The notes beneath the pieces are model-generated. The model did no database searches. It worked only from the letters and a program-made list of their open reading frames with translations, and was not told the origin of the DNA. Of a DNA stretch of 64,000 nt, positions 1 to 64,000 are shown in pieces. The translations under genes and the position numbers were made by a program. The stretch spans positions 1,335-65,334 of the forward strand of contig JAPLCX010000085.1 of the NCBI GenBank assembly GCA_026392035.1. The letters run 5' to 3'. How positions within the stretch are numbered: position 1 is the first letter of the stretch; the number at the start of each line of letters is the position of its first letter. The stretch comes from Candidatus Auribacterota bacterium (GTDB taxonomy: Bacteria; Auribacterota; Tritonobacteria; UBA1439).

Positions 1-1
1 G

Positions 2-310
2 TGCACCGTTTTTTTCGTCCCCATCACAGACCTCCACGACCGCGTGACCATAAGCCTCACCTGCCTCCTGTCCTGCATCGCCGCCCAGTTTGCGATCAGT
101 TTCAACCTGCCGAGAATTTCATACCTCACCCCCATCGACAAGCTCTACATGATCACGTACGTGTGTATCGCGCTCGGCGTCGCGGTCAGCGCCATTGAAT
201 ACTATTTCTACAAGAGGAATCACCGGCTGTTCACAAAGTGCAACAAACAGGCCCGGTGGTTCGTGCCGCTGCTGTACGTCATCCTCCTGGCAGCGGTGAT
301 ATTCGTGTAG
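2..310 (+). CDS. C-terminal transmembrane part (M1 end, M2, M3, M4) of a prokaryotic pentameric ligand-gated ion channel; 5' end lies outside the window
   Basis: Frame 2 is open from base 2: FFVP..DLHDRVTISLTCLLSCIAAQFAISFNLPRISYLTPIDK. This matches the pLGIC M2 and M2-M3 loop pattern (ELIC LPRLPYTT.ID) and is followed by two hydrophobic helices. Confidence 0.8.
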   Translation, partial: CTVFFVPITDLHDRVTISLTCLLSCIAAQFAISFNLPRISYLTPIDKLYMITYVCIALGVAVSAIEYYFYKRNHRLFTKCNKQARWFVPLLYVILLAAVIFV

Positions 311-402
311 ATGTTTGATATCAAACGTGCCGCTAAGAAGAGAGTTAGGACTGAAGAGGCATGGCGCCTTAAAGGGGGAGAACAGAAATTAGAAATACTT
401 CC

Positions 403-2472
403 ATGACCACAGCGGATTCACCTGTCAAATTGAGGTGGCATGCCATTTCAATGGCAATCATCATACTGGCCGGTATCGCCGCATATTCAAATAGTGTCCG
501 GGGCTCTTTTCACTTTGACGATCTCCCCACCATTGTTTTGAATCCCCACATAAGGAGCCTCAATCCCGCTGTCGTATGGGCCGGCAATAACCATTCCAGA
601 TTTCTGGGTTTCTACTCGTTCGCACTTAACTACTATTGGGGAGGATTGGCGCGGTTACAGGGATGGCATTATGTAAACATCGGCGCGCACATAATCTGCT
701 CCCTGATGCTGTATCTGGTTTTACTCTGCCTTGCCGAGGATACCCGCCTTGCCGGCAACAAGGTTCCGTTCATGGCCGCCCTTCTTTTTGCCGTGCACCC
801 CGTTTTCAGCGAACCGGTCAATTATATACAGGCAAGGCTTGTCCCGTTTTATACCCTGTTTTCCCTCACCGGCGTTTTCGCTGCTATTCTTTGCATGAGA
901 GCGCGGCGGTATGTTTCAAGGCTTTTAGCCGCGTTGTGCGTTCTCGCAAGCATTATTCTAGGAGGGTTATCCAAAGAGGTGGGGCTGTTTTATGCGTTGG
1001 GGGGTGTCGGGCTATATCTTTTTGCCTTTGGCGTAGAAGACAGGAAGGTTCGAAAAACTATTTTCATTATTCTCGCCTCTGTAGCCATTTCTATTGTTCT
1101 GATTATTACCGCAAAGGGGTATCTCTCGCTGATATTTCAGCGGGGCTACCATTTTAGGCTTGGAGAAACAACCTTTGTAACCCGCGTTCTTACGAATGCC
1201 GGGGTTTTCTGGAGATATATCTCTCTCATCATTCCCTCATCTCCGCGTTTGAATGCCGATCATTATGTAAGGGTCGTGAGCGTTGCGACGGCGCCTCAGA
1301 TACTGGCGGCCCTCATTCCTCTTATAGGTATGGGAGCGATTGTAGGCTTTGCTTTTATGATAAGGTCGCGAGAACCGCTTGTGTCCTTTCTGCTTCTCTG
1401 GGTCATCATGGGGGTTCTGCCGTACATGCCGGGTGCTGTTACAACAGAGCTCATGGTAGAGTATAAGTTTTATTTTCCTGCCATAGGGCTGGTGAGCCTC
1501 CTGGCATGGGCATTTGATAGGGCGTGTATTCTTGCGGCGCCGAGGCTGTCAAAACGTTTTGCAAATATTATTCTATGGACTCTGTTCGGGTTTCTGGCGG
1601 TTCATTGCGTCAAGGAGACGAGAGATCGGAACCGCGCATGGGTAAGCGAGCTCACTTTATGGAGCGACGCGGTAAAGAAATCTCCTCAAAAGTGCAGGAC
1701 ACACAGTAACCTCGGCGTCGCTCTAGCAAAGCAGGGAAGGCTTGATGAGGCTATCGCGCACTATCTCGAAGCCATACTGATTAGCCCGGCCTATGCGGAA
1801 GCGCGCAATAACTTGGGGGTCGCTCTAGCAAAGCAGGGGAGGCTTGATGAGGCTATTGCGCGCTATCTCGAGGCCCTACGGATCAACCCGGCCTATGCGG
1901 AAGCGCACAATAACCTGGGGGATGCATTGAAGAGGAAAGGGCAGCTTGATGATGCCATTGCGCATCTCTCGGAGGCGCTGCGGATTGAACCAGATTCGGC
2001 GATTGCGCACAATAACCTGGGACTCGCTCTGGCCGACAAGGGGAGGTTTGACGAGGCTATTGCGCACTCTCTCGAAGCCCTACGGATCAACCCGGCCGAT
2101 GCGGAAGCGCACAATAACCTGGGGGATATGTTATCCCGATTGGGGAATCTTGCCGATGCCATAGGCCATTATGCCGAGGCGTTGCGGATCAAGCCTGACT
2201 ATGCGAAAGCGCACAACAACATGGGAGTCGCTCTAGCAAAGCAGGGGAGGCTTGATGAAGCTATCGGCTATTTTTCGGAGGCGCTGCGGATTGAACCAGA
2301 TTCGGCGATTGCGCATAATAACCTGGGACTCGCTCTGGCCGACCAGGGGAGGCTTGATGAGGCTATCGCGCACTATCTCGAAGCCATACGGATTAGCCCG
2401 GCCTATGCGGAAGCGCACAATAACCTGGGGATTGCATTGAAGCGGAAGGGGCAGATGGATGGGGCAGACTGA
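403..2472 (+). CDS. Multi-pass membrane protein with C-terminal TPR array; TMTC-like GT-C glycosyltransferase
   Basis: N-terminal F-DD motif (FHFDDLPTIVLNP), many TM segments, and about seven 34-aa TPRs (AHNNLG.AL...GRLDEAI.HY.EA). Confidence 0.8.
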   Translation: MTTADSPVKLRWHAISMAIIILAGIAAYSNSVRGSFHFDDLPTIVLNPHIRSLNPAVVWAGNNHSRFLGFYSFALNYYWGGLARLQGWHYVNIGAHIICSLMLYLVLLCLAEDTRLAGNKVPFMAALLFAVHPVFSEPVNYIQARLVPFYTLFSLTGVFAAILCMRARRYVSRLLAALCVLASIILGGLSKEVGLFYALGGVGLYLFAFGVEDRKVRKTIFIILASVAISIVLIITAKGYLSLIFQRGYHFRLGETTFVTRVLTNAGVFWRYISLIIPSSPRLNADHYVRVVSVATAPQILAALIPLIGMGAIVGFAFMIRSREPLVSFLLLWVIMGVLPYMPGAVTTELMVEYKFYFPAIGLVSLLAWAFDRACILAAPRLSKRFANIILWTLFGFLAVHCVKETRDRNRAWVSELTLWSDAVKKSPQKCRTHSNLGVALAKQGRLDEAIAHYLEAILISPAYAEARNNLGVALAKQGRLDEAIARYLEALRINPAYAEAHNNLGDALKRKGQLDDAIAHLSEALRIEPDSAIAHNNLGLALADKGRFDEAIAHSLEALRINPADAEAHNNLGDMLSRLGNLADAIGHYAEALRIKPDYAKAHNNMGVALAKQGRLDEAIGYFSEALRIEPDSAIAHNNLGLALADQGRLDEAIAHYLEAIRISPAYAEAHNNLGIALKRKGQMDGAD

Positions 2473-2781
2473 GTTATTGCAGGGCAGTTCGATTAGCCGC
2501 AACACTATTGCACCACGGAGTCCCACGCGTAAACCAGTAGTCCCCTAACGAACGGATAAGGATTAATAGAGTTCAATTCAGCCCGAATCAAGATATAAAA
2601 CAGGAGCGCAAGCTATGAATGTTGTTAAAGTAATCGAACTTCGCCAGGTCTTCACCGCACGCCCTTTCGCAACCGCACCCCTATATTTTTCAGGCACTCC
2701 AAGCCCTCAATACCTTGAAAATAGCGCTCCGCGCAGCCCAGTTGCGAAAATCGGGCTAAGAGCGGGGAGGAGTTCCGCGTA

Positions 2782-3510
2782 CTACCGCGTGAGGACCGCG
2801 CACACGGCGGAGGCGCACGCGATCAGGAAACTCCCTGCGATGTCCGCCGGGGAGAGAAGGAACTTCTCAGGCTTGAACTTCTTGGCGCAGTGGTTTGCCA
2901 CCGGTAGACGGATGAGCATGACAGCCGGTACAAGCGCGAGATATGCATACCCCCCCACCATGAGCGCGAAGAGAATGCCGCGCTCAACAACTCCATAATA
3001 TTTTGAGAAGCCATCAGGCATGAGTGCGTATTCGGGAGCATGCAGAAGTGTGCGCTTGGCAGAATCGAGCAGGTAGACCCCACTGAACGTGGCCACGAGA
3101 AAAAATATGGAGGTGGTGATCACCCCCGCGCGATCGAGCCTCTGAATGATGCCCCCCTGCAGCTCGGGCAGCCCCGGGAGTGGGGTCATGAATACGGCTG
3201 CGATCACCGCGATGTGCATCGCCTGATCCAGGAGGAACGTCCCGAGATCATTCCGGGGGCCCAGGCGGTCGAGGAAGGCCACTTTAACATAATCCACCAT
3301 CAGATGAGCGCCCGCGACCACGGAGATGAAGCGCCAGAATGACCAAGAGCCGATGAGCGGGTAACCCGCGAGCGCCATTGTACCCAGGCAGATGAGGGCG
3401 TGTGGAATCTGTCCCGCGAGGTATCTTCTCTTCAACCGGTAGATATGCGCGGACTGCAGGGGAAAATCGGCGACCAGGTGCGCCAGGATCAGCAATTTAA
3501 AAAGCAGCAT
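2782..3510 (-). CDS. DUF3307-like membrane protein
   Basis: LAHLVADFPLQ, H..H..VD and F.LDQ.MH motifs; start moved to ATG 3510. Confidence 0.7.
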   Translation of the reverse strand: MLLFKLLILAHLVADFPLQSAHIYRLKRRYLAGQIPHALICLGTMALAGYPLIGSWSFWRFISVVAGAHLMVDYVKVAFLDRLGPRNDLGTFLLDQAMHIAVIAAVFMTPLPGLPELQGGIIQRLDRAGVITTSIFFLVATFSGVYLLDSAKRTLLHAPEYALMPDGFSKYYGVVERGILFALMVGGYAYLALVPAVMLIRLPVANHCAKKFKPEKFLLSPADIAGSFLIACASAVCAVLTR

Positions 3511-3519
3511 GGATATTTT

Positions 3520-3713
3520 GTAACTACTCAGGTAGTCAGAAGCCAGGAGCCAGAATCCAGAATGGATCGCGAATAAGCTTCCAGTAGCTTGCTGACCTCT
3601 TCGAGTAACTGCATTAACCCTGAATTCCGGCTCCTGAGCAGTAATGTCGCCGCTGGCGTCCTCATTCCAACTCCTGGCTCCTGACTCCTGAATTCTGGCT
3701 CCTGAGCAGTTAC
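3520..3713. mobile_element. Small TIR-bounded element holding a deleted four-helix-bundle gene remnant
   Basis: Ends GTAACTACTCAGG / CCTGAGCAGTTAC (13-bp IR, 1 mismatch); inverted heptamer arrays (CAGGAGC/CAGAATC); encodes MRTPAAT...LLEEVSKLLEAYSRSIL. Confidence 0.6.
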
Positions 3714-3715
3714 CA

Positions 3716-5167
3716 TTACATCTGCTCCAGGGCGAGGAGGCCGATGAACTCATCCGCGCTGATCGCGGACGGCGAGGCCATGTAGTGCGTTCCCAGGACG
3801 TCCCCGGCAACCGGGGTGATCGCCCCGCGCACCGCGCTGCCGGTGATCTGGAGCACCACGTCGATGGAACCGTCAGAGTAGTACGTCTTGGAAACCTCTT
3901 CTGCCCCCTGCACCACTCCCTTGACCGCGATATCGACCTGATCGTTCTGAACGGCGAAGTTTTTGAGCGTCGTCGAGGAGGTTACCACGGCGCCGTATAT
4001 CTTCTCGGCGAGCCGCCGGTACGCGTCCACCGTCGCCGCCCGCTCGGTGGTGGCGCGAATGAAGGCCCCGAAGGCGCCGGCGTATTCCGTGAGGGATACG
4101 GGGGTCACATTTTTCCAGACCAGCGCGATATCGCGATTGATTATTTTGCGCACTCGCTCGAGCGGGTACTCCAGCCGCAACGTCGCGCGGCGCTCGTTCT
4201 TCTGGTATTCCGATTTTATCACGTGGGCGTTGCCGGTGCTGTCGAGCAGCGCCTCACAGATTTTTGGATCCTTATTCATGAGGTCGCCGACCGTCTCCTC
4301 ACCCGAAAGCCTGATCATTTCGAGCTTATCGATGATCCCCTTCTGAGCCCGGTAGCGCGCCTCACCCATCGCCCAGCGCTCGGCTTCCCGGGGGTTTTCG
4401 ATCTCCGCGGGAGCGGTCACGCTCGCCTCGGCGCCGATGACGATGTTCCCGAGGCTCGGCTTCGGGCTCTTGAGGCGTTCCAGCAATCCCTGCGCATCCT
4501 TGAGCGGCACCTTCGGGTCGCCGAGCCTCTTGATCAGCAGCTCCTTTGGGGGCAGGCCGGTTCCCTTTGCCCTCAGCAGCGCCGCCGTCCACGGCGCCAC
4601 GGTGGTGCGCTGTTCGGGACTCACGTTGACATATTTCTGGGGCTCGCCGACCGCCATGACGTTCACCGTGCCGCTGGAGACTGCCACGCGCGTCGCCTGG
4701 GTTTCCCCCTCCGCACCGAACGAGAACGCGGTGCCGCGCACGGCGGCCACCGCGACAGGCGACTTCAAACTCAGGCGCGTCCCCGCGGGGAGCTTGTCCA
4801 GCTTGGCGATGATGTCCCCCTTCAGCAGGCCGAGGTCGGTCAATTTCATCACCGAGCCGTCGGGATCCTTCGACTCCTTGGAGAGCTGCTCGATCTTCAG
4901 GAGCGAGTTTTCCCTGAGCCGGAACTTGTTCGGCGGATCCAGCTGCATATCCGCATAGCAGTTGTTGGATGTCCTGAGCGAATCCGTCGCGACGAGCGAT
5001 GTCCCCACTCTCGCGGCCGACCATGCAGTCGACGGCGGCTTCAGGCACTCGGCATGGCGGTACACCTTGATGAGGGAGACCGACGGGCCCGTTTCTGAAC
5101 CTCCGTAGAGCGCGAAGGGGATGCACACCCCGAGTCCGATAACGAGCGCACGAGTAAGGGTGTTCAC
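3716..5167 (-). CDS. Exported FecR-domain protein with C-terminal LPP20/FlgT-N-like repeats
   Basis: Signal-like N-terminus, GTG start with GGAGG RBS, FecR core (KFRLRENSLLKI...SPVAVAAVRGTAF), and two A...A...A helical/beta repeats. Confidence 0.7.
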   Translation of the reverse strand: MNTLTRALVIGLGVCIPFALYGGSETGPSVSLIKVYRHAECLKPPSTAWSAARVGTSLVATDSLRTSNNCYADMQLDPPNKFRLRENSLLKIEQLSKESKDPDGSVMKLTDLGLLKGDIIAKLDKLPAGTRLSLKSPVAVAAVRGTAFSFGAEGETQATRVAVSSGTVNVMAVGEPQKYVNVSPEQRTTVAPWTAALLRAKGTGLPPKELLIKRLGDPKVPLKDAQGLLERLKSPKPSLGNIVIGAEASVTAPAEIENPREAERWAMGEARYRAQKGIIDKLEMIRLSGEETVGDLMNKDPKICEALLDSTGNAHVIKSEYQKNERRATLRLEYPLERVRKIINRDIALVWKNVTPVSLTEYAGAFGAFIRATTERAATVDAYRRLAEKIYGAVVTSSTTLKNFAVQNDQVDIAVKGVVQGAEEVSKTYYSDGSIDVVLQITGSAVRGAITPVAGDVLGTHYMASPSAISADEFIGLLALEQM

Positions 5168-5318
5168 GACAATTCCTCCCCGCCGAAACCGATGTAGTGA
5201 ATCGGCGATTGTTGTTAAGTTTCTATTGTCGGGAAGTGTATCACAGCACGCGCGCTCCAGCCAAGCCAATAGAGAATCGCGGACTATCCCCAGTTTTCAG
5301 AAAAGTAGCTTTGATGTT

Positions 5319-5439
5319 TTACCACGGAGGACACGGAGAATATACAGAGGTCACGGAGTAAAAATTCGTAGCGTGTTGTCACAATACTTGTTACTCAATC
5401 TCTGTGTTCTCCGTGTATCTCCGTGCGCTCCGTGGTGAG
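5319..5439. repeat. Inverted arrays of ~9-bp CACGGAG/CACAGAG units
   Basis: ccacggaggacacggagaatatacagag ... ctctgtgttctccgtgtatctccgtgcgctccgtgg. Confidence 0.7.
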
Positions 5440-5518
5440 ACATTATTGCTGCCGCGCTGCGATCAGCAATTGAATTATCCCACTATTATGTGTAGAATGC
5501 CACACGAGGATCGCACGC

Positions 5519-7480
5519 ATGAAAATGAGGTACATTGCCACCCTTTTAACGCTCCTGAGTTTGGTGCTGGTCACGCTCATGAGTCGGACCGGCGTGTTCA
5601 GGATGTATGAAGATAAGACGATTGACTCCCGATTCTCCTGGCGCCACAGGGTGCGGGGGCCGGTCTCGTGCCCCGATATCCGCATCATAGGGATTGATGA
5701 CCAGACGCTCATCGCGCTGGGCGGGCGGTGGCCGATCCCCTGGCGCTGGCACGCCCTCCTCTTCGAAGCGCTCTCCGACAACCTCCCCGCGGTGGCCGCT
5801 TACAATATTCTATTCCCCTCCGCCGAGGGGCAGGAGAAGAACGACGAAGAACAACTCGTGGAGGCGACGCAGCGGCTCGGCGATGTAGTTTATCCCTACT
5901 ATTTTGAATTTGCGGAAGCGGGACCCGCACGCGCCGAACCACCGGCTCCTTCTGCCGAGCGCGCGGCTGACAGGAAAATGCTGCAAAAATATGCGCTCAC
6001 CGACGTGGAGGGCGACGTTGGGTCGCTCCCACGAACGGCCGAGGTCACCATTCCGGTAGCGCCGCTCGCCGCACATGCCGCGCTCGGCTTTGCGAATGCG
6101 CAGGGGGACGAGGCAGACGGCGTGGTGCGGCGGATGCCGCTCGTCCTCGGCTTCGAGGGCAGGGTCTATCCCTCGTTCTGCCTCACGGCAGTCCTCCGCT
6201 ACTACAATATAGCGATCGAGGATGTCCATGTCGCGCTCGGCAATCGCGTTGAATTCGATGTCCCTGAGGGTCCTCACGTCTCGATCCCCATTGATACACA
6301 GGGGAGAATGTTCATCAACTTCACGGCCAACTACAATGAATTCAGCCACAGCGTATTCTCCCAGGTGGTGCAGTCCTTCGCCCGCCGCCAGAAAGGCCTG
6401 GGCGCGCCGCTCGACCTCTCAGATTTTGAGGGGAAGCTCGTGCTCGTAGGGCTCACGGCGACCGGCGTCATAGAAGCCTACACGAAGCCGACCCCGCTTG
6501 ATCCCGAGAGCCCCTTCCTCACCGCCCAGGCGAACGCGCTCAGTACGATCATCTCCCGCTCATTCCCCCGGCTTCCGGGGTTCTGGGCAGTGACCGGCCT
6601 CCTGCTTCTCCTGGGGGCTGCCGTGAGCCTGATCACCTCTTCAATGAAGGCCGCAACGAGTTTGGTACTCTCGGCGATCTGCCTCTGCATTTTCATCGCC
6701 ATCTCGTACTGGCTCTTCTTCTTCAAGACGATCATCCTGCCCCTCGTCTCCGGAGGATGCATGGCGGTCCTCACCTATACCTTCATCACCTCATACCGCT
6801 ATGCCACTGAGGAGCGGCAGAGGAGGTTCTACCGTGGCGTGCTGGGGAAGTACCTTTCACACAACGTAATGGAGACAATCCTACAACATCCCGCCGAGCT
6901 CAAACTCGGGGGGGAACGCAAGGATATGACCGTGCTCTTTGCTGACGTACGGGGCTTTACCAAATTCTGTGAACGGAGCCCCGTCGAGGAGATCGCCCCG
7001 CGGCTGAATGAGCTCCACGAGAAGATGACGCAGATCATCTGGAGGCACGATGGCACGCTGGACAAATACATGGGAGACGGGATCATGGCATTCTGGGGGG
7101 CGCCGCTCCCGCAGAAGGACCACGCGCGCAGGGCGGTCCTCGCGGCGATTGACATGATGGCGGAACTCACCCGGATGCGCCCCTCATGGGAATCGCGCGG
7201 GATAGAACCCTTCTCCATGGGGATAGGCATCAATACGGGGACAATGGTTGTCGGGAACATGGGATCGAACGAGTTCTGGAACTACACGGTTCTGGGAGAC
7301 GAGGTGAACCTCGCCGCCCGTCTCGAGGGTCTCACTAGAAGCTATCAGGTGGATGTGATAGTATCAGAATTCACCTATCGCCTCGTGCGCGACGTTGTGG
7401 AGGCCCGACTGCTCGGCGAGGTAACCGTGAAGGGGAAAGAAAAGCCGGTGGTGGTCTACGGGTTGACCGGGAAGAGGTGA
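5519..7480 (+). CDS. CHASE2-domain class III adenylate/guanylate cyclase
   Basis: CHASE2 (IRIIGIDD, DGVVRR, LVLVG), three TM helices, cyclase motifs FADVRGFT, DKYMGDGIMA, GDEVNLAARLE. Confidence 0.92.
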   Translation: MKMRYIATLLTLLSLVLVTLMSRTGVFRMYEDKTIDSRFSWRHRVRGPVSCPDIRIIGIDDQTLIALGGRWPIPWRWHALLFEALSDNLPAVAAYNILFPSAEGQEKNDEEQLVEATQRLGDVVYPYYFEFAEAGPARAEPPAPSAERAADRKMLQKYALTDVEGDVGSLPRTAEVTIPVAPLAAHAALGFANAQGDEADGVVRRMPLVLGFEGRVYPSFCLTAVLRYYNIAIEDVHVALGNRVEFDVPEGPHVSIPIDTQGRMFINFTANYNEFSHSVFSQVVQSFARRQKGLGAPLDLSDFEGKLVLVGLTATGVIEAYTKPTPLDPESPFLTAQANALSTIISRSFPRLPGFWAVTGLLLLLGAAVSLITSSMKAATSLVLSAICLCIFIAISYWLFFFKTIILPLVSGGCMAVLTYTFITSYRYATEERQRRFYRGVLGKYLSHNVMETILQHPAELKLGGERKDMTVLFADVRGFTKFCERSPVEEIAPRLNELHEKMTQIIWRHDGTLDKYMGDGIMAFWGAPLPQKDHARRAVLAAIDMMAELTRMRPSWESRGIEPFSMGIGINTGTMVVGNMGSNEFWNYTVLGDEVNLAARLEGLTRSYQVDVIVSEFTYRLVRDVVEARLLGEVTVKGKEKPVVVYGLTGKR

Positions 7481-7555
7481 CCTCTTGAACCAGTCTAGTG
7501 TCCCTAATGTTTCTCTATATTTGATTTTTGGTCACATGGTCTAGTTTTTGCATTC

Positions 7556-7646
7556 GTCATTCCCGTCCCGCTAAGCGGGAGGAATCCAGAATAGCAGATG
7601 GACTCCTGCTCCCCGATTTATCGAGGACAAGTTTCGCAGGAGTGAC
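7556..7646. repeat. Palindromic intergenic element (GTCATTCC...GGAGTGAC type)
   Basis: Terminal IR plus internal GGAATCCA/TGGACTCC arms and a nested GTCCCGCTAAGCGGGA palindrome. Confidence 0.6.
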
Positions 7647-7703
7647 ATAGCCAGTATCAGTAAATGTAAAGGCACGCATGAGAGAGTACACCAGCAGCGC
7701 GGC

Positions 7704-9059
7704 ATGGGGCAGCTGAAGGGTGACACGATGGGAGACGGTACCGCACTTATCAAGGAGAAGATCACTGAGCTCGGAGCCCTCCAAGATCAGCTCCGCGCGG
7801 CAAATCATAAGATCACCAGCCTGTCTGCCCTGGTCGAGATAAGCAAGATCATTAACTCGACCCTCGACCTGGACACCCTGCTCACCATGATCATGGAAAT
7901 CATCAAACAGGTGCTCAACGCCGAGAGCGGGTCGCTCCTCCTCATTGACGAGCGCGGCGACGAGCTGCTGTACAGGGTCGCCCTTGGCGCGAAGGGCAAG
8001 GAGCTGAAGGATAAGTTCAGGCTGAAGATGGGCCAGGGGATAGCCGGGTGGGTAGCGATGCACGCCGAACCGCTCCTCGTTCCCGACGTGAGCCAGGACA
8101 AGCGCTTCGACCCCACGACGGACGAAACACTGGGTCATAAAACGCGCTCCATCCTGTGCGTGCCGCTGCAGGTCCAGGGAAAGACGCTGGGGGTGCTCGA
8201 GGCGATCAATTCAAAGAGCCCGGGCGGTTTTTCACACGACGAGATGGAGTTGTTCCTGGCGTTCTCGAGCCAGGCGGCCGTCGCCCTGGAGAGCGCGCGC
8301 ATGCACGCGCGCCTTCTCGAAAAACAGCATTTCGAGCACGAGCTCCAGATCGCTCATCAGATTCAGCAAAACTTCCTCCCCTCGTCATTTCCGAAGATTC
8401 CCGGGGCGAAGCTCTACGCAAGGACCGTGCCCGCATGGGAAACGGGCGGTGATTTTTTCGATGTCGTGGAAATGGGAGGGGGTCGGATCGGCGCGGTGGT
8501 CGGCGACGTGTCGGGGAAGGGCGTGCCGGCGGCGCTCTACATGGTGAAGGCGCTGAGCGAGTTCCGTTTTCGCTCCCCGGGGACGCTGGGCATTGACAGG
8601 ATGCTCGAGGCGCTCAACGAGAGTCTCTTCGAGCACAGCACGAGCGGCATGTTCGTCACGCTCCTCTACGCCGTGGTGGACAGCGCCGCGCGCACACTCT
8701 CCTACGGCAGCGCCGGCCACCTGCCGATGATACGTAAGATTGGCGGAGCCGGCGCCATTGAGTTCCTCGACCAGGCAACGGGCATACCGCTCGGCATCAC
8801 CCGCGGCGCGCGCTATACGGTGCACACGTCAGCGCTTGAAAAAGGCGACCTGCTCTTTCTCTACACCGACGGTATCATTGAGGCGCGGGACAGGAAGGGG
8901 CATGAATTCGGCCTCGCGCGCCTGAAGCGTCTCCTCTCCTCTGAACGGGCAGCGGGGCCTGAGGAGATTGTGAAACGGGTGTTGCGGGGGGTTGAGCGCT
9001 TCGCAAAGGGGATGCCCCAGCACGATGACCTCACGGCAATGGCGATTAAGATCGGGTAG
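7704..9059 (+). CDS. GAF + PP2C (SpoIIE/RsbU-like) serine phosphatase
   Basis: GAF domain, then ELQIAHQIQ, GGDFFD, DVSGKG, YTDGI, HDDLT. Confidence 0.92.
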   Translation: MGQLKGDTMGDGTALIKEKITELGALQDQLRAANHKITSLSALVEISKIINSTLDLDTLLTMIMEIIKQVLNAESGSLLLIDERGDELLYRVALGAKGKELKDKFRLKMGQGIAGWVAMHAEPLLVPDVSQDKRFDPTTDETLGHKTRSILCVPLQVQGKTLGVLEAINSKSPGGFSHDEMELFLAFSSQAAVALESARMHARLLEKQHFEHELQIAHQIQQNFLPSSFPKIPGAKLYARTVPAWETGGDFFDVVEMGGGRIGAVVGDVSGKGVPAALYMVKALSEFRFRSPGTLGIDRMLEALNESLFEHSTSGMFVTLLYAVVDSAARTLSYGSAGHLPMIRKIGGAGAIEFLDQATGIPLGITRGARYTVHTSALEKGDLLFLYTDGIIEARDRKGHEFGLARLKRLLSSERAAGPEEIVKRVLRGVERFAKGMPQHDDLTAMAIKIG

Positions 9060-9062
9060 GCG

Positions 9063-9506
9063 ATGACCATGAAACAGATACCACAGGACATAATTTCAGT
9101 TACCATCCCGAGCAATCCAAAATACCTGCGGGCGATTCGTGCCCTCGTGGACGAGGTGACGTACGAGATGGGATTTTCGGCACAGGCGAGGAGCGAGGTG
9201 ATCCAGGCCGCCATCGAGGCATGCACGAATGTGATCAAACACAGCTACGAGGGGAATTTCCACAAAAAGATCATACTCATCCTCAAAGAGCTGCCCGACC
9301 GCCTTGAGGTTATCATCAAGGACCTCGGTAAAAAGGTGCACCCGGCGCGCATCAGGCATCGGGACCTCCATGACGTGAAACCCGGCGGTCTTGGCGTGTA
9401 CATCATCAAGTACTCCATGGATATGGTGTGGTACGACATGACTCCGAGGAAAGGGACAGAACTGAAGATGGTCAAATTCCTGAAGAAAGCGAAACATCCC
9501 CGCTGA
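9063..9506 (+). CDS. Anti-sigma factor Ser/Thr kinase (RsbW-like)
   Basis: EACTNVIKHSY, D.G, GGLGVYII, GT motifs of HATPase_c_2. Confidence 0.9.
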   Translation: MTMKQIPQDIISVTIPSNPKYLRAIRALVDEVTYEMGFSAQARSEVIQAAIEACTNVIKHSYEGNFHKKIILILKELPDRLEVIIKDLGKKVHPARIRHRDLHDVKPGGLGVYIIKYSMDMVWYDMTPRKGTELKMVKFLKKAKHPR

Positions 9507-9807
9507 GTCAGCGGCTCAGCGCGCGCTGAATCCTGCATTCCCCCTTCCTGATGATATTATTGAGGGAGCATTCCATTAAGAGGATTAGCCGCGGATTTAT
9601 ACCTTCAGTGGCAAAACAAACGCAGCCGCACTCGAGATCCGCGCACCTTTCCCCGCCGCATCCGAATCCCGCAATATTCGTAGGCTCACGCAAGAAAAGC
9701 AGCAAAATTTTTCATTGATTAAATAGATCGCTATTTGTCAATAATATCAAGGCGTCATATCACTCACAACCGCAATATATTACACAACAGATAAATTTCC
9801 AGCACTT

Positions 9808-9823
9808 TGGCATGGAAGTTGCT
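9808..9823 (+). promoter_or_regulatory. sigma54 (-24/-12) promoter
   Basis: TGGCATGGAAGTTGCT fits TGGCACG-N4-TTGC with exact GG/GC spacing, 23 nt before the ATG at 9847. Confidence 0.7.
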
Positions 9824-9846
9824 TCCTTATCCGGTAGGAGTTAGCC

Positions 9847-10035
9847 ATGAAAGAGATCTGTGAGTACTGCTTCAGCGAACTGGTAGTGGAAGACGAGAAA
9901 AGAGAAGGCAACCGCAAGTTCGTTTGGAAGAGATGTTCGAATGAGAACTGCGGGGAAACATTTCTCTTCGTGGAGTACCTCTGGCAACTGAACCTGGCGA
10001 ACTGCCAGTCCTTCCAGGTCGTCGCCAGCGGGTGA
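9847..10035 (+). CDS. Small zinc-ribbon protein (62 aa)
   Basis: CEYC ... CSNENC; AGGAG RBS. Confidence 0.6.
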   Translation: MKEICEYCFSELVVEDEKREGNRKFVWKRCSNENCGETFLFVEYLWQLNLANCQSFQVVASG

Positions 10036-10056
10036 TTCCCCGTGTAGCCCGCCCGC

Positions 10057-10252
10057 CTGCCTACGTCAGGCAAGTCCCAAACTTGCCCGCCAGAGGCGGG
10101 TGTCAAATGTCAAATAAATTCTAAATCCCAAATTCCAAAATTCAAACCATTTGCCTGCCTGCCGGCAGGCATGGATTTTGTCATTTGTCATTTTTTAGGA
10201 CGCTGCCCCTCTCCCTTCCCCCCTTTCGCAAAGGGGGGTTAGGGGGGGATTT
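10057..10252. repeat. Composite palindrome/heptamer repeat; near-copy at 41616-41816
   Basis: About 115 bp shared with 41616-41727: CCTGCC..GGCAGG, CCCGCCAGAGGCGGG, AAATCCC units, then a CCCCCTTT..AAAGGGGG hairpin. Confidence 0.8.
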
Positions 10253-10267
10253 GCTCAGGGTGCGCCC

Positions 10268-11041
10268 CTATTTTTCCCCTTTCTTCTTCCTGATCTCCCC
10301 AAGTGTGACCTCAAGAATCCCTCGCTCACGCAACGCCTCATTCGCCAGGGACTGATAATCCTCGCCCCTGCCCCTCCAATCATAGCAGATATTGATCGTC
10401 TTCCTGAGGAGCATGGCCTCATTCACAAGCTCCTCCGGGACGACCCGCTTAAATAGCCTTGCGTAGCGGCCGGAGACCAGATCCATAATGGTTGTCCCCT
10501 CCGCGAGGCGCCCTTCCCTGTTGATAAGCCCCCGGTCGAAAAGCTCTTTCAGGAGCGCCGGCATCCTGGGTTTTATCATCAATTTTTTTATAAAACCCTC
10601 TATCATACCTCCCACCCTCTTCTGAATCTCCTTATCCACTAAAGAAACAATAATGGCGCTGATCTCCTTCTGCATCTTTTCACTGTAGCGATGGGGCGCT
10701 TTCCCCGAGATGGTGTTTTTCAACACATCGACGGGGGAGATCTTTATCGGAAGCTTCATCATCTCCCTGCCCCGCTCCTTGATAATGTAATGCATTTCAA
10801 CGGTCACCCCTTCCAACTCCCTTATGAGCCTCTTCCTCTCCTCCGGCGCAACAGCGGCGATGACCTTCCGGCAATGCTTCTCCATATCGAGGAGGAGATT
10901 CAAAACAGCCGGTCCGAGTTGGGGGAAGAAAATGGATGAAAATTTGTAAAGCGCCGCGGCCTTGTCGCTGTCGAACAGATCTGAATTGACGTAGAGCGGC
11001 GAAAAAAGTTCGGCAGGAGCGTTCAATAGAGATGGTTTCAT
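10268..11041 (-). CDS. Hypothetical protein (257 aa)
   Basis: Long ORF with natural composition; no family recognised. Confidence 0.6.
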   Translation of the reverse strand: MKPSLLNAPAELFSPLYVNSDLFDSDKAAALYKFSSIFFPQLGPAVLNLLLDMEKHCRKVIAAVAPEERKRLIRELEGVTVEMHYIIKERGREMMKLPIKISPVDVLKNTISGKAPHRYSEKMQKEISAIIVSLVDKEIQKRVGGMIEGFIKKLMIKPRMPALLKELFDRGLINREGRLAEGTTIMDLVSGRYARLFKRVVPEELVNEAMLLRKTINICYDWRGRGEDYQSLANEALRERGILEVTLGEIRKKKGEK

Positions 11042-11071
11042 GGTTGATGCCGGAGTAAAGCATTATATGTT

Positions 11072-11094
11072 GTAACTGGCTCCTGAGCAGTTAC
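11072..11094. repeat. Collapsed GTAACTG...CAGTTAC element end
   Basis: GTAACTGGCTCCTGAGCAGTTAC; last 17 nt identical to 3697-3713. Confidence 0.65.
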
Positions 11095-11101
11095 GGGGAT
11101 T

Positions 11102-11728
11102 TTACACATTGTAAATATCCCCTATCTTTCTGAATGGCAGCCGATAGATAATATAGATGATAATAAAATCATCCTTGAGCAGCTCTTCCAGCCCGTGGCG
11201 CACCCCCATGAACACCAGCGGCGCCTCGCCATCCTGGAGCGTGCTCTTGATCCTCCCCGCGATAAACTCGTCCCGTTGTTTCATCAGTTCCGCACTCTCG
11301 GCCCTGTACCGCTCCAACGCCGCGGCATGATCATGGGCGGACGCGATAAACCTGGTGAGGCAATCATATTCCTTGATCAGCAACTGCTGATCCTCGGTGC
11401 CTTCGATCCGCGCCCCATTATTCAATAAATCAAGAATCAGTTGGTGATTCCGGCTCCCCTTCTCGGCAAGCTTCGACACAACCTCCCTCTCCATCCCGCA
11501 CACAGGCAGGCTGTCCTGGTAAATTCTCATAGAAGAAAAAACAACCTGGGTTTCATGAATCTTCTTGTATATCCCATCCCACATGTCTTTCACTGACTTG
11601 TCGTACTCGTTTCCCGGCTTATCCGCGTGTTTTCCGCCCCCGCTTGCTTTCAACGAGAAAACGATATCCTCGCTCTCCCGATGGGTATGAAGAACGGGAA
11701 CATATAAAAGATTGAACGGTTTGATCAT
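11102..11728 (-). CDS. Uncharacterised receiver-associated protein (paralogue of 47488-48126 and 46026-46412), possibly TraB/GumN-like fold
   Basis: Shared motifs YVPVLH, IYQDSLP, EGTED, RD.FIA.RI..TL, LVFMG..H. Confidence 0.75.
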   Translation of the reverse strand: MIKPFNLLYVPVLHTHRESEDIVFSLKASGGGKHADKPGNEYDKSVKDMWDGIYKKIHETQVVFSSMRIYQDSLPVCGMEREVVSKLAEKGSRNHQLILDLLNNGARIEGTEDQQLLIKEYDCLTRFIASAHDHAAALERYRAESAELMKQRDEFIAGRIKSTLQDGEAPLVFMGVRHGLEELLKDDFIIIYIIYRLPFRKIGDIYNV

Positions 11729-12129
11729 TGTTCGCCTTTTCTTTCGGACGCCAGGGCCTCGCTCACCACCCGCTTGACCGTTTCGATATTGAAAGGCTTG
11801 CTGATGTATTCATAGACATTCAAATCAGCCGCCTCTCTCGCCGTAAAGGCGCTGCCGTATGCGGTAAGGATTATCACTATAACATCTCTATCAACTTTCC
11901 TGATATTGCGAAGCGTCTCCATGCCGCCCATGCGCGGCATCTTCAGATCGAGAATGATCACATCCGGCTTGCTCTCGCCGTACCGCTCCAGCCCCTCAAG
12001 CCCGTCCTGAGCGGTAACGACGCCATATCCTTCATTGCCCAACAGTTCCTTAAATAACGAACATATGTCCGGTTCGTCATCTATTACAAGAACCTTATAC
12101 TCCTGTTTTTTATCTGCTTTCTTTTTCAT
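11725..12129 (-). CDS. Single-domain response regulator
   Basis: VLVIDD, D(LKMP), T(A), KPF. Confidence 0.92.
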   Translation of the reverse strand: MKKKADKKQEYKVLVIDDEPDICSLFKELLGNEGYGVVTAQDGLEGLERYGESKPDVIILDLKMPRMGGMETLRNIRKVDRDVIVIILTAYGSAFTAREAADLNVYEYISKPFNIETVKRVVSEALASERKGEQ

Positions 12130-14608
12130 AACCGCCTCTCTTTTCTATGGGTAACATAATGGTTACCGTTGTTCCCCTGCCTTCACCGTCGCTCTGAACG
12201 GTCATATCACCGTCGTGAGACTTGACTATGCCGACGCACACCGACAGCCCGAGCCCGGCGCCCTTCCCAACCTCCTTGGTGCTGAAGAACGGATCGAACA
12301 CCTTGTGCAAATCCTCTTTTTTTATCCCCACCCCACTGTCCTGGAATATAACGCGAAGCCAGTTGCCTTCCCTCGCCGTGGTAATTTTCAATACCCCCCT
12401 GCCATTCATGGCCTGGCAGGCATTGAGCGCCACATTTATAAAAACCTTCGATAACGCCTCCCGGTTAACAAAGACACAGGGGACATCCAATAAATAATCT
12501 TTTTTCAACGCTATGTGCTCAAGCGATGTCTGCCGCCCGGTTAACTCCATAGCCTCATCCACAACCTCATGCACATCCACTGGCGCCAACTGAAGGCTGT
12601 ATCCCCTCCCGCATGCAAGCAGGCTGCTCACAATCGCCCTGCAACGATCGGCGTTGCTCGCCACCTTCTCAAGCGCGTCCCTCAGTTCTTTGCGCTCGAA
12701 TTTGTCCTGCCCCAGCTTGCTCAACGCCAACTGGCTGAAACCGATCACACAGGCGAGCGGGTTATTGAGCTCGTGGCCGGCCCCCGCCACAAACGTGCCT
12801 ACGGCCGCCAGCCTCTCCGCTGTCATGAGCCGTCTCTCCATTCCCTTTTGCGTGGTAATGTCCCTTACCGTTGCCTGGACGATTACCTTTCCGTCTTGCT
12901 CCATCCTGGTCAGGAGTACGGTGGCGGGGAACTCCTCGCCGTCGAGGCGCTTATGCGTCCACTCGAAATAATTGGAGCCCTCGCGCATGGCTGTCTGGAT
13001 CATCTCCCTGGCCTTTTCGGCGGAAGCGCGCCCGTCCGGCTGCCGTTCGGGCGATAGATCCCACGGCCCCAGATTCGAGAATTCCTCCGCGTTCCTCGCC
13101 TTGAACATCTCCATCGTTGCACGGTTGCCGGAGGTGAACTTCCATGACGGAGGTTCAATGATCATGATAGCGTCACGGGAACTCTCGAAGAGGTTGCGGT
13201 ACTTGCTTTCACTTTCCCGCAGCGCCACTTGCATACGATACTGCTCTGTCACATCATGAAAGACCAGCACCACGCCGAGAATACGGCCGTCCTTATCGCG
13301 GATGGGTGCGGCGCTGTCGGCAATCAGATACTCCGTGCCGTCGCGGGCAATCAGCATGGTATCATTAGACAGTCCGATAATACCGGCTGTTTCCAGAACA
13401 CGCTTGACAGGATCCGGTGACGGCTGGCGAGTACGGGCATCTATAATGCGGAAAACATTGGACAGGGGACTCCCTTTAGATTCAAGCAGCGTCCAGCCAG
13501 TCATTTTCTCGGCCACGGGATTCATGCGCACGATCCTCCCATCGGTATCGACGGAGATGACCGCGTCGCCAATGGAATGCAAAGTAATGGCCATGTCTTC
13601 CTCACTCTTCCGCAACGCCTCCTCCGCATGGGACTGTTGGATGACAAGCGCAACGGCGCTGCTGAGTCCGTCCAGCATTTCGTCTTCAGCAGACCGCATG
13701 GGATGTTTGGAGAAAAGACTCAGAACACCTATCGCTTCACCGCCGGGAACCCTAAGCTGGTATCCTGCGAACGACACGAGTCCCAGATTGCGCGCCCATT
13801 CGTGGTTGTGGACATGGGGATCATGCTGCACGTCATTTGTCAGGAACTTGTGATCTTCGCCAGACGCGATGCGTCCGATTTTGTAACAGCCGAAGGGGAC
13901 GCGGTGGTGCGCTTTGCCGTCCAGGTGGGTGTAGCGGCCGGAGCTCGCCACCAAATGCAAACACCGGTCACGGTAGCGGCATACATGAGGCCCTTCTCTC
14001 ACTTCGGCATGGATGCAGTCCCGTTCACAAAGATCTCCGGGCCGAATCAGCCATATTCGACAAAAATCGGCGTCAAAGAGCCGGACAACGCCATCGGTTA
14101 TAGTTCTTAGTTTTTCATCAAGCAATGCCGGCGCAAGCAGCGAATGCTGGAGCACGCTGACACCATGCTGCCACAGCAACATTTTGCCATGTTCTTCCTC
14201 CAGCTTTTTCAGCTCGGTGATATCTTTGGCAATATGTACCGTGCCCGCTATCTCTCCCTTATCGTCAAATATAGGCGATACCGTAACCAAAAGAGGTATG
14301 CCTATATTTTTATCGTCCACCTCCTCGGTATGCGGCTTTTTGTCTCGCAGCGTCTTTTGATGCGGGCAATCGGGCCAAGGTTTATCGGACTTATGCAGGA
14401 TTTCATAACACTTCTTTCCTATCACCCCTTCGGCCTTTAAGTGTAATGCGCTTATAAGCGCCGTGTTGGCCTTAATTATCCTGCTTTCGTTATCCAAGAT
14501 GAAAACAAAATCCGAGATGGAGTTAAGTATGAGCTCCCACTCCTCGGCCTGCTGTTTGACTTTCTCCCCGGAATTTTTACGCTCGGTGACATCCATGAAA
14601 ACACCCAT
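12110..14608 (-). CDS. PAS-GAF-PAS-PAS sensor histidine kinase, probably 5'-truncated
   Basis: HELNNP H-box, N box, DSGVG, GLGL; begins abruptly at a PAC motif (GVFMDVTERK). Confidence 0.88.
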   Translation of the reverse strand: MGVFMDVTERKNSGEKVKQQAEEWELILNSISDFVFILDNESRIIKANTALISALHLKAEGVIGKKCYEILHKSDKPWPDCPHQKTLRDKKPHTEEVDDKNIGIPLLVTVSPIFDDKGEIAGTVHIAKDITELKKLEEEHGKMLLWQHGVSVLQHSLLAPALLDEKLRTITDGVVRLFDADFCRIWLIRPGDLCERDCIHAEVREGPHVCRYRDRCLHLVASSGRYTHLDGKAHHRVPFGCYKIGRIASGEDHKFLTNDVQHDPHVHNHEWARNLGLVSFAGYQLRVPGGEAIGVLSLFSKHPMRSAEDEMLDGLSSAVALVIQQSHAEEALRKSEEDMAITLHSIGDAVISVDTDGRIVRMNPVAEKMTGWTLLESKGSPLSNVFRIIDARTRQPSPDPVKRVLETAGIIGLSNDTMLIARDGTEYLIADSAAPIRDKDGRILGVVLVFHDVTEQYRMQVALRESESKYRNLFESSRDAIMIIEPPSWKFTSGNRATMEMFKARNAEEFSNLGPWDLSPERQPDGRASAEKAREMIQTAMREGSNYFEWTHKRLDGEEFPATVLLTRMEQDGKVIVQATVRDITTQKGMERRLMTAERLAAVGTFVAGAGHELNNPLACVIGFSQLALSKLGQDKFERKELRDALEKVASNADRCRAIVSSLLACGRGYSLQLAPVDVHEVVDEAMELTGRQTSLEHIALKKDYLLDVPCVFVNREALSKVFINVALNACQAMNGRGVLKITTAREGNWLRVIFQDSGVGIKKEDLHKVFDPFFSTKEVGKGAGLGLSVCVGIVKSHDGDMTVQSDGEGRGTTVTIMLPIEKRGGYEKESR

Positions 14609-14617
14609 CGTTTCTAT

Positions 14618-14656
14618 GTCACACCCAATCCAAGAGGCACACCCTGAATACTAACT
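14618..14656. repeat. Decayed arm(s) of the RAYT-associated repeat
   Basis: GTCACACCC at 14618 and GCACACCCTGAATACTAACT at 14637-14656, matching the 46416/47508 inverted repeats. Confidence 0.75.
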
Positions 14657-14707
14657 CCGCCATCTCACCAATCTCGGAATCAGTATTCGGGCGTTGGCCC
14701 TTTTCAT

Positions 14708-14971
14708 TCATGCCAGATTCTTTGCCCGTATAATAAGATCCGCGGTCTTCTGGCGTATGTACGCAATGAGATGACAATTCCTGCAATCGAATTTCTCATT
14801 ATCATGATCTTTGCAGGAGAGAAGGACGTCCACGGCCTTTTTCAGTTCCCCGGCGAACTCAGCCTTCTCCGCGGCCCCCTTGGCCGCGTTGATAGTATCC
14901 GTAATGCTCTTGATCGCATCCTCCTGCCTCTGAAACTTCCGGCAACTTATCGCCCTGGATTCCTTTTTCAT
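14708..14971 (-). CDS. Hypothetical protein with Cys motifs, last gene of the gvp block
   Basis: Directly after gvpK; C...C-x9-CRNC; GAGGGGG RBS before ATG 14971. Confidence 0.65.
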   Translation of the reverse strand: MKKESRAISCRKFQRQEDAIKSITDTINAAKGAAEKAEFAGELKKAVDVLLSCKDHDNEKFDCRNCHLIAYIRQKTADLIIRAKNLA

Positions 14972-14984
14972 GGCCTGCACCCCC

Positions 14985-15320
14985 TCACATTAGGTCTCCC
15001 AACGGCCCCAGGTTTATGTTGAGCTCCTCATCCTTGAGCCCAAAAATCCCTTTGAGCTCCTTTATCTTGTTCTCCAACTTCATCAGGGTCTCGCCAACCT
15101 GCTCAATCTGTTCGTCCGTCAGGCTGCCCCCTTCTATCCGCCGCAGCGCCTGTTTTTCAAGCAGCTTTCTGATCAATTCTACCAGCGTGAGCACCAGCTT
15201 CGCCAATCCCTTCTCCACGTTCTTTGGGTTCGCGTCAATTTTTTTGGGAAGGGCGTCCTGTATTTTATCAAGCTCGTTCATAAACAACTCAGGTGAATCA
15301 GTCTCGACTTTGCGCTTCAT
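14985..15320 (-). CDS. gvpK: Gas vesicle protein GvpK
   Basis: GLAKLVLTLVELIRKLLEKQALRR ... LNINLGPLG. Confidence 0.93.
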   Translation of the reverse strand: MKRKVETDSPELFMNELDKIQDALPKKIDANPKNVEKGLAKLVLTLVELIRKLLEKQALRRIEGGSLTDEQIEQVGETLMKLENKIKELKGIFGLKDEELNINLGPLGDLM

Positions 15321-15414
15321 GCAATACCTCACGTTAGCTTGCGCTAACTTAAATCCCAAATCCCAAAGTTATTGAAATTCCGAGGCTGCCAGTTAATCCC
15401 CCAGCCCAATTTTA

Positions 15415-16152
15415 TTAAAAGGGCGGATGAGGGGGGATTTTCACTCTCACAAAATTATACGGAGGCCAAGGGCCGCTGAATAAATATTTAAAATCACTGT
15501 GTTCTTTTTTAAAATGCTCAAACGCTTCCCGGAAATCTCCCGCCGCTCCTTTTTTTACAAGATAATTCGCGTCAAGAAGCAGATCGCAGCTTTTAAGCTT
15601 CTCCACCTTCTTTTCTGAAATGCAGTCTTTTAACACACTCTCCAGGGCAAGGATATGTTGTTCAGCTTCCTTTTCAAATGCCTTCTCTATTTCATGTTCC
15701 GCCAGCTTCTCCTTCATGTACCTTTTTGCCGGAGTGTCTCCCGACGCGCCTGACCCGGCCGTTGAACCCTTATGCGCGTGCGCGATGTTTTCTTTTATCA
15801 CTTCCCCCGGCCAGATAACCCTGACGCCGAATTCCACCTTGTCCCTGAGCCTGTTGATATTTTCCTTGAATTCACCGTAGTGTTTTTTAAGAATGCACAC
15901 AGCATCATCCCTTGTATTGAAGACCGTGTTGAATCTCATGGGCAGGACGACATAATTACCCATTTCTCTTTCCACCACCTCTTCGTGCCTGAGGACATCC
16001 GTTTTACCTGTATCCGTTATTCCCCTCCCTATTTCGCTCGAAATTAAACCGATATCGCGATGGGGAATATTATAGATAATCGCGCCATCCAGACCCTTTA
16101 TCCGGCCTTTGAGCTTATCACCGGAATCTATCACGCAATAGGTGTAGATCAC
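15415..16152 (-). CDS. GvpL/GvpF family protein
   Basis: YTYCVI, HEEVVE, VLPMRFNT, SGPWPPYNF; GTG start 16152. Confidence 0.9.
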   Translation of the reverse strand: MIYTYCVIDSGDKLKGRIKGLDGAIIYNIPHRDIGLISSEIGRGITDTGKTDVLRHEEVVEREMGNYVVLPMRFNTVFNTRDDAVCILKKHYGEFKENINRLRDKVEFGVRVIWPGEVIKENIAHAHKGSTAGSGASGDTPAKRYMKEKLAEHEIEKAFEKEAEQHILALESVLKDCISEKKVEKLKSCDLLLDANYLVKKGAAGDFREAFEHFKKEHSDFKYLFSGPWPPYNFVRVKIPPHPPF

Positions 16153-16155
16153 TTT

Positions 16156-16345
16156 AAATCCCAAATCCCAAACTCCAAATCCCAAATAAATCCCAAATCC
16201 CAAAATTTAATTGTCATTTGGCTTTTGTCATTCATCTGTCATTTGTCATTCTGCTGATTTGTCATTTGGCCTTTGTCATTCATTTGTCATTTGCCTGCCT
16301 GCCGGCAGGCAGGGATTTTTGTCATTTATTTGTCATTTGTCATTT
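16156..16345. repeat. AAATCCC heptamer array followed by TGTCATT array with a nested CCTGCCGGCAGG palindrome
   Basis: Visible 7-bp periodicity on both arms. Confidence 0.8.
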
Positions 16346-16346
16346 C

Positions 16347-16565
16347 CTATGTCGGCTCTTCCTGTCCCCCCGCAAACGGCGTCCCTCGCAGCTTCTCCAT
16401 GGTCTCGACCGAACTCAGCAACACCTTCAATCCCAGGTAAACAAGGTCCACATCAGCCACCGATATAACTATATCGCCGCTGATCACCACGCCCTTGTTC
16501 AACACCCGGTCGAGAACCTCGAGGAGCGTGACGTCCCTTGATTTTATTACGACTTTATCTACCAT
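16347..16565 (-). CDS. Minor GvpA-family protein (GvpJ/S/M-like)
   Basis: LLEVLDRVLNKGVVISGDIVISVADVDLVYLGLKVLLSSVET. Confidence 0.88.
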   Translation of the reverse strand: MVDKVVIKSRDVTLLEVLDRVLNKGVVISGDIVISVADVDLVYLGLKVLLSSVETMEKLRGTPFAGGQEEPT

Positions 16566-17379
16566 GCTGTTTCTCCGACAACGCGCAGAAGTTATACGGC
16601 GGCCATGGCCCGGTACAGTCAAATGAAAGACCGGAAGAAGAGAACCTATCTTTGAAATCATTTGTCGCATTGATAAAACCGCCCAGCTCATTCTTGTCCA
16701 CGAGGAAGGCGGCATTCAGGATCATATCATCGTTCCTCTCGGTAACTTCCCGCGGAAGCAGCTTGTTTATGCGCGCGCGCATGCTCAATGCGCACAGCCT
16801 GTCATACATCTCCTGACCATACTCGTTCAGCTTTTTATCAACCAGAACATCGAGCAACTCATCCCTTTTCTTTTTCAACAGAAAGCCCTTCCCAGCCGAG
16901 GAAGCGCCGATCTCTTTATCCATTTGCGCGACCTCTTTATCCTGTGTCCCGAGAAATGCCCGTAATTTACCGATATCGCAATAGAGCTTCAGCCCCCACT
17001 CCTCTTTTCCGTCGAGTTCGCTCAACAAATCCTTCAGTTCTTCCTCGTATTTCTCCAACCAGCCCCGGAGGTTCGCATCAGTTTTAAAAACAGTTCCCAA
17101 TTTGAACGGGACTACCGCGCCGGCTTCCATAACTCCCTCGATTACCTTGTTATGAATATTCGCCTTTACTTTGACCCACTCGAAATCAGAGAGATGCTTT
17201 TTCAGCCCCTCTTCTCCAAACTCCTCCCCTGTCACCGCGCTCACCACGGCGTAAAGACCGTGATGACACACCACGACCGGGGCCTTCGCGATCCCCGCCA
17301 CATGGCCTGGCGCAGGCTCCCTGTCGGTCACACAATACAGGTAGATAAGACCTTTCTCGCCACTTTCCGCATCGCTCAT
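16555..17379 (-). CDS. GvpL/GvpF family protein
   Basis: YLYCV, H..VI, VVPFKLGT, TGPWPPYNF. Confidence 0.9.
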   Translation of the reverse strand: MSDAESGEKGLIYLYCVTDREPAPGHVAGIAKAPVVVCHHGLYAVVSAVTGEEFGEEGLKKHLSDFEWVKVKANIHNKVIEGVMEAGAVVPFKLGTVFKTDANLRGWLEKYEEELKDLLSELDGKEEWGLKLYCDIGKLRAFLGTQDKEVAQMDKEIGASSAGKGFLLKKKRDELLDVLVDKKLNEYGQEMYDRLCALSMRARINKLLPREVTERNDDMILNAAFLVDKNELGGFINATNDFKDRFSSSGLSFDCTGPWPPYNFCALSEKQHGR

Positions 17380-17639
17380 TCGGATGACTCTTCCTCCTCT
17401 TTACGTCCGTACGACTGCACTTCCAGGTCGGCGCTGAGCTTGACCTTATAAATGTTCCTGTCCTGCACCTTGACCGGGAGCCCGATGGATTTCATAAAGG
17501 CGCTCTCCTCATACACCTCCGCCTCGGTCTCCCACCCGTCGCTCACCCGGGCAACCTTAATGACCTTGGCTTCTTTCGCGCTGAGCGCTTTCTTTAAAAA
17601 TTCGCTGACCGCTTTCCCCGCTTCCTGAATGGTTGCCAT
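17376..17639 (-). CDS. gvpO: Gas vesicle protein GvpO (copy 2)
   Basis: VIKVARVSDGWETEAEVYEE...YKVKL; paralogue of 27454-27711. Confidence 0.75.
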   Translation of the reverse strand: MATIQEAGKAVSEFLKKALSAKEAKVIKVARVSDGWETEAEVYEESAFMKSIGLPVKVQDRNIYKVKLSADLEVQSYGRKEEEESSE

Positions 17640-17663
17640 GACCGCACCTCCTCTCCATAAGGG

Positions 17664-17822
17664 AAATCCCAAATCCCAAACCCCAAATCCCAAAATTCAA
17701 ACCATTTGTCATTTTTTAGGACGTTGCCCCCTCCCCAAATCCCCCTCTGTCCCCCTTTTTCAAAGGGGGAGGAAATCCATCCCTCATTTCCCCCCTTTGT
17801 AAAGGGGGGTTGGGGGGGATTT
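17664..17822. repeat. Heptamer array plus CCCCCTTT..AAAGGGGG hairpins
   Basis: aaatcccaaatcccaaac..., then two hairpins of the G/C-tract type. Confidence 0.75.
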
Positions 17823-18045
17823 ACTTCCCTCTCGCCGCGTCCAATCGTTCCAGCAACTCCTTCTCCTGTCTGTTGTACTCCTCCTCATTTATCTCGTCCA
17901 GCTCGAACCTGAGCTGCAACTCCATCAGTTTCTCCTTTATCCTCCCCTCATCGGAGAACTCCTTCTGCGCGACCTCGTCGATCTTCCTCCCGAGCCAGAC
18001 AATCATCTTGAGAGGAGAGAGAAGTATATCGTCGATAAGGAACAT
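17821..18045 (-). CDS. gvpG: Gas vesicle protein GvpG
   Basis: DDILL.P...I.W....I...A..E..DE..I...L.ELQ...E..EI.EEEY...E.ELL.RL. Confidence 0.9.
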   Translation of the reverse strand: MFLIDDILLSPLKMIVWLGRKIDEVAQKEFSDEGRIKEKLMELQLRFELDEINEEEYNRQEKELLERLDAARGK

Positions 18046-18121
18046 ACCAAGACCACCTTGTTAATGACAAATGACAAATGCCAAAATCCAAATAAATGAC
18101 AAATGACAAAATCTAACTAGC

Positions 18122-18514
18122 TCAACCACTTTTTAGAGTCTTATTTATAATGCTGCTCAGGATAAGCAATAATTCTTCTGCCTCACCTAACTGCCAATCA
18201 AGTTCTCCTCTATCCTCCGGCTCCCTCACCAAATCCACCTTTTTTATCAAGCGCAGCCAGTGTCTTGACTCTCGCGCCTCCCTCCTGGCAATTCCCATTT
18301 TGTTCACAAAATCTTTCCTCGTAAGAGCTCCATCCGCTTCTTCCATATTCGCGCCGATCGAACCGCTTGCCCTGATTACCTGCTTCCCGTACTCTATCAA
18401 AGCCTGGCTTTTGTCCAACCTGCTTATCAGCCTCGCAACCCTCGCTGCAAACTCCAGGGCTCTATCATAAATGTCAAATTTTCTTCCTATTGTCATTTGT
18501 TTATCATTTGTCAT
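18122..18514 (-). CDS. Four-helix-bundle protein (TIGR02436/IVS-like) flanked by inverted heptamer arrays
   Basis: QVIRASGSIGANMEEA, F..K..IARREARES..WL; real start may be ATG 18496. Confidence 0.88.
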   Translation of the reverse strand: MTNDKQMTIGRKFDIYDRALEFAARVARLISRLDKSQALIEYGKQVIRASGSIGANMEEADGALTRKDFVNKMGIARREARESRHWLRLIKKVDLVREPEDRGELDWQLGEAEELLLILSSIINKTLKSG

Positions 18515-18576
18515 TCTAGTAGTTCGTCTCTTCCTGTGTCTCGACTCTTCTCCTGTTTGTCATTTGAAATTTGTCA

Positions 18577-19332
18577 TTAGTACTTGTCTGTCTTTATCAC
18601 CAGATTCACGAAATTGAACGGCGGGAGCGTGCCCACATATTTAAACTTAACAGCCTCGCCATATTTTTCCACAAGCCCTTCGACCGCCCTATCAAACTCC
18701 TCTTCGCGTTTTTCCTCAACCAGGAAGGCCGCATTCAGGATCATCCGCTCCCCATACGTGGCATTGGTCTTGGTCTCCAGCGCGACGGGTGTGAGAAATT
18801 CCATTATCTTCTCGCGATATGCCTCCCGCTCCTTCCCGAGCGCCTCCTCAACCATCCTGCCTATTTCCATGCGCTGATAATGGGTTTTATCCGCCGGCAG
18901 CGTCGCGATCTTCTCCTTGGTCCGCCGTATATGCTCATATTTTTCCAGAATGGACGGATAAATAAATTCTTCCTTGAACACCGCCTTGAGACCGAGCTCC
19001 TTTTTCCCCTCCATCTGCCGCAACATCTGCGCGAATCGGTCGTGCTCCTTCTCCAGTATCCTCCGCACCTTGTCCTCGCTCTCCGCGATGGTGCAGAACC
19101 TGACGGGCAGCACCGTGTGATGCTTCATTACCTCTTCGATCGCGCGCTCATGTGCGATCGTGTTTTCCCGCGATATCCTGTATTCCTTGACCGGGGAATT
19201 GCTGACCACGGCGGCGACGTCATTGACGCCGAAGCTCCGCACCTCATCCCCCCTGCCGCCGATCCCGACAGGGCCGAAGGCATCGGGCTCTCCAGCCGCG
19301 ATTATACAATAGATATACTTACCCTCTTTCAC
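18577..19332 (-). CDS. GvpL/GvpF family protein
   Basis: GKYIYCII, AHERAIE, VLPVRFCT, GTLPPFNF. Confidence 0.92.
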   Translation of the reverse strand: MKEGKYIYCIIAAGEPDAFGPVGIGGRGDEVRSFGVNDVAAVVSNSPVKEYRISRENTIAHERAIEEVMKHHTVLPVRFCTIAESEDKVRRILEKEHDRFAQMLRQMEGKKELGLKAVFKEEFIYPSILEKYEHIRRTKEKIATLPADKTHYQRMEIGRMVEEALGKEREAYREKIMEFLTPVALETKTNATYGERMILNAAFLVEEKREEEFDRAVEGLVEKYGEAVKFKYVGTLPPFNFVNLVIKTDKY

Positions 19333-19433
19333 CCCGCCCCCATTTATTTGTTATTTGTCATTCGGATTTTGTCATTTATTTGACATTTGCCCACCTGCCG
19401 GCAGGCAGGGATTTTGACATTTGTCATTGAATT

Positions 19434-20204
19434 CTATTTTTCCCATTCTTCCTGGTAGATGACGATATTCACAAAGTTGAACACCGGCAGCGGCCCGGCG
19501 TACATGAACGTCATTCTATCTTTGTATTTCCTGCCCAGGTCATCCATGATATTGTCAAATTCCTTCTCCCGCCCCTTGTCCACCAGGAAGGCGGCATTGA
19601 TGAACATCCTGTCGTCAGTGGTATTATTGAGCTTATGGTCGTAAGCAGTTCGCCGCAGCGCGTCCACCACCCTCTCCGCCTCCTGCCGCTTCTTTTTGGC
19701 CAGCGCCTGCTCAACCATCTTGCCCAGCTCGACCCGCTCCTCAATACCCCCATTGCCCTTCGATTTCCGCAGGGTCTCCTTGAGTTGCTTGATCTCCTTG
19801 TTCTTTTCGCCGATCTCCCGGTATATGACATCCATATCCTTCCACAGCCCCTTGACGCCAAGCTCGACCTTGTGATCCATATCCCTTAAGGCATGTTTGA
19901 ACTCCCTGTATCTTCTATCGAGCAGGTTGCGTATCTCATCGGCGTCCTCCGCGACGGTGCCGAAGCGCACCGGGAGCACGCCGTCGAACTCCTTCATCAC
20001 TTCCTCGATCACCTTCTCGTGCGCGAGCATATTGTCGCGATTGACCACAAACCGCGTCATGGGATGATTGCTCACCACCATGCTGAGGTTCTCATAGCCG
20101 ATCGTGAGAATCTCGTCGCCTCTCCCGCCTATGCCGATAGCTCCGAAATTTCTCTCCTGCTTTGTCCCGATGATGCAATAGATGTATTTGCCTTCTTTTT
20201 CCAT
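19434..20204 (-). CDS. GvpL/GvpF family protein
   Basis: GKYIYCII, AHEKVIE, VLPVRFGT, GPLPVFNF. Confidence 0.92.
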   Translation of the reverse strand: MEKEGKYIYCIIGTKQERNFGAIGIGGRGDEILTIGYENLSMVVSNHPMTRFVVNRDNMLAHEKVIEEVMKEFDGVLPVRFGTVAEDADEIRNLLDRRYREFKHALRDMDHKVELGVKGLWKDMDVIYREIGEKNKEIKQLKETLRKSKGNGGIEERVELGKMVEQALAKKKRQEAERVVDALRRTAYDHKLNNTTDDRMFINAAFLVDKGREKEFDNIMDDLGRKYKDRMTFMYAGPLPVFNFVNIVIYQEEWEK

Positions 20205-20205
20205 G

Positions 20206-21249
20206 TCACTCCCTCAGTCTGACGAGGATCGCGCTTCTCCGTATATCGCTCGCCTTAAATGACAGGTTCTCACTGTCCCCTCCCTGCTCCGACGCCCGGG
20301 CGTACTCTTCGAGAATCTTCCACGCTCTGGTGAGATCATCAAACACCTTCTCCATATCGGTTCCGTCAGGATTAGTGTCCGGATGCGATGAGAACGCTAA
20401 TTTCTGACGAATCTTCTTGATATCCGCCCGTGTGGCCGTGTCGCCCAGACTAAAAATCCGCCTCGCCCAATTGACCTCGTCGCTCCCCAGTTTTTTCACC
20501 TCAAGCGTGAAGAAACTGTACGGGGGGAGCGGTCCGATGCGCCGAAAATTCAGCTTCTCCTCAAACCGGGCATTGAGCTTATCCACCTTCGCATCGAATA
20601 TCTCTCGATTCTCACGCGAGACGAGGAACGCGCTGTTCATCACCATCGTGTCATCCATGAGCTCGTGGTCCCTGAACCCACAGCTCACCGCTGTAAGCTC
20701 ATGGTGAATAGCCGCCGCGCACGCTTTTCTCTGTTCATCCAGCGCCTTTTTAACAATAAGCCCTACCGTCATCTGATCCTGGGGAGTCACCCCGTTTGAA
20801 CTCGCGAGGACCTTTGCCTTGATATCCTGAACCTCTTTCCTCCCCCCGGTCTCTTTAAGCAACGCGTTAAAATCACTCCAGGTCACCGCGACGTCAATCT
20901 CCACCTTATCGGCGATTTTCTTAAATACCTCCCGCGCCAACTCATACCCCCGGGCGAGAACATCCTGCGCTTCGCTCATGCTCTCCGCATAGGTCCCCAC
21001 TCTCATCGGGATAACCGCGAATCGCCGCATCACGCTCTCGAGCACCTGCTGATGATGTATTAGTCGCCGCGCGACTTCGTCTTTTATCAGCGCGTTGTAG
21101 TCGTACAGCTCGGAGTTGCTCACCACCGCAGCGATATCCATATGGGGGATGGTGTACACCTGTTCCCCTCCTTCAATCCCGGGCTGCTCGAAGTAAAGCT
21201 CCTTATCAGATTCAATAATCCCATAGATATATTTGCCCTCCCGCTTCAT
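20206..21249 (-). CDS. GvpL/GvpF protein fused to a C-terminal J-domain
   Basis: GvpF core ending GPLPPYSF, then IKK..QKLAFSSHPDTNP...F..L..AW.IL with an intact HPD. Confidence 0.85.
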   Translation of the reverse strand: MKREGKYIYGIIESDKELYFEQPGIEGGEQVYTIPHMDIAAVVSNSELYDYNALIKDEVARRLIHHQQVLESVMRRFAVIPMRVGTYAESMSEAQDVLARGYELAREVFKKIADKVEIDVAVTWSDFNALLKETGGRKEVQDIKAKVLASSNGVTPQDQMTVGLIVKKALDEQRKACAAAIHHELTAVSCGFRDHELMDDTMVMNSAFLVSRENREIFDAKVDKLNARFEEKLNFRRIGPLPPYSFFTLEVKKLGSDEVNWARRIFSLGDTATRADIKKIRQKLAFSSHPDTNPDGTDMEKVFDDLTRAWKILEEYARASEQGGDSENLSFKASDIRRSAILVRLRE

Positions 21250-21260
21250 GATACCATTCC

Positions 21261-23423
21261 TCAAGCCTTGTGGCCGGCCGGCGACCGCGAATTCCGCGCG
21301 CTCTCGACCAACTTCATCGCTTCTTCGAAATGCCTCTTCTCAATGGTGGGCGAGTCCTTCCCCTTCGGTTTTCGTTCGATAAACTCCCGTATGGCAATCA
21401 TCGCCGCCTTGCGGCATATAAGCTCGATATCAGACCCCGACTTGCCCCCGGTGTCCCTGGCCAGCTTCCTTATATCAATGTCCGGGGCGAGGGGTTTGTT
21501 TTTGACATGGATCTTGAATATCTTTCCCCGCGCCGCTTCGTCGGGGATCGGCAGCTCGAGGAGCAGATCAAATCTGCCGCTCCTGAGCAGCGCCGGGTCA
21601 ACAAGGTCCAGCCTGTTGGTCGCCCCCAGCACCAGCACGCCCTTGAGCTCCTCTATCCCGTCCATTTCCGTCAGAAACTGGCTTATCACCCGCTCCGTCA
21701 CATGGGCGTCAGTGGAACTCGACCCCCGGAGGGGCACAATGCTGTCGATCTCGTCAAAGAAAAGGATGGTGGGAGACGCCTGTTTCGCCTTCTTGAAGAT
21801 CTCCCGGATGCCCCGCTCGCTCTCCCCGACGTATTTTGATATGAGGGAGGGCCCTTTCACCGAGATGAAGTTCACGCCGCTCTCGTTTGCCACCGCCTTC
21901 GCGAGGAGGGTTTTCCCCGTCCCCGGGGCTCCGTACAGGAGGATTCCCTTCGGAGGCGAGGTGTTTGTCTTTTTAAATATCTCCGAGTACTTCAACGGCC
22001 ACTCAACCGCCTCTTTCAACTCCTCCTTGATAGTATCCAACCCGCCCACATCCTCCCATGTGACATCCGGCACCTCCACGAACACCTCTCGTATGGCCGA
22101 TGGTTCGACCTCCTTCATCGCTTCCAGGAAATCATCCATCGTCACCTCGAGCTTCATGAGCGTCTCGTAGGGGATATCGGCCATTTCAAAGTCTATCTTC
22201 GGGAGGATCTTCCGCAACGCCGACATCGCCGCTTCCCGCGCAAGCGCCTCGAGATCGGCGCCCACGAAACCGTGGGTGATCCCCGCGAGTTTCTCCACGC
22301 TCACGTCCTGCGCCAGGGGCATGCCCCTCGTGTGGATATGAAGTATCTCAAGCCTGCCGTTTTTGTCCGGGATGGGAATGGCTATCTCCCGGTCGAAGCG
22401 CCCCGGCCGCCGCAGCGCCGGATCCACTATATTGGGGACGTTGGTCGCGGCCATGACGACCACATGCCCCCGTGACTCCAATCCGTCCATGAGCGCCAGG
22501 AGCTGGGCCACCACCCGTCGCTCAACCTGTTTCTCAGCCCCCATATCTTCTCTCTTGGGAGCGATTGATTCGATCTCATCAATGAATATGATTGCGGGGG
22601 CATGCGCCTTGGCCTCCTCAAAGAGGGACCGGATGCGCCCTTCCGATTCCCCGTAAAATTTTCCCATGCACTCAGGCCCGCTCATGCTGGTAAAGTACGC
22701 GTCCGTCTCGTGCGCCACCGCGCGCGCGATCAATGTCTTGCCGCACCCCGGCGGCCCGTGGAGGAACACGCCCTTGGGGGCGTCGATGCCGAGCCGCTCG
22801 AATACCTCGGGATAGCGCAGCGGCAGCTCCACCATCTCCCTGATGCGCTGGACCTGCGTGCCGAGACCGCCGATATCCTCGTACGAGACCTTCGCGGGCC
22901 CCTTCTCCGGCGCCTCCTTGGTCTTGATCCGTATCATCGTGGCGGTGCTCAACACCACCACGCCATCGGGACTCGTGTCGAGCACCTTGAAATCGCACGA
23001 TCTCGTGCCGAAGAGCACCGCCCGTATCCGGTCGCCCACCATCACCGGAAGCCCGTCAATGAGCGACCCGATATACTTGCTGTCCTTCTCCCGGTCCGCC
23101 AGGCCCGACATGGTCAACGGGGAAAGCGTCACGCTCCGCGCGGGTTTCGATTCCACCTTATGTATCTTTACCCGGTCATCGAGCCCCACCTGCGCGTTCT
23201 CGCGTAAGATCCCGTCCATCTGAATGATCTTCATGCCGCGATCCGGGGCGTAACAGGGCATCGCCTTTGCCGGCGTCTTCCGTTTCCCTTCAACCTCGAT
23301 GATCTCCCCCACTTCAACGCCGAGCTTCTTCATGTCATCGGGATCTATTCTCGCGATAGACCTCCCGACATCCTTGGATAAAGCCTCTTTCACTTTTAGC
23401 ATCACATAACCTCCGTCATTCAC
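21261..23423 (-). CDS. CDC48/p97/VAT-family AAA+ ATPase
   Basis: Double-psi N domain; D1 [22 protein letters not shown]; D2 [18 protein letters not shown]. Confidence 0.93.
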
Positions 23424-23428
23424 CGATT

Positions 23429-23595
23429 TAAGTTAGCTCGCTAACTTAAATCCCAAATGACAAAGCACAAATGTCAAATGAATGACAAATACCAAATGAG
23501 AGATGATAAATACCAAAGCATAAATGACAAAAATTTAAGGTTTTGTCATTGGGATTTTGTCATTTCTTTGTCATTTGAAATTTGACATTTGTCAT
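23429..23595. repeat. Gene-less inverted heptamer-array element with terminal palindrome
   Basis: TAAGTTAGC-TC-GCTAACTTA, AAATGAC-type array, then TGTCATT-type array. Confidence 0.8.
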
Positions 23596-23649
23596 TACTT
23601 ACAATCCGTGCTTTTCTGAAATTCCCTGCCTGCCGTCAGGCAGGTTTCT

Positions 23650-24588
23650 CTACGCGCCAAACAGCAAATGCCTGAAATTATCCAACGACTCGATTCCCCT
23701 CACCTCCACGGGCTGCAACGGCACCAGGGTAATCTCAAATGCGCCGAACTTTTCCTTTATCATTTTGATGTATCTTTCCTGCCCCTTCCTCCGCTCCCTG
23801 CAGAAATCGCAGTCGCTCGACCTCACCACATTATTGACCACCATCTGTCTTACGTTGATTCCCGCCACGCGCAGGCTGTTCACCAGCCGTTCCGTTTCCG
23901 CGATCGCCATCTCCTCCGGAATGGTCACCACGATGAATTGGCAGCCTTGACCATCGCGGAGCAAACCCTCGATCCGCTTTACCACCTTCTTCATTTCGAC
24001 GAGGAACTCATCTGCCCTGTCAGGCTTCGCCCGCCCCGAAAAGGCTTCAACCACTCGATGATACTTCCACCGCATCTTCGCGACCACCTTGATCCAGTCA
24101 TCGAGAATGCCGGGCAGCGTCAACAACCTCAAGGCGTGTCCGGTGGGCGCGGTGTCAACGATATACTTGTCGAATTTCCCCTCCTCCACAAGGTCGAGGA
24201 TCGTTTTGAACCCCATCACCTCGTCTATACCCGGAATAGAGAGCGCGAACACGGAATCTATGTCGGCCTTGTCAAGATAGGTCGAGCTGTCGAGAATCCA
24301 TCGTATCTCATCCCCGTACTCCGCCTTGAACCGGCAGAGCGCCTTGTCCGCGCTTACTTCAATCGCGCTCAGGTTCTGAACACCGTCAATCCCGGTTACG
24401 GCATCCCCGATGCTCTGGCCGAAACAGTCGGAAAGGGAATGGGCGGGATCGGTGGAAATAAGCAATGTCTTGTATTGCCCGGCCAAATAAAAACCTGTGC
24501 TGGATGCACAGGTCGTTTTTCCCACCCCGCCCTTTCCGCCGAATAAAATCAGCTTTAGCGCGTCATTATTTAATCCTGTGAGTGGCAT
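23650..24588 (-). CDS. ArsA/GET3-family ATPase
   Basis: GKGGVGKTT, STDPAHSL, DTAPTGH. Confidence 0.93.
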   Translation of the reverse strand: MPLTGLNNDALKLILFGGKGGVGKTTCASSTGFYLAGQYKTLLISTDPAHSLSDCFGQSIGDAVTGIDGVQNLSAIEVSADKALCRFKAEYGDEIRWILDSSTYLDKADIDSVFALSIPGIDEVMGFKTILDLVEEGKFDKYIVDTAPTGHALRLLTLPGILDDWIKVVAKMRWKYHRVVEAFSGRAKPDRADEFLVEMKKVVKRIEGLLRDGQGCQFIVVTIPEEMAIAETERLVNSLRVAGINVRQMVVNNVVRSSDCDFCRERRKGQERYIKMIKEKFGAFEITLVPLQPVEVRGIESLDNFRHLLFGA

Positions 24589-25118
24589 TTCATCACTTTG
24601 ATTTCCAGCATGCCGTTATTGTATTTTGAGCGGAGCGTATCCGCTTTAACCTTTGCCGGGAGCAGGATCTCCTTGCGGTATTTCCTTTCGCCGGATTTGG
24701 CTGAAATATCCAGGATATCCCCTTTCAAATCAACCTTGATATCCTTTTCATTCACCCCCGGCATTTCGGCGTACACCCGGATCTCTTCCTTCTCGTCAAA
24801 CACGTCGGTGATCGGTTCCCGTTCCTCCTCAACCTTCGGCCCCTGGGGAGTTTTTTTGATCTTGTGACCGAACGGCTCCACCTTGAACGGCTTTCCTCCC
24901 GTGGCAGTCCGCACGGAAAAACCGAACACCCCCTTCATGCCTTCCTTGAGCTGGCTCAGATCTATCTCGCCTTCTTTTTTGATCTCACCGCCTGATTCTT
25001 TCAGGGATTCCGCCAGGTCCACCAATTTTTCAAGCCCTTTGAACAACCCCCCCAGGCTGAATTGCCCCATACCGATGTCAAAATCCGCCCCTTCCTTTTT
25101 CTTCTTTTCCTTTGCCAT
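24570..25118 (-). CDS. Hsp20/alpha-crystallin protein (GvpH-like), copy 1
   Basis: EPITDVFDE, AEMPGV, YNNGMLEI. Confidence 0.88.
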   Translation of the reverse strand: MAKEKKKKEGADFDIGMGQFSLGGLFKGLEKLVDLAESLKESGGEIKKEGEIDLSQLKEGMKGVFGFSVRTATGGKPFKVEPFGHKIKKTPQGPKVEEEREPITDVFDEKEEIRVYAEMPGVNEKDIKVDLKGDILDISAKSGERKYRKEILLPAKVKADTLRSKYNNGMLEIKVMKCHSQD

Positions 25119-25181
25119 GGTTCCCTCCTCTCTTTATGAAATCTTGCAAGGCCTCAGTTTTTGGATCAATCCCCATGTTCC

Positions 25182-25242
25182 GTAGGGGCGTGATTTATCG
25201 CGCCCGATATAATTTCTCGGGTTCGATGAATCGAACCCCTAC
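25182..25242. repeat. GTAG-type REP doublet
   Basis: GTAGGGGCGTGATTTATCGCGCCC and inverted GGGTTCGATGAATCGAACCCCTAC. Confidence 0.8.
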
Positions 25243-25321
25243 AGTACTGTATTAACAAGCCTTTTAGTGATGGATTTGAAATCTTGTCTTTTTTTCTTCT
25301 CTGTGATATTATTCTAACAGG

Positions 25322-25558
25322 GTGACAAATATGAAAACTCAAAAAATCGAAACAATTCGTAAAAAGTTCCATAGAGAATGGCTTTTGATCGCATTAGATA
25401 AAATGGATGAAAGAAGAACCATACCATTGACCGGCAGACTTCTGGCTCATAGTCCCCATCGGGATGAGGTTTATGCAAAGTCCTCTCGTTATAGAGGACA
25501 CGCATTGGTTGTTTATTCTGAGGATGGTTTCCCAAAAGGTTACGCTGCTGCTTTTTAA
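25322..25558 (+). CDS. Small hypothetical protein (DUF5678-like) upstream of the protease
   Basis: EWLLI...G.LLAHS..R pattern; stop lies 1 nt before the next ATG. Confidence 0.65.
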   Translation: MTNMKTQKIETIRKKFHREWLLIALDKMDERRTIPLTGRLLAHSPHRDEVYAKSSRYRGHALVVYSEDGFPKGYAAAF

Positions 25559-25559
25559 T

Positions 25560-25955
25560 ATGGCCAAACAATCCCTGCAAAAGATAATTCTTAAAGAAGG
25601 GATAATCTCTATTTATGTTGTGCTCAAAGGCCATATTACTTCGCGTACTATAAAAATGGCTCTGGATACAGGAGCCACTTATACTATGATACCCATAGAA
25701 ATCGCCAGGGATATAGGTTACGATCCCACTCTTACCAAAAGACGAATTGAAATTTCTACTGCTAATGGATTGATTTTCGTACCTCTGATTACAGTCCTGG
25801 AAATAAGTTTTATGGGGCTCACCCTGAAAAGTATCGATGTAATCTGTCATAACTTACCTTCTGAAAGTCCGGTGGAAGGCCTGCTCGGTCTCAACTTTTT
25901 AATCCACCTGCCTGCATTTATTGAGTTTTATCAGAAAATCCATTCTCATATCTAA
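25560..25955 (+). CDS. Retropepsin-like (clan AA) aspartyl protease
   Basis: ALDTGATYT, TANG, GLLGLNFL; ATG 25560. Confidence 0.88.
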   Translation: MAKQSLQKIILKEGIISIYVVLKGHITSRTIKMALDTGATYTMIPIEIARDIGYDPTLTKRRIEISTANGLIFVPLITVLEISFMGLTLKSIDVICHNLPSESPVEGLLGLNFLIHLPAFIEFYQKIHSHI

Positions 25956-25980
25956 AACCATCCGTCTGTTTCCAGCCTCA

Positions 25981-26058
25981 GGGTCACACCCTGAATACTA
26001 ACTATGAATGCTCGTCCAAAACCTGCTATGGTCTAAGTCAGTATTCAGGGTGTGACCC
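25981..26058. mobile_element. 78-bp REPIN/MITE-like element, copy 1
   Basis: 23-bp inverted arms (GGGTCACACCCTGAATACTAACT, 1 mismatch in the right arm) around a 32-bp spacer. Confidence 0.85.
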
Positions 26059-26071
26059 CGAATGTGATCAT

Positions 26072-26650
26072 TTAATCCTGTGAGTGGCATTTCATCACTT
26101 TGATTTCCAGCATGCCGTTATTGTATTTTGAGCGAAGCGTATCCGCTTTAACCTTTGCCGGAAGCAGGATCTCCTTGCGGTATTTCCTTTCGCCTGATTT
26201 GGCTGAAATATCCAGGATATCCCCTTTCAAATCAACCTTGATATCCTTTTCATTCACCCCCGGCATTTCGGCATACACCCGGATCTCTTCCTTCTCGTCA
26301 AACACGTCGGTGATCGGTTCGCGTTCCTCCTCGACCCTCGGCCCCTGGGGAGTTTTTTTGATCTTGTGGCCAAACGGCTCAACAGAGACCGGCCTGCCTC
26401 CGAGCGCGGTTTTTACAGAGAAACCAAAAACCCCCTTCATCCCTTCCTTCAGATGACTCAGGTCTATCTCGCCCTCTTTTTTGATTTCGCCGCCTGATTC
26501 TTTCAGGGCTTCCGCCAGGTCCACCAATTTCTCAAGCCCTTTGAACAACCCCCCCAGGCTGAATTGCCCCATACCGATGTCAAAATCCGCCCCTTCCTTT
26601 TTTCCGCCATGGGCGGCTCCGCCTCCGGCGGGCTTCTTCCCCTTTATCAT
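26072..26650 (-). CDS. Hsp20/alpha-crystallin protein (GvpH-like), copy 2
   Basis: Nearly identical to 24570-25118 apart from the N-terminus. Confidence 0.88.
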   Translation of the reverse strand: MIKGKKPAGGGAAHGGKKEGADFDIGMGQFSLGGLFKGLEKLVDLAEALKESGGEIKKEGEIDLSHLKEGMKGVFGFSVKTALGGRPVSVEPFGHKIKKTPQGPRVEEEREPITDVFDEKEEIRVYAEMPGVNEKDIKVDLKGDILDISAKSGERKYRKEILLPAKVKADTLRSKYNNGMLEIKVMKCHSQD

Positions 26651-26675
26651 GGCTCTCTCCTCCTCTCTGGCCTCA

Positions 26676-26753
26676 GGGTCACACCCTGAATACTAACTAC
26701 GAATGCTCATCCAAAACCTGTTATGATCTAAGTTAGTATTTAGGGTGTGACCC
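26676..26753. mobile_element. 78-bp REPIN/MITE-like element, copy 2
   Basis: Same arms; spacer differs from copy 1 at 4 of 32 positions. Confidence 0.85.
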
Positions 26754-26756
26754 CAC

Positions 26757-27065
26757 TTAATAATTTATAGTTTCAATGTTCTGCAAAATCCTCTTTTTAT
26801 TCTCCTTAATCTTCTCTTGTGTCCTCTCTTTTCTTCTCTTGAGTTTAAGAAGCCAGCTCTTTTCTGTTATATCTTTACCTTGTTTTGTCAGGCTGCATAT
26901 TCCTTTAAAGGCATCAAAATCAACAAAACCATTTCTCTCTAACCCCTTGCAGATCACATACGCATAGTGAGAACTGATTCTTAATCCCTGGGCTATTAAA
27001 TAGTAATGAAGCCTATCCCCATTTTTAGCTATGACATCCAGGGTTTCCTGCTCCATGCCGGTCAT
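26757..27065 (-). CDS. Hypothetical protein, winged-helix-like N-terminus and basic tail
   Basis: IAQGLRISSHYAYVICKGLERNGFV...LTKQG pattern. Confidence 0.55.
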   Translation of the reverse strand: MTGMEQETLDVIAKNGDRLHYYLIAQGLRISSHYAYVICKGLERNGFVDFDAFKGICSLTKQGKDITEKSWLLKLKRRKERTQEKIKENKKRILQNIETINY

Positions 27066-27107
27066 TTCACCCCCATGCCGATTTTAAAATGGTTATCAAT
27101 GGGGTAA

Positions 27108-27404
27108 TTATTTTATCTTCGCCTCCAAACGCTCAAGCCTCTTCTTCAAAACCGCATTCTCCTTCTCGAACTCCTTTTCCCTCGCCTTCGTGGAAAGGTA
27201 CGCGTCCTGCTGCCACCAGTTGATCCCCATCTCCATGGCCTTATCAACGGAGGCGATCAGGAGCCTTATTTTGATATTGAGAAGGTCAATATCGGCGATC
27301 TGTATCTTGATGTCTCCGGCAATCACTATTCCCTTGTCCAGAACCCGTTCCAGTATATCCGCGAGATTGGTAGCCTGGATTGAATGCGCCAATTGCTCAA
27401 CCAT
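27108..27404 (-). CDS. gvpJ: Gas vesicle protein GvpJ
   Basis: NLADILERVLDKGIVIAGDI...IRLLIASVDKAMEMGINWW. Confidence 0.88.
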   Translation of the reverse strand: MVEQLAHSIQATNLADILERVLDKGIVIAGDIKIQIADIDLLNIKIRLLIASVDKAMEMGINWWQQDAYLSTKAREKEFEKENAVLKKRLERLEAKIK

Positions 27405-27453
27405 TTTCTACCTCCTGCATGCTCACGCTTATGTAAAATTATGTGTATGGCGG

Positions 27454-27711
27454 TTATCGCTCTTCCACCCTCTCTTCTTTTCGCGCGAAAGAGACCGCCT
27501 CCAAAGCATCAGTTAATGTAATCTCGTAAACATTTCTATCCTGAACTCGGGTAGGGAGACCTAAAGATTTGATAAATGAACTCTCCTCGTAAATCTCCGC
27601 TTCGCCTATCCATCCCTCCTGAGATCTGGCTATCTTTATTACTTTTGCGTCCCTACCAAGAGTCTTTTTAAAAAAATCTGTAATTGCCTTACCCACTTCT
27701 TCTATTTTCAT
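27454..27711 (-). CDS. gvpO: Gas vesicle protein GvpO (copy 1)
   Basis: VIKIARSQEGWIGEAEIYEE...YEITL. Confidence 0.75.
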   Translation of the reverse strand: MKIEEVGKAITDFFKKTLGRDAKVIKIARSQEGWIGEAEIYEESSFIKSLGLPTRVQDRNVYEITLTDALEAVSFARKEERVEER

Positions 27712-27728
27712 ACCCTCACCCTGGTTAT

Positions 27729-28106
27729 TTATCCTGCAACTACGCCTATCCCCCTGCATTTTGAACAGGGAAGACCGCATCCTTTCTCCCGGCCTCTTCC
27801 TTTGCAGGAAAGGCATACCTCAACCTTCTTGGTATGCACGTTTACAACGCCTTTTCCACGGCAGACAATACAGGCAAGGTCGGGATTCAGATGCGATTTC
27901 CCCGTACCATTACAATAAGCGCATATCACCGCAGGCGGTTGAATATTTATAGTCCCGACGCCTGAACAAACAAAACAGCTTGTGCTTTTCTTGGAAGGCA
28001 TAAACCCTCTTCCGCCACAAAATCCACATCTATAGACGTGTTTACTTAGGACTTCTCCTCTCCTGCCTGCCTTTTGACTTTTGAAATCAAAGGTTTTCCA
28101 CATCAT
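27729..28106 (-). CDS. Stand-alone DnaJ-type zinc-finger protein
   Basis: Six CxxCxGxG repeats. Confidence 0.85.
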   Translation of the reverse strand: MMWKTFDFKSQKAGRRGEVLSKHVYRCGFCGGRGFMPSKKSTSCFVCSGVGTINIQPPAVICAYCNGTGKSHLNPDLACIVCRGKGVVNVHTKKVEVCLSCKGRGREKGCGLPCSKCRGIGVVAG

Positions 28107-28138
28107 TATCTTGCCCGCCTATTAAATTAGGATTTTCT

Positions 28139-28453
28139 TTAATATTTTAGATGCATGGTCTTCCAGTCTTTGGATGGAGGCTTTTTGAATCCCCCGGGAT
28201 CTGCCTGGCTTCTTCTAGGTTCCGCTTCTTCTAGTTTTTTCATTTCCGCGTTAATCTCATCAATCCTTTTTTGCATACTCTTTTTTCTTTTATCTAAAAT
28301 ATAAGTTTCCTTTTCCAGCCTATCCTTCTCTTTTTTCAACATATATAAATCGAGATAGGTAGAGCTTTGCACTCTGGGGATTGATCTCTTTTTGGCGCTA
28401 TGCAGAGTCCTTACCTCTCTCAAACCGCTTAATTCCGTAACTCCTCTGACCAT
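28139..28453 (-). CDS. Hypothetical coiled-coil protein
   Basis: Heptad-like LYMLKKEKDRLEKE...IDEI; operon position and RBS. Confidence 0.65.
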   Translation of the reverse strand: MVRGVTELSGLREVRTLHSAKKRSIPRVQSSTYLDLYMLKKEKDRLEKETYILDKRKKSMQKRIDEINAEMKKLEEAEPRRSQADPGGFKKPPSKDWKTMHLKY

Positions 28454-28486
28454 TTTCCCCTCCCCATTAAGATCTCTAAAAAATCT

Positions 28487-28657
28487 CTATCTTGTCACCC
28501 CTCTTAAAGTAATCAGAACGCTCTTTTTCTTACTTGCTCCTATGATTTTCAGCTCAACCACCTGGCCTTCCTTAAAATCCGCCGCCCGCTGAATATTGCC
28601 GGGAAGTTTAATATTTCCTTCTTTATCCACCCTGGATAATGCCCGCATAAGTGTCAT
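28487..28657 (-). CDS. AbrB/MazE/SpoVT-type DNA-binding protein
   Basis: SRVDKEGNIKLP..IQRAADFKEGQVVEL; GGAGGTGA RBS. Confidence 0.75.
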   Translation of the reverse strand: MTLMRALSRVDKEGNIKLPGNIQRAADFKEGQVVELKIIGASKKKSVLITLRGVTR

Positions 28658-28696
28658 CTCATTCACCTCCAATGTCGCTTTGTTATTGCTCAAAAT

Positions 28697-29668
28697 CTAT
28701 ACTACAGAGGTTTCTTTCTCGGATTTCTGTCCAATCTTCTCTGCGCTCCTGGCCTTGCCAAGTTCCTTTTCCACAAGATCTCTGACTACTTCTTTCACCC
28801 TGGCTTGATTCGTCCTTGAGCCAACCCGGCTTGTCTCAGATGCCAGGATATCCTGACACATCTTCAGGAACCCATCTGAGTTGGAAGGAGTCATATTCTG
28901 GACTTTAAGCGTTTTTGCAATCATAATACAGCCGCGGATGGTTGGAGCGAATTCGCACTTTCCCGATTCCCTCAAGCCCCTGACAATATTAACTACCTTC
29001 TCGGCATGGTGTTTTGAGAGCTTGGATTTCGCCTGGGTTATTGCCAGCTCTGTCTCATAGTCAAAGTGCTCCAGGTCCATGGTAATCATTCTATCCCTTA
29101 GCGCATCCTGACTCCTGTGTACCCCGGCATATTCCTCAGGGTTGGAGGTAAAAACAGCGGTAAAATCAGGATCAACCCTTAAATATGGTTCTTCTCCACC
29201 TCTTCCCACCGGCAAATCCATCATCTTCTCCTGAAGGATGGAGAGGAGAATATTATTAGCTTCCGGGCGCGACCGGGTGAATTCGTCATAGATCAGCGTA
29301 AATCCGTACTTACAGGCAACGGTCAGCCGGTTATCCACCCATCTCTTTATCATATCCTCTTCTACCTTCAAAACCCTGGATACAAAGCGGTCAACCACCT
29401 TTCTGATTCGATAGCCATACTCGCCACCGACTAAATCAGAGGTGGTAAACTCTTCATCTCCATGAATCATCACCACCGGCCGTCCTATTTTACTCGCGAT
29501 ATGCATAGCCAACGTTGTCTTGCCGGTGCCGGATACCCCCCTGAAGTGAACCGGAAAGCCGGCCTTAATATAGGAAAGGCTCCTATCGGTAACATCCTTG
29601 ATATACTTGGTTTCCACAAAGTCCGGCAGAGGACTTGGCTCCAATACTGTGGTCATCTCATCAACCAT
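28697..29668 (-). CDS. gvpN: Gas vesicle AAA+ ATPase GvpN
   Basis: HFRGVSGTGKTTLA, YDEFTRS.PEANN.LL, TSNPEEYAGVH..QDAL.DR. Confidence 0.96.
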   Translation of the reverse strand: MVDEMTTVLEPSPLPDFVETKYIKDVTDRSLSYIKAGFPVHFRGVSGTGKTTLAMHIASKIGRPVVMIHGDEEFTTSDLVGGEYGYRIRKVVDRFVSRVLKVEEDMIKRWVDNRLTVACKYGFTLIYDEFTRSRPEANNILLSILQEKMMDLPVGRGGEEPYLRVDPDFTAVFTSNPEEYAGVHRSQDALRDRMITMDLEHFDYETELAITQAKSKLSKHHAEKVVNIVRGLRESGKCEFAPTIRGCIMIAKTLKVQNMTPSNSDGFLKMCQDILASETSRVGSRTNQARVKEVVRDLVEKELGKARSAEKIGQKSEKETSVV

Positions 29669-29674
29669 TTTATA

Positions 29675-30073
29675 TCACCCCTTTTCTGTTTGTCTGCCTG
29701 CCCGCCGAAGCCCTGGCGCAGGCAGGGAATTCGATTTCTTGCTTCTTAGAGTCTCATTCATTTTGTTCCAGGTTCTGCTTGCTTCAGCCAAATCTGCTTT
29801 TATTTCCTGCTCTTTCTTCTTAAAGTCTTTCCTCAGGGCATTGACATTTTTGATTAGCTCATCTCTCTTCCTTTGTAAATATGCTTTTTGCTCTTTAGCC
29901 ATTTCCTGATGAAACTTCCTGGAATCAGCTAAAAACTTCCTGGCATTATCTTGAACAGCGGCAGCTTGTTTCTTCAGCTCTCTGATGCCGCTCTTTCTAT
30001 CTTCGTGACCTGTTATAATATTTTCACAGATAGATTTCATGTCGCCTGATACATTCCCATGGACCAGCCTCAT
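29675..30073 (-). CDS. Helical GvpC-like protein (short paralogue)
   Basis: Related N-terminal I.E.II...E.R...I.EL motif and amphipathic helix; ATGA overlap with the upstream stop. Confidence 0.5.
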   Translation of the reverse strand: MRLVHGNVSGDMKSICENIITGHEDRKSGIRELKKQAAAVQDNARKFLADSRKFHQEMAKEQKAYLQRKRDELIKNVNALRKDFKKKEQEIKADLAEASRTWNKMNETLRSKKSNSLPAPGLRRAGRQTEKG

Positions 30074-30390
30074 TTGCGAACAACCCCTTTGCCCCCGCAT
30101 TTGATACAAGGTAACCCACTATCTATCTCTGCGCCAGTACCTTTACATTTAGGGCACTCTTCGGCAGCGCCTTTAACTGTGACCATACCTTTGCCATCAC
30201 ATACAGTGCAGGTAACCCGGGCATTATGAGGATAGACACCGGTTGCGTTACAAAAAGCGCATTTAATCGCCGGCTCCACAACCTCAACCTTACCTGTGCC
30301 TCCGCATACCTGACAGGTGGCAAGCTCGGATAGCAGATTAAACGGGTCTATACCTTTTCCTTTACAAAAAGCGCATCTTATTTTGCCCAA
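30070..30390 (-). CDS. Stand-alone DnaJ-type zinc-finger protein
   Basis: Six CxxCxGxG-type repeats. Confidence 0.85.
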   Translation of the reverse strand: MGKIRCAFCKGKGIDPFNLLSELATCQVCGGTGKVEVVEPAIKCAFCNATGVYPHNARVTCTVCDGKGMVTVKGAAEECPKCKGTGAEIDSGLPCIKCGGKGVVRK

Positions 30391-30414
30391 TTTCCACCTC
30401 CCCTCACCCTGGCC

Positions 30415-30795
30415 TTCCCCCCATCGTCTCCCCCTTTGGAAAAGGGGGTTAGGGGGGATTTTCCCCCTTCCGCCAATCCCCGGCTAAATCCCCCCTGCCC
30501 CCCTTTGCTAAAGGGGGGGGAATTGGAGGGCCTTCGCCACCTTCATTGCCTTCTCCCCCCGTTCCCCCTTTTGAAAAAGGGGGCTATGGGCACGGCCCCC
30601 TCTTTGGAAGATTTGCTCTCACCCTGTTCCCCCCTTTGAAAAGGGAACTATGAGGGCGGATCCCTCTTTGGCAGATCTGCTTTCACCCCGTTCCCCCCTT
30701 TGTTAAAGGGGGGGAGAATTGGAGGGCCTTCGCCACCTTCATTGCCTTCTCCCCTCGTTCCCCCCTTTGGAAAAGGGGGGTTAGGGGGGATTTGA
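30415..30795. repeat. Cluster of CCCCCTTT-N2-4-AAAGGGGG hairpins with an internal duplication
   Basis: About eight hairpins; GGAGGGCCTTCGCCACCTTCATTGCCTTCTCCCC appears twice (~30523 and ~30721). Confidence 0.85.
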
Positions 30796-30858
30796 GAAAT
30801 CTCCTCCACCACCGCCGCCTGCCGGTCCTTCAGACAGGCTTCCCAGTCAGGGGCGAGT

Positions 30859-31443
30859 TTATCCTCTCTTCTTTGGTCTTCCTCTTTTCTTTTTCGGCTT
30901 CGCGACAGCCTCTTCAACAGTCTTTACCCCAGCCCTGGCTTCGACCCCGATAGGCTTGCCGCCTCTTCTCTTTGCCATGGCAGCGGACATCGCCCACCAA
31001 TTTGCCGCCATCCTGCCGTTCTCATCCGCTAACCCCTTCAACATCTTCCTGGTGCCATTCACTAAATCCGCCGCAAACTTGGCAAGATCCTTCCTTTGTT
31101 CCTCGCTCATATCAGCGTGGGCGTCGGAAAACTCTTTCAGCTTGTTTCTGACGTGCGTCTCGATATCTTTAGTGTTCTTCGCGAGACTCTTTCTGAGGTC
31201 GTCGGTCATTTCCTTGTGATCTTTCTGAAACCCGCCAAGGAGATTTCCGACATTCTTGGTCAGATCTCCCACGAAGCCCCCCAGAAATTGAGCCTGTTCC
31301 GCGCTCATCTTCTTCCTATCGGACGTAAAGCCATTCAGCGTCTCATGAACATCGCCCACAAGTTGCCCGAGTGACTTTACCCTGAGATCATACGAGGATA
31401 TGATATCCTCAGTGATCCTCTTTATGCCATCTGCTATTCCCAT
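30859..31443 (-). CDS. GvpC-like 33-aa repeat protein
   Basis: Three exact 33-aa repeats starting FTSDRKKM, FQKDHKEM and FSDAHADM; basic tail KKRGRPKK. Confidence 0.65.
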   Translation of the reverse strand: MGIADGIKRITEDIISSYDLRVKSLGQLVGDVHETLNGFTSDRKKMSAEQAQFLGGFVGDLTKNVGNLLGGFQKDHKEMTDDLRKSLAKNTKDIETHVRNKLKEFSDAHADMSEEQRKDLAKFAADLVNGTRKMLKGLADENGRMAANWWAMSAAMAKRRGGKPIGVEARAGVKTVEEAVAKPKKKRGRPKKRG

Positions 31444-31466
31444 ATCATCCTCCTTTCCTTGTTCAC

Positions 31467-33376
31467 GGTACTGTCAAAATTTTTATCTTAAATATTGCCT
31501 AACTCACTAGAGTTAAGCATGTTGCTGCAAAATTAGCTTCCTCCCCCTATTTTCAGGGGTTTTTACCCTCTATTTCACCCCCAGGAGTTATCCACATGAG
31601 CCCGAGGCCGAGCGTTTCTGCAGAGCTCGGCTCGGCGAGGGTCCCGCCACGGCGGGATGGGTAACTCCGTGCTCTGAAATCCTTTTTCGCGTATAATTAC
31701 CGCATTGCCCTCTCTACAAAAGGAGCATGTCACCCATGAAAAAGCTCGATCGCTTTATCATCTGGATCTGCAGCAAGTTTAACCGCAAAGAAATCGAATT
31801 CATTGTCGCAGGCCTTGTCAGAATCCTCGTCGATCGTAACCCGGAAGTTAAACCGCGCGATGATTTCAAAGAGAAACATCCAAACTACCGCAACTTCTCC
31901 GTCGATCCCTTGCCGCCAATATCAGAACCCCTTAAAAAAAAGATCGAACTTGTTCTTGGAAAGAACTTCTTGCGCGATATCCCAAAGAACACGGCAAACC
32001 GTTAGAACCTGTTTCCCATCGATCTCAGAAACTTCTCGTCCCAAAACACATCAAATGCCCCTGCTGCAACGCCCCACATCGCTACCTCTACTACAACGAT
32101 GGCACTCGTCGTTCTCAAATCCGTTGCAAAGTCTGTTACACCCTCTCACAAATTGGCAAACACAAACGGCAACCCAAAACAGCCTTCTGGTGCCCCTACT
32201 GTCACAATGCGCTCTACCTCTGGAAACAAAAACCTCTCTTTACCATCTATAAGTGCTGCAACGATAACTGCCCCCGCTATCTCGAGAACCTCAACAAGCT
32301 CAACCCAAGCGAGAAAAAAGAACGTAGAAAGCGCGTATCTCAGTTTAAACTCTGCTACCAATACCGCGTCTATCACTTCAAAGATCAACAACTCGCTCCC
32401 TCTTCACCTATGCAACCGACAGTCGATTTAAGCCGCATCCATGCCCATCCCAGCCTCGTCGGCCTTATCCTTACCTTCCACATATCCTTTGCTCTCTCCG
32501 CCCGCAAAACCGCGCTCATGCTCAGACAGGTGTTCAATATCCGCATCTCTTATCAGACCGTCCTCAACTACTCCGAAGCCGCAGCCTATTGGTGCCACCG
32601 CTTCAATCGCAACTTCAAAGGCTCTATTGATACGATAGCTGCCATTGATGAAACATACATCAAGGTCGCGGGCAAATGGGCATTTACCTTCCTGGCTGTC
32701 GCCATCCGCTCACTTAAAATTATTGCCTATCATGTCGCGCATGATCGCTCTGTTCTTCCCGCCGTCTGCGCCCTTAAAGAAGCCATCAGAACCGCTCACC
32801 CCATGCAATCTCTTACTCTCGTCAGCGATGGCAACCCTTCTTATGGCGATGCCACCCATTTCGTCAACTCCTCCAAAAACGGCCACCCTCTCAAACACCG
32901 CAAGGTAATCGGCCTGCAAAACCTTGATCAGGAGTCAGAAACCTATCGCCCTTTCAAACAAATAATCGAACGCCTCATGCGTACTTACAAGTCCCATACC
33001 CGCTCAGCGTGTGGCTTTGACTCATTCTACGGCGCCATAATCCTCACCACTCTCGTCGTTACTCACTATAACTTCTTAAGACCGCACAGCAGCCTAGGCT
33101 ACAAAACACCTATCGTCATCGATGATCTTCAGTCTATACCCACCATCCAGGATCAGTGGTGTAAGATCATCGACATATCGATGAAGCTTGCTGCGTAGCT
33201 GATCCTCTTGTCAAAGAGCTTTACTCAACCTCAGGATAACTCTGCCTCTTACCTGCTTATTACCGCTCTCGTCCCGTACTTATCGCCTCGCAAAACCTCT
33301 GTTCCCCATACCTCCGCTATCGCTTACCCCTATATCTCGTCACTTCCTAACCTTTCATAGAACTTTTGACACTACC
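31467..33376 (+). mobile_element. IS6-family-like insertion sequence (1910 bp)
   Basis: TIRs GGTACTGTCAAAATTT and (reverse complement) GGTAGTGTCAAAAGTT; 8-bp TSD TTGTTCAC at 31459-31466 and 33377-33384. Confidence 0.9.
31727..33198 (+). CDS. DDE transposase with zinc-finger N-half, split by a -1 frameshift at an A8G tract
   Basis: Frame 2 from 31727; frame 1 is open from ~31939 to 33198 (CPCC, CKVC, CPYC; IDETYIK, SDG, IER). Confidence 0.85.
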
Positions 33377-33422
33377 TTGTTCACCGTTTAAAACCGCTTA
33401 TGTAAAAGAGCGGGGAGTATTC

Positions 33423-34163
33423 TTATCCTTTCTTACCCTTCCTCCTGCCTCCTTTCTTCCCAGGCTTTTTAACTGCATCTTCAACTGTGGTTACCTTCTC
33501 TCCAGCTTCAACCTTAACCAGCTTAGCTCCTTTTCTTTTGTCCATCGTAGCTGCCATGTCTTGCCAATTAGCAGCCATTTTCTCTCTTTCATCTGAAAAA
33601 CCACCTAGCAGTTTCTTTGTTTCACTGACAATACCAGCTACATACTTGGCCAACTCTTTCTTGAGCTCTTCGCTCATATCCGCATGCGCATCAGAGAATT
33701 CCTTGAGCTTGTTTTTAACGTGGGTCTCGATGTCCTTGATACCTTTTCTAATGTCCCCCATCATAGCCTTAAAGCCCTTAATTCTATCTGCTTCTCCTTT
33801 CTCAAGCCCTTCCTCAAGATTGTCAGCCATCTCTTTATGGGCCTTCGCTATTGCTTTCATCATGGTGCCAACATTTTTAGTGAGGTCTTTTACGAAGTCA
33901 GTCAAACTTTCTGATAACTCCTCACTCATTTCTTTATGCTCTTTCTGGAATCTTTTAAGCGTGCTTTCCACGTTTTTCGACAGATCCTCGACGAAATCGG
34001 CTAATGACTTAGCCTGTTCCGCGCTCATTCTCTTCCTGTCTTGCGTGAAGCCTTTTAAGGTCTTTTGGGTATCAGCCACCAGCTCACCGAGCGCCTTTAC
34101 CCGCAGATCATACGAGCCGATGATATCCTCGCCCAACCTTTTCATGCTATCTGCAATACCCAT
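33423..34163 (-). CDS. GvpC-like 33-aa repeat protein (long paralogue)
   Basis: 33-aa repeats FTQDRKRM, FQKEHKEM, IAKAHKEM, FSDAHADM; paralogue of 30859-31443. Confidence 0.65.
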   Translation of the reverse strand: MGIADSMKRLGEDIIGSYDLRVKALGELVADTQKTLKGFTQDRKRMSAEQAKSLADFVEDLSKNVESTLKRFQKEHKEMSEELSESLTDFVKDLTKNVGTMMKAIAKAHKEMADNLEEGLEKGEADRIKGFKAMMGDIRKGIKDIETHVKNKLKEFSDAHADMSEELKKELAKYVAGIVSETKKLLGGFSDEREKMAANWQDMAATMDKRKGAKLVKVEAGEKVTTVEDAVKKPGKKGGRRKGKKG

Positions 34164-34315
34164 AACTCCCTCCTTACTTTGTCTTTTCCTCTCTCCCCCT
34201 GCAAACAACCATCCGCGAGTGATACGAGTCTAGAAATCACCTATCTATATAAACCCCGGGAGGGTGATTTTTCTCTCTCCCGCTCCTCCCCCCGAGAGTA
34301 AATTACATTATGCAC

Positions 34316-34399
34316 GTTAGCTCGCTTTGGCTCGCTAATTAAAACCCTAAATCCTAAACCCGAAACTCTAAACAAATCCAAAACCCAAAAACCCAAACA
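34316..34399. repeat. GTTAGCTCGCT palindrome variant plus AAACCCT/AAATCC heptamer-like array
   Basis: Resembles the element ends at 15333 and 23429. Confidence 0.6.
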
Positions 34400-34430
34400 A
34401 AGACGCATGGACGATGAAAAAATTCCAAAG

Positions 34431-35114
34431 TTATTGTAATCCCGAGGCAGCAAAAGCATCTCCGGAACAAGTCCCCTGTGCTACCGAAGCGTACTCACTC
34501 CGATCACTGATCTGATCAGTCTCTTTCTGATACCGGAGCTGAATTTCCTGAACCGCCATCTTTAAATCTTTCACCTGAAGTTTATCACCCTTGGCCAGGA
34601 GACCCCTCAGGGATGCGAGAAGTTCCTGCTGTTCCTTCTCAAATTCATACAGCGCGCCCACAACCTCGTTCTTTCTCCGCTCTGTTTTTTCAAGAATCCG
34701 CCGTATCGTCTCCTGGAATTCTTTAACCCGCCGCGACTCCCCCCTGCCCAGAGAGCTCCTCAATTCATCAAGCTGTTCTCTCAACATCCTCGCCATCTCT
34801 CTCTGTTCGTCGAAATAACCATCCAGCAGATCGCGCACTTCCCTCTCCCGTTCCTCCTGCGCTGACACCACGCCATTCATCATCCCGTCAAAATCCCTCT
34901 TTCTTAGAGAACCGTTCTGGGCGAGAAGTTCGCGCAATTCCCCATTGGCATATTCGCGCTCCCTGTGTACATCAAGAAAAGATTCCTCAAAACCCTTGAG
35001 AAGCTGCTGCGTGGTGTCGCAAAGGGATTCAAACTCCCGTATGCGGGTGTCATAAGAGCCGAGCGCACTATCAATTATCGCTCGTACGTCACTGGATAGG
35101 GCTGCTTTTTTCAT
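34431..35114 (-). CDS. Coiled-coil protein, distant GvpC-like paralogue
   Basis: Directly downstream of gvpA; shares SYD.R...L with the repeat proteins. Confidence 0.55.
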   Translation of the reverse strand: MKKAALSSDVRAIIDSALGSYDTRIREFESLCDTTQQLLKGFEESFLDVHREREYANGELRELLAQNGSLRKRDFDGMMNGVVSAQEEREREVRDLLDGYFDEQREMARMLREQLDELRSSLGRGESRRVKEFQETIRRILEKTERRKNEVVGALYEFEKEQQELLASLRGLLAKGDKLQVKDLKMAVQEIQLRYQKETDQISDRSEYASVAQGTCSGDAFAASGLQ

Positions 35115-35157
35115 ATTGCACTTCGATTGGGTTGAACATCCTTGAAGGGTATTGCTT

Positions 35158-35198
35158 GGCGAGATATGCCCCGCCTTGCGGGGGATACCTCGGCAAGC
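35158..35198 (-). terminator. GC-rich hairpin after the second gvpA (terminator or mRNA-stabilising)
   Basis: CCCCGC-CTT-GCGGGG core with extended GAG.TAT..ATA.CTC arms. Confidence 0.4.
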
Positions 35199-35212
35199 AC
35201 CCTTTTCCCCGC

Positions 35213-35419
35213 TTACGCCGCTGACGCGGTAAGGCCGATCGCCTCGGCATACTTCAGGTACGTCTCGACTGATGCAACCACGACCCTGGCTTCAACAGCG
35301 AGCAGCTCAATACCCACCAACGACACTCTCACCCAGGCATCAACCACGATGCCCTTATCCAGTATCCGGTCGATAACCTCAACCAGGCTGGATGAACCGA
35401 TCGTTTTCTCTACTGCCAT
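35213..35419 (-). CDS. gvpA: Major gas vesicle protein GvpA (copy 2)
   Basis: [55 protein letters not shown]. Confidence 0.98.
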
Positions 35420-35523
35420 GTTAATTCACCTCCTTCCCTTATTGGATTTTTGCTGCAAACTCCTCGATGCCACTCACTCAAATCCCCCCTGCCCCCCTTT
35501 TCTAAAGGGGGAAAGAGGGGGAT

Positions 35524-35730
35524 TTACGCTGCCGACGCGGTCAGGCCGATTGCTTCGGCATACTTCAGGTACGTCTCGACTGATGCCGCCACGATTCTGG
35601 CTTCAACAGCGAGCAGCTCAATACCCACCAACGACACTCTCACCCAGGCATCAACCACGATGCCCTTGTCCAGTATCCGGTCGATAACCTCAACCAGGCT
35701 GGACGATCCGATCGTCTTTTCCACTGCCAT
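35524..35730 (-). CDS. gvpA: Major gas vesicle protein GvpA (copy 1)
   Basis: Same as copy 2 except I46/A48; GGAGGTGA RBS before ATG 35730. Confidence 0.98.
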
Positions 35731-35814
35731 TTGACTCACCTCCCTTCACTTAGTATTCCGCTTTGGACTGAGGAGCGGTCAACCCCGATTTTATACTCTT
35801 GATTCAATAGCGCG

Positions 35815-35841
35815 AACAAAACCCCCACCGAACCGGTGGGG
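35815..35841 (-). terminator. Intrinsic terminator-like hairpin inside the gvpA leader
   Basis: CCCCACCG-GTT-CGGTGGGG followed by GTTTTGTT on the minus strand. Confidence 0.55.
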
Positions 35842-35846
35842 TAGTT

Positions 35847-36005
35847 TCACCTATGCATTCCTTGAGACACTGACACTCTTTTGTGTGCTTCTGGTAATAA
35901 GCCTCTGCATACCATTGCGATCCACTCCTCGGGGCTTATATCCTCGCGTCTGCAACGCCTTAATATCTTCCCCATTTCCCTGAATATATGTTCTTGAGCT
36001 GTCAT
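35847..36005 (-). CDS. Small leader ORF (52 aa), absent from the supplied track
   Basis: MTAQEHIFREMGKILRRCRREDISPEEWIAMVCRGLLPEAHKRVSVSQGMHR; GGTGA 5 nt upstream. Confidence 0.45.
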   Translation of the reverse strand: MTAQEHIFREMGKILRRCRREDISPEEWIAMVCRGLLPEAHKRVSVSQGMHR

Positions 36006-36028
36006 TTCATTCACCGCCAATTAGAAAT

Positions 36029-36044
36029 AGCAATAATCATGCCA
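36029..36044 (-). promoter_or_regulatory. sigma54 (-24/-12) promoter of the gvp operon
   Basis: Minus strand TGGCATGATTATTGCT. Confidence 0.75.
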
Positions 36045-36176
36045 AACGCTATAGATTGATGAATGAATATTACCGAATTAACATATCGCTCTTGGGTCAA
36101 GTATATTACGAATATGCAGATCGTTCAGATTAGACATTAAGAAATGTTGTAGACACAGAGGGGGGCCTGAAAGAGT

Positions 36177-36214
36177 GGGACATTTTTGGGACGGAACAGG
36201 ACAGAATCGGGACA
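36177..36214. promoter_or_regulatory. Putative enhancer (UAS): four phased GGGACA-like boxes
   Basis: GGGACA 36177, GGGACG 36188, AGGACA 36198, GGGACA 36209. Confidence 0.45.
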
Positions 36215-36551
36215 GTAAATATATGGTATCGTTCAAAAGGTTAGGCATTTCAGCGTTACTAACAATTTCCTCCCCCTCCGAAGGGGGAGGACAGGTGGGG
36301 GTGAAAAGTAATTACCCGTATCTCTTACTGGTTGAGCAAGAACGAGTAAGTACGGCAGAGCCCCCTCCCCTTCATCCCCTCCCACGGCGGGGAGGGGGAA
36401 TATTGGTTATGGCCTTTGCCGAGACTTTTGAACGATATCAAGTTTTTAAGGAGTGAAGGGTATGGGTGAGGGGTTCAATACAATGAACACCCCGAGACTG
36501 AGAAGGTGTGAAAAAATCCAGTTTTCGGCTTATGTATGTGATATCAGAATA

Positions 36552-36656
36552 TTGTCATTGCGAGCGGAGCGAAGCAATCTCTTGTTCCGCAATGAGTTGA
36601 GATTGCCACGTCCGCCTCGTCCCGCTTAGCGGGACTCGGCGTCCTCGCAATGACAA
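36552..36656. repeat. TTGTCATTGCGAG...CTCGCAATGACAA palindromic element
   Basis: 13-bp TIR, internal GAAGCAATCT/AGATTGC arms, nested GTCCCGCTTAGCGGGAC. Confidence 0.85.
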
Positions 36657-36662
36657 TGTAAC

Positions 36663-36965
36663 CTATTTTGTGCTCCCCGTAATATATGTGCTTTGGTCCT
36701 CGGGTGAAAGATAGGCGAGGACGGTATCCTTGAATTGTCTGAATCCGATTTCAAATACATTCTCAGAGGCCCTGACCAGTTCGGCTCTGTTTATTTTAAT
36801 ATCCCTGTCTTCGGCGCGCTCATACTGTGAACATAAAATATACAGGTCGAATACGTCTCTCGCCTGAATAACGGCCCTTGTGCCGAGAGCCTTTATTTTT
36901 TGCGATATTGCAGATTCGATGGGATAGTGCGGGATGGGGAAGGGAAGCAATTTGTATGTCCGCAA
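36663..36965 (-). pseudogene. C-terminal fragment of an AbiEii-like nucleotidyltransferase toxin
   Basis: QKIKALGTR...ARDVFDL motif with no N-terminal catalytic half. Confidence 0.55.
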
Positions 36966-37074
36966 CAGCGCCTCCCGGGCCCCCTACCATAAATGATTCA
37001 TTACCTGTTTCCTTCAAGCGATAAAATATATTTTTCATATGGAGCCAGGTTATTGTATAATTGTATCAGAATTT

Positions 37075-37101
37075 GAAGCGATTAGACTGTTTAATCGCTT
37101 C
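37075..37101 (+). promoter_or_regulatory. Operator-like 10-bp inverted repeat downstream of TATAAT (37056) before the Fic gene
   Basis: GAAGCGATTA-N7-TAATCGCTTC. Confidence 0.5.
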
Positions 37102-37114
37102 TGGAGGGATATAG

Positions 37115-38236
37115 ATGAAATACATCTGGGAGCGCAGAAATTGGTTTGATTTTAAATATGACGATGCCGTCTTGCTCAAGCCCTTGAGCCATCTGCGAGT
37201 CTTGCAGGGGAAATTATTGGGCCGCATTGCCTCTCTTGATATTAAGCTCGAGACCGAAGCTCAGGGGGCTATTCTGGTTGAAGAAGCCGTCCGCACCGCA
37301 GAAATAGAAGGACAAAAGCTTAATCGGGACGCAGTTCGCTCATCGGTGGCTGTAAGGCTTGGCTTGCCGCGCGGTATTGGTACTCACGATAGGAATGTTG
37401 ACGGCCTTGTGGATGTTTTGCTTGATGCCGTTTGTTTTCACGATAAGCCTTTGACGCTGGAGCGACTTAATGGCTGGCATGCGGCATTGTTTCCTTCGGG
37501 TTACTCCGGTTTAAAAAAAATAATTGCAGGGGAACCACGGGGTAATGCGCCTATGCAGATAGTTTCCGGCCCCATCGGTAAAGAAAGGGTGCATTTTGAA
37601 GCGTTGCCGGGGGAGCACCTCGATGAAGAAATGCGTCTCTTTGTAAAATGGTGGGATTTGTCGCCAGGCCGCATGGATGGCATATTGCGCGCGGCCGCTG
37701 CCCATCTGCGTTTTGTGACAATTCACCCTTACGAAGATGGTAATGGCCGTTTGGCAAGGGCTTTAACGGACATGGCTTTGGCGCAAGACGAAAAATTAAA
37801 AGTCAGGTTTTACAGTGTCTCGTCTGAGATTATGCGCTCAAGAGACGAATATTATAAAATCCTTGAGGATGTGCAAAGATGCCGTCTCGATGCCACGAAA
37901 TGGTTTATATGGTTTATCAAATGCGTCACGGCATCCATTGAGCATTCCAGAGATATCATCGCCAACGTATTCATACGATTTGACTTTTGGAATCAGCACA
38001 CCCAGACACAACTTAACGAGCGTCAGAAAAAAGTTCTAAACCGCATCCTGGATGCCGGGCCCGGCAATTTTGCCGGCGGTCTGACAACGCGCAAATACGT
38101 AAGTATTGCCAGGGTCAGCCGCTCCACCGCTTTTCGTGAAATCGCAGATATGCTCGATAAAAATGTCCTGCGCCAATTACCCGGCAAGGGCCGTAGCGTT
38201 CATTACGATTTGGTTTGGCCAAGGATGGACAAGTAG
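37115..38236 (+). CDS. Fic-family protein (DUF4172-Fic-HTH type)
   Basis: HPYEDGNGRLAR; C-terminal SRSTAFREI..ML HTH. Confidence 0.92.
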   Translation: MKYIWERRNWFDFKYDDAVLLKPLSHLRVLQGKLLGRIASLDIKLETEAQGAILVEEAVRTAEIEGQKLNRDAVRSSVAVRLGLPRGIGTHDRNVDGLVDVLLDAVCFHDKPLTLERLNGWHAALFPSGYSGLKKIIAGEPRGNAPMQIVSGPIGKERVHFEALPGEHLDEEMRLFVKWWDLSPGRMDGILRAAAAHLRFVTIHPYEDGNGRLARALTDMALAQDEKLKVRFYSVSSEIMRSRDEYYKILEDVQRCRLDATKWFIWFIKCVTASIEHSRDIIANVFIRFDFWNQHTQTQLNERQKKVLNRILDAGPGNFAGGLTTRKYVSIARVSRSTAFREIADMLDKNVLRQLPGKGRSVHYDLVWPRMDK

Positions 38237-38259
38237 GCAAAATTATAGGCACTTTAGAT

Positions 38260-38330
38260 GTAACTGCTCAGGAGCAAGAATTCAGGAGTCAGGAGCCAGG
38301 AATTGGAATGAGGACGCCAGCGGCGACATT
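38260..38330 (+). repeat. Left end of the GTAACTGCTCAGG element with a four-helix-bundle N-terminal stub
   Basis: 71 bp, 2 mismatches to the reverse complement of 3643-3713; reads MRTPAATFEDL and then breaks off. Confidence 0.75.
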
Positions 38331-38390
38331 TGAGGACTTGGGATACGGCGATGTTTCCGAGTTATTACGGGGAGCATAAAATACTTTACA

Positions 38391-38489
38391 TGTCATTGCG
38401 AGGAGCGCAGCGACGAAGCAATCTCAACTCTATGCGCAGCAGGAGATTGCTTCTCCCGCTTTGCGGGACTCGGCCTCCTCGCAATGACA
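38391..38489. repeat. TGTCATTGCGAG...CTCGCAATGACA palindromic element
   Basis: Same family as 36552-36656. Confidence 0.85.
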
Positions 38490-38810
38490 ACCTTAATGCT
38501 GATTTTTTCACACCTTCTGACCCCTTACGTTTTTATCAATGTCATTCGTTATCTGTGCTTGCTCAAGCCACATATTCCAATAGGCAATGAGTTCCTCTTC
38601 AGATAAATTGCGAAGATCAAGGTCTTCTTCGCTTGGAAATTCATCTCTGATTCTGTCCATAATCGGGTAAACCTTCAACCTGAAACGGCAATATCCCATC
38701 AGCCTTGTCAACGATAATATTATGCGCCTCGATAAGCGAATGGCCGGCCGTTTCCCTCTGGACATCGGGCCATATCGCCAACCATTCCTCCGCCGCCTTC
38801 GCGTACGCCA

Positions 38811-39044
38811 TCAGTCTTCTTTCATTGGCATGAATACGCCGACTTCATCATCCACTGCCATCGAAATCTCTCCATAATACTTAAAAAAATGCCTGGGGTT
38901 TATTCCACTCACCGCCAAATCAATGTCGCGCGCCGTTACAACATTATCAATGCACGAACCGAATAGCACTATTTTCCCCGCTCCGTACGTCTTGCTTATC
39001 TCCACGATCCTGCTTAATTCCTTTTCAAGACTCTTTTTATTCAT
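38811..39044 (-). pseudogene. Truncated minimal nucleotidyltransferase (MNT antitoxin-like)
   Basis: VLFGS...RDIDLAV; ends before the usual third Asp region and C-terminal helix. Confidence 0.6.
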
Positions 39045-39098
39045 TATGCCCCTTCGCAATACCCTTCGGAATTTCCGGCAGGCTTCTCCTCATTACCC

Positions 39099-40505
39099 TC
39101 ATTCTATTCCTTCACCATTGATAGATATACCCAGCTTCTTCATTTTCCGGTACAGCGCCTTCCTGTTCATCTGCAACATCTTCGCCGCTTTGACCTTGTT
39201 GCCTCCCGCCAGCGCGATTGCCTTTGTGATAAGACTCCTTTCAACCCTCCCCCTGATTTCCTCAAAGGAGGCGCCCTCGTTCAGATCCACCTTCAATTCC
39301 AGGCTTTCTTCCACATCGTTAACCGCCTCCAGCGGCGCCCCCGGCGCATCAGGGGACATGTACTCCGGTTCAATAACCCCCCCGCCGGCCATCAGGACGG
39401 CTCTTCTCACCATGTTCCTGAGCTCCCGCACATTACCCGGGTAACCATACTCAAGCAAATATCCAACCGCCGCTTTAGAAAAACCTTCCGCCTTTTTTCC
39501 GAACTCCTCATTCGCCTCTTTTAGAAAATGGTCGGCGAGCATGACAATATCGTCTTTCCTCTGACGGAGGGGAGGAAGCGCGATGCAAAACTCATTGAGG
39601 CGGTGGAAGAGGTCCTGCCGGAACTTCCCCCGTTTTACCCATTCCGTCAAATTGACGTTTGTCGCCACAATCACCCTCACATCAACATCCACACCCCTTC
39701 TCCCCCCCAGATGTTGTATCCTGCGTTCCTGAAGCGCCCGGAGCAGTTTCACCTGCACATTTTCGGTGAGATTGCCTACCTCATCCAGAAAGATGCTGCC
39801 TCCCTGCGCCTGCTCGAATTTACCCTCCTTCAGGGCATCCGCGCCCGTGAAGGCTCCCCGCTCATGGCCGAAGAGCTCGCTCTCTACCAGCGTCTCAGGG
39901 ATCGCTCCACAGTCAACTGCGACGAACGGCTTGTCCTTCCGCGGGCTGCTCTCATGAATCATCTGCGCGAGCAGTTCCTTGCCGGTTCCGCTCTCACCCT
40001 GGATCAGAACGGTCATAGTGGTCGGCGCGACAATTTTGGCCTGGCTTATCACGCGCATAATCACACTGCTTTTCCCCATTGACTGCTCCAGGGCGGTCTT
40101 CTCCCCCAATCTCTTCCTCAGTATCTCCACCTCTCTGCTCAGATAGTGCGACTGGAGCGCTTTCCTGATCACAAGGACCAGCTCCTCGTTATCGAACGGC
40201 TTCGTAATGTAATCGAACGCGCCCAATTTCATTGCTCGCACCGCGTCTTTCACCTCGCCGAACGCGGTAAGCATTATGATGATAAGATTCTTATCAATCC
40301 TCTTCATCTCCTCTAAAAGCTCAACCCCATCCATCCCGGGTAGCTTGATGTCCAGCAAGGCCAGGTCCGGCCTGACCTTCTTGACCTTTTTAATCGCGGC
40401 TTTCCCATCTTCAACAGCGAACGTGTCAAACCCTTCTTCCCTCAGGATATCAGAGAGGGTCATGCGCAAATCGGCGTTATCGTCTACAATTAAAATGGAT
40501 TCCAT
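39099..40505 (-). CDS. sigma54-dependent NtrC/AtoC-family response regulator
   Basis: REC, GESGTGKE, GAFTGA, LDEVG, PGNVREL, Fis-type HTH. Confidence 0.96.
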   Translation of the reverse strand: MESILIVDDNADLRMTLSDILREEGFDTFAVEDGKAAIKKVKKVRPDLALLDIKLPGMDGVELLEEMKRIDKNLIIIMLTAFGEVKDAVRAMKLGAFDYITKPFDNEELVLVIRKALQSHYLSREVEILRKRLGEKTALEQSMGKSSVIMRVISQAKIVAPTTMTVLIQGESGTGKELLAQMIHESSPRKDKPFVAVDCGAIPETLVESELFGHERGAFTGADALKEGKFEQAQGGSIFLDEVGNLTENVQVKLLRALQERRIQHLGGRRGVDVDVRVIVATNVNLTEWVKRGKFRQDLFHRLNEFCIALPPLRQRKDDIVMLADHFLKEANEEFGKKAEGFSKAAVGYLLEYGYPGNVRELRNMVRRAVLMAGGGVIEPEYMSPDAPGAPLEAVNDVEESLELKVDLNEGASFEEIRGRVERSLITKAIALAGGNKVKAAKMLQMNRKALYRKMKKLGISINGEGIE

Positions 40506-40623
40506 GGTTTAATCACCCTCCCCGCCTGCCTGTCGGCAGGCAAATCCCCCTCCATCCCCCTTTTTCAAAGGGGGAAGAAATCCCCTCTATTCCCCCCCTT
40601 TCGCAAAGGGGCTCTCTCAAAAC

Positions 40624-40724
40624 CGTCATTGCGAGAAGTCCCGCTGAGCGGGACGACGAAGCAATCTAGCATTTCCCGCGTAAAAGCGAGATTGCCACGC
40701 TCCCTGCGGTCGCTCGCAATGACG
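40624..40724. repeat. CGTCATTGCGAG...CTCGCAATGACG element inserted among CCCCCTTT hairpins
   Basis: Third copy, nested GTCCCGCTGAGCGGGAC; flanked by 40544-40612 and 40752-40768 G/C-tract repeats. Confidence 0.85.
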
Positions 40725-40769
40725 CAGTGAGCATTTTTGAGACAGCCTCCAAATGGGGAAGGGGGGATT

Positions 40770-40994
40770 TTAATAAACAGGCACAGGGATAAGCTTCTTG
40801 GGCTTAAGTTTTCCCTGAATAGCCCGATCCATTCGCTCGGCAATGCTGCCAGGAATCCAGATTTCGCCACATCGGCCGCAAACCTGGACGGATACATTTT
40901 CAAAAAGGTAAAGATGCCCCTTTACCAAGCGATCAATGGACGTTTTTTGCCTCCGCAGTTTTCCACCGCACACAGCGCACAAAGAATCTTTCAT
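40770..40994 (-). CDS. YgiT-type zinc-finger protein
   Basis: CAVCGG...ENV....CGRCGE. Confidence 0.85.
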   Translation of the reverse strand: MKDSLCAVCGGKLRRQKTSIDRLVKGHLYLFENVSVQVCGRCGEIWIPGSIAERMDRAIQGKLKPKKLIPVPVY

Positions 40995-41299
40995 GGCATT
41001 TTTTCCCTTCTGGTTTTAGGATCTAGCCACTTGCCAGGATCAAGCCAATGGACAGTAATAATATGAACAAGTTCTCCCACCGCGCAGAGAATATAAAGGG
41101 GCCTGCCATTGCGAACATAGCCTAGAATAAGACAGCTTGGATAAGGAGAATCCTTTGGATATGTTTCGATAATCTCACCTTCGGTGATGACTTTCTTTAT
41201 CTCTTTAAGTAAAATGCCTCGACCATCACAACGCCTTTGGCAGTGTTTAGTAATTTGATATTTGCCTTCGTTAATCTTTTGGCGAATGAGTTCAATCAT
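40991..41299 (-). CDS. DUF4258-domain protein (toxin-like partner of the YgiT finger)
   Basis: T.HC..R...R.I, GEIIE.YP.D.PYPSCLILG, IITV; 4-nt overlap with the finger gene. Confidence 0.8.
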   Translation of the reverse strand: MIELIRQKINEGKYQITKHCQRRCDGRGILLKEIKKVITEGEIIETYPKDSPYPSCLILGYVRNGRPLYILCAVGELVHIITVHWLDPGKWLDPKTRREKMP

Positions 41300-41544
41300 A
41301 GGGCATAGCCACAAAGCCAGATAAGCACTTCGCTCCGCTCGCGCTATCACCCTTCGGGCAGCCCTTTTTACAAAAGGGCTGGGTCGTCTCGGTGGTGTGC
41401 CTATCTGGTCCAGCCTCTTAAGTCGAAGGCTAAGGGGCTGTTGGAATTTCGATTTATTGAAATTCCGAGACGATGATTTATATCACATTTTGACAGGATC
41501 GACATCAGCAATCACCCCAACCTCAGAATCCTTGAGCGGATATA

Positions 41545-41816
41545 CTGCCCCCCTTTTGCATGGGGGAAGGGCAAATCCCCCTCCCTGCCTGCCTGTCGGC
41601 AGGCAAATCCCAAACCTGCCTACGGCAGGCAAGTCCCAAACCTGCCCGCCAGAGGCGGGTGTCAAATGCCAAATAAATTCCAAATTCCAAAATTCAAACC
41701 ATTTGCCCGCCTGCCTGTCGGCAGGCAAATCCCCCTCTGTCCCCCTTTTCCAAAGGGGGAAGAAATCCCATCCCACATCCTCCCCCCCTTTCGCAAAGGG
41801 GGGCAGGGGGGATTTA
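41545..41816. repeat. Composite palindrome/heptamer repeat cluster
   Basis: See 10057-10252. Confidence 0.8.
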
Positions 41817-41817
41817 T

Positions 41818-42429
41818 CTACCTTTGAAGCTGTCGTATGACTTTAAATATCTCTCTATCGGTGAATGGCTTGTCAATAAACACATAAGCGCCTTTGCGCC
41901 TTGCTTCCTCTCTTCTGTCTGCGCTTCCATATGCTGAGATAATAGCCGGGATTGTCTTAGGATTGCTCTTCCGCATTTGAGAGAGAACTGACATTCCATC
42001 ACCATCCGGCAGATTCAAATCCAGGAATACCAGGTCCGGGGAGTTTTTCTTCAAATAATTAATGCCTTCTCTCCTTGTGCGGGCGGTTTTTACATTATAG
42101 CCCTTACTGACCAGGGATTCAGATAAGAGAGCGCATATATCCTTTTCGTCCTCTATGAGCAATATATTTTTTATCTGCTTTTTCGAGGGCGGCATGCGTC
42201 TTACTCTTTCCCTTTTCCGCTCCTCCAACTGGCCTTTCTCCCACCGTTCGAAAAACGGCCTTAACTCATCGAGTTCTTCGGGCCTCCGCCAGCCGGAGAA
42301 GCCGCTCTTCCAGACAAGCACCTCCCCCTTTTTTATTTTTCCTGTGGAAATCCAATTCTTCAATCTTCCATCATACACCGTTCTATATATCTCCGCTCCC
42401 CTCCTGATGTCCCATTTTATTTCCGCCAT
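41818..42429 (-). CDS. GYF_2/DUF4339-like domain fused to a response-regulator receiver
   Basis: G.I.....VWK.G...W motif, then ILLIEDE, DLNLP, KPF. Confidence 0.75.
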   Translation of the reverse strand: MAEIKWDIRRGAEIYRTVYDGRLKNWISTGKIKKGEVLVWKSGFSGWRRPEELDELRPFFERWEKGQLEERKRERVRRMPPSKKQIKNILLIEDEKDICALLSESLVSKGYNVKTARTRREGINYLKKNSPDLVFLDLNLPDGDGMSVLSQMRKSNPKTIPAIISAYGSADRREEARRKGAYVFIDKPFTDREIFKVIRQLQR

Positions 42430-42468
42430 GATTTCCCTCCTTATTTTGCTGGCACGACCAGGTTTTAT

Positions 42469-43575
42469 TTACTCAGGTACAACTTCCCGGAACCTCGGCA
42501 GGGATATTGTAAACGTTGAGCCCTGCCGGGGCTTGCTCTCCACCTCTATAGTCCCGCCGTGACTCACGATGATCCCATAGCATACAGTCAGTCCCAAGCC
42601 CACGCCCTCCTTTTTAGTGCTGAAGAAAGGATCAAACAACCTGATAATATCGTTCTCCGGAATTCCCCTCCCTGTATCCTGTATCATCATCATGAAAGTC
42701 TCGTCGCTGCATTCGGTTGCGATAGTCAATATTCCCCTTCTTGGCATGGCCTCAACAGCATTTTTTATTATATTCAGAAAGACACGCTCGATATATTCCC
42801 TATCAACACTGATCTTTAACAGACCCGGGGTGAACTTTTTAACCACCTTTATATTCTGCGATTTTATCTTTGGCCTGACAGATTCCAGCGCGCTATGCAA
42901 TATCTTATGCGGATCATGCAAGCGAAGGTCCAGTTTGGACGGCCTTGCGCAATTGAGCAGCTCCGTGATCAGGAAGTTAATCCTTTCCGTATTTCTCACA
43001 ATTACTTCAATATATCTGGATGCAGCACCTCCCGGTTTAAGGGCCTTCTCAAGCGCTCTCACAGACATGGCAACATTCGTGAGAGGGTTTCTTATCTCAT
43101 GGGCAATGTTAGCGGAGATGCGGCCTGTGAACGCGAGTTTCTCGGATTTTACAAGTTCATCCTTCTTGTCACGCAGCTCCGCGTAAGATTTTTCGAGCTC
43201 TTCCCTGGACCCTGTGAGTTCTCTGATCAGTTCCTTTATTTTCCTGATGTTCCTGGCAACCAAAATAACATCTGATATCAGCTCTTCCCCTTTTTTAGCG
43301 GCGGACACATTAACACTCACGGGGATTTCATTATTCCGCCTGTCCCGATATATCATCTCACAATCCCTGATCGGGACTTTTTCCATAATCCCGGCGAGAG
43401 AAAAATCCTTGCACACCTTTCTCATCGGCCTGTTCAACAAGGCCTTCCTGTCATATGCCAGAAGATCCAGGGCCGCGCGGTTGATTTCTCTGATCCTCCC
43501 CTCCCTGTCCAAAATAATCACGCTGTCAATCAACTCTTCAATAGAGATGCATTGCTTCCCAGGATCATTCATCAT
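42469..43575 (-). CDS. PAS sensor histidine kinase
   Basis: AHEIRNPL, N box, DTGRG, G.GLGL. Confidence 0.93.
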   Translation of the reverse strand: MMNDPGKQCISIEELIDSVIILDREGRIREINRAALDLLAYDRKALLNRPMRKVCKDFSLAGIMEKVPIRDCEMIYRDRRNNEIPVSVNVSAAKKGEELISDVILVARNIRKIKELIRELTGSREELEKSYAELRDKKDELVKSEKLAFTGRISANIAHEIRNPLTNVAMSVRALEKALKPGGAASRYIEVIVRNTERINFLITELLNCARPSKLDLRLHDPHKILHSALESVRPKIKSQNIKVVKKFTPGLLKISVDREYIERVFLNIIKNAVEAMPRRGILTIATECSDETFMMMIQDTGRGIPENDIIRLFDPFFSTKKEGVGLGLTVCYGIIVSHGGTIEVESKPRQGSTFTISLPRFREVVPE

Positions 43576-43618
43576 AACCTGCTCCCTCTAGAGTATTATT
43601 CCGGCAACTCCCCATGAG

Positions 43619-45769
43619 CTATATCCGCCTCAGCCGCAACCTGTTGCGGGGGGGGGGGGGGGGGGGGGTAACCGGCAGCCTTACCGTGACCGTGGTACCC
43701 TTCCCCACCTCGCTGTGCACATCTATAGAGCCATTGTGTTGGCTGATAATCTGGTGGGCAAGGCTTAAGCCCAGCCCGACGCCCTCCCTCTTGGTGGAGA
43801 AGAACGGATTGAATATCTTCGGCAGTTCAGCCTCCGGAATACCCTTGCCGGTATCGGCGATGGTGATGACAATCTCTTTTCTGTCCGGGTCCGACTCAGC
43901 CGTTACGATAAGCGTTCCCCCCTGCGGCATCGCGTCAATCGCGTTGATCATGAAATTCATGAGCGCCTGTCCTATCCGCTCAGGGTCCATGAGCGCCGAT
44001 GGCAGACGTCTTGCCAACCTTCTCCGGACACGCACGCGATTCACCGAGCACCGCGGTTTAATGAGCTCACAGGTATTTTTGATTACCTCTCTCACAAAGC
44101 ACATTCTAAACGATGTCGAGTGCGGCTTTGCGAACTCCAGCAGATCCTTGATGATGCTATTTGCGCTCTCGGAATTTCTCACAATGACATCCATGTGTTT
44201 CCGCACTGGTTTATCCAGCTCATACTTGCCGAGGCAATACTGGGCCGTCGCGGATATATTTGCGAGCGGATTTCGTATCTCATGGGCGACGCCCGAAGCC
44301 AGCTTCCCAACCGCCGCCAGCTTTTCAGACTGCAGCGCTTTCTTCTCCACCTTTTTCTTTTCAGTAATATCCTTTGAGATATGGACAAAACCTGTGATCT
44401 CATTTTTTTCGTCGCGGAAAGGAGAGGCGACGACTTCCAGGTAGCGCCCCAGCCTCGGCTCAAAGTATTCCGTCCTCACCGCTTCCCCTCGCTCAACCGC
44501 TTCTTCCCCCGGGCACTTCAAATGAGGTCCTTTCGTCTCATGAAATAACTCATACCAGGTTCGCCCGATAAGTTCAGCTGGTTTCATGCCGAAAGCGGAT
44601 GCAAAGGCCATGTTCACCCTTGTTATTCTATAGCTCAAGTCGTGTATGGAGATCATGTCGGAGATAGAGTCAAAGGTGTTTCTCCATTCCGCGGCGGCAT
44701 GCTCAATCTTTTCACGCATATGTTTTGCTTCGGTGAAATCGCGGGCGATACCGGCGGTGCCCACTATCCTCCCTTCTCCGTTAACGACGGGCGTCTTGAT
44801 CGTCTCAATCCACGTGGTAGTTCCATCTGCATTCGCCAACGGCTCCTCGACACGCTGACGGACACCAGATCTCATAACCGCTTTGTCATCACGCCTATAT
44901 CTATCCGCAAGCTCCCGCGGCCAGATATCCAGGTCAGTTTTGCCTGTCAGGTCCTCAGGCCGCACACCGCATGCCTTCCCGAACGCTTCATTTACCACGA
45001 TAAACCTGCTATCCCTATCTTTTAACCACGCAATGTCAGGGATGTTATTAAGTATCGCTTGCTGTTGCTTCCCGGCCTGCAGCAGATGTTGTTCCATCGA
45101 CTCGCGCTCGCTGTTATCCACAAGCGCCCACCTGCCCTCTCTTCTTATAAGAATGAACCGATGGCTGCTTACCATATCTATAATTTCCGCTACGTCGTTT
45201 CTCTCAAGCGCGTAGCTGCACAGAGCAAGCATTTTGTGCTCGCCGATGGCGTTACTCATCGCTCGCTCACAATTGATAAAATCCTTCCAACCTTTTTCCC
45301 CCACCCAAGCCATATCACCGGTGGCTCTCATCCCATCATAACCACTTGCCAGGGCTTTGTCATGCTTTCTAGTCCAGGCAGCAAGCACCTTTCTCGGATC
45401 GAATCTTCCTTCACTGAGATACCACTCACTATCTGGGATAATCTCTATCTGCCCTTTTTTAAGATAACCATCGAAATCGGCAATCCTCTTTGCCAACCCC
45501 GCTTTCGCCTCCTCGATCCTCAGAGGAGCAGATACAATCCATATGCAAAACTCGTTGCTTTCGAGCCCCGCTTGGAAATAGGGTAAGAGCATCTCAAGCA
45601 AATCATCTTTAGTCTGATGGAACAGGCAGAAATGCGAACCCCATGGGATATCACCGAGAACATTTATCCCTGATTTTCTAATATGCGCTGTCATGCTCTT
45701 ACCACTCCCTTCCCTTTGCATCGCAGGCATGGAAGCACGCGACCCCTCGCTCTCCCTCTTCCTCCACAA
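43619..45769 (-). CDS. MEDS-PAS-PAS sensor histidine kinase
   Basis: MEDS (SG...LGDIPWGSHFCLF), two PAS/PAC domains, AHEIRNP; poly-Pro tail encoded by a G21 tract. Confidence 0.9.
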   Translation of the reverse strand: MWRKRESEGSRASMPAMQREGSGKSMTAHIRKSGINVLGDIPWGSHFCLFHQTKDDLLEMLLPYFQAGLESNEFCIWIVSAPLRIEEAKAGLAKRIADFDGYLKKGQIEIIPDSEWYLSEGRFDPRKVLAAWTRKHDKALASGYDGMRATGDMAWVGEKGWKDFINCERAMSNAIGEHKMLALCSYALERNDVAEIIDMVSSHRFILIRREGRWALVDNSERESMEQHLLQAGKQQQAILNNIPDIAWLKDRDSRFIVVNEAFGKACGVRPEDLTGKTDLDIWPRELADRYRRDDKAVMRSGVRQRVEEPLANADGTTTWIETIKTPVVNGEGRIVGTAGIARDFTEAKHMREKIEHAAAEWRNTFDSISDMISIHDLSYRITRVNMAFASAFGMKPAELIGRTWYELFHETKGPHLKCPGEEAVERGEAVRTEYFEPRLGRYLEVVASPFRDEKNEITGFVHISKDITEKKKVEKKALQSEKLAAVGKLASGVAHEIRNPLANISATAQYCLGKYELDKPVRKHMDVIVRNSESANSIIKDLLEFAKPHSTSFRMCFVREVIKNTCELIKPRCSVNRVRVRRRLARRLPSALMDPERIGQALMNFMINAIDAMPQGGTLIVTAESDPDRKEIVITIADTGKGIPEAELPKIFNPFFSTKREGVGLGLSLAHQIISQHNGSIDVHSEVGKGTTVTVRLPVTPPPPPPRNRLRLRRI

Positions 45770-46050
45770 TCACTGCAGTGCTTCACTTTTGAAGTCTGTA
45801 TACTCACCACCCCTTTGCCGAGGCATACGAGACAAGTGATATTCGAGCCAGGCGGTGATTGCCCGCTCCCTTTGCAATATACGCACTTGATCGCCGGCGC
45901 TTCTGTCATGACAACTCCTCTCCCCCTGCAAATATAGCACCGGACATTTTTTCTCCCCCTGATGACACCGATACCCCCACAAAAACCACAATTAAACATT
46001 GATCTCTTATAAATCCGCACCTTCTTCATTTGGGGTCGGGTAAGCTCCAT
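45691..46050 (-). CDS. Stand-alone DnaJ-type zinc-finger protein (third paralogue)
   Basis: Six CxxCxGxG repeats. Confidence 0.82.
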   Translation of the reverse strand: MELTRPQMKKVRIYKRSMFNCGFCGGIGVIRGRKNVRCYICRGRGVVMTEAPAIKCVYCKGSGQSPPGSNITCLVCLGKGVVSIQTSKVKHCSDCGGRGRARGRVLPCLRCKGKGVVRA

Positions 46051-46412
46051 TTTAGGGTCGCATCTTCCAGACCTTCTTTGAAAAGCAATCCGTATATGAG
46101 ATAGGTGATCTTCAGCCCTTCTAAATAATTATGTACCGCATGCTCCATCCCGATAAAAAGGAGGCCAATTTCACCATCTGACAGGGTATGCTTTATCCGC
46201 TCGCTGATGAACACATCCCGCTTTATAAGTAACTCCCTCTCTGTATCCTTATAGCGCTGCACAGCCGCCGATCTCTCTTTAACGCCGGAAGCCTGGTAAA
46301 GGCGCTTCAGATTGTTGTATTCCTCAAGCAATAATGATGGATCCTCCGTACCTTCAATCATTGCTCCCATTTCGAGAAGATCCATGACGAGCCTATAGTT
46401 CGTGAATCCCAC
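46026..46412 (-). pseudogene. C-terminal half of a receiver-associated paralogue, cut at the RAYT repeat
   Basis: Aligns to 47488-48126 from about GSPNH onward; N-terminal ~85 aa absent. Confidence 0.75.
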
Positions 46413-46415
46413 CTG

Positions 46416-47508
46416 GGGTCACACCCTGAATACTAACTTTGATACTTTTGGAGACTCCATATTATTCTCGTAATACGATTGCTCAGCACTTCGTCTATTT
46501 TGATCCTATTTTTAATCCGGTTATGTATTTTTGTAATTGCTTCCCCACTAATCCCACCCAATTCAATGCCCATCTCGCGAAGGTTTTTCTTTCTTAGGTT
46601 CAACCTGTGGCTAATTTCTAATAGTACCTGCCTCGCCTCTCGGGACTTAGACCTACTCTTAATTATGTCATCGGCTCTAACTCCATACTCCTTTGCCACC
46701 TCCGCGGCGATTTCCTCGATAGGAACTGCCCTATTAATCGACTTCAAATGAGTATAATCCCTAGGATTTGGTGCTCTATGTGCCACGAAGTTCTCATTTG
46801 CCCAGGATATAAAATTATCAGAACCTAATATCGCATTGGCCTTTGTTTCCTTTAAGGGACTCAACAATTCTTTTTCGAGCCCTTCCCAGACAAACTGCCA
46901 GTATCTCTCCCTCCCTTTCTTATCATCTCCACCCATATAGCCCAATACTTCACCATATTGCATAAAATCATCTCTGTATTTTAAGCGAATATAACCGCAC
47001 AAGCTGCTCCATTGATAATTTTTCAACACTTTCGCCTTTTCTTCTGGCGGAAAATATTTATATTTCGCGAGTCTCACAGGATTTAGATGTATATACCGGC
47101 TCAGTTGCAATAAATATTCATCTGCATCCACCAGTATGGCCTTGAAACGTCCCTGGTAAAGGTGCCCATGCCGCTGATGGCGCAAGTTGAAATAGGTAGT
47201 ATATGCCGTGCTGAATCGCTGCATAAATCGGCTCAGATTCGCTTCCAATGTCTTTAATAAAAAATGGAAGTGATTGGTCATCAAAACATAGCAATGCAGT
47301 TGCACCTTAAATAGCTTCAAGCTTTCCGTCAAGACCTGGAGAAAGTGCTTGCGATCGTTGTCGTCACGAAAAATGACAACTCCCTCATTACCTCGGGAGG
47401 TAACGTGATACCAAGCATTGCTATATTCTATTCTCAATGACCTGGCCATAAATAAATTCTACCAAAACCCATGTCGAAAGGCAAAAGTTAGTATTCAGGG
47501 TGTGACCC
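46416..47508. mobile_element. RAYT element bounded by 25-bp perfect inverted repeats
   Basis: GGGTCACACCCTGAATACTAACTTT at 46416-46440 and its reverse complement at 47484-47508. Confidence 0.85.
46433..47449 (-). CDS. REP-associated tyrosine (Y1/HUH) transposase with C-terminal DnaA-C-like HTH
   Basis: YHVTSRGN, YVLMTNHFH (HUH), QGRFKAI, YIHLNPV; stop codon falls within the left IR. Confidence 0.92.
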   Translation of the reverse strand: MARSLRIEYSNAWYHVTSRGNEGVVIFRDDNDRKHFLQVLTESLKLFKVQLHCYVLMTNHFHFLLKTLEANLSRFMQRFSTAYTTYFNLRHQRHGHLYQGRFKAILVDADEYLLQLSRYIHLNPVRLAKYKYFPPEEKAKVLKNYQWSSLCGYIRLKYRDDFMQYGEVLGYMGGDDKKGRERYWQFVWEGLEKELLSPLKETKANAILGSDNFISWANENFVAHRAPNPRDYTHLKSINRAVPIEEIAAEVAKEYGVRADDIIKSRSKSREARQVLLEISHRLNLRKKNLREMGIELGGISGEAITKIHNRIKNRIKIDEVLSNRITRIIWSLQKYQS

Positions 47509-48126
47509 TGAAGTTCTTCCTGAGAGACTTTCCTTGAAAGGGAGTCTATATATGAGGTACGTGATCTTCGTTCCGCCCAGGTACTTGTTCACAGCATGCT
47601 GCATGCCAATAAACAGAAGCCCGACCTCATTCTGAGCCAGGGTTCGGTCTATCCTCCGGGCCATATACCTGTCACGCTTGACCAGCAGCTCCCCGGCAAC
47701 TTGCTTAAAATCCTGGATGGCCTTCAGCTTCTCTTTTACGGTTGAGGCCTGGTACAGCTTCTTCAGGCCGTTATATTCCTGCATCAGGAGGCCCGGGTCT
47801 TCCGTCCCCTCCAGTTTCGCCCCCCTCTCAATCAGATCCAGAACAATCTTATGGTTCGGACTCCCCTTCCCTGCTATATCCCGCACTATCTCCAGCTCCT
47901 TGCCGCAGATCGGGAGGCCATCCTGATATATCCTCAACCTCTCATACGGTAAGTCCATGCTGAATATCTTCTCGCGCAGGCCATCCCACATCTCCCTGAT
48001 TACCCTCTTATGAAGCTCCCATTTCTTCTTCCCGTATTTAGCTATATACTCTCTTCCCGCAGATTCCGACAGGCTTCCCATGTCAACTTCCGTATGCACA
48101 ACGGGGGCGTAGATCAGCTCTCTCAT
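47488..48126 (-). CDS. Uncharacterised receiver-associated protein
   Basis: YAPVVH, IYQDGLP, EGTED, RDRYMARRI, LLFIGMQH; C-terminus (GSHPEY*) is supplied by the right IR. Confidence 0.78.
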   Translation of the reverse strand: MRELIYAPVVHTEVDMGSLSESAGREYIAKYGKKKWELHKRVIREMWDGLREKIFSMDLPYERLRIYQDGLPICGKELEIVRDIAGKGSPNHKIVLDLIERGAKLEGTEDPGLLMQEYNGLKKLYQASTVKEKLKAIQDFKQVAGELLVKRDRYMARRIDRTLAQNEVGLLFIGMQHAVNKYLGGTKITYLIYRLPFKESLSGRTSGSHPEY

Positions 48127-48522
48127 CTATCTCTGCCTTCTTGTCGCTTTCCCGGGAGCTGATTTCAACAACGCCTCTCTGACGACTGCCTTTATCAGAT
48201 CCATGTCGTATGGTTTGGTGATGTAATCGAATGCGCCCAATTTCATGGCTTCCCGGGCCGTATCAACGTCGGCATGGGCGGTTATCATAACAACAGCTAT
48301 CTTTTTATCCCTTTGCTTTACCCGCTTGAGCAGCTCTATCCCGTCCATCCCCGGCATCTTGATGTCCAGGAGGACGAGGTCCGGCTTTTTCTTCTTGATC
48401 CTGGCCAATGCCGACCGGCTGCTGAGCGATGCGGACGTGTCATAGCCGTCATCGGTCAGGATATCCCGGAGAACATCACACGAATCTACCTTATCGTCCA
48501 CTATCAATATCTTTTTCTTCAT
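48127..48522 (-). CDS. Single-domain response regulator
   Basis: ILIVDD, DIKMP, ITAH, KPY. Confidence 0.92.
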   Translation of the reverse strand: MKKKILIVDDKVDSCDVLRDILTDDGYDTSASLSSRSALARIKKKKPDLVLLDIKMPGMDGIELLKRVKQRDKKIAVVMITAHADVDTAREAMKLGAFDYITKPYDMDLIKAVVREALLKSAPGKATRRQR

Positions 48523-48834
48523 GCCGTACGGACTCCTCTTCCAACAGACCGATCCCCGGCCCTGCGTCAATTTTTCCGACTCTCGCATTGTTCGCGTGCG
48601 TGTGTTGTAACTTATTTACATTTTATCAACAGATTCAAAACGAATCAAATATAAAGCTTGTTCGAAGCCTGTTCGAAGTGGAATTGTTAAAAATTTCGCT
48701 GCCGGATTTGCATTCTCATAAGATATGTGCGATGTTTCAAGCAGCTAATCAGTGAACAGTCATTCACACATTCACATCATGAGGAACAATTTTCCGGCAT
48801 TTCTGCCGGGTCGGCAACCAGGAGACTATTCCAA

Positions 48835-49335
48835 ATGCAGAAACGATATCAACATATTAGCAGCGCCGCTCGGTTAAGGCTGGAGATGATCAGCATGATC
48901 ATGCTCGCCCTGTACGTTCCTCCGCAGGCTCACGCAGGCCTCGCAATCAACATGAAAGTTATACAATCTATCGAATCGAACGGCGACCCCTTTGCCTTTA
49001 ACCCACAGACAAAGTGCTATGGCCTTTATCAGATCTCGGAATACTGTTTAGTGGAGTTCAACCGGGCACATGGGACACGCTACATGCCAAACGATTTATT
49101 CAATCCGCGTATCAATGAAATGATCGCAGTGTGGTACTTCGCACGACTACAGCAACTCCCCGATTCTTATAATATCCCGATTTCAATTACTACAATCATC
49201 GCCCTGTACAACTGGGGGATCGGGAACGTGGTGAGGTGGCATAGAAATGGTGCGTCATTTGAGGATTTGCCCGAACCCACGCAATTGTATATCGAACGTT
49301 ACTACAGGCTGGCGGCGGTGATGATCTCAGAATAG
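48835..49335 (+). CDS. Lytic transglycosylase (SLT-like), exported
   Basis: IES (catalytic Glu), GLYQI, LFNP..N, YNWG.G; AGGAGA RBS. Confidence 0.8.
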   Translation: MQKRYQHISSAARLRLEMISMIMLALYVPPQAHAGLAINMKVIQSIESNGDPFAFNPQTKCYGLYQISEYCLVEFNRAHGTRYMPNDLFNPRINEMIAVWYFARLQQLPDSYNIPISITTIIALYNWGIGNVVRWHRNGASFEDLPEPTQLYIERYYRLAAVMISE

Positions 49336-49371
49336 AGTAGCTGCACCCCTGTAACCGCCGCACCGTAGCAT

Positions 49372-49632
49372 CTATCCGGCGGCCATGATCGGCACGATGG
49401 CAATGTGGTCCCCGTCTTTCAAGGTGTGACTTAAATCGATACATCCTCTGCCGTTCACGAAAAGCATGGTGTATTTCTGCGCGGTAAAATCGAACTGGTA
49501 TCGCGCCTTGATATATTCCAGCAGCTCGCTCACGGTGGAGCACGTCAATTCCAGTTTAACTTCTCCGCTGCCAAAGTGGTGCGCTAATTCACTGACCGTC
49601 TGGAGTGTGACTCTCAATCGCCTTTCCCCCAT
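49372..49632 (-). CDS. MoaD/ThiS-family ubiquitin-like sulfur carrier
   Basis: beta-grasp pattern, VNGR, LKDGD.IAIVP; ends AAG, not GG. Confidence 0.8.
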   Translation of the reverse strand: MGERRLRVTLQTVSELAHHFGSGEVKLELTCSTVSELLEYIKARYQFDFTAQKYTMLFVNGRGCIDLSHTLKDGDHIAIVPIMAAG

Positions 49633-49690
49633 TGAACGCAGGTGGATCCCCGAGCGCGTTCAACTGGCCCCGTAAATAACCCTGCGCCAC

Positions 49691-50605
49691 TCATGAAGGG
49701 GCGAGGTCTATCTCGGACATCCTGCTCTCATCGAGATCGAGATAGAGGAGCTTATTCCGGATGAGCTCCCCTCTTCCCGTAATCAGCTTGACCGCCTCCA
49801 TGGCCTGCAGCGCGGCGGTAACCGCGGGAGTTACTGAGGGCGTGCCCAGCTCAACCTCGATGCCGGCGCGGGGGATATGCTGACCCCCCTCGTAAAAAAC
49901 CGCCAGCCCCCCATCTCCCGGGCATACCGTCATTATCTCCCCTACGAATCCAGCGACCGCGCCGTGGACAAATGGCACCCCGAGCCGCCCCGCCGCCTCC
50001 TGGAGGATGAGGCGCACGGGTATGCTGTCCAGCGCGTCAATCACCAGGCAGCATCCCATGATGAGGGCATCAATGTTATCCCTGCGAATAAACACATTAT
50101 GTATCTCCACCTCCACTGCCGAGTTTATCTGGCACACGCGCTGCCGTGCTGCTTCGACCTTGCTCCTGCCTACCCATGCTTCGGCGCAGAGGATTTGCCG
50201 GTTGAGATTATCCTCGGTGAACGTCTCTCCATCGATCAGCACCAGCGTGCCTATGCCCAGCCTCGCCAGGAGTTCGATGATGAGCCCCCCAAGCCCGCCT
50301 GCGCCTACAACCGCCACCCGGGCACGGCGCAGCTTCAATTGCCCCTCGATCCCCAGGCTCCCGATATTGCGCTGGTACCTCAAAGGGATAACCCCCTCCT
50401 CAAGCGCCGCGATCTCAACGTCCCTCCTGCTCACCCCCATCGCCGAGGATATCGTCTCCACCGCGCTGAGGGAGAGACCACGGAACTCCTTCCCCGAAGG
50501 CGCGATCCCGCCCTCTGCCAGGCGGTTGATTCTCTCAATGAGAGATCCCTTCGTTTCCATGACGCTCCTCACCCATCCCACCTGCTCGACCCCGAATACA
50601 GGCAC
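49691..50605 (-). CDS. HesA/MoeB/ThiF-family E1-like adenylyltransferase
   Basis: RYQRN, VVGAGGLG, D...F...NLNRQ, DALD; start may be ATG 50560. Confidence 0.9.
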   Translation of the reverse strand: MPVFGVEQVGWVRSVMETKGSLIERINRLAEGGIAPSGKEFRGLSLSAVETISSAMGVSRRDVEIAALEEGVIPLRYQRNIGSLGIEGQLKLRRARVAVVGAGGLGGLIIELLARLGIGTLVLIDGETFTEDNLNRQILCAEAWVGRSKVEAARQRVCQINSAVEVEIHNVFIRRDNIDALIMGCCLVIDALDSIPVRLILQEAAGRLGVPFVHGAVAGFVGEIMTVCPGDGGLAVFYEGGQHIPRAGIEVELGTPSVTPAVTAALQAMEAVKLITGRGELIRNKLLYLDLDESRMSEIDLAPS

Positions 50606-50637
50606 CTATTCCACCTCGTCGGTGGACATGCGGTCCG

Positions 50638-50862
50638 CTATACCGCCTCCACCCGCTTCACCTCCGGCACCTTGGCCTTTATGGCGTTCTCCACCACATG
50701 GGCCAATGTCATCCGGGCGCCGGGGCAGCCGGCGCACGCCCCTGACAGCCTCACCCTCACGACGCCGTCCTCCGTAACCTCGACGAGCTCCGCGCTCCCA
50801 CCGTGCATTGCGAGCATCGGCGTCACCTCCTCGTTGAGCACCTTCTCGATTTTATCGCGCAT
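50638..50862 (-). CDS. NifU C-terminal domain (Nfu-type) Fe-S carrier
   Basis: P.L..HGG..EL, L.GAC.GCP. Confidence 0.9.
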   Translation of the reverse strand: MRDKIEKVLNEEVTPMLAMHGGSAELVEVTEDGVVRVRLSGACAGCPGARMTLAHVVENAIKAKVPEVKRVEAV

Positions 50863-50895
50863 CGTCCCTCCCTAGGGCGGCCTACGGCCGCAACC

Positions 50896-50919
50896 AAATC
50901 CCAAATCCCAAATCCCAAA
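50896..50919. repeat. (AAATCCC)3 heptamer array
   Basis: Perfect tandem units. Confidence 0.7.
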
Positions 50920-50957
50920 CTTCTATGCAAAATGAGAAGAAGTTATGATGTAAGAAC

Positions 50958-51293
50958 CTAACGCACTCTCACTTCCTTGTCTAGCCACTTGAGATAATCC
51001 CGGTTTCCCCCGACAATGGGCAGGGCGATAATTTCGGGCACTTCATAGCTATGGATCGCCTTCACCTCGCTGATCAAACGGGGGAGCGACGAGGCGCGAG
51101 TCTTTGCGATCAGGAGGTATTCACGGGACCTCTCCACGACGCCCTTCCACCAGTACAAGGACTCACCGCGAGGGTAAATGCTCACGCAGGCCGCTCTCCT
51201 CGCGCGGAGGAGCCTCTTCGCGATCGCCGCCGCCTCCCCTTTTTTGTCGCACGTCATGAATACTATCACCTGCTGATCCGACTTCGGTTTCAT
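50958..51293 (-). CDS. cutA: Divalent-cation tolerance protein CutA
   Basis: AACV, S.Y.W.G.V, H.YEVPEII. Confidence 0.92.
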   Translation of the reverse strand: MKPKSDQQVIVFMTCDKKGEAAAIAKRLLRARRAACVSIYPRGESLYWWKGVVERSREYLLIAKTRASSLPRLISEVKAIHSYEVPEIIALPIVGGNRDYLKWLDKEVRVR

Positions 51294-51304
51294 ATTATTC
51301 GCAC

Positions 51305-51500
51305 CACAGTCGACAGATGGATAACCACTGAAAACACTGAATACAGTCACTCCTTGAACATTCCGCTTCGCACTTTTAATTGCTGAAATAATCCGCGTTC
51401 ATCCGCGAAATCTGTGGTTCCAAACCTCGAGCCATTGAGAACAGTGAATATACCGAATTATTGCTATTTTTTCAGTGAATTCAGTGCCTTCAGTGGTTCA
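51305..51500. repeat. Nested inverted ~9-bp arrays (CCACAGA/ATCTGTGG and CCACTGAA/TTCAGTGG)
   Basis: Same style as 5319-5439. Confidence 0.55.
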
Positions 51501-52052
51501 TTTGTATTCTTTCAAGCCGATGAGGTTCAGGAACTCCATCCGGGTCTCCTGTCGGCTGCGAAAACAGCCGAGCATGGCGGAGGTTACGGCGCGGCAGTGC
51601 TGCTTCTCGACGCCCTTGAGCACCATGCAGAGGTGGTGCGCCTCGATCACTACCCCCACTCCCTTTGGTTTCAGGTGGTGCTGGATAGACTCCGCGATCT
51701 GCGTGGTGAGGCGCTCCTGTATCTGCAAGCGCCGCGAGTACGCATCGACGACCCTGGCGATCCTGCCCAGGCCGACCATCGCCCGGTCGGGGAGATAGGC
51801 GATATGGCAGCGGCCATAAAAGGGCAGGAAGTGGTGCTCGCAAACGCTGAGCAGCTCGATATCCCTGAGCACCACCATTTCATCGCAGATGTCCGCACTG
51901 ATATCAGCGCTCAGGATGGCTCCTACGTCCTCCCTGTAGCCGCTCGTGAGAAACGACCAGGCCTCACGGAGACGCTCGGGCGTCCTGCGGAGGCCTTCGC
52001 GGTCGGGGTCCTCCCCGATCGAGGTGAGCCACTCCCTGAGTAACTCCTTCAT
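51498..52052 (-). CDS. folE: GTP cyclohydrolase I
   Basis: GL.RTP.R, S.CEHH.LPF.G, RLQIQERLT, H.CM. Confidence 0.96.
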   Translation of the reverse strand: MKELLREWLTSIGEDPDREGLRRTPERLREAWSFLTSGYREDVGAILSADISADICDEMVVLRDIELLSVCEHHFLPFYGRCHIAYLPDRAMVGLGRIARVVDAYSRRLQIQERLTTQIAESIQHHLKPKGVGVVIEAHHLCMVLKGVEKQHCRAVTSAMLGCFRSRQETRMEFLNLIGLKEYK

Positions 52053-52058
52053 GGGGCG

Positions 52059-52316
52059 CTAGTGCCTCTTCTTTTTAAACAAGCCGATCCGCTCAGCAAT
52101 CTCACCAAACTCATCCATCGAGACCGTATCGAGGGTCTTTTTCCTCTTCTCGAGTTCCTCATTTATTTTGATCGCCTTCTCCTGCATCTCCCCGTGTGTG
52201 TCCTCCGAGCCGCCGAAGAGGTGGAAGTTGTCCCCGCGGGTGACACGCCAGATGCCATCCTTGCAGTCAAACCCGAGACCCAGCAGAAGCCTTTTGAGGA
52301 ATCCTTTATCTTTCAT
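52059..52316 (-). CDS. Hypothetical protein
   Basis: LLGLGFD..DG..R.T.G.NF.L.GGS...H..MQEKA; overlaps the folE RBS region. Confidence 0.65.
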   Translation of the reverse strand: MKDKGFLKRLLLGLGFDCKDGIWRVTRGDNFHLFGGSEDTHGEMQEKAIKINEELEKRKKTLDTVSMDEFGEIAERIGLFKKKRH

Positions 52317-52345
52317 AATACCCAAGATGTCCGAAATTAGGCTAA

Positions 52346-52478
52346 AAATCCAAACTGCAAAATCCAAACTTCAAAACAAATCCCAACCACAAACTGCAAA
52401 ATCCGAAACCTGTCTATGCGCTATGCTCCCGGTGTTATCCTGCATCCTGTCTTAAATTGGCATTTGGGATTTGATTTT
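52346..52478. repeat. Inverted heptamer-like arrays (AAATCCA/AAACTGC ... ATTTGGG)
   Basis: Visible periodicity. Confidence 0.55.
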
Positions 52479-52681
52479 CACATGCTCAAGCTCCCCGCCC
52501 GGGAACCCATGCTGGACATCTTGCCCTGGAATTTCTTATTGATTTTGTCCATGCGGTCATTATTCTTCTCGTCTATGGTCTTCCCCTTGTAGTCATAGTA
52601 TTCATACCGGTACGCGGTCGAACATGACGAGAGGGACAGGCCGCTCAGCAGGATAACTATCGCACACGTCACTCTGCGCAT
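52478..52681 (-). CDS. Small predicted lipoprotein
   Basis: MRR + hydrophobic stretch + LSSC lipobox. Confidence 0.6.
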   Translation of the reverse strand: MRRVTCAIVILLSGLSLSSCSTAYRYEYYDYKGKTIDEKNNDRMDKINKKFQGKMSSMGSRAGSLSM

Positions 52682-53361
52682 GTAAATGTCCCGAACTCCT
52701 CCGGATTCAAAACGCCACCCCAGTAGGCGCCGTATACCGCCTCCCCGATCTCCCTGAGGACGGTAATGCTCTGGGGGCTGAGCAGCGCCGCAATCCTGAG
52801 GCCTCCCAGATTCACCAATCCGGAGGGCGCATGTATTATCTCAAAATGGAGCTGGTATTGAAACTCCTTTGGCACGCGCATCGCGTTGCCGCTCCTGCCC
52901 ACCGTGCCGATCCGCTGTCCGGCGTCAACCCACTCGCCGATGGCGCGCGGCGACTCTTTCTTCAAGTGGGCATGGAGTGTATAGAAGTTATTCAAGTGAT
53001 CGATGATGACCGTGTAGCCATAGCCCCAGTCAGCGCCGCCGTTCATCTCGTTATAGCAGATGACCCCCGCCGCCGCCGCCCTCACGGCGGTCCCGGGGGG
53101 CGCAATGAAATCAATCCCCTTGTGATAGCTGATGCCGCTCCTCCGGACAGCCCCGAACTCGCCCTCACCCCTCCTGATCGCTCCCCCGCGCACAGGTTCT
53201 GCCGCGAGGCGGAACCCCCGGGCCTCCCTCGCCGCCTCAGCGGAGTCGCGCGGCCGCCAGTCGAACGCCCAGATCCGTTTCACAATCGAAGGATCTACTT
53301 CGGATGGGACTGGATTCGCTGCAACGAGCATGCAGAGAAAAAACTGAATCCACGCAGTCAT
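52669..53361 (-). CDS. M23-family metallopeptidase
   Basis: HKGID, GYG..V.I.H, HAHL, HFE. Confidence 0.9.
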   Translation of the reverse strand: MTAWIQFFLCMLVAANPVPSEVDPSIVKRIWAFDWRPRDSAEAAREARGFRLAAEPVRGGAIRRGEGEFGAVRRSGISYHKGIDFIAPPGTAVRAAAAGVICYNEMNGGADWGYGYTVIIDHLNNFYTLHAHLKKESPRAIGEWVDAGQRIGTVGRSGNAMRVPKEFQYQLHFEIIHAPSGLVNLGGLRIAALLSPQSITVLREIGEAVYGAYWGGVLNPEEFGTFTCAE

Positions 53362-53392
53362 TCAACCTTGCACTTTCGACTTTAGACCGTTG

Positions 53393-54157
53393 TCACCGCC
53401 CCCGCGCCAGCGTACAGACGTCAACCGCACGGGCGCCGCCCCTGAGGAGGACCCGCACGCACTCTCCAATCGTCGCGCCGGTGGTGAACACATCGTCAAT
53501 GAGGAGGAAATGCCTCCCCTCCACCAGATTTTCCCGTTCGACCGCGAACGCGCCCCTGACATTTCTCAATCGCGCTGCCCTCGTGAGCGTGATCTGAGAA
53601 TCGCGCTCCTCAACCCGGTTGAGCGCCCGATGCGCGACGGGCACTCCCATGCGGGCGCCCAGCTTGCGGGCCAGCGCCTCCGCTTGGTTAAAACCGCGCG
53701 CGCGGAGTTTTGCCCGGTGGAGCGGCACGGGCACGAGGCCGTCGAACGCGATCCCGCAGAATTCCCGCGCGGCACACTCAGCCATGAGCAGACCGAGGGG
53801 GCCTGCGAGCTCGCGTTTCCCTCCGTATTTAAATAGGTGGATGCACTGCATGAGGCCGTCCTCGTACAACCCAGCCGAGCGGCAGATGCCGAAGCGCGGC
53901 GGGGTAAGCCTGCACTCACCGCAGCGTGTATCAAAAGGAACCACCGCCTGGCCGGGGATGGGCCTCCCGCACCGGGGACAGAACGGCTGGCGCAGTCGCG
54001 GCAATTCGCTCCAGCATATATCGCAGAGACAGAGGGCGTGCCCCGGGTCAAGGGGTTTCATGCACAGGGCGCAATGTGCCGGAAACACAAGGCTCAAGAT
54101 TCCGCGCCACAGGGCTGCAAAAAGAGATTGGGTATTGCCCGCGCTCATAGCTGCCAA
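53393..54157 (-). CDS. comF: ComF family (double zinc ribbon + PRPP-binding fold)
   Basis: CALC, CDIC, CPRC, CGEC; VP.PL, RGFNQ, IDDVFTTG.T. Confidence 0.88.
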   Translation of the reverse strand: MAAMSAGNTQSLFAALWRGILSLVFPAHCALCMKPLDPGHALCLCDICWSELPRLRQPFCPRCGRPIPGQAVVPFDTRCGECRLTPPRFGICRSAGLYEDGLMQCIHLFKYGGKRELAGPLGLLMAECAAREFCGIAFDGLVPVPLHRAKLRARGFNQAEALARKLGARMGVPVAHRALNRVEERDSQITLTRAARLRNVRGAFAVERENLVEGRHFLLIDDVFTTGATIGECVRVLLRGGARAVDVCTLARGR

Positions 54158-54208
54158 CGCCCACAGCTCAAACCAAGGTATGCTTGAGCCTTAGGCTTTG
54201 GGCTGTAG

Positions 54209-55495
<1,287 letters not shown>

Positions 55496-55522
55496 CTAAT
55501 ATGCAATCTGCTCATTGCAAAT

Positions 55523-56689
55523 TCACAGTCCTGCTTCTCTCCTCAAGAGCGCCGCCTTGTCGGTCTTCTCCCAGGTGAACGCGGGCCCCCGGCGCCCGAA
55601 ATGGCCGTGCCGCGCGGTCTCTTTGTAGATCGGCCTCCTGAGCTTCAGGTGGTTAATCATCCCAGCGGGTGTGAGCGGGAAGTGCCTGCGGATGAGCGCG
55701 CTGATCTTCGACTCGGGAATCTTGCCGGTCCCCTCCGTATTCACAAAGATAGAGAGCGGTTCGGCGACCCCGATGGCATAGGAGAGCTGCACCTCGCACC
55801 TGTCAGCGAGTCCCGCCGCGACAACGTTCTTGGCGATGTAGCGGGCCATGTAGCTCGCGCTCCGGTCAACCTTCGTGGGATCCTTTCCGGAAAACGCCCC
55901 GCCGCCATGACATCCCCTCCCCCCGTAGGTGTCCACGATGATCTTGCGCCCCGTCACGCCGGTATCACCGGAGGGCCCGCCGATGACGAAGCGGCCCGTC
56001 GGATTGACGTGGTAGATCGTCTTCCGGTCAAGCATGCCTTTTGGCATGACAGGTTTTATCACCTTGTTGATTATCTCTTTCCGTATGACGGCGTGGGGAA
56101 TCCCGTCCCTGTGCTGCGTGGCGATGACCACCGTATGGACACGGACAGGCCTGCCGTCCTCGTACTCCACCGTGACCTGAGATTTGCCGTCCGGCCTCAG
56201 CCAGGGGATGATCCCCTTCTGCCGCGCGAACGCCAGGCGCTCGACCAGACGGTGGGCGAGGTGGATGGGGAGCGGCATAAGCTCAGGGGTCTCACGGCAG
56301 GCATAGCCAAACATGAGTCCCTGGTCGCCTGCCCCCGCCTCCTTGTGCAACCCCTTCCCGGCGGTGACGCCCTGCGAGATGTCGGGTGACTGCTTGTGTA
56401 CGGAAACGAGCACCGCGCAGTTCTTGTAATCGAATCCCATCTCCCCGCTCGTATAACCGATCTCCTTGATCGTCTGCCGCGCTATCTCCTGGTAGTCAAT
56501 CTCCGCGCTCGTGGTGATCTCGCCCGCGATCAGCACGAGCCCCGTGGTGAGGAGAGTCTCGCACGCGACCCTCCCGTACGGATCCTTGGCGTACACGGCG
56601 TCCAGGATCGCGTCGGATATCTGGTCCGCGATCTTATCCGGGTGACCCATCGTGACCGATTCCGAAGTGAATAGGTATTTTCTAGCCAC
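55523..56689 (-). CDS. metK: S-adenosylmethionine synthetase
   Basis: [26 protein letters not shown]; GTG start 56689. Confidence 0.97.
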
Positions 56690-56759
56690 AGCAACCTCCA
56701 TTCTTTCTCTGCCTGCCGCGCTAACTCTAACGCATCCAACCGCACACTGTCAATAAAGC

Positions 56760-56850
56760 AAACTCGAAACACGAGATTCCAAATCCTCAATAAATTCAAA
56801 ACCGCCAGTTCAATAATTTGAGTTTGTTTAGAGTTCAGGGTTTAGTGTTT
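56760..56850. repeat. Degenerate inverted heptamer arrays
   Basis: aaactcgaaac...aaatcc / ttagagttcagggtttagtgtttc. Confidence 0.45.
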
Positions 56851-57594
56851 CTCTCTTTTCGCTGTATACAGTGCGTCCGCCCTCCTGTACATCTCCAGGT
56901 CCCCGATATCATACCAGACGCCGCTGAACACGCAGGCGTACACGGGCTCTCGCTGATACAACCATTTGATGAAGTAACCTGGCGCGTCCATCTTATTACC
57001 CTCTTCCGCGTATACTCGAAAGAGCCCCAGTTTTTCCCTCGGGAACAGGTACATGCCGATCGCGGCGAGTGTCGAGGGGGGATCCGAGGGTTTCTCCTTG
57101 AAATCCACAACCCGGGAGTTCCTGTCCACTGCCAGGATGCCGTAGAGTTTGGCAGTCTCCCTGTCACGCACGTCGTATGCCGCAACGGTGGCGCCCTTGT
57201 CCCTGAAAAACGTCACGATATCCTTGAGGTCAAGACCAAACAGATTATCACCCAGCACCACGAGGAGATCATCGTCAACGCGCTCCCGCTCGAGTACAAA
57301 TCTGATGTCGCCAATCGCGCCGAGCTTGTCGTCGTCCGAGACCGTCCCGTCATCAATGACCTCGATCGGCGCGCGCATGCCCTTCTTCCGCGCCCCGGCC
57401 CACTCCCTGAAGGATGCGGAGAACCTGCTGTTCGTCACCACATAAATACGGTCTATCTCCTTAACGGCATCCAGGGCATCGGTGATGTAATCTATGATCG
57501 GTTTCCCGGCGATGGGTAACAGCGGTTTGGCCCTATCCTTCGTCAGAGGGTAGAGCCGCGTCGCGTACCCCGCCGCCATGATGAGCGCCTTCAT
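56842..57594 (-). CDS. NDP-sugar pyrophosphorylase-family nucleotidyltransferase
   Basis: AAGYATRL.P.T...KPL, GDNL, EKP, W.DIG. Confidence 0.92.
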   Translation of the reverse strand: MKALIMAAGYATRLYPLTKDRAKPLLPIAGKPIIDYITDALDAVKEIDRIYVVTNSRFSASFREWAGARKKGMRAPIEVIDDGTVSDDDKLGAIGDIRFVLERERVDDDLLVVLGDNLFGLDLKDIVTFFRDKGATVAAYDVRDRETAKLYGILAVDRNSRVVDFKEKPSDPPSTLAAIGMYLFPREKLGLFRVYAEEGNKMDAPGYFIKWLYQREPVYACVFSGVWYDIGDLEMYRRADALYTAKREKH

Positions 57595-57648
57595 ACGATA
57601 CCTCCCGTAGATTCCCGCGCGGGATGCCCCGTTCCCCGGTGATCTTCT

Positions 57649-57679
57649 AAAAAAAAAGAACCCACAATTGCCCGGGTTC
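57649..57679 (-). terminator. Intrinsic terminator in the 5' leader of the nucleotidyltransferase-metK-ahcY operon
   Basis: GAACCC-N10-GGGTTC followed by T9 on the minus strand. Confidence 0.6.
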
Positions 57680-57709
57680 CCTCACGGATCAGGATCACAG
57701 ACCGCACAT

Positions 57710-57738
57710 AGTATACGGAACGTGGTGCGGGCCGGCAA
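57710..57738 (-). promoter_or_regulatory. sigma70-type promoter
   Basis: TTGCCG-N17-TATACT on the minus strand. Confidence 0.65.
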
Positions 57739-57837
57739 GGATATTTTCACGCGCTGTGGGCTCAGACCCGAGATGCTGAGCGGCGCCTGCTGAGCAGGAA
57801 CTCCCATGCCGACTCCATTGCACTCATGTGGAGCCTC

Positions 57838-58785
57838 TCATCCCCCGAGGGCATACATCCCGTACCGTGAGAGTTTCATATCCAGATTGTGCCCCTCGGG
57901 TTTCGCGCTCACCGCCTTTACAATCAATTCAGCGACTGGGTGCCCGCGCCTCAGGGGGCCGCGCAGGTCAATCCCCTCGCGGGAGAACAGACAGGGGAGA
58001 AGCATGCCGTCGGCAGTGAGGCGGAGCCGATTGCACGCCGCGCAAAATGGCTCCGTGCGGGAGAGAATGAACCCGATGCTGCTCCCGCCATTCCGATGCC
58101 TGAAACTCTTCGCCGGCCCCCCTCCCGTTTCCCTGGAGGGCTCGATCCCCTCCCGCTCATTCATCGATTCGACAACCGGTGTGAGCGAAACGAAGAGGTC
58201 CTCGCCGCACACAGGCATGTACTCAATGAATCTGACATCGAGCCGCTCACGCCGCCCCCAGGCGATGAAATCATTTATTTCGTCGTCATTGACGCCGCGC
58301 ATGACCACCACATTCACCTTTACCGACCGTATCCCCTCTCCACGCGCCGCTTCGATCCCGCAAAACACCTCGCCGAGCCCTCCGGCACCCGTGATCCGAC
58401 GAAACGTATCCCCGTCGAGCGTATCCAGCCCCACGTTGATCCTCTTCAACCCCGCCCCCTTCAGCTCCCTCGCGAACCGCCGGAGCAAAAGCCCGTTGGT
58501 GGTGAGTGAGCAGTCCACGCCTCTCTCTGAGAGCGCATTGAGAAACCAGATGATGCCGCGGCGCACGAGCGGCTCCCCACCGGTAATGCGAAACCTGCTG
58601 AATCCGAGGAGACGCGCCGCGTCGATCACCGCGAGGATTTCCTCATAGCGCAGGATCTCCTCGTGAGGGATTGAGGTGACTCCCTCCCCGGGCATGCAGT
58701 AGAAGCAGCGCAAGTTACAGCGATCGGTAACGGAAATACGCAGGTAATCAACCGCCCTGCCGTATGTATCAACGAGAGGCTTCAT
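57838..58785 (-). CDS. moaA: GTP 3',8-cyclase (radical SAM)
   Basis: YLRISVTDRCNLRCFYCMP, TGGEP, C..CNRLR.T.DG...CL, C-terminal GG. Confidence 0.96.
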   Translation of the reverse strand: MKPLVDTYGRAVDYLRISVTDRCNLRCFYCMPGEGVTSIPHEEILRYEEILAVIDAARLLGFSRFRITGGEPLVRRGIIWFLNALSERGVDCSLTTNGLLLRRFARELKGAGLKRINVGLDTLDGDTFRRITGAGGLGEVFCGIEAARGEGIRSVKVNVVVMRGVNDDEINDFIAWGRRERLDVRFIEYMPVCGEDLFVSLTPVVESMNEREGIEPSRETGGGPAKSFRHRNGGSSIGFILSRTEPFCAACNRLRLTADGMLLPCLFSREGIDLRGPLRRGHPVAELIVKAVSAKPEGHNLDMKLSRYGMYALGG

Positions 58786-58895
58786 TGTCTCACCCCCTTG
58801 TATTCCCAGTGGGTAAGGCCTCGGTTATGAAGGGTTGAAACGGAATTTCCGTAAGGGGTCACTTATAGAGGGGGGCCACAGATCCCGCTAAGCGG

Positions 58896-58980
58896 GACGG
58901 ATTATGACGGATATTCACAGATGAAAAGAAAGCTTCATCTGCGGCCATCCGTGTGGTTATCCGTGAAAATCCGTGGCGAA
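58896..58980. repeat. Inverted ACGGA/ACAGAT ~9-bp arrays next to a GATCCCGCTAAGCGGGAC palindrome
   Basis: gacggattatgacggatattcacagat ... atctgcggccatccgtgtggttatccgtgaaaatccgtgg. Confidence 0.6.
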
Positions 58981-59117
58981 CATCATTTACCGTTACCCCT
59001 GCAAAACTGACCCATTACGAATTTCCGGAGCCGGGACTGGAAGGTTATGCGCGCGGCGCGGCGAAGCATTTTCGCCCCCTCATACGATCAGCCAAGAGAC
59101 ATTCCCGCCGGGCGCCG

Positions 59118-59222
59118 CTACTTAACCACCGGCTGAACCTGTGCTTTGACCTTCAGTCTCTTTCTCTTGAGGTATTTCTTCCTGCGTATCCTCTTCTCAC
59201 TCACACGATGCGGCTTTGACAT
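59118..59222 (-). CDS. Very small basic protein (34 aa), absent from the supplied track
   Basis: MSKPHRVSEKRIRRKKYLKRKRLKVKAQVQPVVK with an AGGAGG RBS. Confidence 0.55.
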   Translation of the reverse strand: MSKPHRVSEKRIRRKKYLKRKRLKVKAQVQPVVK

Positions 59223-59278
59223 GCGACCTCCTCTATACAGTATTATTCCACTCCTCGATTAGCATTCCTTCCCACAAC

Positions 59279-59698
59279 TCAGGGGTGCTCACCGAACAGC
59301 AACGCGATTTCTCTCTCCGCTTCTTCTCCATTCGCAGACGCGTGCACGAGATTCCGCTCGATATGAAGCCGGTCAATCCCAAGGGCGCCGCGAATCGTCC
59401 CGGCCTCAGCGAGGCGCGGATCCTTGTTGCCCACGAGACCTCTCACGCGCCGTGCCACGTCACCGTCCCCCGCCAGGATGAACAGGCCGACCTCACCGCT
59501 CAGGAGAAAATTGACGTTCACCTCGAAAAACGGCTTGCCCCGATGCTCCCCGTAGAGCCCTTCGACCTCCTCGCGGGAGAGCCGTCTCCGCGTCGAGCGC
59601 ACCACCCTCATGCCCGCGGAAGCGACTCTCTCAAGAATGGTTTTCTCGAGCCCCCTCCGGTAGGCATCCGGCTTGATCATCAGCAGTGTCCTGCCCAT
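59279..59698 (-). CDS. ndk: Nucleoside diphosphate kinase
   Basis: TL.MIKPDA, Y.EH.GKPFF, GTIRG, N.VHAS. Confidence 0.92.
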   Translation of the reverse strand: MGRTLLMIKPDAYRRGLEKTILERVASAGMRVVRSTRRRLSREEVEGLYGEHRGKPFFEVNVNFLLSGEVGLFILAGDGDVARRVRGLVGNKDPRLAEAGTIRGALGIDRLHIERNLVHASANGEEAEREIALLFGEHP

Positions 59699-59818
59699 AG
59701 TTCTGGAAGAACCTCCTCATTGTAACAAATGGCACACCGTGATCACATCAGATCTTCGGGAGAAGGTTCACCCGGTCCGGCGGGTCATTCGCACCGCACA
59801 CCCGGAGATACACCAGCC

Positions 59819-60133
59819 TCACAGCAAACGGCCGTCGAGGATCTTTCGTATTCTCGGGGAAAGTTCACTGAGTGTGAACGGCTTCCGTATGAAATCACTC
59901 GCCTCTTTCTCAAGGATATGCCGCCAGCCCCTGTCCGGGATATATCCGGTACATATGATGACCGGGAGAGAGCGCGCGGATTCCCGTATCCGCTTAAATG
60001 CCTGTACCCCACCCATCCCCTTCATCACCATATCGAGGATGACTAGGTTTGCCCCCATGATCGTTCCCGTTGCCTCTTACGAGCCTTCATAAACGACAAC
60101 CCTGTTCCTTCCGGTCTCCTTCGCATTATACAT
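59819..60133 (-). pseudogene. Deletion scar: GGDEF C-terminal tail followed by an N-terminally truncated receiver
   Basis: 60077-60133 reads MYNAKETGRNRVVVY; the receiver begins at LVILD and lacks beta1. Confidence 0.6.
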
Positions 60134-60182
60134 AAGGGGAACCACGATCACAAGCGCGCGCTCATCCACTTCTTCTCAACGC

Positions 60183-61325
60183 TTGCCCGCAGTGGTACAA
60201 TACAGCATTATGCGCCTCCTGATGCTCCTCATACTCGCGGTATGGATCAAGCGTTATTTCGATTCCCTCAGGCTCGATAGAATGAACCATTTCACCGACC
60301 CTGAGCTGCGAATCCCCATGCCCGATCCGCCCCGCGTGTCCGTCATCGTGGCGGCGAGAAATGAAGCGCGCGTAATAGAAAATTGCCTGCACGCACTCAC
60401 CCGCCAGCGCTATCCGAACTATGAAATAATCGTCGCCGATGACCGCTCGACTGATTCCACGGCCGAGATCATCAGAGAGAAATTCCCCTCGGTGCGCTAC
60501 GTCAGAATACCTTCTCTCCCCGATGGGTACGCGGGGAAAAGTCACGCCCTCTTCGTCGCCCAGAAAGAGGCCACGGGGGAGTGGCTCCTCTTCACCGACG
60601 CCGACACGATACACTCGGAGCACTCAATACTGACTCCGCTCAACTACGCGCTGAAAAATCGCGTTCAGATGCTCACGCTGCTCTCACAGCCCCTCAGCGT
60701 GAGTTTCTGGGAGAAACTGATCCAGCCGATCACTGGCTTCATGCTCTTCATGTTGTTTCCCGTCGAGCGTATAAACAAGCCTGGGGGCCGCGTCGCGTTC
60801 GGGAACGGGCAGTACATTCTGATTCAGCGCAGCGCCTACGACCTGATCGGCGGGCACGGCCGGCTGCTCACCTTCCCGCTGGAGGATATCGCCATGGCGC
60901 AGAACGCAAAGAGAAAGAACGTGCGCTTCGAACTCCTCTATGGGGGCGATGTGCTGAAGTGCAGAATGTACAGCTCGCTCCGCGAACTCTGGAGCGGATG
61001 GGAGCGGATTTTCTTCCTGATCTTCAGCGACCGGATCTGGCTCCTCCCCGCGATCATCGCGGTCATCATCACGCTCTCACTGCTGCCCTACGCCGGCATC
61101 TTTTTCTCCCCCCGCCTCGCGCTGGCGCAGCTGCTCTTCGTGCATCTATCATCCGAACGAGCCTTTGCGTTCATCCATGCCGACAGGCGGTACGTCGTCG
61201 CCCACCCCTTCGGCTGTGCGATCCTCATCGGAATCCTCTGGAGCGCGTTTTGGAAGAAGATATGCGGTGGGGGCGTGTCCTGGAAGGGCAGACACTATTA
61301 CCAGCAGAATTTTCTCAACCGATAG
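60183..61325 (+). CDS. Membrane GT2 glycosyltransferase (HpnB/CrtQ-like architecture)
   Basis: SVIVAARNE, DDRS.D, GK..AL, FTDAD, GQY, EDI. Confidence 0.88.
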   Translation: MPAVVQYSIMRLLMLLILAVWIKRYFDSLRLDRMNHFTDPELRIPMPDPPRVSVIVAARNEARVIENCLHALTRQRYPNYEIIVADDRSTDSTAEIIREKFPSVRYVRIPSLPDGYAGKSHALFVAQKEATGEWLLFTDADTIHSEHSILTPLNYALKNRVQMLTLLSQPLSVSFWEKLIQPITGFMLFMLFPVERINKPGGRVAFGNGQYILIQRSAYDLIGGHGRLLTFPLEDIAMAQNAKRKNVRFELLYGGDVLKCRMYSSLRELWSGWERIFFLIFSDRIWLLPAIIAVIITLSLLPYAGIFFSPRLALAQLLFVHLSSERAFAFIHADRRYVVAHPFGCAILIGILWSAFWKKICGGGVSWKGRHYYQQNFLNR

Positions 61326-61360
61326 CGCTGGCGATATACTCGGTGAAGGAGGCAGCGGAG

Positions 61361-61558
61361 ATGAAATACAAGGTCAGGCTCACACAGGTTTCTTCAGGAC
61401 GGCTCATCGCGTACTGCGACGAGCCCAAATGCAGCACGGGGGCACCGACACGTCAGGAGGCCCTTGATAAGATCAAGGAGGAGATCAGGTATCGTTTGGA
61501 GTACTGTCCCTGCAGCGCGGTGAGGGAAGGAGATATCGAGATCGAGGTAGTCTCCTGA
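61361..61558 (+). CDS. Small HicB-like-fold protein
   Basis: GA.T..EAL..I.E.I pattern; GGAGG RBS. Confidence 0.55.
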   Translation: MKYKVRLTQVSSGRLIAYCDEPKCSTGAPTRQEALDKIKEEIRYRLEYCPCSAVREGDIEIEVVS

Positions 61559-61588
61559 GCATCCCCGGGCCCGCGTGCTCATTCCCGC

Positions 61589-63253
61589 TCATTGAGATGA
61601 CCCGGCGCGGAGAAGGAGCTGCGTGGTGCGCTTCAGCTTAGACCGCGCGGCAATCTCCACAGAGGGGGGAATGAGGTTCTGCGCGCGCAACGTCAGGTAC
61701 ATCTTCTCGGCAATGAGGAGGTGGTTTCCTGATCCGGGCTGGAGTACCGCGGCGAGTTCGTCAGGGGTTTGAATCACCGGGACGGTTCTCTTCAGGTGGA
61801 AACAGACCAGACCCAGTTCCTGTTCCCCCGAGCCATAGATGTAGAGCGTAACACCTCCCTTGATCTGTTCATCCAGCATCCCTTCAAAATCGGCGTATCC
61901 CTTTCCCTTTTCAGTCACTGCCCAGAGAGAGGGTGACAGCACCGCCCCGTACGCGAGGATGAGGAGCGCAATTGAAATCTCCGCCAGCCGCTCCCCGCGG
62001 GTGCGCAGCGCGTACGCAACTGCTGCGCAGGCCGCAAGGACGCTCGCCGCGGTACCGATCGAAGCAACGAGGACGCCGCTCCTCTGAACGATTGCGTAGT
62101 ACCATGCGGCTCCCCAGCTCCCCACAGGGAGTACCGCAAAGAGGCTGAGCCCGATCCTTTGCCAGAGCGATTCCCACCTCGCGCGCCCCGCCGACCGCGA
62201 TTCGGCAATCCACGCCGCGAGCAAAATCGCGAAACCGGGCAGCAGCGGGAGGAGGTACAGGTGCCGTTTTCCGCTCGCGATCGAGAGCACGATGAACGGC
62301 ACCGCAATCACGGCCATGAGGTACTGGCGGCCGCTGTCCGTGATACTCTTCTCGCCGGAGCGGCGGAACAGCCTGAGGGCCGCGGGGGGCAGGAAAATTA
62401 CCCACGGCAATAAAACTTCAGGAAGGATCAGCAAGTAGTACCATGGCGCGTGGGCATGATCTGCGGTGGACGAGATAAAGCGGAGGACCTGGTTGTCCCA
62501 GGCGAACACGCGGAGCGCGCCAGTCCCCTCCCGCGCCCACAGCGCGATCACCCATGAGAACGGCACCGCGACACACGCAGCCACATTCCACGGAGCAATG
62601 AGGCGGGCGAGCTCGCGCCATTCCCGGCGCCACGCCAGGAAAACGACAATCGCCGAGCACGGTATGATGACCCCCACCATTCCCTTTGCCATGAATGCCC
62701 CGCCCACGGCCAATGAGCAGCCGAGGTATCCCATCCCTTTCTGCCCGCCGCTTGACCTATAGCCATGCCAGAAGAGCGCGAGCGAGAGCGCGACGCAGGC
62801 AGCGAGGGGCACGTCAACGAGGAGGTGGTGTGTGATATAGAGCCACTCACCGCACGTGGCGAGGATGAGCGCGGCGAGCAGCCCCGCGGTACGGCCGGCG
62901 AGCATGCCGCCGAGCCAGGCCGTGGCGAGCGCTCCGATGAGTCCCCAGGCGGCGGAAGGAATACGACACACTGACTCTGAGGGCTTCCCCGCTGCGTGGA
63001 AGGCAAGCGCAGCCCCCCAGTACGCAAGGGGAGGCTTTTCGAGAAATGCCTGCCCGTTGAGACGCGGCACCACCCAATCGCCGGATGCATGGATCTCGCG
63101 GGAGATCTCGGCTTCGCGCGGCTCGTCGTTGCCCCAGAGGCCATGCCGCTGACCGGCACCAAAGAGCAGGAGGAGCGCCAGCAGCCACCAGAGGCTCAGG
63201 CCTCCTCGCCGAGGGGTCTTCTGGGACATCTCAATTCCGTGGATAGTTTCCAT
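61589..63253 (-). CDS. ArnT/GT83-family (PMT_2) GT-C glycosyltransferase
   Basis: DEPR.A...RE, WVVP.LNG..FLEKPPL.YW, F..KG, PW.Y. Confidence 0.9.
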   Translation of the reverse strand: METIHGIEMSQKTPRRGGLSLWWLLALLLLFGAGQRHGLWGNDEPREAEISREIHASGDWVVPRLNGQAFLEKPPLAYWGAALAFHAAGKPSESVCRIPSAAWGLIGALATAWLGGMLAGRTAGLLAALILATCGEWLYITHHLLVDVPLAACVALSLALFWHGYRSSGGQKGMGYLGCSLAVGGAFMAKGMVGVIIPCSAIVVFLAWRREWRELARLIAPWNVAACVAVPFSWVIALWAREGTGALRVFAWDNQVLRFISSTADHAHAPWYYLLILPEVLLPWVIFLPPAALRLFRRSGEKSITDSGRQYLMAVIAVPFIVLSIASGKRHLYLLPLLPGFAILLAAWIAESRSAGRARWESLWQRIGLSLFAVLPVGSWGAAWYYAIVQRSGVLVASIGTAASVLAACAAVAYALRTRGERLAEISIALLILAYGAVLSPSLWAVTEKGKGYADFEGMLDEQIKGGVTLYIYGSGEQELGLVCFHLKRTVPVIQTPDELAAVLQPGSGNHLLIAEKMYLTLRAQNLIPPSVEIAARSKLKRTTQLLLRAGSSQ

Positions 63254-63281
63254 GGGGGTTTATGACGCCGCTCCTCCGCCA

Positions 63282-63629
63282 TCAGGCGAATGTAGATTTG
63301 CGAAAAGATCTGATAAACTCCCTCCGGGCAAAATCGGTCACCCTCGCGTGATACCGCTCGTACTGCTCCACGAACTGTTCCGCGAATGGCGTGAGTGCCG
63401 TGCCGCCGCGCATCGCGCCCCCGATCCTCCTCACCAGGATTTTTGTGCCGAGCTTTCTCTCCAGCCGGTTGAGGATCCTCAGCGCCTTCACATAGGACAT
63501 GCCCATGTCCTCCGCCGCTCTGCGTATGGAGCCGAATTTCTGAATTCTCCTGATCAACCACACAAGCCCTATCCCCATAAAAGGCTCCTGGCGCGTGTCG
63601 GTGAGACTGATTCTTACTTTAACATTCAT
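63282..63629 (-). CDS. ModE N-terminal-type winged-helix regulator
   Basis: G.G...L...I...GSIRRAA..MGMSY, L....GG...GG..LT. Confidence 0.85.
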   Translation of the reverse strand: MNVKVRISLTDTRQEPFMGIGLVWLIRRIQKFGSIRRAAEDMGMSYVKALRILNRLERKLGTKILVRRIGGAMRGGTALTPFAEQFVEQYERYHARVTDFARREFIRSFRKSTFA

Positions 63630-63681
63630 GGATGTCATGAGGACGGCGCACCATACTGGCGGCACGACCGGACGCGCGCAT

Positions 63682-63897
63682 TCAGCCGCGACCGGTCCCG
63701 CCTTTTCCCATCCGCACCCCCCACCCGATCCGAAAGCGGCCATGGCAGTTGGGGCAGATGAGGTAAATCTCCGCGGACTCACTTTTCTCTTTGAAGGAAA
63801 ATGACACATGAAACCCATCCGTATATCCGCATGCCGGGCAACGGTAGATTTCCCCCTCCGGAGCGATAGTCATGATCTTTTTTGCCGCGCCCATCAC
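63682..63897 (-). CDS. Small zinc-ribbon protein
   Basis: CPACG.TDGFH ... ICPNC. Confidence 0.65.
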   Translation of the reverse strand: MMGAAKKIMTIAPEGEIYRCPACGYTDGFHVSFSFKEKSESAEIYLICPNCHGRFRIGWGVRMGKGGTGRG

Positions 63898-64000
63898 CCT
63901 AGGATTCCCTCCTCACGCAGTGTGTTATTTCTCACAATGCATTAGACCTCGGCGAGAAACATGTTCGATCACATTCTATAAATATCCGGCACCCGAGTCA

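What the first reader, a model, noticed from the sequence alone, without database searches (positions are those of the whole stretch)
18063..18578. Four-helix-bundle gene between inverted heptamer arrays, with many empty arrays at gene junctions
Seen: an AAATGAC array on one side of the gene and TGTCATT arrays on the other, inserted between gvpF and gvpG. Gene-less or one-armed versions lie at 15333, 16156, 17664, 19345, 23429, 34316, 50896, 52346 and 56760; three begin with a GTTAGC..GCTAAC palindrome. Known: TIGR02436-type bundles resemble the DGR accessory protein Avd, which binds nucleic acid, and have no settled function. Inference: an autonomous/non-autonomous pair that spreads without a classical transposase and lands precisely between co-transcribed genes.
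Basis: partly seen in the sequence, partly recalled or inferred. Interest (0 to 1): 0.75.

Follow-up and report, generated by a model that had tools for sequence, protein, structure and literature searches.

The report
Four-helix-bundle gene inside inverted heptamer repeats
A small conserved gene wrapped in mirror-image 7-base repeats sits as a discrete insert between two gas-vesicle genes, and the same gene-plus-repeat package (with gene-less leftovers) flanks this protein family in every phylum sampled, tying together 23S rRNA intervening sequences and cyanobacterial STRR repeats, neither of which has a known function.

Summary
Window 18122-18514(-) encodes a TIGR02436/PF05635 four-helix-bundle (S23p/Avd-like) protein. 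On the gene strand it is bracketed by (AATGACA)n upstream and the complementary (TGTCATT)n downstream, between gvpF and gvpG.

Main results:
- 74 of 75 related gvp operons have gvpF and gvpG abutting (gap of 5 nt or less), so this ~530-bp unit is an insertion. It is an old one: relatives with 93% and 82% identical protein carry it at the same site, and dN/dS is 0.16.
- The architecture is general. Around 76 homologues from many phyla both flanks show 7-nt periodicity (lag-7 identity 0.45 against 0.29 in controls). The two arms are complementary (median z -3.1 against 0). Arrays are 11 times denser next to these genes. Twelve cyanobacterial plasmid copies show the same pattern.
- One genome holds a full element and, 1 kb away, an internally deleted copy with identical arms. 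Gene-less arrays can therefore be MITE-like derivatives.

The closest known things are the S23p-encoding 23S rRNA intervening sequences (terminal stem cut by RNase III, heptamer repeats in Coxiella) and cyanobacterial STRR hairpins.

The mobile-element reading is largely supported. That the protein drives mobility, and that no transposase is involved, remain untested.

Verdict: a new variant of a known kind, and interesting.

The parts
18122..18514 (-). Four-helix-bundle (TIGR02436 / PF05635, S23p/Avd-like) gene. The ORF starts at 18514; the probable true start is the ATG at 18496 (124 aa).
18556..18578 (-). Outer 5' arm, on the gene strand AATGACAAATTTCAAATGACAAA. It overlaps the gvpF stop codon (18577-18579).
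18517..18555 (-). Non-repetitive spacer inside the 5' arm. It is absent from the 93%-identical relatives L006-L008, so it is an indel between close relatives.
18491..18516 (-). Inner 5' arm (GAATGACAAATGATAAACAAATGACA). It holds both candidate start codons of the gene and pairs with the 3' arm in the predicted fold.
18063..18110 (-). 3' arm, on the gene strand (TTTGTCA / TTTGGAT / TTTGGCA)n, about 7 units. It is the reverse complement of the 5' arms and ends just before the gvpG ribosome-binding site.
18577..19332 (-). gvpF/L gene upstream of the insert. In 74 of 75 related operons its stop abuts the gvpG start.
17821..18045 (-). gvpG gene downstream of the insert.
23443..23607 (-). Gene-less inverted heptamer arrays forming a hairpin (MFE -49.6 kcal/mol, z -4.5). 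Its end sequence is shared with the gene-bearing element. A GTTAGCGAGCTAAC palindrome adjoins it at 23431-23446.
16149..16360 (-). Gene-less arrays between gvpA/J and gvpF/L: on the gene strand about 130 nt of AAATGAC-type units, then about 50 nt of TTTGGGA-type units, with an embedded CCTGCCGGCAGG palindrome.
17653..17713 (-). Short array, on the gene strand AATGACAAATGG followed by (TTTGGGA)n, directly upstream of the ribosome-binding site of the gvpO-like gene. Its 5' part differs from the close relative L006.
19343..19428 (-). Arrays plus a CCTGCCGGCAGG palindrome filling the 101-nt spacer between two gvpF/L paralogues.
15342..15371 (-). Short (TTTGGGA)2 array next to a GTTAGCGCAAGCTAAC palindrome, upstream of gvpK.
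10099..10193 (-). Composite array and palindrome module, 92% identical over 84 nt to the copy at 41615-41698.
41659..41699 (-). Array part of the second copy of that composite module.
34336..34401 (-). One-armed array, on the + strand AAACCCT/AAATCCT-type units, with an adjoining GTTAGC..GCTAA palindrome.
50878..50934 (.). One-armed (CCAAATC)3.7 array between convergent genes.
52341..52393 (-). Degenerate one-armed array of AAAATCC-type units.
3527..3708 (-). Second heptamer family: inverted arrays (CAGGAGC/CAGAATT ... matching GCTCCTG) around about 80 nt, with no intact gene. A partial copy lies at 38267-38330.

Best explanation
Window 18046-18576 is one discrete insertion module of the type long known from 23S rRNA intervening sequences (IVS): an S23p/TIGR02436 four-helix-bundle gene bracketed by inverted arrays of degenerate 7-nt units. 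Here it sits in a messenger-RNA operon, wedged into the otherwise tightly coupled gvpF-gvpG junction.

Shown:
- It is an insertion relative to related operons.
- The same 'array - gene - inverted array' unit surrounds this protein family across bacterial and archaeal phyla. The period of 7 is kept while the unit sequence changes, and the two arms co-vary.
- Whole units are duplicated at unrelated sites within genomes.
- Gene-less inverted arrays can arise from them by internal deletion.
- The protein is under purifying selection.

Inferred:
- In the operon transcript the arms pair into a long imperfect stem that loops out the gene. The gvpF stop and the gvpG start come together at the base of that stem.
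- As in rRNA IVSs, the stem is probably an RNase III substrate and/or insulates the host transcript, so the insert is tolerated between co-translated genes.
- By analogy with the homologous Avd pentamer, which grips an imperfect RNA stem through flipped-out bases, the protein probably binds the periodic imperfect helix formed by its own arms and by the gene-less arrays.

The gene-less and one-armed arrays in the window are relatives or decayed derivatives of such modules, equivalent to cyanobacterial STRR hairpins. How the module reaches new sites is unknown.
For: Family and fold.

Insertion: gvpF-gvpG gap is 5 nt or less in 74 of 75 related operons, against 532 nt here. Independent insertions occur at another gvp junction: L097 carries a gene, L096 and L094 carry decayed copies, and L121 and L111 carry gene-less arrays.

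Generality:
- Lag-7 autocorrelation of the 80-nt flanks is 0.45 (upstream) and 0.44 (downstream) against 0.29 in controls. Lag 7 is the best lag in 57 of 76 upstream and 55 of 76 downstream flanks, against 34 of 261 controls.
- Arm complementarity: median z -3.1 against -0.05, with 55% against 4% below z -3, Mann-Whitney p 5e-14.
- A gene's own arms pair best among 76 alternatives in 16 loci and fall in the top 10% in 37.
- Array density is 2.23 per kb near the genes against 0.195 per kb elsewhere.
- In 11 of 12 cyanobacterial plasmid copies lag 7 is the best lag on both flanks, and inverted heptamer arms are plain in most.

Discrete unit: L032 against L033. Deletion derivative with identical arms: L011.

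RNA level: the predicted fold has 57 long-range arm pairs (MFE z -2.85). The sense-strand duplex is more stable than the antisense one in 48 against 28 loci, p 0.003. The upstream neighbour is co-oriented in 60 of 68 cases, against a 76% background.

Selection: dN/dS 0.16.

Precedents:
- The Coxiella IVS has an S23p ORF, a 28-bp terminal stem cut by RNase III, and tandem GACAGAT heptamers before the start codon whose copy number varies between strains (PMC4990558).
- All five Avd protomers contact an imperfect stem-loop (bioRxiv 10.1101/2023.10.23.563531).
- STRR 7-bp repeats form hairpins between hupS and hupL (PMC2670836).
Against: - There is no transcript or processing data. The RNA stem is a prediction, and its whole-element z-score is modest (-2.85).
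- The sense-strand bias is small (about 2.3 kcal/mol on average).
- Arms made of A/C-rich against G/T-rich repeats pair to some degree by composition alone, and the shuffles kept composition.
- No target-site duplication or conserved terminal motif was found, so there is no mechanistic signature of transposition.
- In this lineage the insert is old and syntenic, so it could be domesticated rather than selfish.
- Many one-armed heptamer arrays, here and in other gvp operons, have no nearby gene and no partner arm. Arrays can therefore persist, and perhaps arise, independently of the gene.
- Protein binding to the arrays is purely by analogy with Avd.
Confidence: 0.7

Rival explanations
1. The heptamer arrays are generic intergenic simple repeats (STRR-like) made by replication slippage and kept for host purposes such as transcript stability, translational coupling or spacing. 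The four-helix-bundle gene merely tends to land in pre-existing array hairpins, or recombine into them. On this view the arrays are targets, not parts of an element.
For: One-armed arrays with no gene are common in the window and in other gvp operons. Examples are (GTAAATC)2-9 of varying copy number at one junction, and (CATCCTG)3. Several unrelated heptamer families coexist in one genome. The cyanobacterial literature treats STRR hairpins as host features.
Against: Arrays are 11-fold enriched next to the genes. Both arms are present and complementary around most genes in every phylum sampled. Homology between paralogous copies covers the arms and ends exactly at their outer edge. The deleted copy in L011 keeps both arms 100% identical at a different site. 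Targeting the loop of an existing hairpin would still leave gene plus arms as the unit that is later copied.
Confidence: 0.2
2. The module is a domesticated regulator of the gas-vesicle operon. The protein would be an RNA chaperone or processing factor acting on array hairpins to set the stoichiometry of Gvp proteins. It would not be a selfish insert.
For: The module is kept at the same junction in relatives at 93% and 82% protein identity, with dN/dS 0.16, and the protein is more conserved than the neighbouring GvpG (dN 0.14 against 0.32). Arrays are concentrated in the gvp cluster at 15-24 kb.
Against: The module is absent from 74 of 75 related gvp operons. Close homologues sit in unrelated gene contexts, including between cas2 and cas1 and next to transposon genes. 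Decayed copies exist in other gvp operons.
Confidence: 0.15
3. The inverted arrays are DNA-level hairpins mobilised in trans by a single-strand HUH/Y1 transposase (IS200/RAYT type), as REP elements are. The four-helix-bundle gene would be passenger cargo.
For: The window encodes a Y1_Tnp-domain protein at 46433-47449. Inverted-repeat hairpins are the natural substrates of such enzymes. The insertions are discrete and show no obvious target-site duplication, as with IS200/IS605.
Against: That Y1 gene is flanked by its own, different repeats (GGGTCACACCCTGAATACTAAC), which have their own dispersed copies. The gene-array association spans phyla, while no Y1 gene was seen next to the elements. The sense-strand bias in arm stability points to RNA. 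Arm sequences differ between lineages while the period of 7 is kept, which is unlike recognition of a fixed transposase motif.
Confidence: 0.1
4. The gene is the Avd accessory protein of a diversity-generating retroelement, and the repeats are part of its template or spacer RNA.
For: The fold is similar to Avd (4DWL, 8UB7; TM 0.67-0.69 by query length, 0.76-0.80 by target length), and the Pfam family is shared.
Against: The immediate neighbours on both sides are gvp genes. None of the ORFs scanned from the rest of the window has a reverse-transcriptase domain, though not every ORF was scanned. No template/variable repeat pair was found. The sequence is much closer to the stand-alone S23p proteins 2RLD and 2GSC than to Avd.
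Confidence: 0.03

Closest known systems
S23p-encoding intervening sequences (IVS) of 23S rRNA (Leptospira, Coxiella burnetii and others)
   Same: The protein family is the same (PF05635/TIGR02436). The ORF lies in the loop of a long stem made by terminal inverted repeats. In Coxiella, tandem heptamers (GACAGAT, against GACAAAT here when the unit is rotated) lie directly before the start codon, with copy number varying between strains. The element was long suspected to be mobile (PMC4990558).
   Different: The window element is not in rRNA: no Rfam hit in the window or in the 20 closest loci. It sits between protein-coding genes of an operon. RNase III excision is untested here. The gene here is under purifying selection, whereas the Coxiella ORF is decaying and probably untranslated.
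Cyanobacterial STRR (short tandemly repeated repetitive) heptamer sequences
   Same: Both are tandem 7-bp repeats in intergenic DNA that form hairpins between co-transcribed genes, with no known function (PMC2670836). Cyanobacterial four-helix-bundle genes are flanked by such arrays, including CCCCAAT units. From memory of Mazel et al. 1990, the window unit TTTGTCA fits the STRR2 consensus TT(G/T)GTCA.
   Different: STRRs were described as gene-less repeats of heterocystous cyanobacteria. I found no published link to a protein-coding element. The window appears to come from a Candidatus Omnitrophota-like genome, judged from the names of the closest homologues.
Avd, the accessory protein of diversity-generating retroelements
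   Same: It has a homologous four-helix-bundle fold. Avd is a positively charged pentamer that binds an imperfect RNA stem-loop with all five protomers.
   Different: There is no reverse transcriptase or template/variable repeat here. The sequence is closer to stand-alone S23p proteins. RNA binding has not been shown for this subfamily.
MITEs with an autonomous partner, and REP/RAYT (REPtron) systems
   Same: They share terminal inverted repeats, multiple dispersed copies, short gene-less derivatives made by internal deletion, and location in intergenic DNA.
   Different: The encoded protein has no transposase, nuclease or recombinase domain. The ends are degenerate tandem heptamers, not a unique inverted repeat. 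No target-site duplication was seen.

Membership tests
TIGR02436 / PF05635 four-helix-bundle (S23p) protein family | Profile score above the curated cut-off | tested here: met
   TIGR02436 81.2 bits (cut-off 24); PF05635 66.9 bits (cut-off 33.8)
TIGR02436 / PF05635 four-helix-bundle (S23p) protein family | Four-helix-bundle fold like 2RLD and 2GSC | tested here: met
   AF2 pLDDT 91.8 with helices at 15-32, 37-61, 66-92 and 99-128. Foldseek: 2RLD E 1e-6, TM 0.70 (by query) and 0.84 (by target); 2GSC E 5.5e-5
TIGR02436 / PF05635 four-helix-bundle (S23p) protein family | Homopentameric toroid | not testable with these tools
   Only a monomer was modelled. 2RLD holds five chains, and the literature describes 2GSC and Avd as pentamers
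23S rRNA intervening sequence (IVS) with ORF | Located inside a 23S rRNA gene (helix 25 or 45) | tested here: not met
   No rRNA or any other Rfam family in the window. The flanks are gvpF and gvpG
23S rRNA intervening sequence (IVS) with ORF | Terminal inverted repeats that form a stem enclosing the ORF | tested here: met
   57 predicted long-range pairs between the arms. Arm duplex -47.1 kcal/mol, z -3.2
23S rRNA intervening sequence (IVS) with ORF | ORF of the S23p family, with tandem heptamers before its start as in Coxiella | tested here: met
   compared with PMC4990558
23S rRNA intervening sequence (IVS) with ORF | Excision from the precursor RNA by RNase III | not testable with these tools
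   Needs an in-vitro cleavage assay or RNA end mapping
Diversity-generating retroelement (Avd component) | Adjacent reverse transcriptase and a template/variable repeat pair | tested here: not met
   Neighbours are gvp genes. No RT domain among the 31 window ORFs scanned; the window was not scanned exhaustively. No template/variable-like repeat pair
MITE / non-autonomous transposable element with autonomous partner | Terminal inverted repeats and several dispersed copies, including internally deleted ones | tested here: met
   L032/L033, L011 full and deleted copies, window hairpin at 23.5 kb sharing end sequence
MITE / non-autonomous transposable element with autonomous partner | Target-site duplication | tested here: inconclusive
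   No consistent duplication at the L011 or L032/L033 boundaries. Array ends are ill-defined, and only three junction pairs were seen
MITE / non-autonomous transposable element with autonomous partner | Partner encodes a transposase | tested here: not met
   The only significant matches are PF05635/TIGR02436 and two related NCBIfam subfamilies, both far below their cut-offs. One weak sub-threshold Pfam match (COG4_N) is the only other. No nuclease, recombinase or PADLOC match
Cyanobacterial STRR repeats | Tandem 7-bp repeats in intergenic DNA, able to form hairpins between co-transcribed genes | tested here: met
   definition from PMC2670836
Cyanobacterial STRR repeats | Host is a heterocystous cyanobacterium | tested here: not met
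   The closest homologues are named Candidatus Omnitrophota. The window has gvp genes and no cyanobacterial markers, though taxonomy was not rigorously assigned

The most novel reading that the evidence does not exclude
S23p/TIGR02436 genes with their inverted heptamer arms form one class of protein-coding insertion elements found across bacteria and archaea. ORF-bearing 23S rRNA IVSs are the special case that landed in rRNA. Cyanobacterial STRR hairpins, and the 'empty' arrays seen here, are their non-autonomous or decayed derivatives. The pentameric protein recognises the 7-nt-periodic imperfect helix formed by the arms, one protomer per repeat register. Through that it controls processing, stability and possibly copying of the element by a route that needs no conventional transposase.
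Probability: 0.3. Interest if true: 0.9.

Novelty: new variant of a known kind. Interest (0 to 1): 0.72.

Why it matters
Three things have lacked an explanation for decades:
- what the very widespread four-helix-bundle 'S23p' proteins do;
- why some 23S rRNA intervening sequences carry an ORF;
- what cyanobacterial STRR heptamer repeats are.

The data here suggest these are facets of one thing: a gene wrapped in co-varying, 7-nt-periodic inverted arrays that inserts cleanly between genes and leaves gene-less hairpins behind.

That makes the question directly testable, through protein binding to array RNA, RNase III cleavage, and operon read-through or translational coupling.

It also has practical consequences:
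- Gene callers routinely extend these ORFs into the arrays, giving the spurious 'MTNDKIQMTN...' N-termini seen in many database entries.
- Assemblies appear to break at these repeats: many homologues sit on contigs of only 0.5-2.5 kb.
- Reported associations of this family with other systems, for example CRISPR adaptation modules, may reflect selfish insertion rather than function.

Tried and rejected
- Rfam at gathering thresholds, on the window and on the 20 closest homologue loci: no family.
- PADLOC defence models: no hit.
- DGR reading: rejected, with no reverse transcriptase among the scanned ORFs and no template/variable repeats.
- Arrays as coding sequence: rejected. A 7-nt period shifts frame at every unit, the array-encoded residues 1-12 are disordered in the model, and they are absent from the 93% orthologue.
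- Promoter and terminator consensus scan of 15-24 kb: only weak matches in the arms, nothing decisive.
- Target-site duplications at element boundaries: none convincing.
- Test of whether the second heptamer family (3527-3708, 38267-38330) encloses remnants of another four-helix-bundle gene. The mini-ORF MRTPAAT...LLEEVSKLLEAYSRSIL looks like fused N- and C-termini, but blastp-short gave no significant match (best E 0.75). Left as a hint.
- Literature searches for TIGR02436, PF05635, 'four helix bundle protein' with Omnitrophota, and 'S23 ribosomal protein' with repeat: no paper describing the gene-array association. The library is incomplete, so prior description cannot be excluded.
- I did not find the window's own genome in the species-representative collection (best hit 71% identity). 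A genome-wide census for this organism was therefore not possible.
Full report
THE OBSERVATION. The segment lies in a gas-vesicle operon transcribed from the minus strand. Gene order in the direction of transcription, with window coordinates:
- ArsA-like ATPase, 23650-24588
- CDC48-like AAA ATPase, 21261-23423
- GvpF/L-DnaJ, 20206-21264
- GvpF/L, 19434-20204
- GvpF/L, 18577-19332
- GvpG, 17821-18045
- a GvpO-like gene, 17376-17639
- GvpF/L, 16555-17379
- GvpA/J, 16347-16715
- GvpF/L, 15415-16155
- GvpK, 14985-15341

Between gvpF and gvpG lies ORF 18122-18514(-). It scores well above the curated cut-offs of PF05635 ('23S rRNA-intervening sequence protein', E 2e-18) and TIGR02436 ('four helix bundle protein', E 6e-23). 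An AlphaFold model built on 37 homologues is confident (pLDDT 91.8) and shows four helices. Its best structural matches are the S23p-family proteins 2RLD and 2GSC, followed by the DGR protein Avd (4DWL, 8UB7).

On the gene strand the layout is as follows:
- gvpF stop codon, overlapping AATGACAAATTTCAAATGACAAA
- a 39-nt unique spacer
- GAATGACAAATGATAAACAAATGACA, which contains both candidate start codons
- the gene and its stop codon
- TTTGTCATTTGTCATTTATTTGGATTTTGGCATTTGTCATTTGTCATT
- AACAAGGTGG, the gvpG ribosome-binding site
- the gvpG start codon

The heptamer TGTCATT occurs 41 times in the window against 7 expected, and no shuffle reaches 41. A period-7 scan finds 16 array segments against 0.4 in shuffles. 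All 16 are in non-coding DNA, although three quarters of the window is coding. Further copies at 10.1 and 41.7 kb, and a second heptamer family at 3.5 and 38.3 kb, were missed. The window holds only one four-helix-bundle gene.

IS IT AN INSERTION? I fetched 80 metagenomic loci encoding relatives of this GvpF (53-68% identity). In 74 of the 75 that also contain gvpG, the gvpF stop and the gvpG start are within 5 nt or overlap. The one exception has a 99-nt palindrome-bearing spacer. The window has 532 nt there, so the site is 'filled' here and 'empty' almost everywhere else.

The insertion is not recent. Contigs carrying a 93%-identical protein (L006-L008) and an 82%-identical one (L009) have it directly upstream of gvpG, and L006-L008 also have gvpF directly upstream of it. 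L009's contig begins 46 nt before the gene, so its upstream neighbour is unknown. dN/dS between the window and L006 is 0.16. Against L009 the protein has diverged less than the neighbouring GvpG (dN 0.14 against 0.32).

Between these close relatives the arrays change by indels and unit substitutions. There is a 40-nt spacer difference in the 5' arm and a G/T change in the 3' arm, and the array upstream of the gvpO-like gene is replaced.

Other gvp operons have independent insertions at a different junction, between two gvpF paralogues:
- L097 has an intact four-helix-bundle gene of another subfamily, with CTAAGTT/AACTTAG-type arms.
- L096 and L094 have the same element with its ORF broken by nested small repeats but the arms retained.
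- L121 has about 430 nt of gene-less inverted arrays, (GGAAGAC)n facing (GTCTTC-type)n.
- L111 has shorter gene-less arrays.

IS THE GENE-ARRAY ASSOCIATION GENERAL? A profile scan of one genome per species returned 80 loci. They come from Omnitrophota, Margulisiibacteriota, Saganbacteria/WOR-1, Planctomycetota, NC10, Chloroflexota, CPR groups, Bacteroidota, Ignavibacteriota, Gammaproteobacteria and archaea.

Read by eye, nearly every gene has an A/C-rich array upstream and its reverse complement downstream, and the unit differs by lineage. Examples:
- AATGACA / TGTCATT
- AATGTCC-AATTTCC / GGAAATT-GGACATT
- TACCAATAA / TTATTGGTA
- CAACTTCAAAC / GTTTGAAGTTG
- AATTAAA / TTTAATT
- AATGTAGAATTTAGA / TCTAAATTCTACATT

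Many database entries for these proteins start with 'MTNDKIQMTNES...'. That is simply the translated array.

The numbers:
- Periodicity: over 76 genes the 80-nt flanks show lag-7 identity of 0.45 upstream and 0.44 downstream (lag 14: 0.39 and 0.41). The corresponding value is 0.29 at all lags for 261 control genes in the same loci. Lag 7 is the best lag in 57 upstream and 55 downstream flanks of 76, against 34 of 261 controls.
- Arm complementarity: the predicted duplex between the two flanks has median -41.7 kcal/mol and z -3.1, against -26.9 and -0.05 for controls. 55% against 4% fall below z -3. Mann-Whitney p is 5e-14.
- Co-variation: a gene's own downstream flank is the best partner of its upstream flank among 76 choices in 16 loci and in the top tenth in 37. 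The arms therefore co-vary rather than merely sharing composition.
- Density: period-7 arrays occur at 2.23 per kb within 150 nt of these genes and at 0.195 per kb elsewhere in the same loci.
- Packing: the elements are tightly wedged, with median gaps of 67 and 65 nt to the neighbouring genes. The upstream neighbour is co-oriented in 60 of 68 cases against a 76% background.
- Location: none of the 20 closest loci contains rRNA.

CYANOBACTERIA. A tblastn search of plasmids found 31 records, mostly Nostoc, Anabaena, Dolichospermum, Planktothrix and other cyanobacteria. Of 12 loci examined, 11 have lag 7 as the best lag on both sides, and inverted heptamer arms are plain in most. Examples:
- (AATTCGT)4 facing (ACGAATT)4
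- (GTCGGAG)n facing (CTCCGAC)n
- (AATTCGC)4 facing (GCGAATT)4
- (CACTGGT)13
- in Planktothrix, (CCCCAAT)4

The cyanobacterial literature knows such sequences as STRRs: 7-bp repeats that form hairpins between co-transcribed genes such as hupS-hupL. Their function is unknown, and transcript stability and translational coupling have been proposed (PMC2670836). From memory of Mazel et al. 1990, the STRR consensus units are CCCCA(A/G)T, TT(G/T)GTCA and CAACAGT. The window unit TTTGTCA fits the second.

IS IT A DISCRETE, COPIED UNIT, AND WHERE DO 'EMPTY' ARRAYS COME FROM? Two copies in one Omnitrophota MAG (L032, L033) lie at unrelated loci. They are homologous from the first unit of the 5' arm to the last unit of the 3' arm, and not beyond.

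In another MAG (L011) the full element lies at about 3979-4445. One kilobase upstream (2993-3098) there is a copy made of the 5' arm plus the first nine codons (MTNNKKFDI), fused to the last three codons (GD, stop) plus the 3' arm. It is 100% identical over 55 + 51 nt. The deletion lies between two copies of the 12-nt direct repeat AAATTTGATATT, and the flanks are unrelated. That is a MITE-like derivative caught close to its origin.

Similar short inverted-array hairpins with the genome's own unit type occur in L018, L023, L024, L025, L032 and L041.

In the window, the gene-less hairpin at 23443-23607 folds well (-49.6 kcal/mol, z -4.5). It shares its terminal TTTGTCATTTGAAATTTG(T/A)CATT with the gene-bearing element (family D12). 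One-armed arrays such as (GGGATTT)n on the transcribed strand are of the '3' arm' type, and homologue loci mix AAATCCC and AATGAC units within single arms. I read them as relatives or remnants. This is an inference, and some may have arisen by slippage alone.

HOW IT PROBABLY WORKS. The closest precedent is the ORF-bearing IVS of 23S rRNA. In Coxiella burnetii the IVS carries an S23p ORF. It is bordered by inverted repeats forming a 28-bp stem that RNase III cleaves. Two or three tandem GACAGAT heptamers, the number varying by strain, lie just before the start codon. The authors recall the old proposal that it is or was a mobile element (PMC4990558). Rotated, the window unit is GACAAAT.

Folding 18040-18600(-) gives 57 long-range pairs between the arms (MFE -140.7 kcal/mol, z -2.85). 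The inner helix covers the gene's start codons. The outermost helix pairs the gvpF stop region (18588-18573) with the gvpG start region (18053-18041).

Across 77 flank pairs from the same homologue loci, the sense-strand arm duplex is more stable than the antisense one in 48 against 28 (Wilcoxon p 0.003). This G-U signature is expected if selection acts on the transcript.

The homologous Avd pentamer binds an 11-bp imperfect RNA stem-loop with all five protomers, each using the same residues on a different flipped-out base. A helix built from degenerate 7-nt repeats would present periodic irregularities suited to such a multimer.

My best account is as follows. The arms pair in the operon RNA and loop out the gene. 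This restores proximity of the upstream stop and the downstream start, and probably creates an RNase III site, which makes the insert tolerable between tightly coupled genes or inside rRNA. The protein binds this helix, in cis and on gene-less copies, to regulate itself, its processing, or its propagation.

Shown: the anatomy, the generality, co-variation of the arms, the discreteness of the unit, its duplication, the deletion derivatives, the filled and empty sites, and purifying selection on the protein.

Inferred: RNA pairing in vivo, RNase III cleavage, restoration of coupling, and protein binding.

Unknown: how a new copy is made. No target-site duplication or terminal motif was found.

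RIVALS.
- Arrays as pre-existing host repeats that the gene merely targets. This is not excluded, but it is disfavoured by the enrichment, by the two-armed symmetry in every phylum sampled, and by the copy boundaries.
- A domesticated gvp regulator. This is plausible for this lineage given synteny and selection. It does not explain absence from 74 of 75 operons or the unrelated contexts elsewhere.
- Mobilisation in trans by a Y1/HUH transposase. The window has such a gene at 46433-47449, but it carries its own distinct flanking repeats.
- A DGR. Rejected: the neighbours are gvp genes, none of the ORFs scanned has a reverse-transcriptase domain, and there is no template/variable repeat pair.

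NOVELTY AND VERDICT. Each ingredient is known separately: S23p ORFs inside stem-bounded rRNA IVSs, heptamers in the Coxiella IVS, STRR hairpins between cyanobacterial genes, and Avd as an RNA-binding pentamer. In the literature I could search I did not find the following points:
- that PF05635/TIGR02436 genes in every phylum sampled are embedded in co-varying inverted 7-nt-periodic arrays;
- that these form discrete units inserted between ordinary protein-coding genes;
- that gene-less heptamer hairpins can be their deletion derivatives.

The searchable library is incomplete, and older work by Ralph & McClelland (1993) and Mazel (1990) could not be read here.

I classify the window feature as a new variant of a known kind: an IVS-type S23p module in an mRNA operon, accompanied by STRR-like derivatives. 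The mobile-element interpretation is partly supported. Autonomy of the protein and independence from any transposase remain open.

Noticed in passing
window 46433-47449 (-), with repeats at 46416-46442, 47485-47512, 25975-26059, 26670-26754, 14634-14660 and 25814-25840: A 338-aa ORF with an IS200-like Y1 transposase domain (PF01797, E 7e-11). It is flanked by inverted copies of GGGTCACACCCTGAATACTAAC. 85-nt inverted-repeat elements built from the same sequence are dispersed elsewhere in the window. This looks like a REP/RAYT (REPtron) system, separate from the heptamer arrays.
   Followed up: partly
window 3527-3708 and 38267-38330: A second heptamer family (CAGGAGC/CAGAATT units facing GCTCCTG-type units) forms a gene-less inverted pair, with a partial copy 35 kb away. 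The enclosed mini-ORF (MRTPAAT...LLEEVSKLLEAYSRSILDSGSWLL) resembles fused N- and C-termini of a different four-helix-bundle subfamily, but the match is not statistically significant.
   Followed up: partly
window 10205-10251, 17736-17821, 30412-30793, 35475-35524, 40541-40611 and 41535-41815; also 16290-16313, 19393-19412, 23625-23644 and 41588-41650: Two further families of small G+C-rich palindromes, CCCCCTTTnnAAAGGGGG and CCTGCC(T)GCCGGCAGGCAGG. They are interleaved with the heptamer arrays into composite intergenic modules. Some are tandemly multiplied, for example a 64-nt period at 30489-30780.
   Followed up: no
window 38390-38490; also L094 about 2350-2440: A palindromic element, GTCATTGCGAGGAGC...GACGAAGCAATC...CCTCGCAATGAC, is inserted next to the truncated second-family array. 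The same element type interrupts a decayed four-helix-bundle element in another gvp operon.
   Followed up: no
L171 (Anabaena cylindrica pANACY.01), L174 (Nostoc sp. TCL26-01), L181 (Pseudanabaena galeata): In L171 and L174 the four-helix-bundle gene sits between cas2 and cas1 on the opposite strand. In L181 it lies upstream of cas1 on the same strand. A published large-scale screen lists '23S rRNA IVP' among novel associates of CRISPR adaptation modules (PMC10910872). This may reflect insertion of these elements rather than a CRISPR function.
   Followed up: partly
window 24562-24861 and 26064-26363: A 300-nt direct repeat, 97% identical, covers the 3' parts of two Hsp20-family genes (24570-25118 and 26072-26650). 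It is a recent duplication next to the gvp cluster.
   Followed up: no
window 43648-43668: A perfect run of 21 G lies in the short spacer between two PAS/histidine-kinase genes (42469-43575 and 43619-45769), partly overlapping the 3' end of the called ORF 43619-45769.
   Followed up: no
L120 497-924 and L121 2032-2459: A very long (about 430 nt) gene-less pair of inverted arrays, (GGAAGAC/AGGAGAC)n followed by (CTTCAGA/CTCCCGA)n, fills one gvpF-gvpF junction. Arrays can therefore expand far beyond the usual 40-70 nt.
   Followed up: no
homologue list and alignment A1: Many close homologues sit on contigs of only 0.5-2.5 kb. Many have called N-termini that are translated arrays (MTNDKIQMTNES...). 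This suggests that the repeats break assemblies and mislead gene callers.
   Followed up: partly
window 1632-2430: Seven tandem 102-nt (34-aa) repeats lie inside the 689-aa ORF 403-2472(+). They look like TPR-type coding repeats and are unrelated to the finding.
   Followed up: no

What the first reader, a model, noticed from the sequence alone, without database searches (positions are those of the whole stretch)
20206..21249. A DnaJ split into parts: J-domain fused to GvpF, zinc fingers as free six-repeat proteins
Seen: GvpF with a C-terminal HPD J-domain, and three stand-alone proteins (27729, 30070, 45691) each with six CxxCxGxG repeats. Known: class A DnaJ has a J-domain plus four such repeats; HPD stimulates Hsp70; GvpF binds GvpA. 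Inference: Hsp70 is recruited directly to nascent GvpA, with the free fingers as substrate holdases, i.e. a vesicle-specific co-chaperone system.
Basis: partly seen in the sequence, partly recalled or inferred. Interest (0 to 1): 0.8.

Follow-up and report, generated by a model that had tools for sequence, protein, structure and literature searches.

The report
Gas-vesicle GvpF fused to J-domain
One gas-vesicle assembly protein (GvpF) here carries a conserved Hsp70-recruiting J-domain and sits in a widespread gas-vesicle gene cluster with its own chaperone set, including small six-repeat zinc-finger proteins, so many uncultured bacteria probably connect gas-vesicle assembly to the cell's Hsp70 system, a link I found in no searchable paper.

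Summary
Gene 20206-21249 (minus strand, 347 aa) is a GvpF/GvpL domain followed by a real J-domain with an HPD motif. Three paralogous small basic proteins (27729, 30070, 45691) each carry six DnaJ-type CxxCxGxG repeats.

None of this is peculiar to this genome:
- All 120 best homologues carry both domains and HPD.
- All 78 genome loci that cover the region keep HPD.
- The J-domain is as conserved as the GvpF domain.
- The gene lies in a syntenic gvp cluster found in MAGs labelled with about 15 phyla: gvpA, coiled-coil genes, (ZnF), gvpN, (ZnF), Hsp20, ArsA-like, Cdc48-like, GvpF-J, more GvpF/L, G, O, J, K.
- The zinc-finger proteins occur only inside such clusters (49 of 49 ORFs; 6 of 6 reverse look-ups), but only 26 of 36 complete clusters have one.
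- No Hsp70 gene lies in the window or in 82 related loci.

Best reading: GvpF-J is a class-C J-domain adaptor. It brings the housekeeping DnaK to a Gvp client, within a dedicated chaperone module.

It works as an analogy, not as shown ancestry, and all biochemistry is untested. I found no paper describing the fusion. I rate it a new variant of a known kind, of moderately high interest.

The parts
20206..21249 (-). GvpF-J gene (347 aa): an N-terminal GvpF/GvpL domain, a C-terminal J-domain and a conserved tail
   Evidence: Pfam PF06386 E 2.6e-56 and PF00226 31.4 bits. AF2 model pLDDT 91, pTM 0.84. Foldseek matches GvpF 6l5d_B (E 5e-16, TM 0.84) and J-domains such as 5nro_B (rmsd 2.0 A over 57 columns). 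P0001 is 100% identical at 347 aa.
20284..20484 (-). J-domain (residues 261-327 of the 352-aa frame): helix I, helix II, the HPD loop and a long helix III. No canonical helix IV is predicted.
   Evidence: Secondary structure. PDB sequence hits are all J-domains. 31% identity to E. coli DnaJ residues 9-57. The family consensus EIKKAYq..AfS.HPDkNP....EkEFdevtkAYkiL is close to the canonical J-domain consensus.
20377..20385 (-). HPD tripeptide codons
   Evidence: Translation. Invariant in 120/120 homologues, in alignments A1 and A2, and in 78/78 genome loci that cover the region.
20209..20283 (-). Conserved C-terminal tail after the J-domain (...EQxGQ..SF..EEFKKNAILVKVRE): predicted strand, short helix, strand
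   Evidence: Consensus. Mean pairwise identity 0.51. AF2 secondary-structure elements E333-335, H338-343, E346-351. J-domain plus tail is found almost only at the C-terminus of proteins of about 340-380 aa.
27729..28106 (-). Zinc-finger protein ZnF-A (125 aa, pI 9.6): six CxxCxGxG repeats and a conserved N-terminal MxWKTFDWKSQ motif
   Evidence: PF00684 35.0 bits. All 12 repeat cysteines are invariant or nearly so in alignment A3. AF2 pLDDT 84. Lies between cc_28139 and the gvpO-like gene or Hsp20 in 16/36 clusters.
30070..30390 (-). Zinc-finger protein ZnF-B (106 aa, pI 8.8): six repeats, the third being CAFCNATG
   Evidence: PF00684 47.5 bits. Repeats 3-6 align collinearly with E. coli DnaJ residues 144-200. 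Lies upstream of gvpN in 23/36 clusters.
45691..46050 (-). Zinc-finger protein ZnF-C (119 aa, pI 10.3): six repeats, a paralogue of ZnF-A (42-43% identity)
   Evidence: PF00684 41.2 bits. Paralogy shown. Lies beside a truncated copy of the cluster's conserved last gene (46026-46412) and upstream of the conserved kinase, response-regulator and sigma-54-activator genes.
21261..23423 (-). Cdc48-like double AAA+ ATPase, directly upstream of GvpF-J
   Evidence: Pfam CDC48_N, CDC48_2 and two AAA domains. Present in 35/36 clusters.
23650..24588 (-). ArsA/Get3-like ATPase
   Evidence: PF02374 E 3e-79. Present in 33/36 clusters. The association of ArsA homologues with gvp genes was noted in PMC2963123.
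24570..25118 (-). Hsp20 (small heat-shock protein), copy a
   Evidence: PF00011 and PF17886. Hsp20 is present in 35/36 clusters.
26072..26650 (-). Hsp20, copy b: a recent duplicate bracketed by 85-nt hairpin elements
   Evidence: 300-nt repeat at 97% identity and the flanking elements.
28697..29668 (-). gvpN (AAA+)
   Evidence: TIGR02640, 331 bits against a cut-off of 266.8.
14985..20204 (-). Downstream half of the cluster: GvpF/L paralogues 19434-20204, 18577-19332, 16555-17379 and 15415-16203; gvpG 17821-18045; gvpO-like 17376-17693; gvpJ-like 16347-16715; gvpK 14985-15359. A 23S-IVP-family gene is inserted at 18122-18514.
   Evidence: Pfam. Synteny conserved across 80 loci.
35213..35739 (-). 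Two tandem gvpA genes (68 and 71 aa), the head of the cluster
   Evidence: ORFs. A gvpA gene heads the cluster in related loci.

Best explanation
GvpF-J is a specialised class-C J-domain protein of a widespread gas-vesicle cluster type.

Shown here: its N-terminal domain has the GvpF fold. Its C-terminal domain is a J-domain whose HPD motif and the residues that contact DnaK in canonical J-domains are conserved as strongly as the GvpF part. The gene sits at a fixed position after Hsp20, an ArsA/Get3-like ATPase and a Cdc48-like AAA+. The cluster carries no Hsp70 gene of its own.

Inferred: the GvpF domain binds a hydrophobic shell-family client (GvpA, or a GvpJ/M-type relative), as GvpF does in Halobacterium and Priestia (Bacillus) megaterium. 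The J-domain then triggers ATP hydrolysis in the housekeeping DnaK, which clamps the client or the complex. This would either keep unassembled GvpA soluble or drive its release and hand-over (for example to GvpG) at the growing shell. The closest working analogies are HscB delivering IscU to HscA, and auxilin bringing Hsc70 to clathrin.

The six-repeat zinc-finger proteins are cluster-specific accessory factors. They are most likely zinc-dependent holdases or assembly chaperones of the DnaJ cysteine-rich-domain / BSD2 kind. This is inferred from family resemblance and gene linkage only. They are optional, not the missing half of one DnaJ.
For: - Domain calls and predicted structure.
- HPD is invariant in 120/120 homologues and 78/78 loci.
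- Family-consensus positions equivalent to E. coli DnaJ R22/K23, Y25, K26/R27, R36, N37, F47, A53, Y54 and L57 are conserved. Mapping them to DnaK contacts rests on my knowledge of the DnaK-J-domain structure 5NRO.
- Mean pairwise identity is 0.58 for the J-domain and 0.61 for the GvpF domain.
- Synteny is conserved in MAGs carrying about 15 phylum labels; Hsp20 35/36, ArsA 33/36, Cdc48 35/36.
- No DnaK homologue in the window or in 82 loci totalling 1.14 Mb.
- Literature: GvpF binds monomeric GvpA and is proposed to be its chaperone (PMC9501494). In P. megaterium GvpF is the primary, transient binder of GvpA2 and is displaced by GvpG (PMC11445434).
- The zinc-finger proteins are found only in these clusters. 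All 12 cysteines are conserved. PF00684 is passed. Repeats 3-6 are collinear with the DnaJ cysteine-rich domain.
Against: - No biochemistry: DnaK stimulation, GvpA binding and zinc binding are all untested.
- The window's own J-domain is a divergent member (31.4 bits). Helix II reads IKKIRQK rather than IKKAYQR, Thr replaces Lys/Arg after HPD, and Trp replaces Tyr54.
- GvpF-J is only about 30% identical to the two neighbouring GvpF-like paralogues. All three match cyanobacterial GvpF about equally, so the client could be another Gvp protein.
- AF2 gives a high pTM (0.84). The J-domain may therefore be packed against the GvpF domain, but I could not inspect the coordinates to see whether HPD is exposed.
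- 10/36 clusters have no zinc-finger gene.
- The zinc-finger model has no significant global structural match.
- All carriers are uncultured MAGs or single-cell genomes. Gas vesicles have not been observed in them, as far as I could find.
Confidence: 0.6

Rival explanations
1. Disassembly or quality control rather than assembly. GvpF-J targets DnaK to misassembled GvpA aggregates or to collapsed or broken vesicles, whose hydrophobic gas-facing side becomes exposed. There it works with Hsp20 and the Cdc48-like unfoldase as a dedicated disaggregase that recycles shell protein.
For: Hsp20, a J-domain and a double-ring AAA+ unfoldase are the parts list of a disaggregation system, and they are adjacent and conserved (35/36). 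[quoted passage not shown] That surface is exposed only in free GvpA or in damaged vesicles.
Against: The genes lie in the middle of the biogenesis cluster, on the same strand as gvpA/N/F/G/J/K. No adaptor linking DnaK to Cdc48-type ATPases is known (my knowledge). Nothing here separates assembly from recycling.
Confidence: 0.2
2. A true split class-A DnaJ. The J-domain on GvpF and the free zinc fingers derive from one DnaJ gene and work together as an obligate two-part co-chaperone.
For: Both modules are DnaJ-type and co-occur in 26/36 clusters. Repeats 3-6 of the 30070 protein are collinear with the DnaJ cysteine-rich domain.
Against: 10/36 clusters keep GvpF-J without any finger. The fingers have six repeats, not four. 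There is no G/F region and there are no DnaJ C-terminal domains anywhere in the cluster. No fused J-plus-finger or GvpF-J-plus-finger protein appeared among the hits. The J-domain's best PDB matches show no particular affinity to bacterial DnaJ.
Confidence: 0.1
3. The J-domain is a structural remnant. It serves as a packing or oligomerisation module of this GvpF paralogue and does not signal to Hsp70. The zinc fingers are structural or regulatory vesicle proteins, for example surface binders or Anti-TRAP-like protein inhibitors.
For: The high pTM suggests the J-domain is docked on the GvpF domain. Canonical helix IV is replaced by a family-specific tail. Anti-TRAP is a precedent for a DnaJ-type finger acting as a regulator, and the Anti-TRAP models give hits around or below their cut-offs. 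The fingers are basic and lie near AbrB-like and winged-helix-like genes.
Against: HPD has no known structural role, yet it is invariant in about 200 sequences with pairwise identity down to about 40%. Flanking positions equivalent to DnaK-contact residues of DnaJ are conserved too.
Confidence: 0.1

Closest known systems
Class C (type III) J-domain proteins with a client-specific domain, e.g. HscB (delivers IscU to HscA), auxilin (brings Hsc70 to clathrin), Mycoplasma TopJ (terminal-organelle assembly)
   Same: A J-domain with HPD is joined to a dedicated binding domain. There is no G/F region and no zinc-finger domain in the same chain. The presumed job is to aim a general Hsp70 at one assembly. 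TopJ's NCBIfam model even gives a weak J-domain hit.
   Different: The partner domain is GvpF/GvpL, which I found described as a J-domain partner in no paper. The J-domain is C-terminal, lacks a canonical helix IV and is followed by a family-specific tail. Function is untested.
GvpF / GvpL gas-vesicle assembly proteins (crystal structures 4QSG of Microcystis, 6L5D of Anabaena)
   Same: Pfam family and fold of residues 10-252. Location in a gvp cluster next to further GvpF/L paralogues and gvpG.
   Different: It carries about 95 extra C-terminal residues (J-domain plus tail). It shares only 20-22% identity with the crystallised GvpFs and about 30% with its own neighbouring paralogues.
gvp clusters with an ArsA homologue, Hsp20 and four or five GvpL/F paralogues (Pelodictyon luteolum, Polaribacter irgensii, Geobacter uraniireducens; Castillo & Saier 2010, PMC2963123)
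   Same: The same unusual accessory genes (ArsA-like ATPase, Hsp20) and multiple L/F paralogues.
   Different: That paper mentions no J-domain, zinc-finger or Cdc48-like gene. It describes the gvp-linked ArsA homologues as two-domain proteins of about 600 aa, whereas this one is a single-domain protein of 312 aa. I could not check whether those cultured species carry the fusion.
Stand-alone DnaJ-type zinc-finger proteins: plant BSD2 (Rubisco assembly chaperone), Bacillus Anti-TRAP, and the cysteine-rich domain of DnaJ itself
   Same: CxxCxGxG repeats, PF00684 passed, no J-domain, small size. The best local structural matches are Anti-TRAP (rmsd 1.0-1.3 A over 30 columns), BSD2 and the DnaJ cysteine-rich domain. 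BSD2 is a precedent for such a protein acting as an assembly chaperone for one oligomeric product.
   Different: Six repeats, predicting three zinc sites, against four in DnaJ and BSD2 and two in Anti-TRAP. No significant global fold match. Found only in gvp clusters. One type has a conserved N-terminal Trp/Phe-rich motif.

Membership tests
J-domain protein (Hsp40 superfamily) | Match to the J-domain profile above the curated threshold | tested here: met
   PF00226 31.4 bits against a gathering score of 27.8. All 120 best homologues carry PF00226. PDB sequence hits are all J-domains.
J-domain protein (Hsp40 superfamily) | HPD tripeptide in the loop between helices II and III | tested here: met
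   Codons 20377-20385. The loop lies between predicted H279-293 and H304-327. Invariant in 120/120 homologues and 78/78 loci.
J-domain protein (Hsp40 superfamily) | Helical-hairpin J fold | tested here: met
   AF2 pLDDT 91. Foldseek probability 1.00 to J-domains, including 5nro_B (rmsd 2.0 A, target TM 0.78) and 6iws. Canonical helix IV is not predicted.
J-domain protein (Hsp40 superfamily) | Stimulates the ATPase of an Hsp70 partner | not testable with these tools
   Needs an ATPase assay. No Hsp70 gene lies in the window or in 82 loci, so the partner would be the housekeeping DnaK.
Class A (type I) DnaJ | N-terminal J-domain followed by a Gly/Phe-rich region | tested here: not met
   The J-domain is C-terminal, at residues 261-327 of 352, and is followed by a 25-residue tail with no G/F region.
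Class A (type I) DnaJ | Four CxxCxGxG repeats in the same chain, inserted in C-terminal domain I, plus C-terminal domain II and a dimerisation domain | tested here: not met
   No PF00684 or DnaJ_C hit in GvpF-J. The fingers are separate proteins of 106-125 aa with six repeats and no DnaJ_C hit. A tblastn search with E. coli DnaJ gives one hit in the window, in the 30070 finger gene; that search does not pick up the divergent J-domain.
GvpF/GvpL family | Profile match and GvpF fold | tested here: met
   PF06386 E 2.6e-56. Foldseek 6l5d_B E 5e-16, target TM 0.84, and 4qsg. It falls far below NCBIfam's equivalog cut-offs for GvpF and GvpL, so it is a distinct subfamily.
GvpF/GvpL family | Encoded in a gvp cluster with gvpA, N, G, J and K | tested here: met
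   Synteny is conserved in 80 loci.
GvpF/GvpL family | Binds GvpA or another Gvp protein | not testable with these tools
   Known for haloarchaeal and P. megaterium GvpF (PMC9501494, PMC11445434). Not known for this paralogue.
DnaJ-type zinc-finger (cysteine-rich) domain proteins | Repeated CxxCxGxG motifs matching PF00684 above threshold | tested here: met
   35.0, 47.5 and 41.2 bits against 32.7. 17 of 18 repeats are perfect. All 12 cysteines are conserved in alignment A3.
DnaJ-type zinc-finger (cysteine-rich) domain proteins | Zinc-knuckle fold like the DnaJ cysteine-rich domain, BSD2 or Anti-TRAP | tested here: inconclusive
   AF2 pLDDT 84, but Foldseek finds only local or non-significant matches (best E 0.17; Anti-TRAP rmsd 1.3 A over 30 columns). 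Which repeats pair up could not be determined.
DnaJ-type zinc-finger (cysteine-rich) domain proteins | Binds zinc, and has holdase or disulfide-isomerase activity | not testable with these tools
   Needs metal analysis and aggregation assays.

The most novel reading that the evidence does not exclude
A horizontally spread gas-vesicle cluster carries its own proteostasis kit: a small heat-shock protein, a Get3/ArsA-like ATPase, a Cdc48-like unfoldase, a GvpF-borne J-domain and three-zinc finger proteins. In this kit GvpF-J is the adaptor that couples Hsp70's ATP cycle to the delivery or release of the very hydrophobic shell protein. That would make gas-vesicle assembly in these bacteria an Hsp70-driven process. 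It would also be natural evidence that GvpF is a chaperone adaptor.
Probability: 0.4. Interest if true: 0.75.

Novelty: new variant of a known kind. Interest (0 to 1): 0.62.

Why it matters
How the very hydrophobic shell protein GvpA is kept soluble and inserted into a growing gas vesicle is an open question. GvpF has been proposed as its chaperone only from interaction data (PMC9501494, PMC11445434). A GvpF paralogue that has kept a J-domain with an intact HPD motif, in genomes labelled with about 15 phyla, is independent evolutionary support for that proposal. It also names a testable energy source, Hsp70.

It further shows that a common but unstudied cluster type in uncultured, mostly aquatic and groundwater lineages (Omnitrophota, Planctomycetota, Nitrospirota, Elusimicrobiota and others) carries a full chaperone set.

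There is a practical side. Heterologous gas-vesicle expression causes proteotoxic stress (PMC12848028). These accessory genes, or simply the DnaK/J balance, are therefore candidates for improving engineered acoustic reporter systems.

Tried and rejected
- Dedicated Hsp70. I looked for one in the window and in 82 related loci by tblastn with E. coli DnaK and found none. A self-contained Hsp70 system is therefore rejected.
- Curated models. NCBIfam has no specific model for the fusion, the fingers or the conserved unknown genes.
- Literature. Seven full-text searches found no relevant paper linking gas vesicles with a J-domain, DnaJ/DnaK or Cdc48. Their only relevant yield was the ArsA/Hsp20 paper PMC2963123, found.
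- Zinc-finger fold. Foldseek of the finger model gave no significant global match. I could not read model coordinates, so zinc-site pairing and HPD exposure stay undetermined.
- Sigma-54 promoters. The motif count is not above chance (6 found, 4 expected). Only the site upstream of gvpA is suggestive by position.
- Gene start. I considered the 352-aa TTG start of the mechanical ORF list and rejected it for the ATG at 21249, which matches the homologues' N-termini and has a ribosome-binding site.
- Third finger. I considered that the gene at 45691 is unlinked to gvp. It is not: it lies beside a copy of the cluster's conserved terminal gene and the conserved regulatory genes, inside a gvp island broken up by mobile elements.
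- Unused searches.
Full report
**What is at the coordinates**

The finding's coordinates, 20206-21249 on the minus strand, are exactly one gene of 347 codons. Its ATG lies 11 nt after the stop of the preceding gene and follows a GAGGAA ribosome-binding site. The mechanical ORF list starts five codons earlier, at a TTG. Homologues begin at the ATG. Residue numbers below use the 352-residue frame of the tool outputs.

Pfam finds GvpL_GvpF at residues 10-252 (E 2.6e-56) and the DnaJ J-domain at 272-320, with 31.4 bits against a gathering score of 27.8. The HPD codons are at 20377-20385.

One of the 18 repeats reads CAFCNATG. All three pass the gathering score of PF00684, the DnaJ central domain. 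They are basic paralogues, 40-45% identical to each other.

**The J-domain is real and under selection**

- Against PDB sequences, the C-terminal 96 residues hit only J-domains: CSP, DNAJB8, Tid1 and E. coli DnaJ, including the chain bound to DnaK in 5NRO.
- It aligns without gaps to E. coli DnaJ residues 9-57 at 31% identity.
- An AlphaFold2 model built on 113 homologues is confident (pLDDT 91, pTM 0.84).
- Foldseek matches the N-terminal part to the GvpF crystal structures (6L5D, E 5e-16, TM 0.84; 4QSG). It matches the C-terminal part to J-domains at probability 1.00 (5NRO_B, rmsd 2.0 A over 57 columns).
- All 120 best database homologues (43-88% identical) carry both Pfam domains, and all 120 have HPD.
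- H, P and D are among the 17 invariant columns of the 113-sequence alignment.
- All 78 genome loci that cover the region have HPD.

The family consensus around the motif is EIKKAYq..AfS.HPDkNPd.pgiEkEFdevtkAYkiL. It keeps the positions equivalent to E. coli DnaJ R22/K23, Y25, K26/R27, R36, N37, F47, A53, Y54 and L57. That these positions face DnaK rests on my knowledge of the 5NRO complex.

Mean pairwise identity is 0.58 in the J-domain and 0.61 in the GvpF domain, so the two parts are equally constrained.

The window's own copy is a somewhat divergent member (IKKIRQK...HPDT...AW), which explains its modest Pfam score.

No canonical helix IV is predicted. Instead, a long helix III leads into a conserved 25-residue tail of strand, short helix and strand. 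A search of 1.84 billion representative proteins with J-domain plus tail returned mostly proteins of about 340-380 aa matched at their C-terminus. This J-plus-tail unit is therefore seen almost only fused to GvpF.

**The context is a conserved, widely spread cluster type**

The window from about 14.9 to 35.7 kb, all on the minus strand, is a gas-vesicle cluster. In gene order it holds:
- two tandem gvpA genes (35213-35739);
- coiled-coil genes;
- the 30070 finger;
- gvpN (TIGR02640, 331 bits);
- a small AbrB-like gene;
- a conserved 104-aa coiled-coil gene;
- the 27729 finger;
- a gvpO-like gene;
- a gvpA/J-like gene;
- two Hsp20 genes;
- an ArsA/Get3-like ATPase;
- a Cdc48-like double AAA+ ATPase;
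- GvpF-J;
- four more GvpF/L paralogues, gvpG, gvpO-like, gvpJ-like and gvpK.

A scan of one genome per species found 267 stretches that encode a relative. The best 80 loci come from MAGs or single-cell genomes labelled Omnitrophota, Planctomycetota, Nitrospirota, Nitrospinota, Elusimicrobia, Ignavibacteria, Latescibacteria, Desantisbacteria, Aminicenantes, Cloacimonetes, Atribacterota, Kiritimatiellaeota, Sumerlaeota and others. The closest, at 81% identity, is labelled Chlamydiota. Bin labels may be imprecise.

BLAST of the window's proteins against the six-frame ORFs of these loci shows nearly the same gene order everywhere. Among the 36 loci that cover the stretch from the first coiled-coil gene to GvpF-J, the counts are:
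- gvpN 36/36;
- the 104-aa coiled-coil gene 36/36;
- Hsp20 35/36;
- Cdc48-like 35/36;
- ArsA-like 33/36.

Hsp20, ArsA homologues and multiple L/F paralogues in gvp clusters of cultured bacteria were noted in 2010 (PMC2963123). That paper mentions no J-domain, finger or Cdc48-like gene.

**The zinc-finger proteins belong to the cluster but are optional**

- ORFs with four or more repeats occur 49 times in the 80 loci. All are on the cluster strand, inside the cluster or at its contig-cut edge. None occur in 263 kb of flanking sequence.
- They sit at two fixed positions, before gvpN (the 30070 type) and before Hsp20 (the 27729 type).
- Of the 36 complete clusters, 13 have both types, 10 only the first, 3 only the second and 10 neither.
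- Starting from the finger instead, six of six homologues on long enough contigs lie next to gvp-cluster genes.
- The third finger (45691) lies 15 kb from the main cluster. It is adjacent to a truncated copy of the family that normally ends the cluster (46026-46412; full copy at 47488-48126). It is also upstream of the kinase, response-regulator and sigma-54-activator genes that accompany gvp clusters elsewhere.
- The island is broken up by an IS element, an IS200-like transposase with its short hairpin derivatives, and toxin-like genes.

All 12 repeat cysteines are invariant or nearly so. Repeats 3-6 of the 30070 protein align collinearly with the four repeats of E. coli DnaJ, residues 144-200. 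The AlphaFold2 model is confident apart from a disordered N-terminus (pLDDT 84). It has no significant global match in the PDB. The best local matches are Anti-TRAP, BSD2 and the DnaJ cysteine-rich domain. Six repeats predict three zinc sites. I could not determine which repeats pair.

**How it most likely works**

The following is shown:
- a GvpF fold joined to a J-domain with its Hsp70-signalling motif strictly conserved;
- a fixed place in a cluster next to three other chaperone-type genes;
- no Hsp70 gene in the window or in 1.14 Mb of related loci.

The rest is inferred. The housekeeping DnaK would be the partner. The GvpF domain would supply the client, probably GvpA or a GvpJ/M-type relative. 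Haloarchaeal GvpF binds monomeric GvpA and is thought to chaperone it (PMC9501494). In P. megaterium, GvpF is the primary, transient binder of GvpA2 and is displaced by GvpG (PMC11445434).

This arrangement is that of a class-C J-domain protein such as HscB or auxilin. Hsp70's ATP cycle could either hold the client or drive its release and hand-over.

A serious rival uses the same parts. It reads the module as a disaggregase that recycles misassembled or collapsed shell protein together with Hsp20 and the Cdc48-like ATPase.

The fingers are most simply read as zinc-dependent holdases or assembly chaperones, like BSD2 for Rubisco. That reading rests on family resemblance and linkage alone.

Recruitment of Hsp70 by a GvpF paralogue is well supported. 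"A DnaJ split into parts" is not shown:
- there is no G/F region and there are no DnaJ C-terminal domains;
- the fingers have six repeats, not four;
- no fused intermediates appeared among the hits;
- a quarter of the clusters have no finger.

GvpF-J is one of three GvpF-like paralogues that match cyanobacterial GvpF about equally. The client is therefore not established.

**Novelty**

Databases label these proteins "GvpL/GvpF family" or "J domain-containing". Seven full-text searches found no paper describing a J-domain, DnaJ-type fingers or a Cdc48-like ATPase as parts of gas-vesicle clusters.

I rate it a new variant of known kinds: a class-C J-protein with a new client domain, a gvp cluster type with an extended chaperone set, and a three-zinc-site member of the stand-alone DnaJ-finger proteins. 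Interest is moderately high for gas-vesicle and chaperone specialists, because it makes the "GvpF is a chaperone" idea directly testable.

Noticed in passing
window 46416-47508; 25975-26059; 26670-26754; 14634-14655: A 22-nt end sequence (GGGTCACACCCTGAATACTAAC) occurs 7 times against 0 expected. It brackets the IS200-like Y1 transposase gene (46433-47449) in inverted orientation. It also forms two 85-nt hairpin elements that flank the duplicated Hsp20 gene. This looks like a transposase with its non-autonomous derivatives spreading inside the gvp island.
   Followed up: partly
window 21261-23423: A Cdc48/VAT-like double AAA+ ATPase with a CDC48 N-domain lies directly upstream of GvpF-J in 35/36 related clusters. 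I found no paper linking such an ATPase to gas vesicles.
   Followed up: partly
window 47488-48126 and 46026-46412: A family of about 212 aa with unknown function (only a weak TraB/PrgY/GumN hit) is the conserved last gene of the cluster in most related loci. Here it lies 30 kb away, with a truncated second copy next to the third zinc-finger gene.
   Followed up: partly
window 36030-36044 (-), 39099-40505, 41818-42429, 42469-45769: TGGCAT-N5-TTGC lies about 290 nt upstream of gvpA. A sigma-54 activator, a response regulator with a GYF-like N-terminus (a call made from the matching gene in L082) and PAS histidine kinases lie nearby, as they do next to gvp clusters in L082 and L087. This suggests sigma-54 control. 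The motif count in the window is not above chance.
   Followed up: partly
window 28139-28453, 30859-31443, 33423-34208, 34431-35114: Several coiled-coil proteins with no family assignment are conserved parts of the cluster; the 104-aa one is present in 36/36. The 30859 and 33423 products are paralogues with apolipoprotein- or phasin-like weak hits, and could be the outer scaffold that stands in for GvpC.
   Followed up: no
window 27729-28106 (N-terminus of the product): The 27729-type finger proteins share a conserved N-terminal motif, MxWKTFDWKSQ..G..GEIL, which AlphaFold2 leaves disordered. It may be a docking peptide.
   Followed up: no
window 32410-33198 (+), 36663-38236, 40991-41350, 18122-18514: A DDE transposase, an AbiEii fragment, a Fic-domain protein, a DUF4258 toxin-like gene and a 23S-rRNA-IVP-family gene are inserted within the gvp island. 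An IVP-family gene also sits inside the cluster of L081, at a different position.
   Followed up: no
proteins P0169 (679 aa) and P0253 (964 aa): Two representative proteins each match the J-domain query in six separate stretches, which would make them multi-J-domain proteins. They are unrelated to the gvp context.
   Followed up: no

Follow-up and report, generated by a model that had tools for sequence, protein, structure and literature searches.

A chaperone-rich type of gas-vesicle gene cluster encoding Hsp20, a Get3-like ATPase and a Cdc48-type unfoldase

Why should a gas-vesicle (gvp) operon encode a small heat-shock protein, an ArsA/Get3-like ATPase and a Cdc48-type unfoldase, and could these proteins provide proteostasis for the hydrophobic shell protein GvpA? 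The question is raised by a stretch of DNA of 64,000 nucleotides from a Candidatus Auribacterota bacterium (the window). Pfam searches and ORF reading place four genes on its minus strand: hsp20 copy 1 (24570-25118, 182 aa; PF00011 40.5 bits, PF17886 ArsA_HSP20 29.9 bits), a single-domain arsA/get3-like gene (23650-24588, 312 aa; PF02374 267 bits), cdc48 (21261-23402, 713 aa; CDC48_N, CDC48_2 and two AAA domains) and a fusion of gvpF/L with a J-domain (20206-21249, 347 aa; PF06386 192 bits, PF00226 31.4 bits). The gene coordinates given in the original prediction proved exact.

The four genes form an operon block between gvpN and the gvpF/G/K genes, and the gvp setting that had been proposed is borne out. 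The cluster contains two gvpA genes (35213-35419 and 35524-35730, both minus strand, 68 aa, PF00741), gvpG (17821-18045), gvpK (14985-15359), two gvpJ/A-like genes (27108-27404 and 16347-16565) and four gvpF/L genes besides the fusion. The canonical gas-vesicle AAA+ ATPase GvpN is indeed encoded in addition to the module (28697-29668, minus strand, 323 aa; PF07728 68.8 bits). As to the make-up of the module, hsp20, arsA and cdc48 had been recognized correctly, but the J-domain on GvpF, two zinc-finger proteins and a second hsp20 had been overlooked. The zinc-finger proteins are of the DnaJ type (CXXCXGXG) and both of their genes lie upstream of the four-gene block on the minus strand (protein 1, upstream of gvpN, 30070-30390, 106 aa, PF00684 47.5 bits; protein 2, 27729-28106, 125 aa, PF00684 35 bits). 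Copy 2 of hsp20 (26072-26650, minus strand, 192 aa) was identified by Pfam and as a DNA repeat of copy 1. The GC content of the gvp region is below that of its flanks, and mobile elements are found inside it.

The original prediction described the genes as overlapping or abutting and translationally coupled. This holds for hsp20 and arsA, where the 3' end of the former overlaps the start of the latter by 19 nt, and for cdc48 and gvpF-J, where 11 nt separate the stop codon from the ATG and a GAGGA sequence spans the stop codon. It does not hold for arsA and cdc48. These are set 247 nt apart (23403-23649, minus strand, from sequence reading), and because of this spacer hsp20, arsA and cdc48 are not one coupled unit here. 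The spacer is filled with repeats: the palindrome CCTGCCTGACGGCAGGCAGG directly follows the arsA stop codon, and heptamers AATGACA/TTTGTCA are present in inverted arrangement (repeat families D2-D4). It also contains a sigma70-like -35/-10 match (23530-23503; 10/12 positions), and cdc48 has its own GGAGG Shine-Dalgarno site 7 nt upstream of the ATG at 23402. In relatives, the gap between arsA and cdc48 is mostly small, from -17 to ~100 nt, and reaches ~210 nt at most.

The arsA product groups with ATPases of the Get3/TRC40 type and not with those of arsenic resistance, as had been anticipated. It has the deviant Walker A motif (GKGGVGKTT) that the Get3/TRC40 family requires, and both its P-loop (GGKGGVGKTT) and switch II (DTAPTGH) are invariant in 36 homologues. 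A CXXC motif, CDFC (C270, C273), lines up with the CDFC of M. jannaschii Get3; both cysteines are invariant across the clade, and the motif is a candidate dimer-bridging zinc motif of the Get3 type. The protein passes the cut-off of the Get3/TRC40 family model TIGR00345 (260 bits versus 135) and stays under that of the arsenite-pump model NF041417 (173 versus 800). In a comparison with PDB entries it scores 203 bits against M. jannaschii Get3 versus 138 bits against E. coli ArsA. An AF2 model of moderate confidence (pLDDT 71.7) has M. thermautotrophicus TRC40 as its best fold match (TM 0.80); the top 50 matches are all Get3/TRC40, with Get3-TMD complexes among the best. Long helices lie at 149-184 and 191-211 in this model, which predicts an alpha-helical subdomain on the NTPase core, as in the client-binding subdomain of Get3.

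Arsenic resistance, in which arsA would power an arsenite pump and its location among gvp genes would be incidental, can be given next to no credence. It has in its favour the Pfam family name, ArsA_ATPase. The protein nevertheless resembles Get3 more than E. coli ArsA, and arsA in gvp clusters always has hsp20 and cdc48 as neighbours. The arsenite-pump ATPase is effectively refuted: the single domain of 312 aa lacks the tandem A1-A2 architecture (~580 aa) of arsenite-pump ArsA, the score for the pump equivalog TIGR04291 is 130 bits versus a cut-off of 650, and a Pfam scan that covered the 20 larger ORFs in the flanks within the 64 kb recovered no ArsB, Acr3, ArsC, ArsD or ArsR. The predicted lack of ars pump genes nearby thus holds for the ORFs scanned, and ars operon partners (arsB/acr3, arsD, arsR, arsC) are absent from the syntenic relatives too. 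ArsA/Get3 and ParA/MinD ATPases belong to the same SIMIBI P-loop class, and carboxysomes have organelle-positioning ParA-like ATPases. A role in spacing or segregating vesicles in the manner of ParA/MinD/McdA, independent of CDC48, might therefore be considered, and there are ParA/MinD/CbiA matches to the protein. These are weak, however, with the ParA/MinD models far under their cut-offs, and no gene for a partner adaptor is evident. Given also the CXXC motif, the helical subdomain and the fold matches, we regard positioning as highly improbable.

The cdc48 ORF extends over 21261-23423, with the true start at the ATG at 23402; the resulting protein of 713 aa matches the protein-collection record. 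CDC48_N (PF02359, 97.6 bits) and CDC48_2 (PF02933, 33.6 bits) both exceed their cut-offs, as does TIGR01243 (931 bits versus 803), and the match to Thermoplasma VAT (5g4g) scores 734 bits. Walker A and B, sensor-1 and the arginine fingers are intact in D1 and D2. Both rings have aromatic pore loops, KFYG in D1 (conserved at >= 90% in the clade) and KYVG in D2. The protein is predicted to be a threading-competent, VAT-type unfoldase and looks fully active, which agrees with the identity originally assigned.

Cdc48/VAT often acts upstream of proteases. Cdc48 could thus unfold GvpA, collapsed vesicles or a gvp regulator for a protease encoded elsewhere, and serve mainly vesicle removal and buoyancy control instead of building. 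The pore loops, which point to full threading, fit such regulated turnover, and a disposal route is plausible because collapsed gas vesicles cannot be re-inflated. The C-terminus (...SPAGHKA) lacks the HbYX proteasome-docking motif, however, and a penultimate Tyr or Phe is found in 0/34 gvp-linked CDC48 sequences, although many archaeal relatives carry such a tail and end in AYG, YMG, YYR or EFL. Nor do the syntenic clusters share a protease gene; a retropepsin-like ORF (25464-25955) lies on the opposite (plus) strand and is specific to this window. The holdases and the J-domain encoded alongside suit refolding and reuse better, and we consider turnover as the main role unlikely.

Hsp20 copy 1 is an atypical small heat-shock protein, in which a conserved N-terminal region of ~95 aa precedes the alpha-crystallin domain (PF00011 above its cut-off of 20.8 bits; best PDB match 4rzk, 68 bits). 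The N-terminal region is conserved over 30 loci. The best match of Hsp20 copy 1, the NCBIfam model 'archaeal Hsp20' (NF041800), scores 133.5 bits, under the cut-off of 140. Large sHsp oligomers, with Hsp16.5 as a comparison case, are built by a C-terminal IXI extension. This extension is absent from the window protein, which stops 5 residues past the last strand (...GMLEIKVMKCHSQD), and the clade consensus stops at the same point. Copy 2 is 92.7% identical to copy 1 at the DNA level (repeat families D1, D8). It retains the arsA start codon and ~8 further codons, after which an 85-nt MITE-like element interrupts the sequence; a second copy of this element lies upstream. The insertions in the window's cluster (an IS element, MITEs, the duplicated hsp20 and the 247-nt spacer) weigh against a proteostasis reading.

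The J-domain of GvpF is C-terminal (residues 272-320; PF00226 cut-off 27.8 bits). Its HPD motif is invariant in the bacterial clade (30/30 relatives whose alignment extends into this region), and absent from the Firmicutes GvpF. Each of the two zinc-finger proteins is present in most relatives. The two GvpA proteins are the most hydrophobic of the cluster (GRAVY 0.84-0.87, maximum 19-residue hydropathy 1.87), with the highest hydropathy in the GvpA beta-hairpin. Published work describes GvpA as aggregating and proteotoxic without assembly factors (PMC12848028), GvpF as a proposed GvpA chaperone (PMC9501494, PMC11445434) and GvpN as required for vesicle enlargement (PMC11445434).

A genome scan returned 36 loci with a CDC48 of at least 62% identity. 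The order GvpA..GvpN..Hsp20-(ArsA)-CDC48-GvpF::J..GvpG..GvpK is found in 33 of them, the remaining 3 contigs being too short or cut off, and was recovered independently when starting from ArsA. The arrangement is not due to chance, since the order is repeated in more than 30 independent genomes. In a neighbour-joining tree with midpoint rooting, the bacterial relatives of CDC48 form one clade (bootstrap 100/100), and all members with enough flanking DNA lie in a syntenic gvp cluster. These clusters span at least 15 phylum-level labels, including many uncultured bacterial phyla, with labels taken from MAG bins that may be wrong. The module is thus fixed inside gvp operons across many phyla, in support of the original prediction. 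GvpN is 67-88% identical among gvp-linked bacterial loci with a full-length gvpN; CDC48 is as conserved as GvpN, and the module proteins covary with it (r 0.55-0.88).

Hsp20-ArsA-CDC48 as the core unit, on the other hand, did not hold up. ArsA is missing from 11/33 gvp-linked loci, including all basal branches, and the ArsA-bearing members form a crown of the CDC48 clade (98/100); Hsp20 is missing from the Desulfatiglandales branch. Therefore neither protein can be essential to a shared mechanism. The conserved core is Hsp20-CDC48-GvpF::J, and ArsA is a later, sometimes absent addition.

The phylogeny called for in the original prediction, on an archaeal versus bacterial origin of CDC48, shows archaeal affinity: archaeal sequences are the sister group of the gvp-linked clade, with 72/100 support. 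In four archaeal loci without gvp genes, Hsp20 likewise adjoins Cdc48, and HSP20 and CDC48 make up the archaeal Phr/HSR1 heat-shock regulon (PMC5852551). Hsp20, CDC48 and ArsA might accordingly be a general heat or proteotoxic-stress cassette that moves together with the gvp island, buffering the cell as a whole, and has no Gvp-specific recognition. This would fit the existence of the archaeal pair away from gvp genes, the proteotoxicity of gas-vesicle expression (PMC12848028), and the lower GC content and mobile elements of the gvp region. It fits less well with the constant site between gvpN and gvpF across the phylum-level labels, the presence of gvp genes beside the CDC48 clade wherever flanks exist, and the physical fusion of the J-domain to a Gvp protein. 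The CDC48 N domain is moreover clade-specific, being 62% conserved inside the clade versus 36% to archaeal sequences. A generic stress role is, in our judgement, decidedly unlikely. We suggest that a gvp cluster first took up the archaeal Hsp20-Cdc48 stress pair; GvpF may next have gained its J-domain, arsA would later have been placed between hsp20 and cdc48, and the entire cluster would finally have spread horizontally among anaerobic bacterial phyla.

We lean, with some reserve, towards a chaperone-rich type of gas-vesicle cluster in which GvpA/J/M, shell proteins prone to aggregation, are served by a proteostasis line that the cluster itself encodes. The gene neighbourhood is what points to GvpA, the presumed client, and like the original prediction we infer a delivery and disassembly line for it. 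Fresh GvpA would be held by GvpF, a published binding partner, together with the zinc-finger holdases and the holdase Hsp20. The J-domain of GvpF may bring host DnaK to the GvpA-GvpF complex. The Get3-like dimer could shelter GvpA-family proteins by taking up their hydrophobic core in a groove under ATP control, and pass them on for insertion, the site of GvpN action. A putative Cdc48 hexamer, probably with Hsp20 as its partner after the model of the archaeal heat-shock pair, would pull apart misassembled, aggregated or collapsed-shell GvpA for reuse instead of feeding it to a protease. To our knowledge, the well-studied gas-vesicle systems (Halobacterium, Anabaena, B. megaterium, Serratia) function without this module, which weighs against the proteostasis reading.

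A bolder version, which we think doubtful but worth stating, is a GET-like and Cdc48-like cycle of insertion and extraction on a protein-only organelle. The Get3 homologue would take over the hydrophobic GvpA-family subunits from GvpF::J/DnaK and deliver them to the shell as it grows. Faulty or collapsed shells would in turn be stripped of subunits by the Cdc48 of archaeal descent, for which Hsp20 would act as the adaptor, allowing vesicles to be remodelled or recycled. We know of such cycles of the GET/Cdc48 kind for lipid membranes only. GvpA is not a tail-anchored helix, hydropathy reveals no cluster protein with a terminal TMD-like segment that could be a tail-anchored client, and none of the cluster genes encodes a Get1/2-like receptor; delivery in the strict GET manner therefore lacks support.

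The proteostasis line would bear on how GvpA is kept soluble, inserted into the growing shell and removed after collapse. Present gas-vesicle models draw on GvpF, GvpG and GvpN only (PMC9501494, PMC11445434); the cluster family adds an unfoldase, a Get3-like ATPase, an sHsp, a J-domain GvpF and zinc-finger holdases. Spread across phyla, it is a natural experiment that offers a candidate machine for each step, individually deletable. In E. coli, the majority of gas-vesicle clusters either do not work or prove toxic (PMC10344784, PMC12848028), and the cluster-encoded chaperones are obvious candidates for better acoustic reporter genes. For AAA+ and GET biology, the cluster would offer a horizontally mobile Cdc48 from bacteria, together with a Get3 homologue whose client is not tied to membranes; the bolder cycle, if true, would give bacterial Cdc48 its first defined cellular role outside Actinobacteria.

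That ArsA and Hsp20 occur in gvp clusters has been known since 2010, when ArsA homologues with Hsp20 were proposed to energise and chaperone biogenesis alongside GvpN (Castillo and Saier 2010; PMC2963123). Those clusters share with the window an ArsA-family ATPase and Hsp20 beside GvpN, without ars genes. Their ArsAs are two-domain proteins of ~600-640 aa, however, and the paper gives two domains as the rule for gvp-linked ArsAs, whereas that of the window has a single domain with a Get3-type CXXC; and CDC48, the J-domain GvpF and the zinc-finger proteins, all present in the window, were not reported. We found no paper that describes a gvp-cluster CDC48 or a GvpF J-domain fusion.

Like the co-regulated or adjacent Hsp20 and Cdc48 of the archaeal Phr/HSR1 regulon, the window's hsp20 and cdc48 form a pair, in which CDC48 has archaeal sequences and Thermoplasma VAT as its nearest matches. 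Unlike the archaeal pair, it is bacterial and lies inside a gvp operon, its CDC48 lacks HbYX and has a diverged N domain, and Get3-like and J-domain partners are added. With GET/TRC40, the window ATPase shares the P-loop, switch II, the CXXC zinc motif and the helical subdomain fold, and a parallel to the eukaryotic hand-over between Hsp70 and Get3 lies in the J-domain, a candidate recruiter of Hsp70, encoded near the Get3-like gene. In contrast to GET/TRC40, no tail-anchored client, Get1/2-like receptor or lipid membrane target is evident, and the presumed client, GvpA, is rich in beta-hairpin. The logic of the bacterial sHsp-DnaK/DnaJ-ClpB disaggregation system is the same: clients aggregate together with a holdase, Hsp70 is directed by a J-protein, and polypeptides are threaded out of the aggregates by a double-ring AAA+ protein. 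There the motor is ClpB, whereas the window has Cdc48/VAT, its J-domain sits on the client-specific adaptor GvpF, and the system is encoded with the genes of one organelle. Finally, GvpN and CDC48 are both ATPases encoded in gvp clusters, but GvpN is a single-ring protein of the MoxR/AAA_5 type without pore-loop unfoldase architecture, and CDC48 is an extra, unrelated double-ring unfoldase.

The gvp cluster lies on the minus strand and, read 5' to 3', opens with the gene for an NtrC-type sigma54 activator (39099-40505), followed by two gvpA genes (35524-35730 and 35213-35419), genes for coiled-coil proteins (34431-35114, 33423-34163 and 30859-31443), a DnaJ-type zinc-finger protein (30070-30390), gvpN (28697-29668), small conserved proteins, a second DnaJ-type zinc-finger protein (27729-28106), a gvpJ/M-like gene (27108-27404) and two copies of hsp20 (copy 2, 26072-26650; copy 1, 24570-25118). 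The arsA-like gene (23650-24588), cdc48 (21261-23402) and, directly after it, gvpF::J (20206-21249) come next. Two further gvpF/L genes, gvpG (17821-18045), a weak GvpO-like gene, then in this order gvpF/L, a gvpA/J-like gene and gvpF/L, and finally gvpK (14985-15359) and a PAS histidine kinase gene complete the cluster. The ORF coordinates of hsp20, arsA and cdc48 are exactly those of the original prediction, and the gene calls were matched by exact-sequence look-up on a 72-kb NCBI contig (CDC48, 713 aa; ArsA, 312 aa; Hsp20, 182 aa; GvpF::J, 347 aa). The module is real and non-random, and its gene identities, intact motifs, operon position and conservation across phyla are established; the prediction contained one error, concerning the arsA-cdc48 junction, and several omissions.

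The module had been described as translationally coupled, which is true for only two of its three junctions. The hsp20 and arsA genes overlap by 19 nt, with the overlapping ATG as the sole in-frame start, and the ATG of gvpF::J lies 11 nt from the cdc48 stop codon, which is spanned by a GAGGA sequence. Coupling does not extend from arsA to cdc48, because these genes are separated by a 247-nt spacer and cdc48 is preceded by a GGAGG of its own. Within the spacer are heptamer repeats (AATGACA/TTTGTCA), a palindrome and the sigma70-like match that scores best in the region. In relatives the corresponding gap is usually -17 to about 100 nt, and the long spacer in the window is therefore a local expansion.

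Tandem heptamers (TTTGTCA / TTTGGGA and their complements) fill gvp spacers at 16150-16340, 17660-17712, 18060-18110, 19353-19415 and 23446-23640, and a palindrome, CCTGCC..GGCAGG, recurs in the same spacers; the whole resembles cyanobacterial STRR-type heptamer repeats and REP elements. Some N-terminal ORF extensions (LGFGVWDLGF...) are spurious and represent translations of such repeats. Repeated elements of 50-100 nt around a hairpin (CCCCCTTTGGAAAAGGGGG) occur at 30412-30800, between zinc-finger and coiled-coil genes, and at 17772-17821. Rfam returned no match at the gathering threshold over the whole window. A scan for sigma54 -24/-12 sites found none inside the module; the sole good site (TGGCATGATTATTGCT, one mismatch; 36029-36044, minus strand) lies about 300 nt upstream of the first gvpA gene, with the number of sigma54-type matches across the window at or below chance. 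This site is located downstream of the NtrC-family activator gene and histidine kinase genes, and in relatives gvpA is likewise preceded by genes for a kinase, a response regulator and a sigma54 activator.

The ArsA-like protein has a single domain and does not group with the arsenic-resistance ATPases, a grouping that the original prediction had named as speaking against it. The GET3/ArsA/TRC40 model TIGR00345 scores 260 bits (cut-off 135), and the arsenical-pump equivalog TIGR04291 reaches 130 bits against a cut-off of 650. Solved structures of archaeal Get3 (M. jannaschii, 203 bits; M. thermautotrophicus, 186 bits) give higher scores than those of eukaryotic Get3 (about 140-170 bits) or of ArsA from E. 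coli (138 bits). An AlphaFold model (pLDDT 71.7) best matches M. thermautotrophicus TRC40 (TM 0.80), and all of its top 50 fold matches are Get3/TRC40. The CDFC sequence aligns with the zinc-binding CXXC of Get3, and the P-loop, switch II and both CXXC cysteines are invariant among 36 homologues. As predicted, ars genes are missing from the neighbourhood (arsB, acr3, arsC, arsD and arsR, among the 20 larger flanking ORFs scanned). Together with the pump-model score and the likeness to Get3, this effectively excludes a role of arsA in arsenic resistance. This single-domain, CXXC-bearing form is abundant (7,959 proteins at E <= 1e-10), and the best 120 of these 7,959 are 66-95% identical.

CDC48 scores 931 bits with TIGR01243 (cut-off 803), and its best structural match is VAT from Thermoplasma (734 bits). 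Both rings retain intact Walker A and B motifs, sensor-1 and arginine fingers, and the pore loops are aromatic in D1 (KFYG) as well as D2 (KYVG), as in VAT. Many archaeal relatives in the set have an HbYX motif for docking to the proteasome, which is missing from the C-terminus of this CDC48. In Hsp20, a long N-terminal region with strong conservation across relatives precedes an alpha-crystallin domain; the protein stops directly behind the last strand and has no IXI tail, and its top family model is "archaeal Hsp20" (133.5 bits, cut-off 140). It also scores above threshold for the Pfam family "HSP20-like domain found in ArsA", a hint that fusions of ArsA with Hsp20 exist elsewhere. In gvpF::J, a GvpF/L protein is joined to a C-terminal J-domain whose HPD tripeptide is invariant in relatives. 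The zinc-finger proteins are stand-alone proteins of the DnaJ CXXCXGXG type, both conserved in most related gvp clusters; taken together with the J-domain of GvpF, they resemble a DnaJ whose parts are spread over separate proteins. Two apparent fusions among the loci from our scan for CDC48 relatives, Hsp20::CDC48 in L014 and CDC48::GvpF in L038, were rejected on in-frame stop codons at the junction.

The gene order recurs widely. A look-up from the ArsA side returned hsp20-arsA-cdc48-gvpF::J inside gvp clusters for all three homologues, from a 90%-identical relative, one Omnitrophota genome and one Nitrospirota genome. The scan from the CDC48 side, with one genome per species, yielded 36 loci encoding a CDC48 at least 62% identical, with gvp genes in the same order in 33; the contigs of the remaining three are too short or cut off. 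Among the taxon labels, which are those of MAG bins and could be wrong in places, are Omnitrophota, Nitrospirota, Nitrospinota, Latescibacteria, Cloacimonadota, Atribacteria, Ignavibacteriales, Planctomycetes, Victivallales, Aminicenantes, Sumerlaeota, Desulfobacterota and Actinomycetota, and the nearest relative (96% identical) bears the MAG-bin label Chlamydiota. CDC48 is as conserved as GvpN, and the module proteins and GvpN have correlated pairwise distances (r 0.55-0.88).

Whether CDC48 is of archaeal or bacterial origin was a question raised with the prediction. The gvp-linked bacterial CDC48s group into a single clade (100/100) by neighbour-joining, and a pair of archaeal sequences is its sister (72/100). 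The N domain is the most differentiated part, at 62% within the clade and 36% to archaeal CDC48s, compared with 84% and 67% for D1 and 72% and 57% for D2. Branching inside the clade does not track the phylum labels, as is consistent with horizontal transfer of the cluster as a unit. ArsA is absent from the basal branches (Desulfobacterota, L028 and L035), present in most of the crown (98/100), and missing again within the crown in Atribacteria, some Victivallales, L025 and L014, which makes arsA a dispensable gene, inserted later between hsp20 and cdc48. On the Desulfatiglandales branch a gvpF occupies the hsp20 position. CDC48-GvpF::J is the universal core of the module, nearly always with Hsp20 ahead. 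One deltaproteobacterial CDC48 (L051:1-3774; 63% identical, N-terminus truncated where the contig stops) precedes a PAS histidine kinase gene rather than gvpF; this is either the border of a rearranged cluster or a homologue without gvp linkage.

More distant CDC48s from Firmicutes (L042-L044, L050 and L062; 54-59% identical) also stand among gvp genes, with a GvpF that lacks the J-domain (gvpA-gvpN-hsp20-cdc48-gvpF in L050). Their position on separate branches suggests that CDC48 may have entered gvp clusters repeatedly or at a very early stage. In a Bathyarchaeota locus (L045) Hsp20-CDC48 directly adjoins a divergently oriented gvp operon, and in a Methanosarcinales locus (L063), where hsp20 and cdc48 overlap by 4 nt, CDC48 is followed by gvpA and gvpN at a distance of about 8 kb downstream. 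Hsp20 often adjoins CDC48 in archaea without any gvp genes; four such loci (L041, L047, L056 and L064) have hsp20 about 100-480 nt upstream of cdc48 and no gvp genes in the fetched flanks, which suggests an ancient Hsp20-Cdc48 gene pair. HSP20 and CDC48 are known targets of the Phr/HSR1 heat-shock regulators (PMC5852551); we rate the reading of the module as a generic stress cassette lower than a dedicated role in gas-vesicle proteostasis.

The cluster in the window bears several insertions. The hsp20 gene is duplicated (24562-26754), its copies being 92.7% identical over 531 nt. Copy 2 retains the arsA start codon and about eight codons, followed by a MITE-like 85-nt element with 26-nt terminal inverted repeats, a second copy of which lies at 26670-26754. 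Between the hsp20 copies, on the plus strand, is an ORF for a retropepsin-like aspartyl protease (25464-25955; 163 aa; PF13975, 54 bits), not seen at the matching position in the syntenic relatives looked up. An IS6/IS240-type DDE transposase gene (32410-33198, plus strand) is inserted between the paralogous coiled-coil genes 33423-34163 and 30859-31443, whose phasin/apolipoprotein-like products are candidate GvpC-like proteins of the outer shell. A gene for a 23S rRNA intervening-sequence protein (18122-18514, minus strand; PF05635, 67 bits) lies between gvpG and a gvpF, and is absent at that place in the relatives L001 and L003. The gvp region (14000-50000) has a GC content of 45-51%, compared with 56-62% in the flanks, and also holds IS200-type (46433-47449) and IS6-type transposase genes and a Fic/DOC gene (37115-38236); these features fit a horizontally acquired island.

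Without assembly factors GvpA aggregates and is proteotoxic (PMC12848028). It is bound by GvpF, which is regarded as its chaperone, and elongation needs GvpN (PMC9501494, PMC11445434). We infer that this cluster type adds a proteostasis line to the gas-vesicle genes. Hsp20 and both zinc-finger proteins would act as holdases, the J-domain of GvpF would recruit DnaK, and the Get3-like dimer would cover hydrophobic segments of GvpA-family proteins, a role that we rate above ParA-like positioning by ArsA. A proteasome-independent Cdc48 could then thread out misassembled subunits or those of collapsed shells; regulated degradation of vesicles is rated lower. The weak points of the proposed mechanism are that hydropathy revealed no tail-anchored client among the cluster proteins, that no Get1/2-like receptor was found in the cluster, and that ArsA is dispensable, as is Hsp20 in one branch. 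From comparative genomics only, the module offers testable machines for an open problem of gas vesicles and may aid their heterologous expression.

Public annotation pipelines label the genes correctly ("CDC48 family AAA ATPase", "ArsA family ATPase"). CDC48, a J-domain-fused GvpF and DnaJ zinc-finger proteins in gvp clusters are not described in the full-text literature searched, which included recent gas-vesicle reviews and interaction studies; absence there is not proof. The gvp cluster of Desulfobacterium vacuolatum (FWXY01000008:1268-24724) has been expressed experimentally and makes vesicles in E. coli; a Desulfobacteraceae CDC48 used as query gave solely MAG names among the 120 matches listed. 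The delivery and disassembly line for GvpA that was originally proposed is plausible and partly supported, and part of it had already been published: a 2010 paper described Hsp20 and ArsA homologues encoded in gvp clusters and put forward the same general idea, in which the ATPase energises a biogenesis step and Hsp20 serves as chaperone (PMC2963123). We class the genes described here as a chaperone-rich type of gvp cluster, with Hsp20-CDC48-GvpF::J as its core (Hsp20 nearly always) and the Get3-like ATPase as an add-on. Whereas the gvp-linked ArsAs of the earlier report are two-domain proteins of about 600-640 aa (PMC2963123), the ArsA of the window is a different variant, single-domain and CXXC-bearing.
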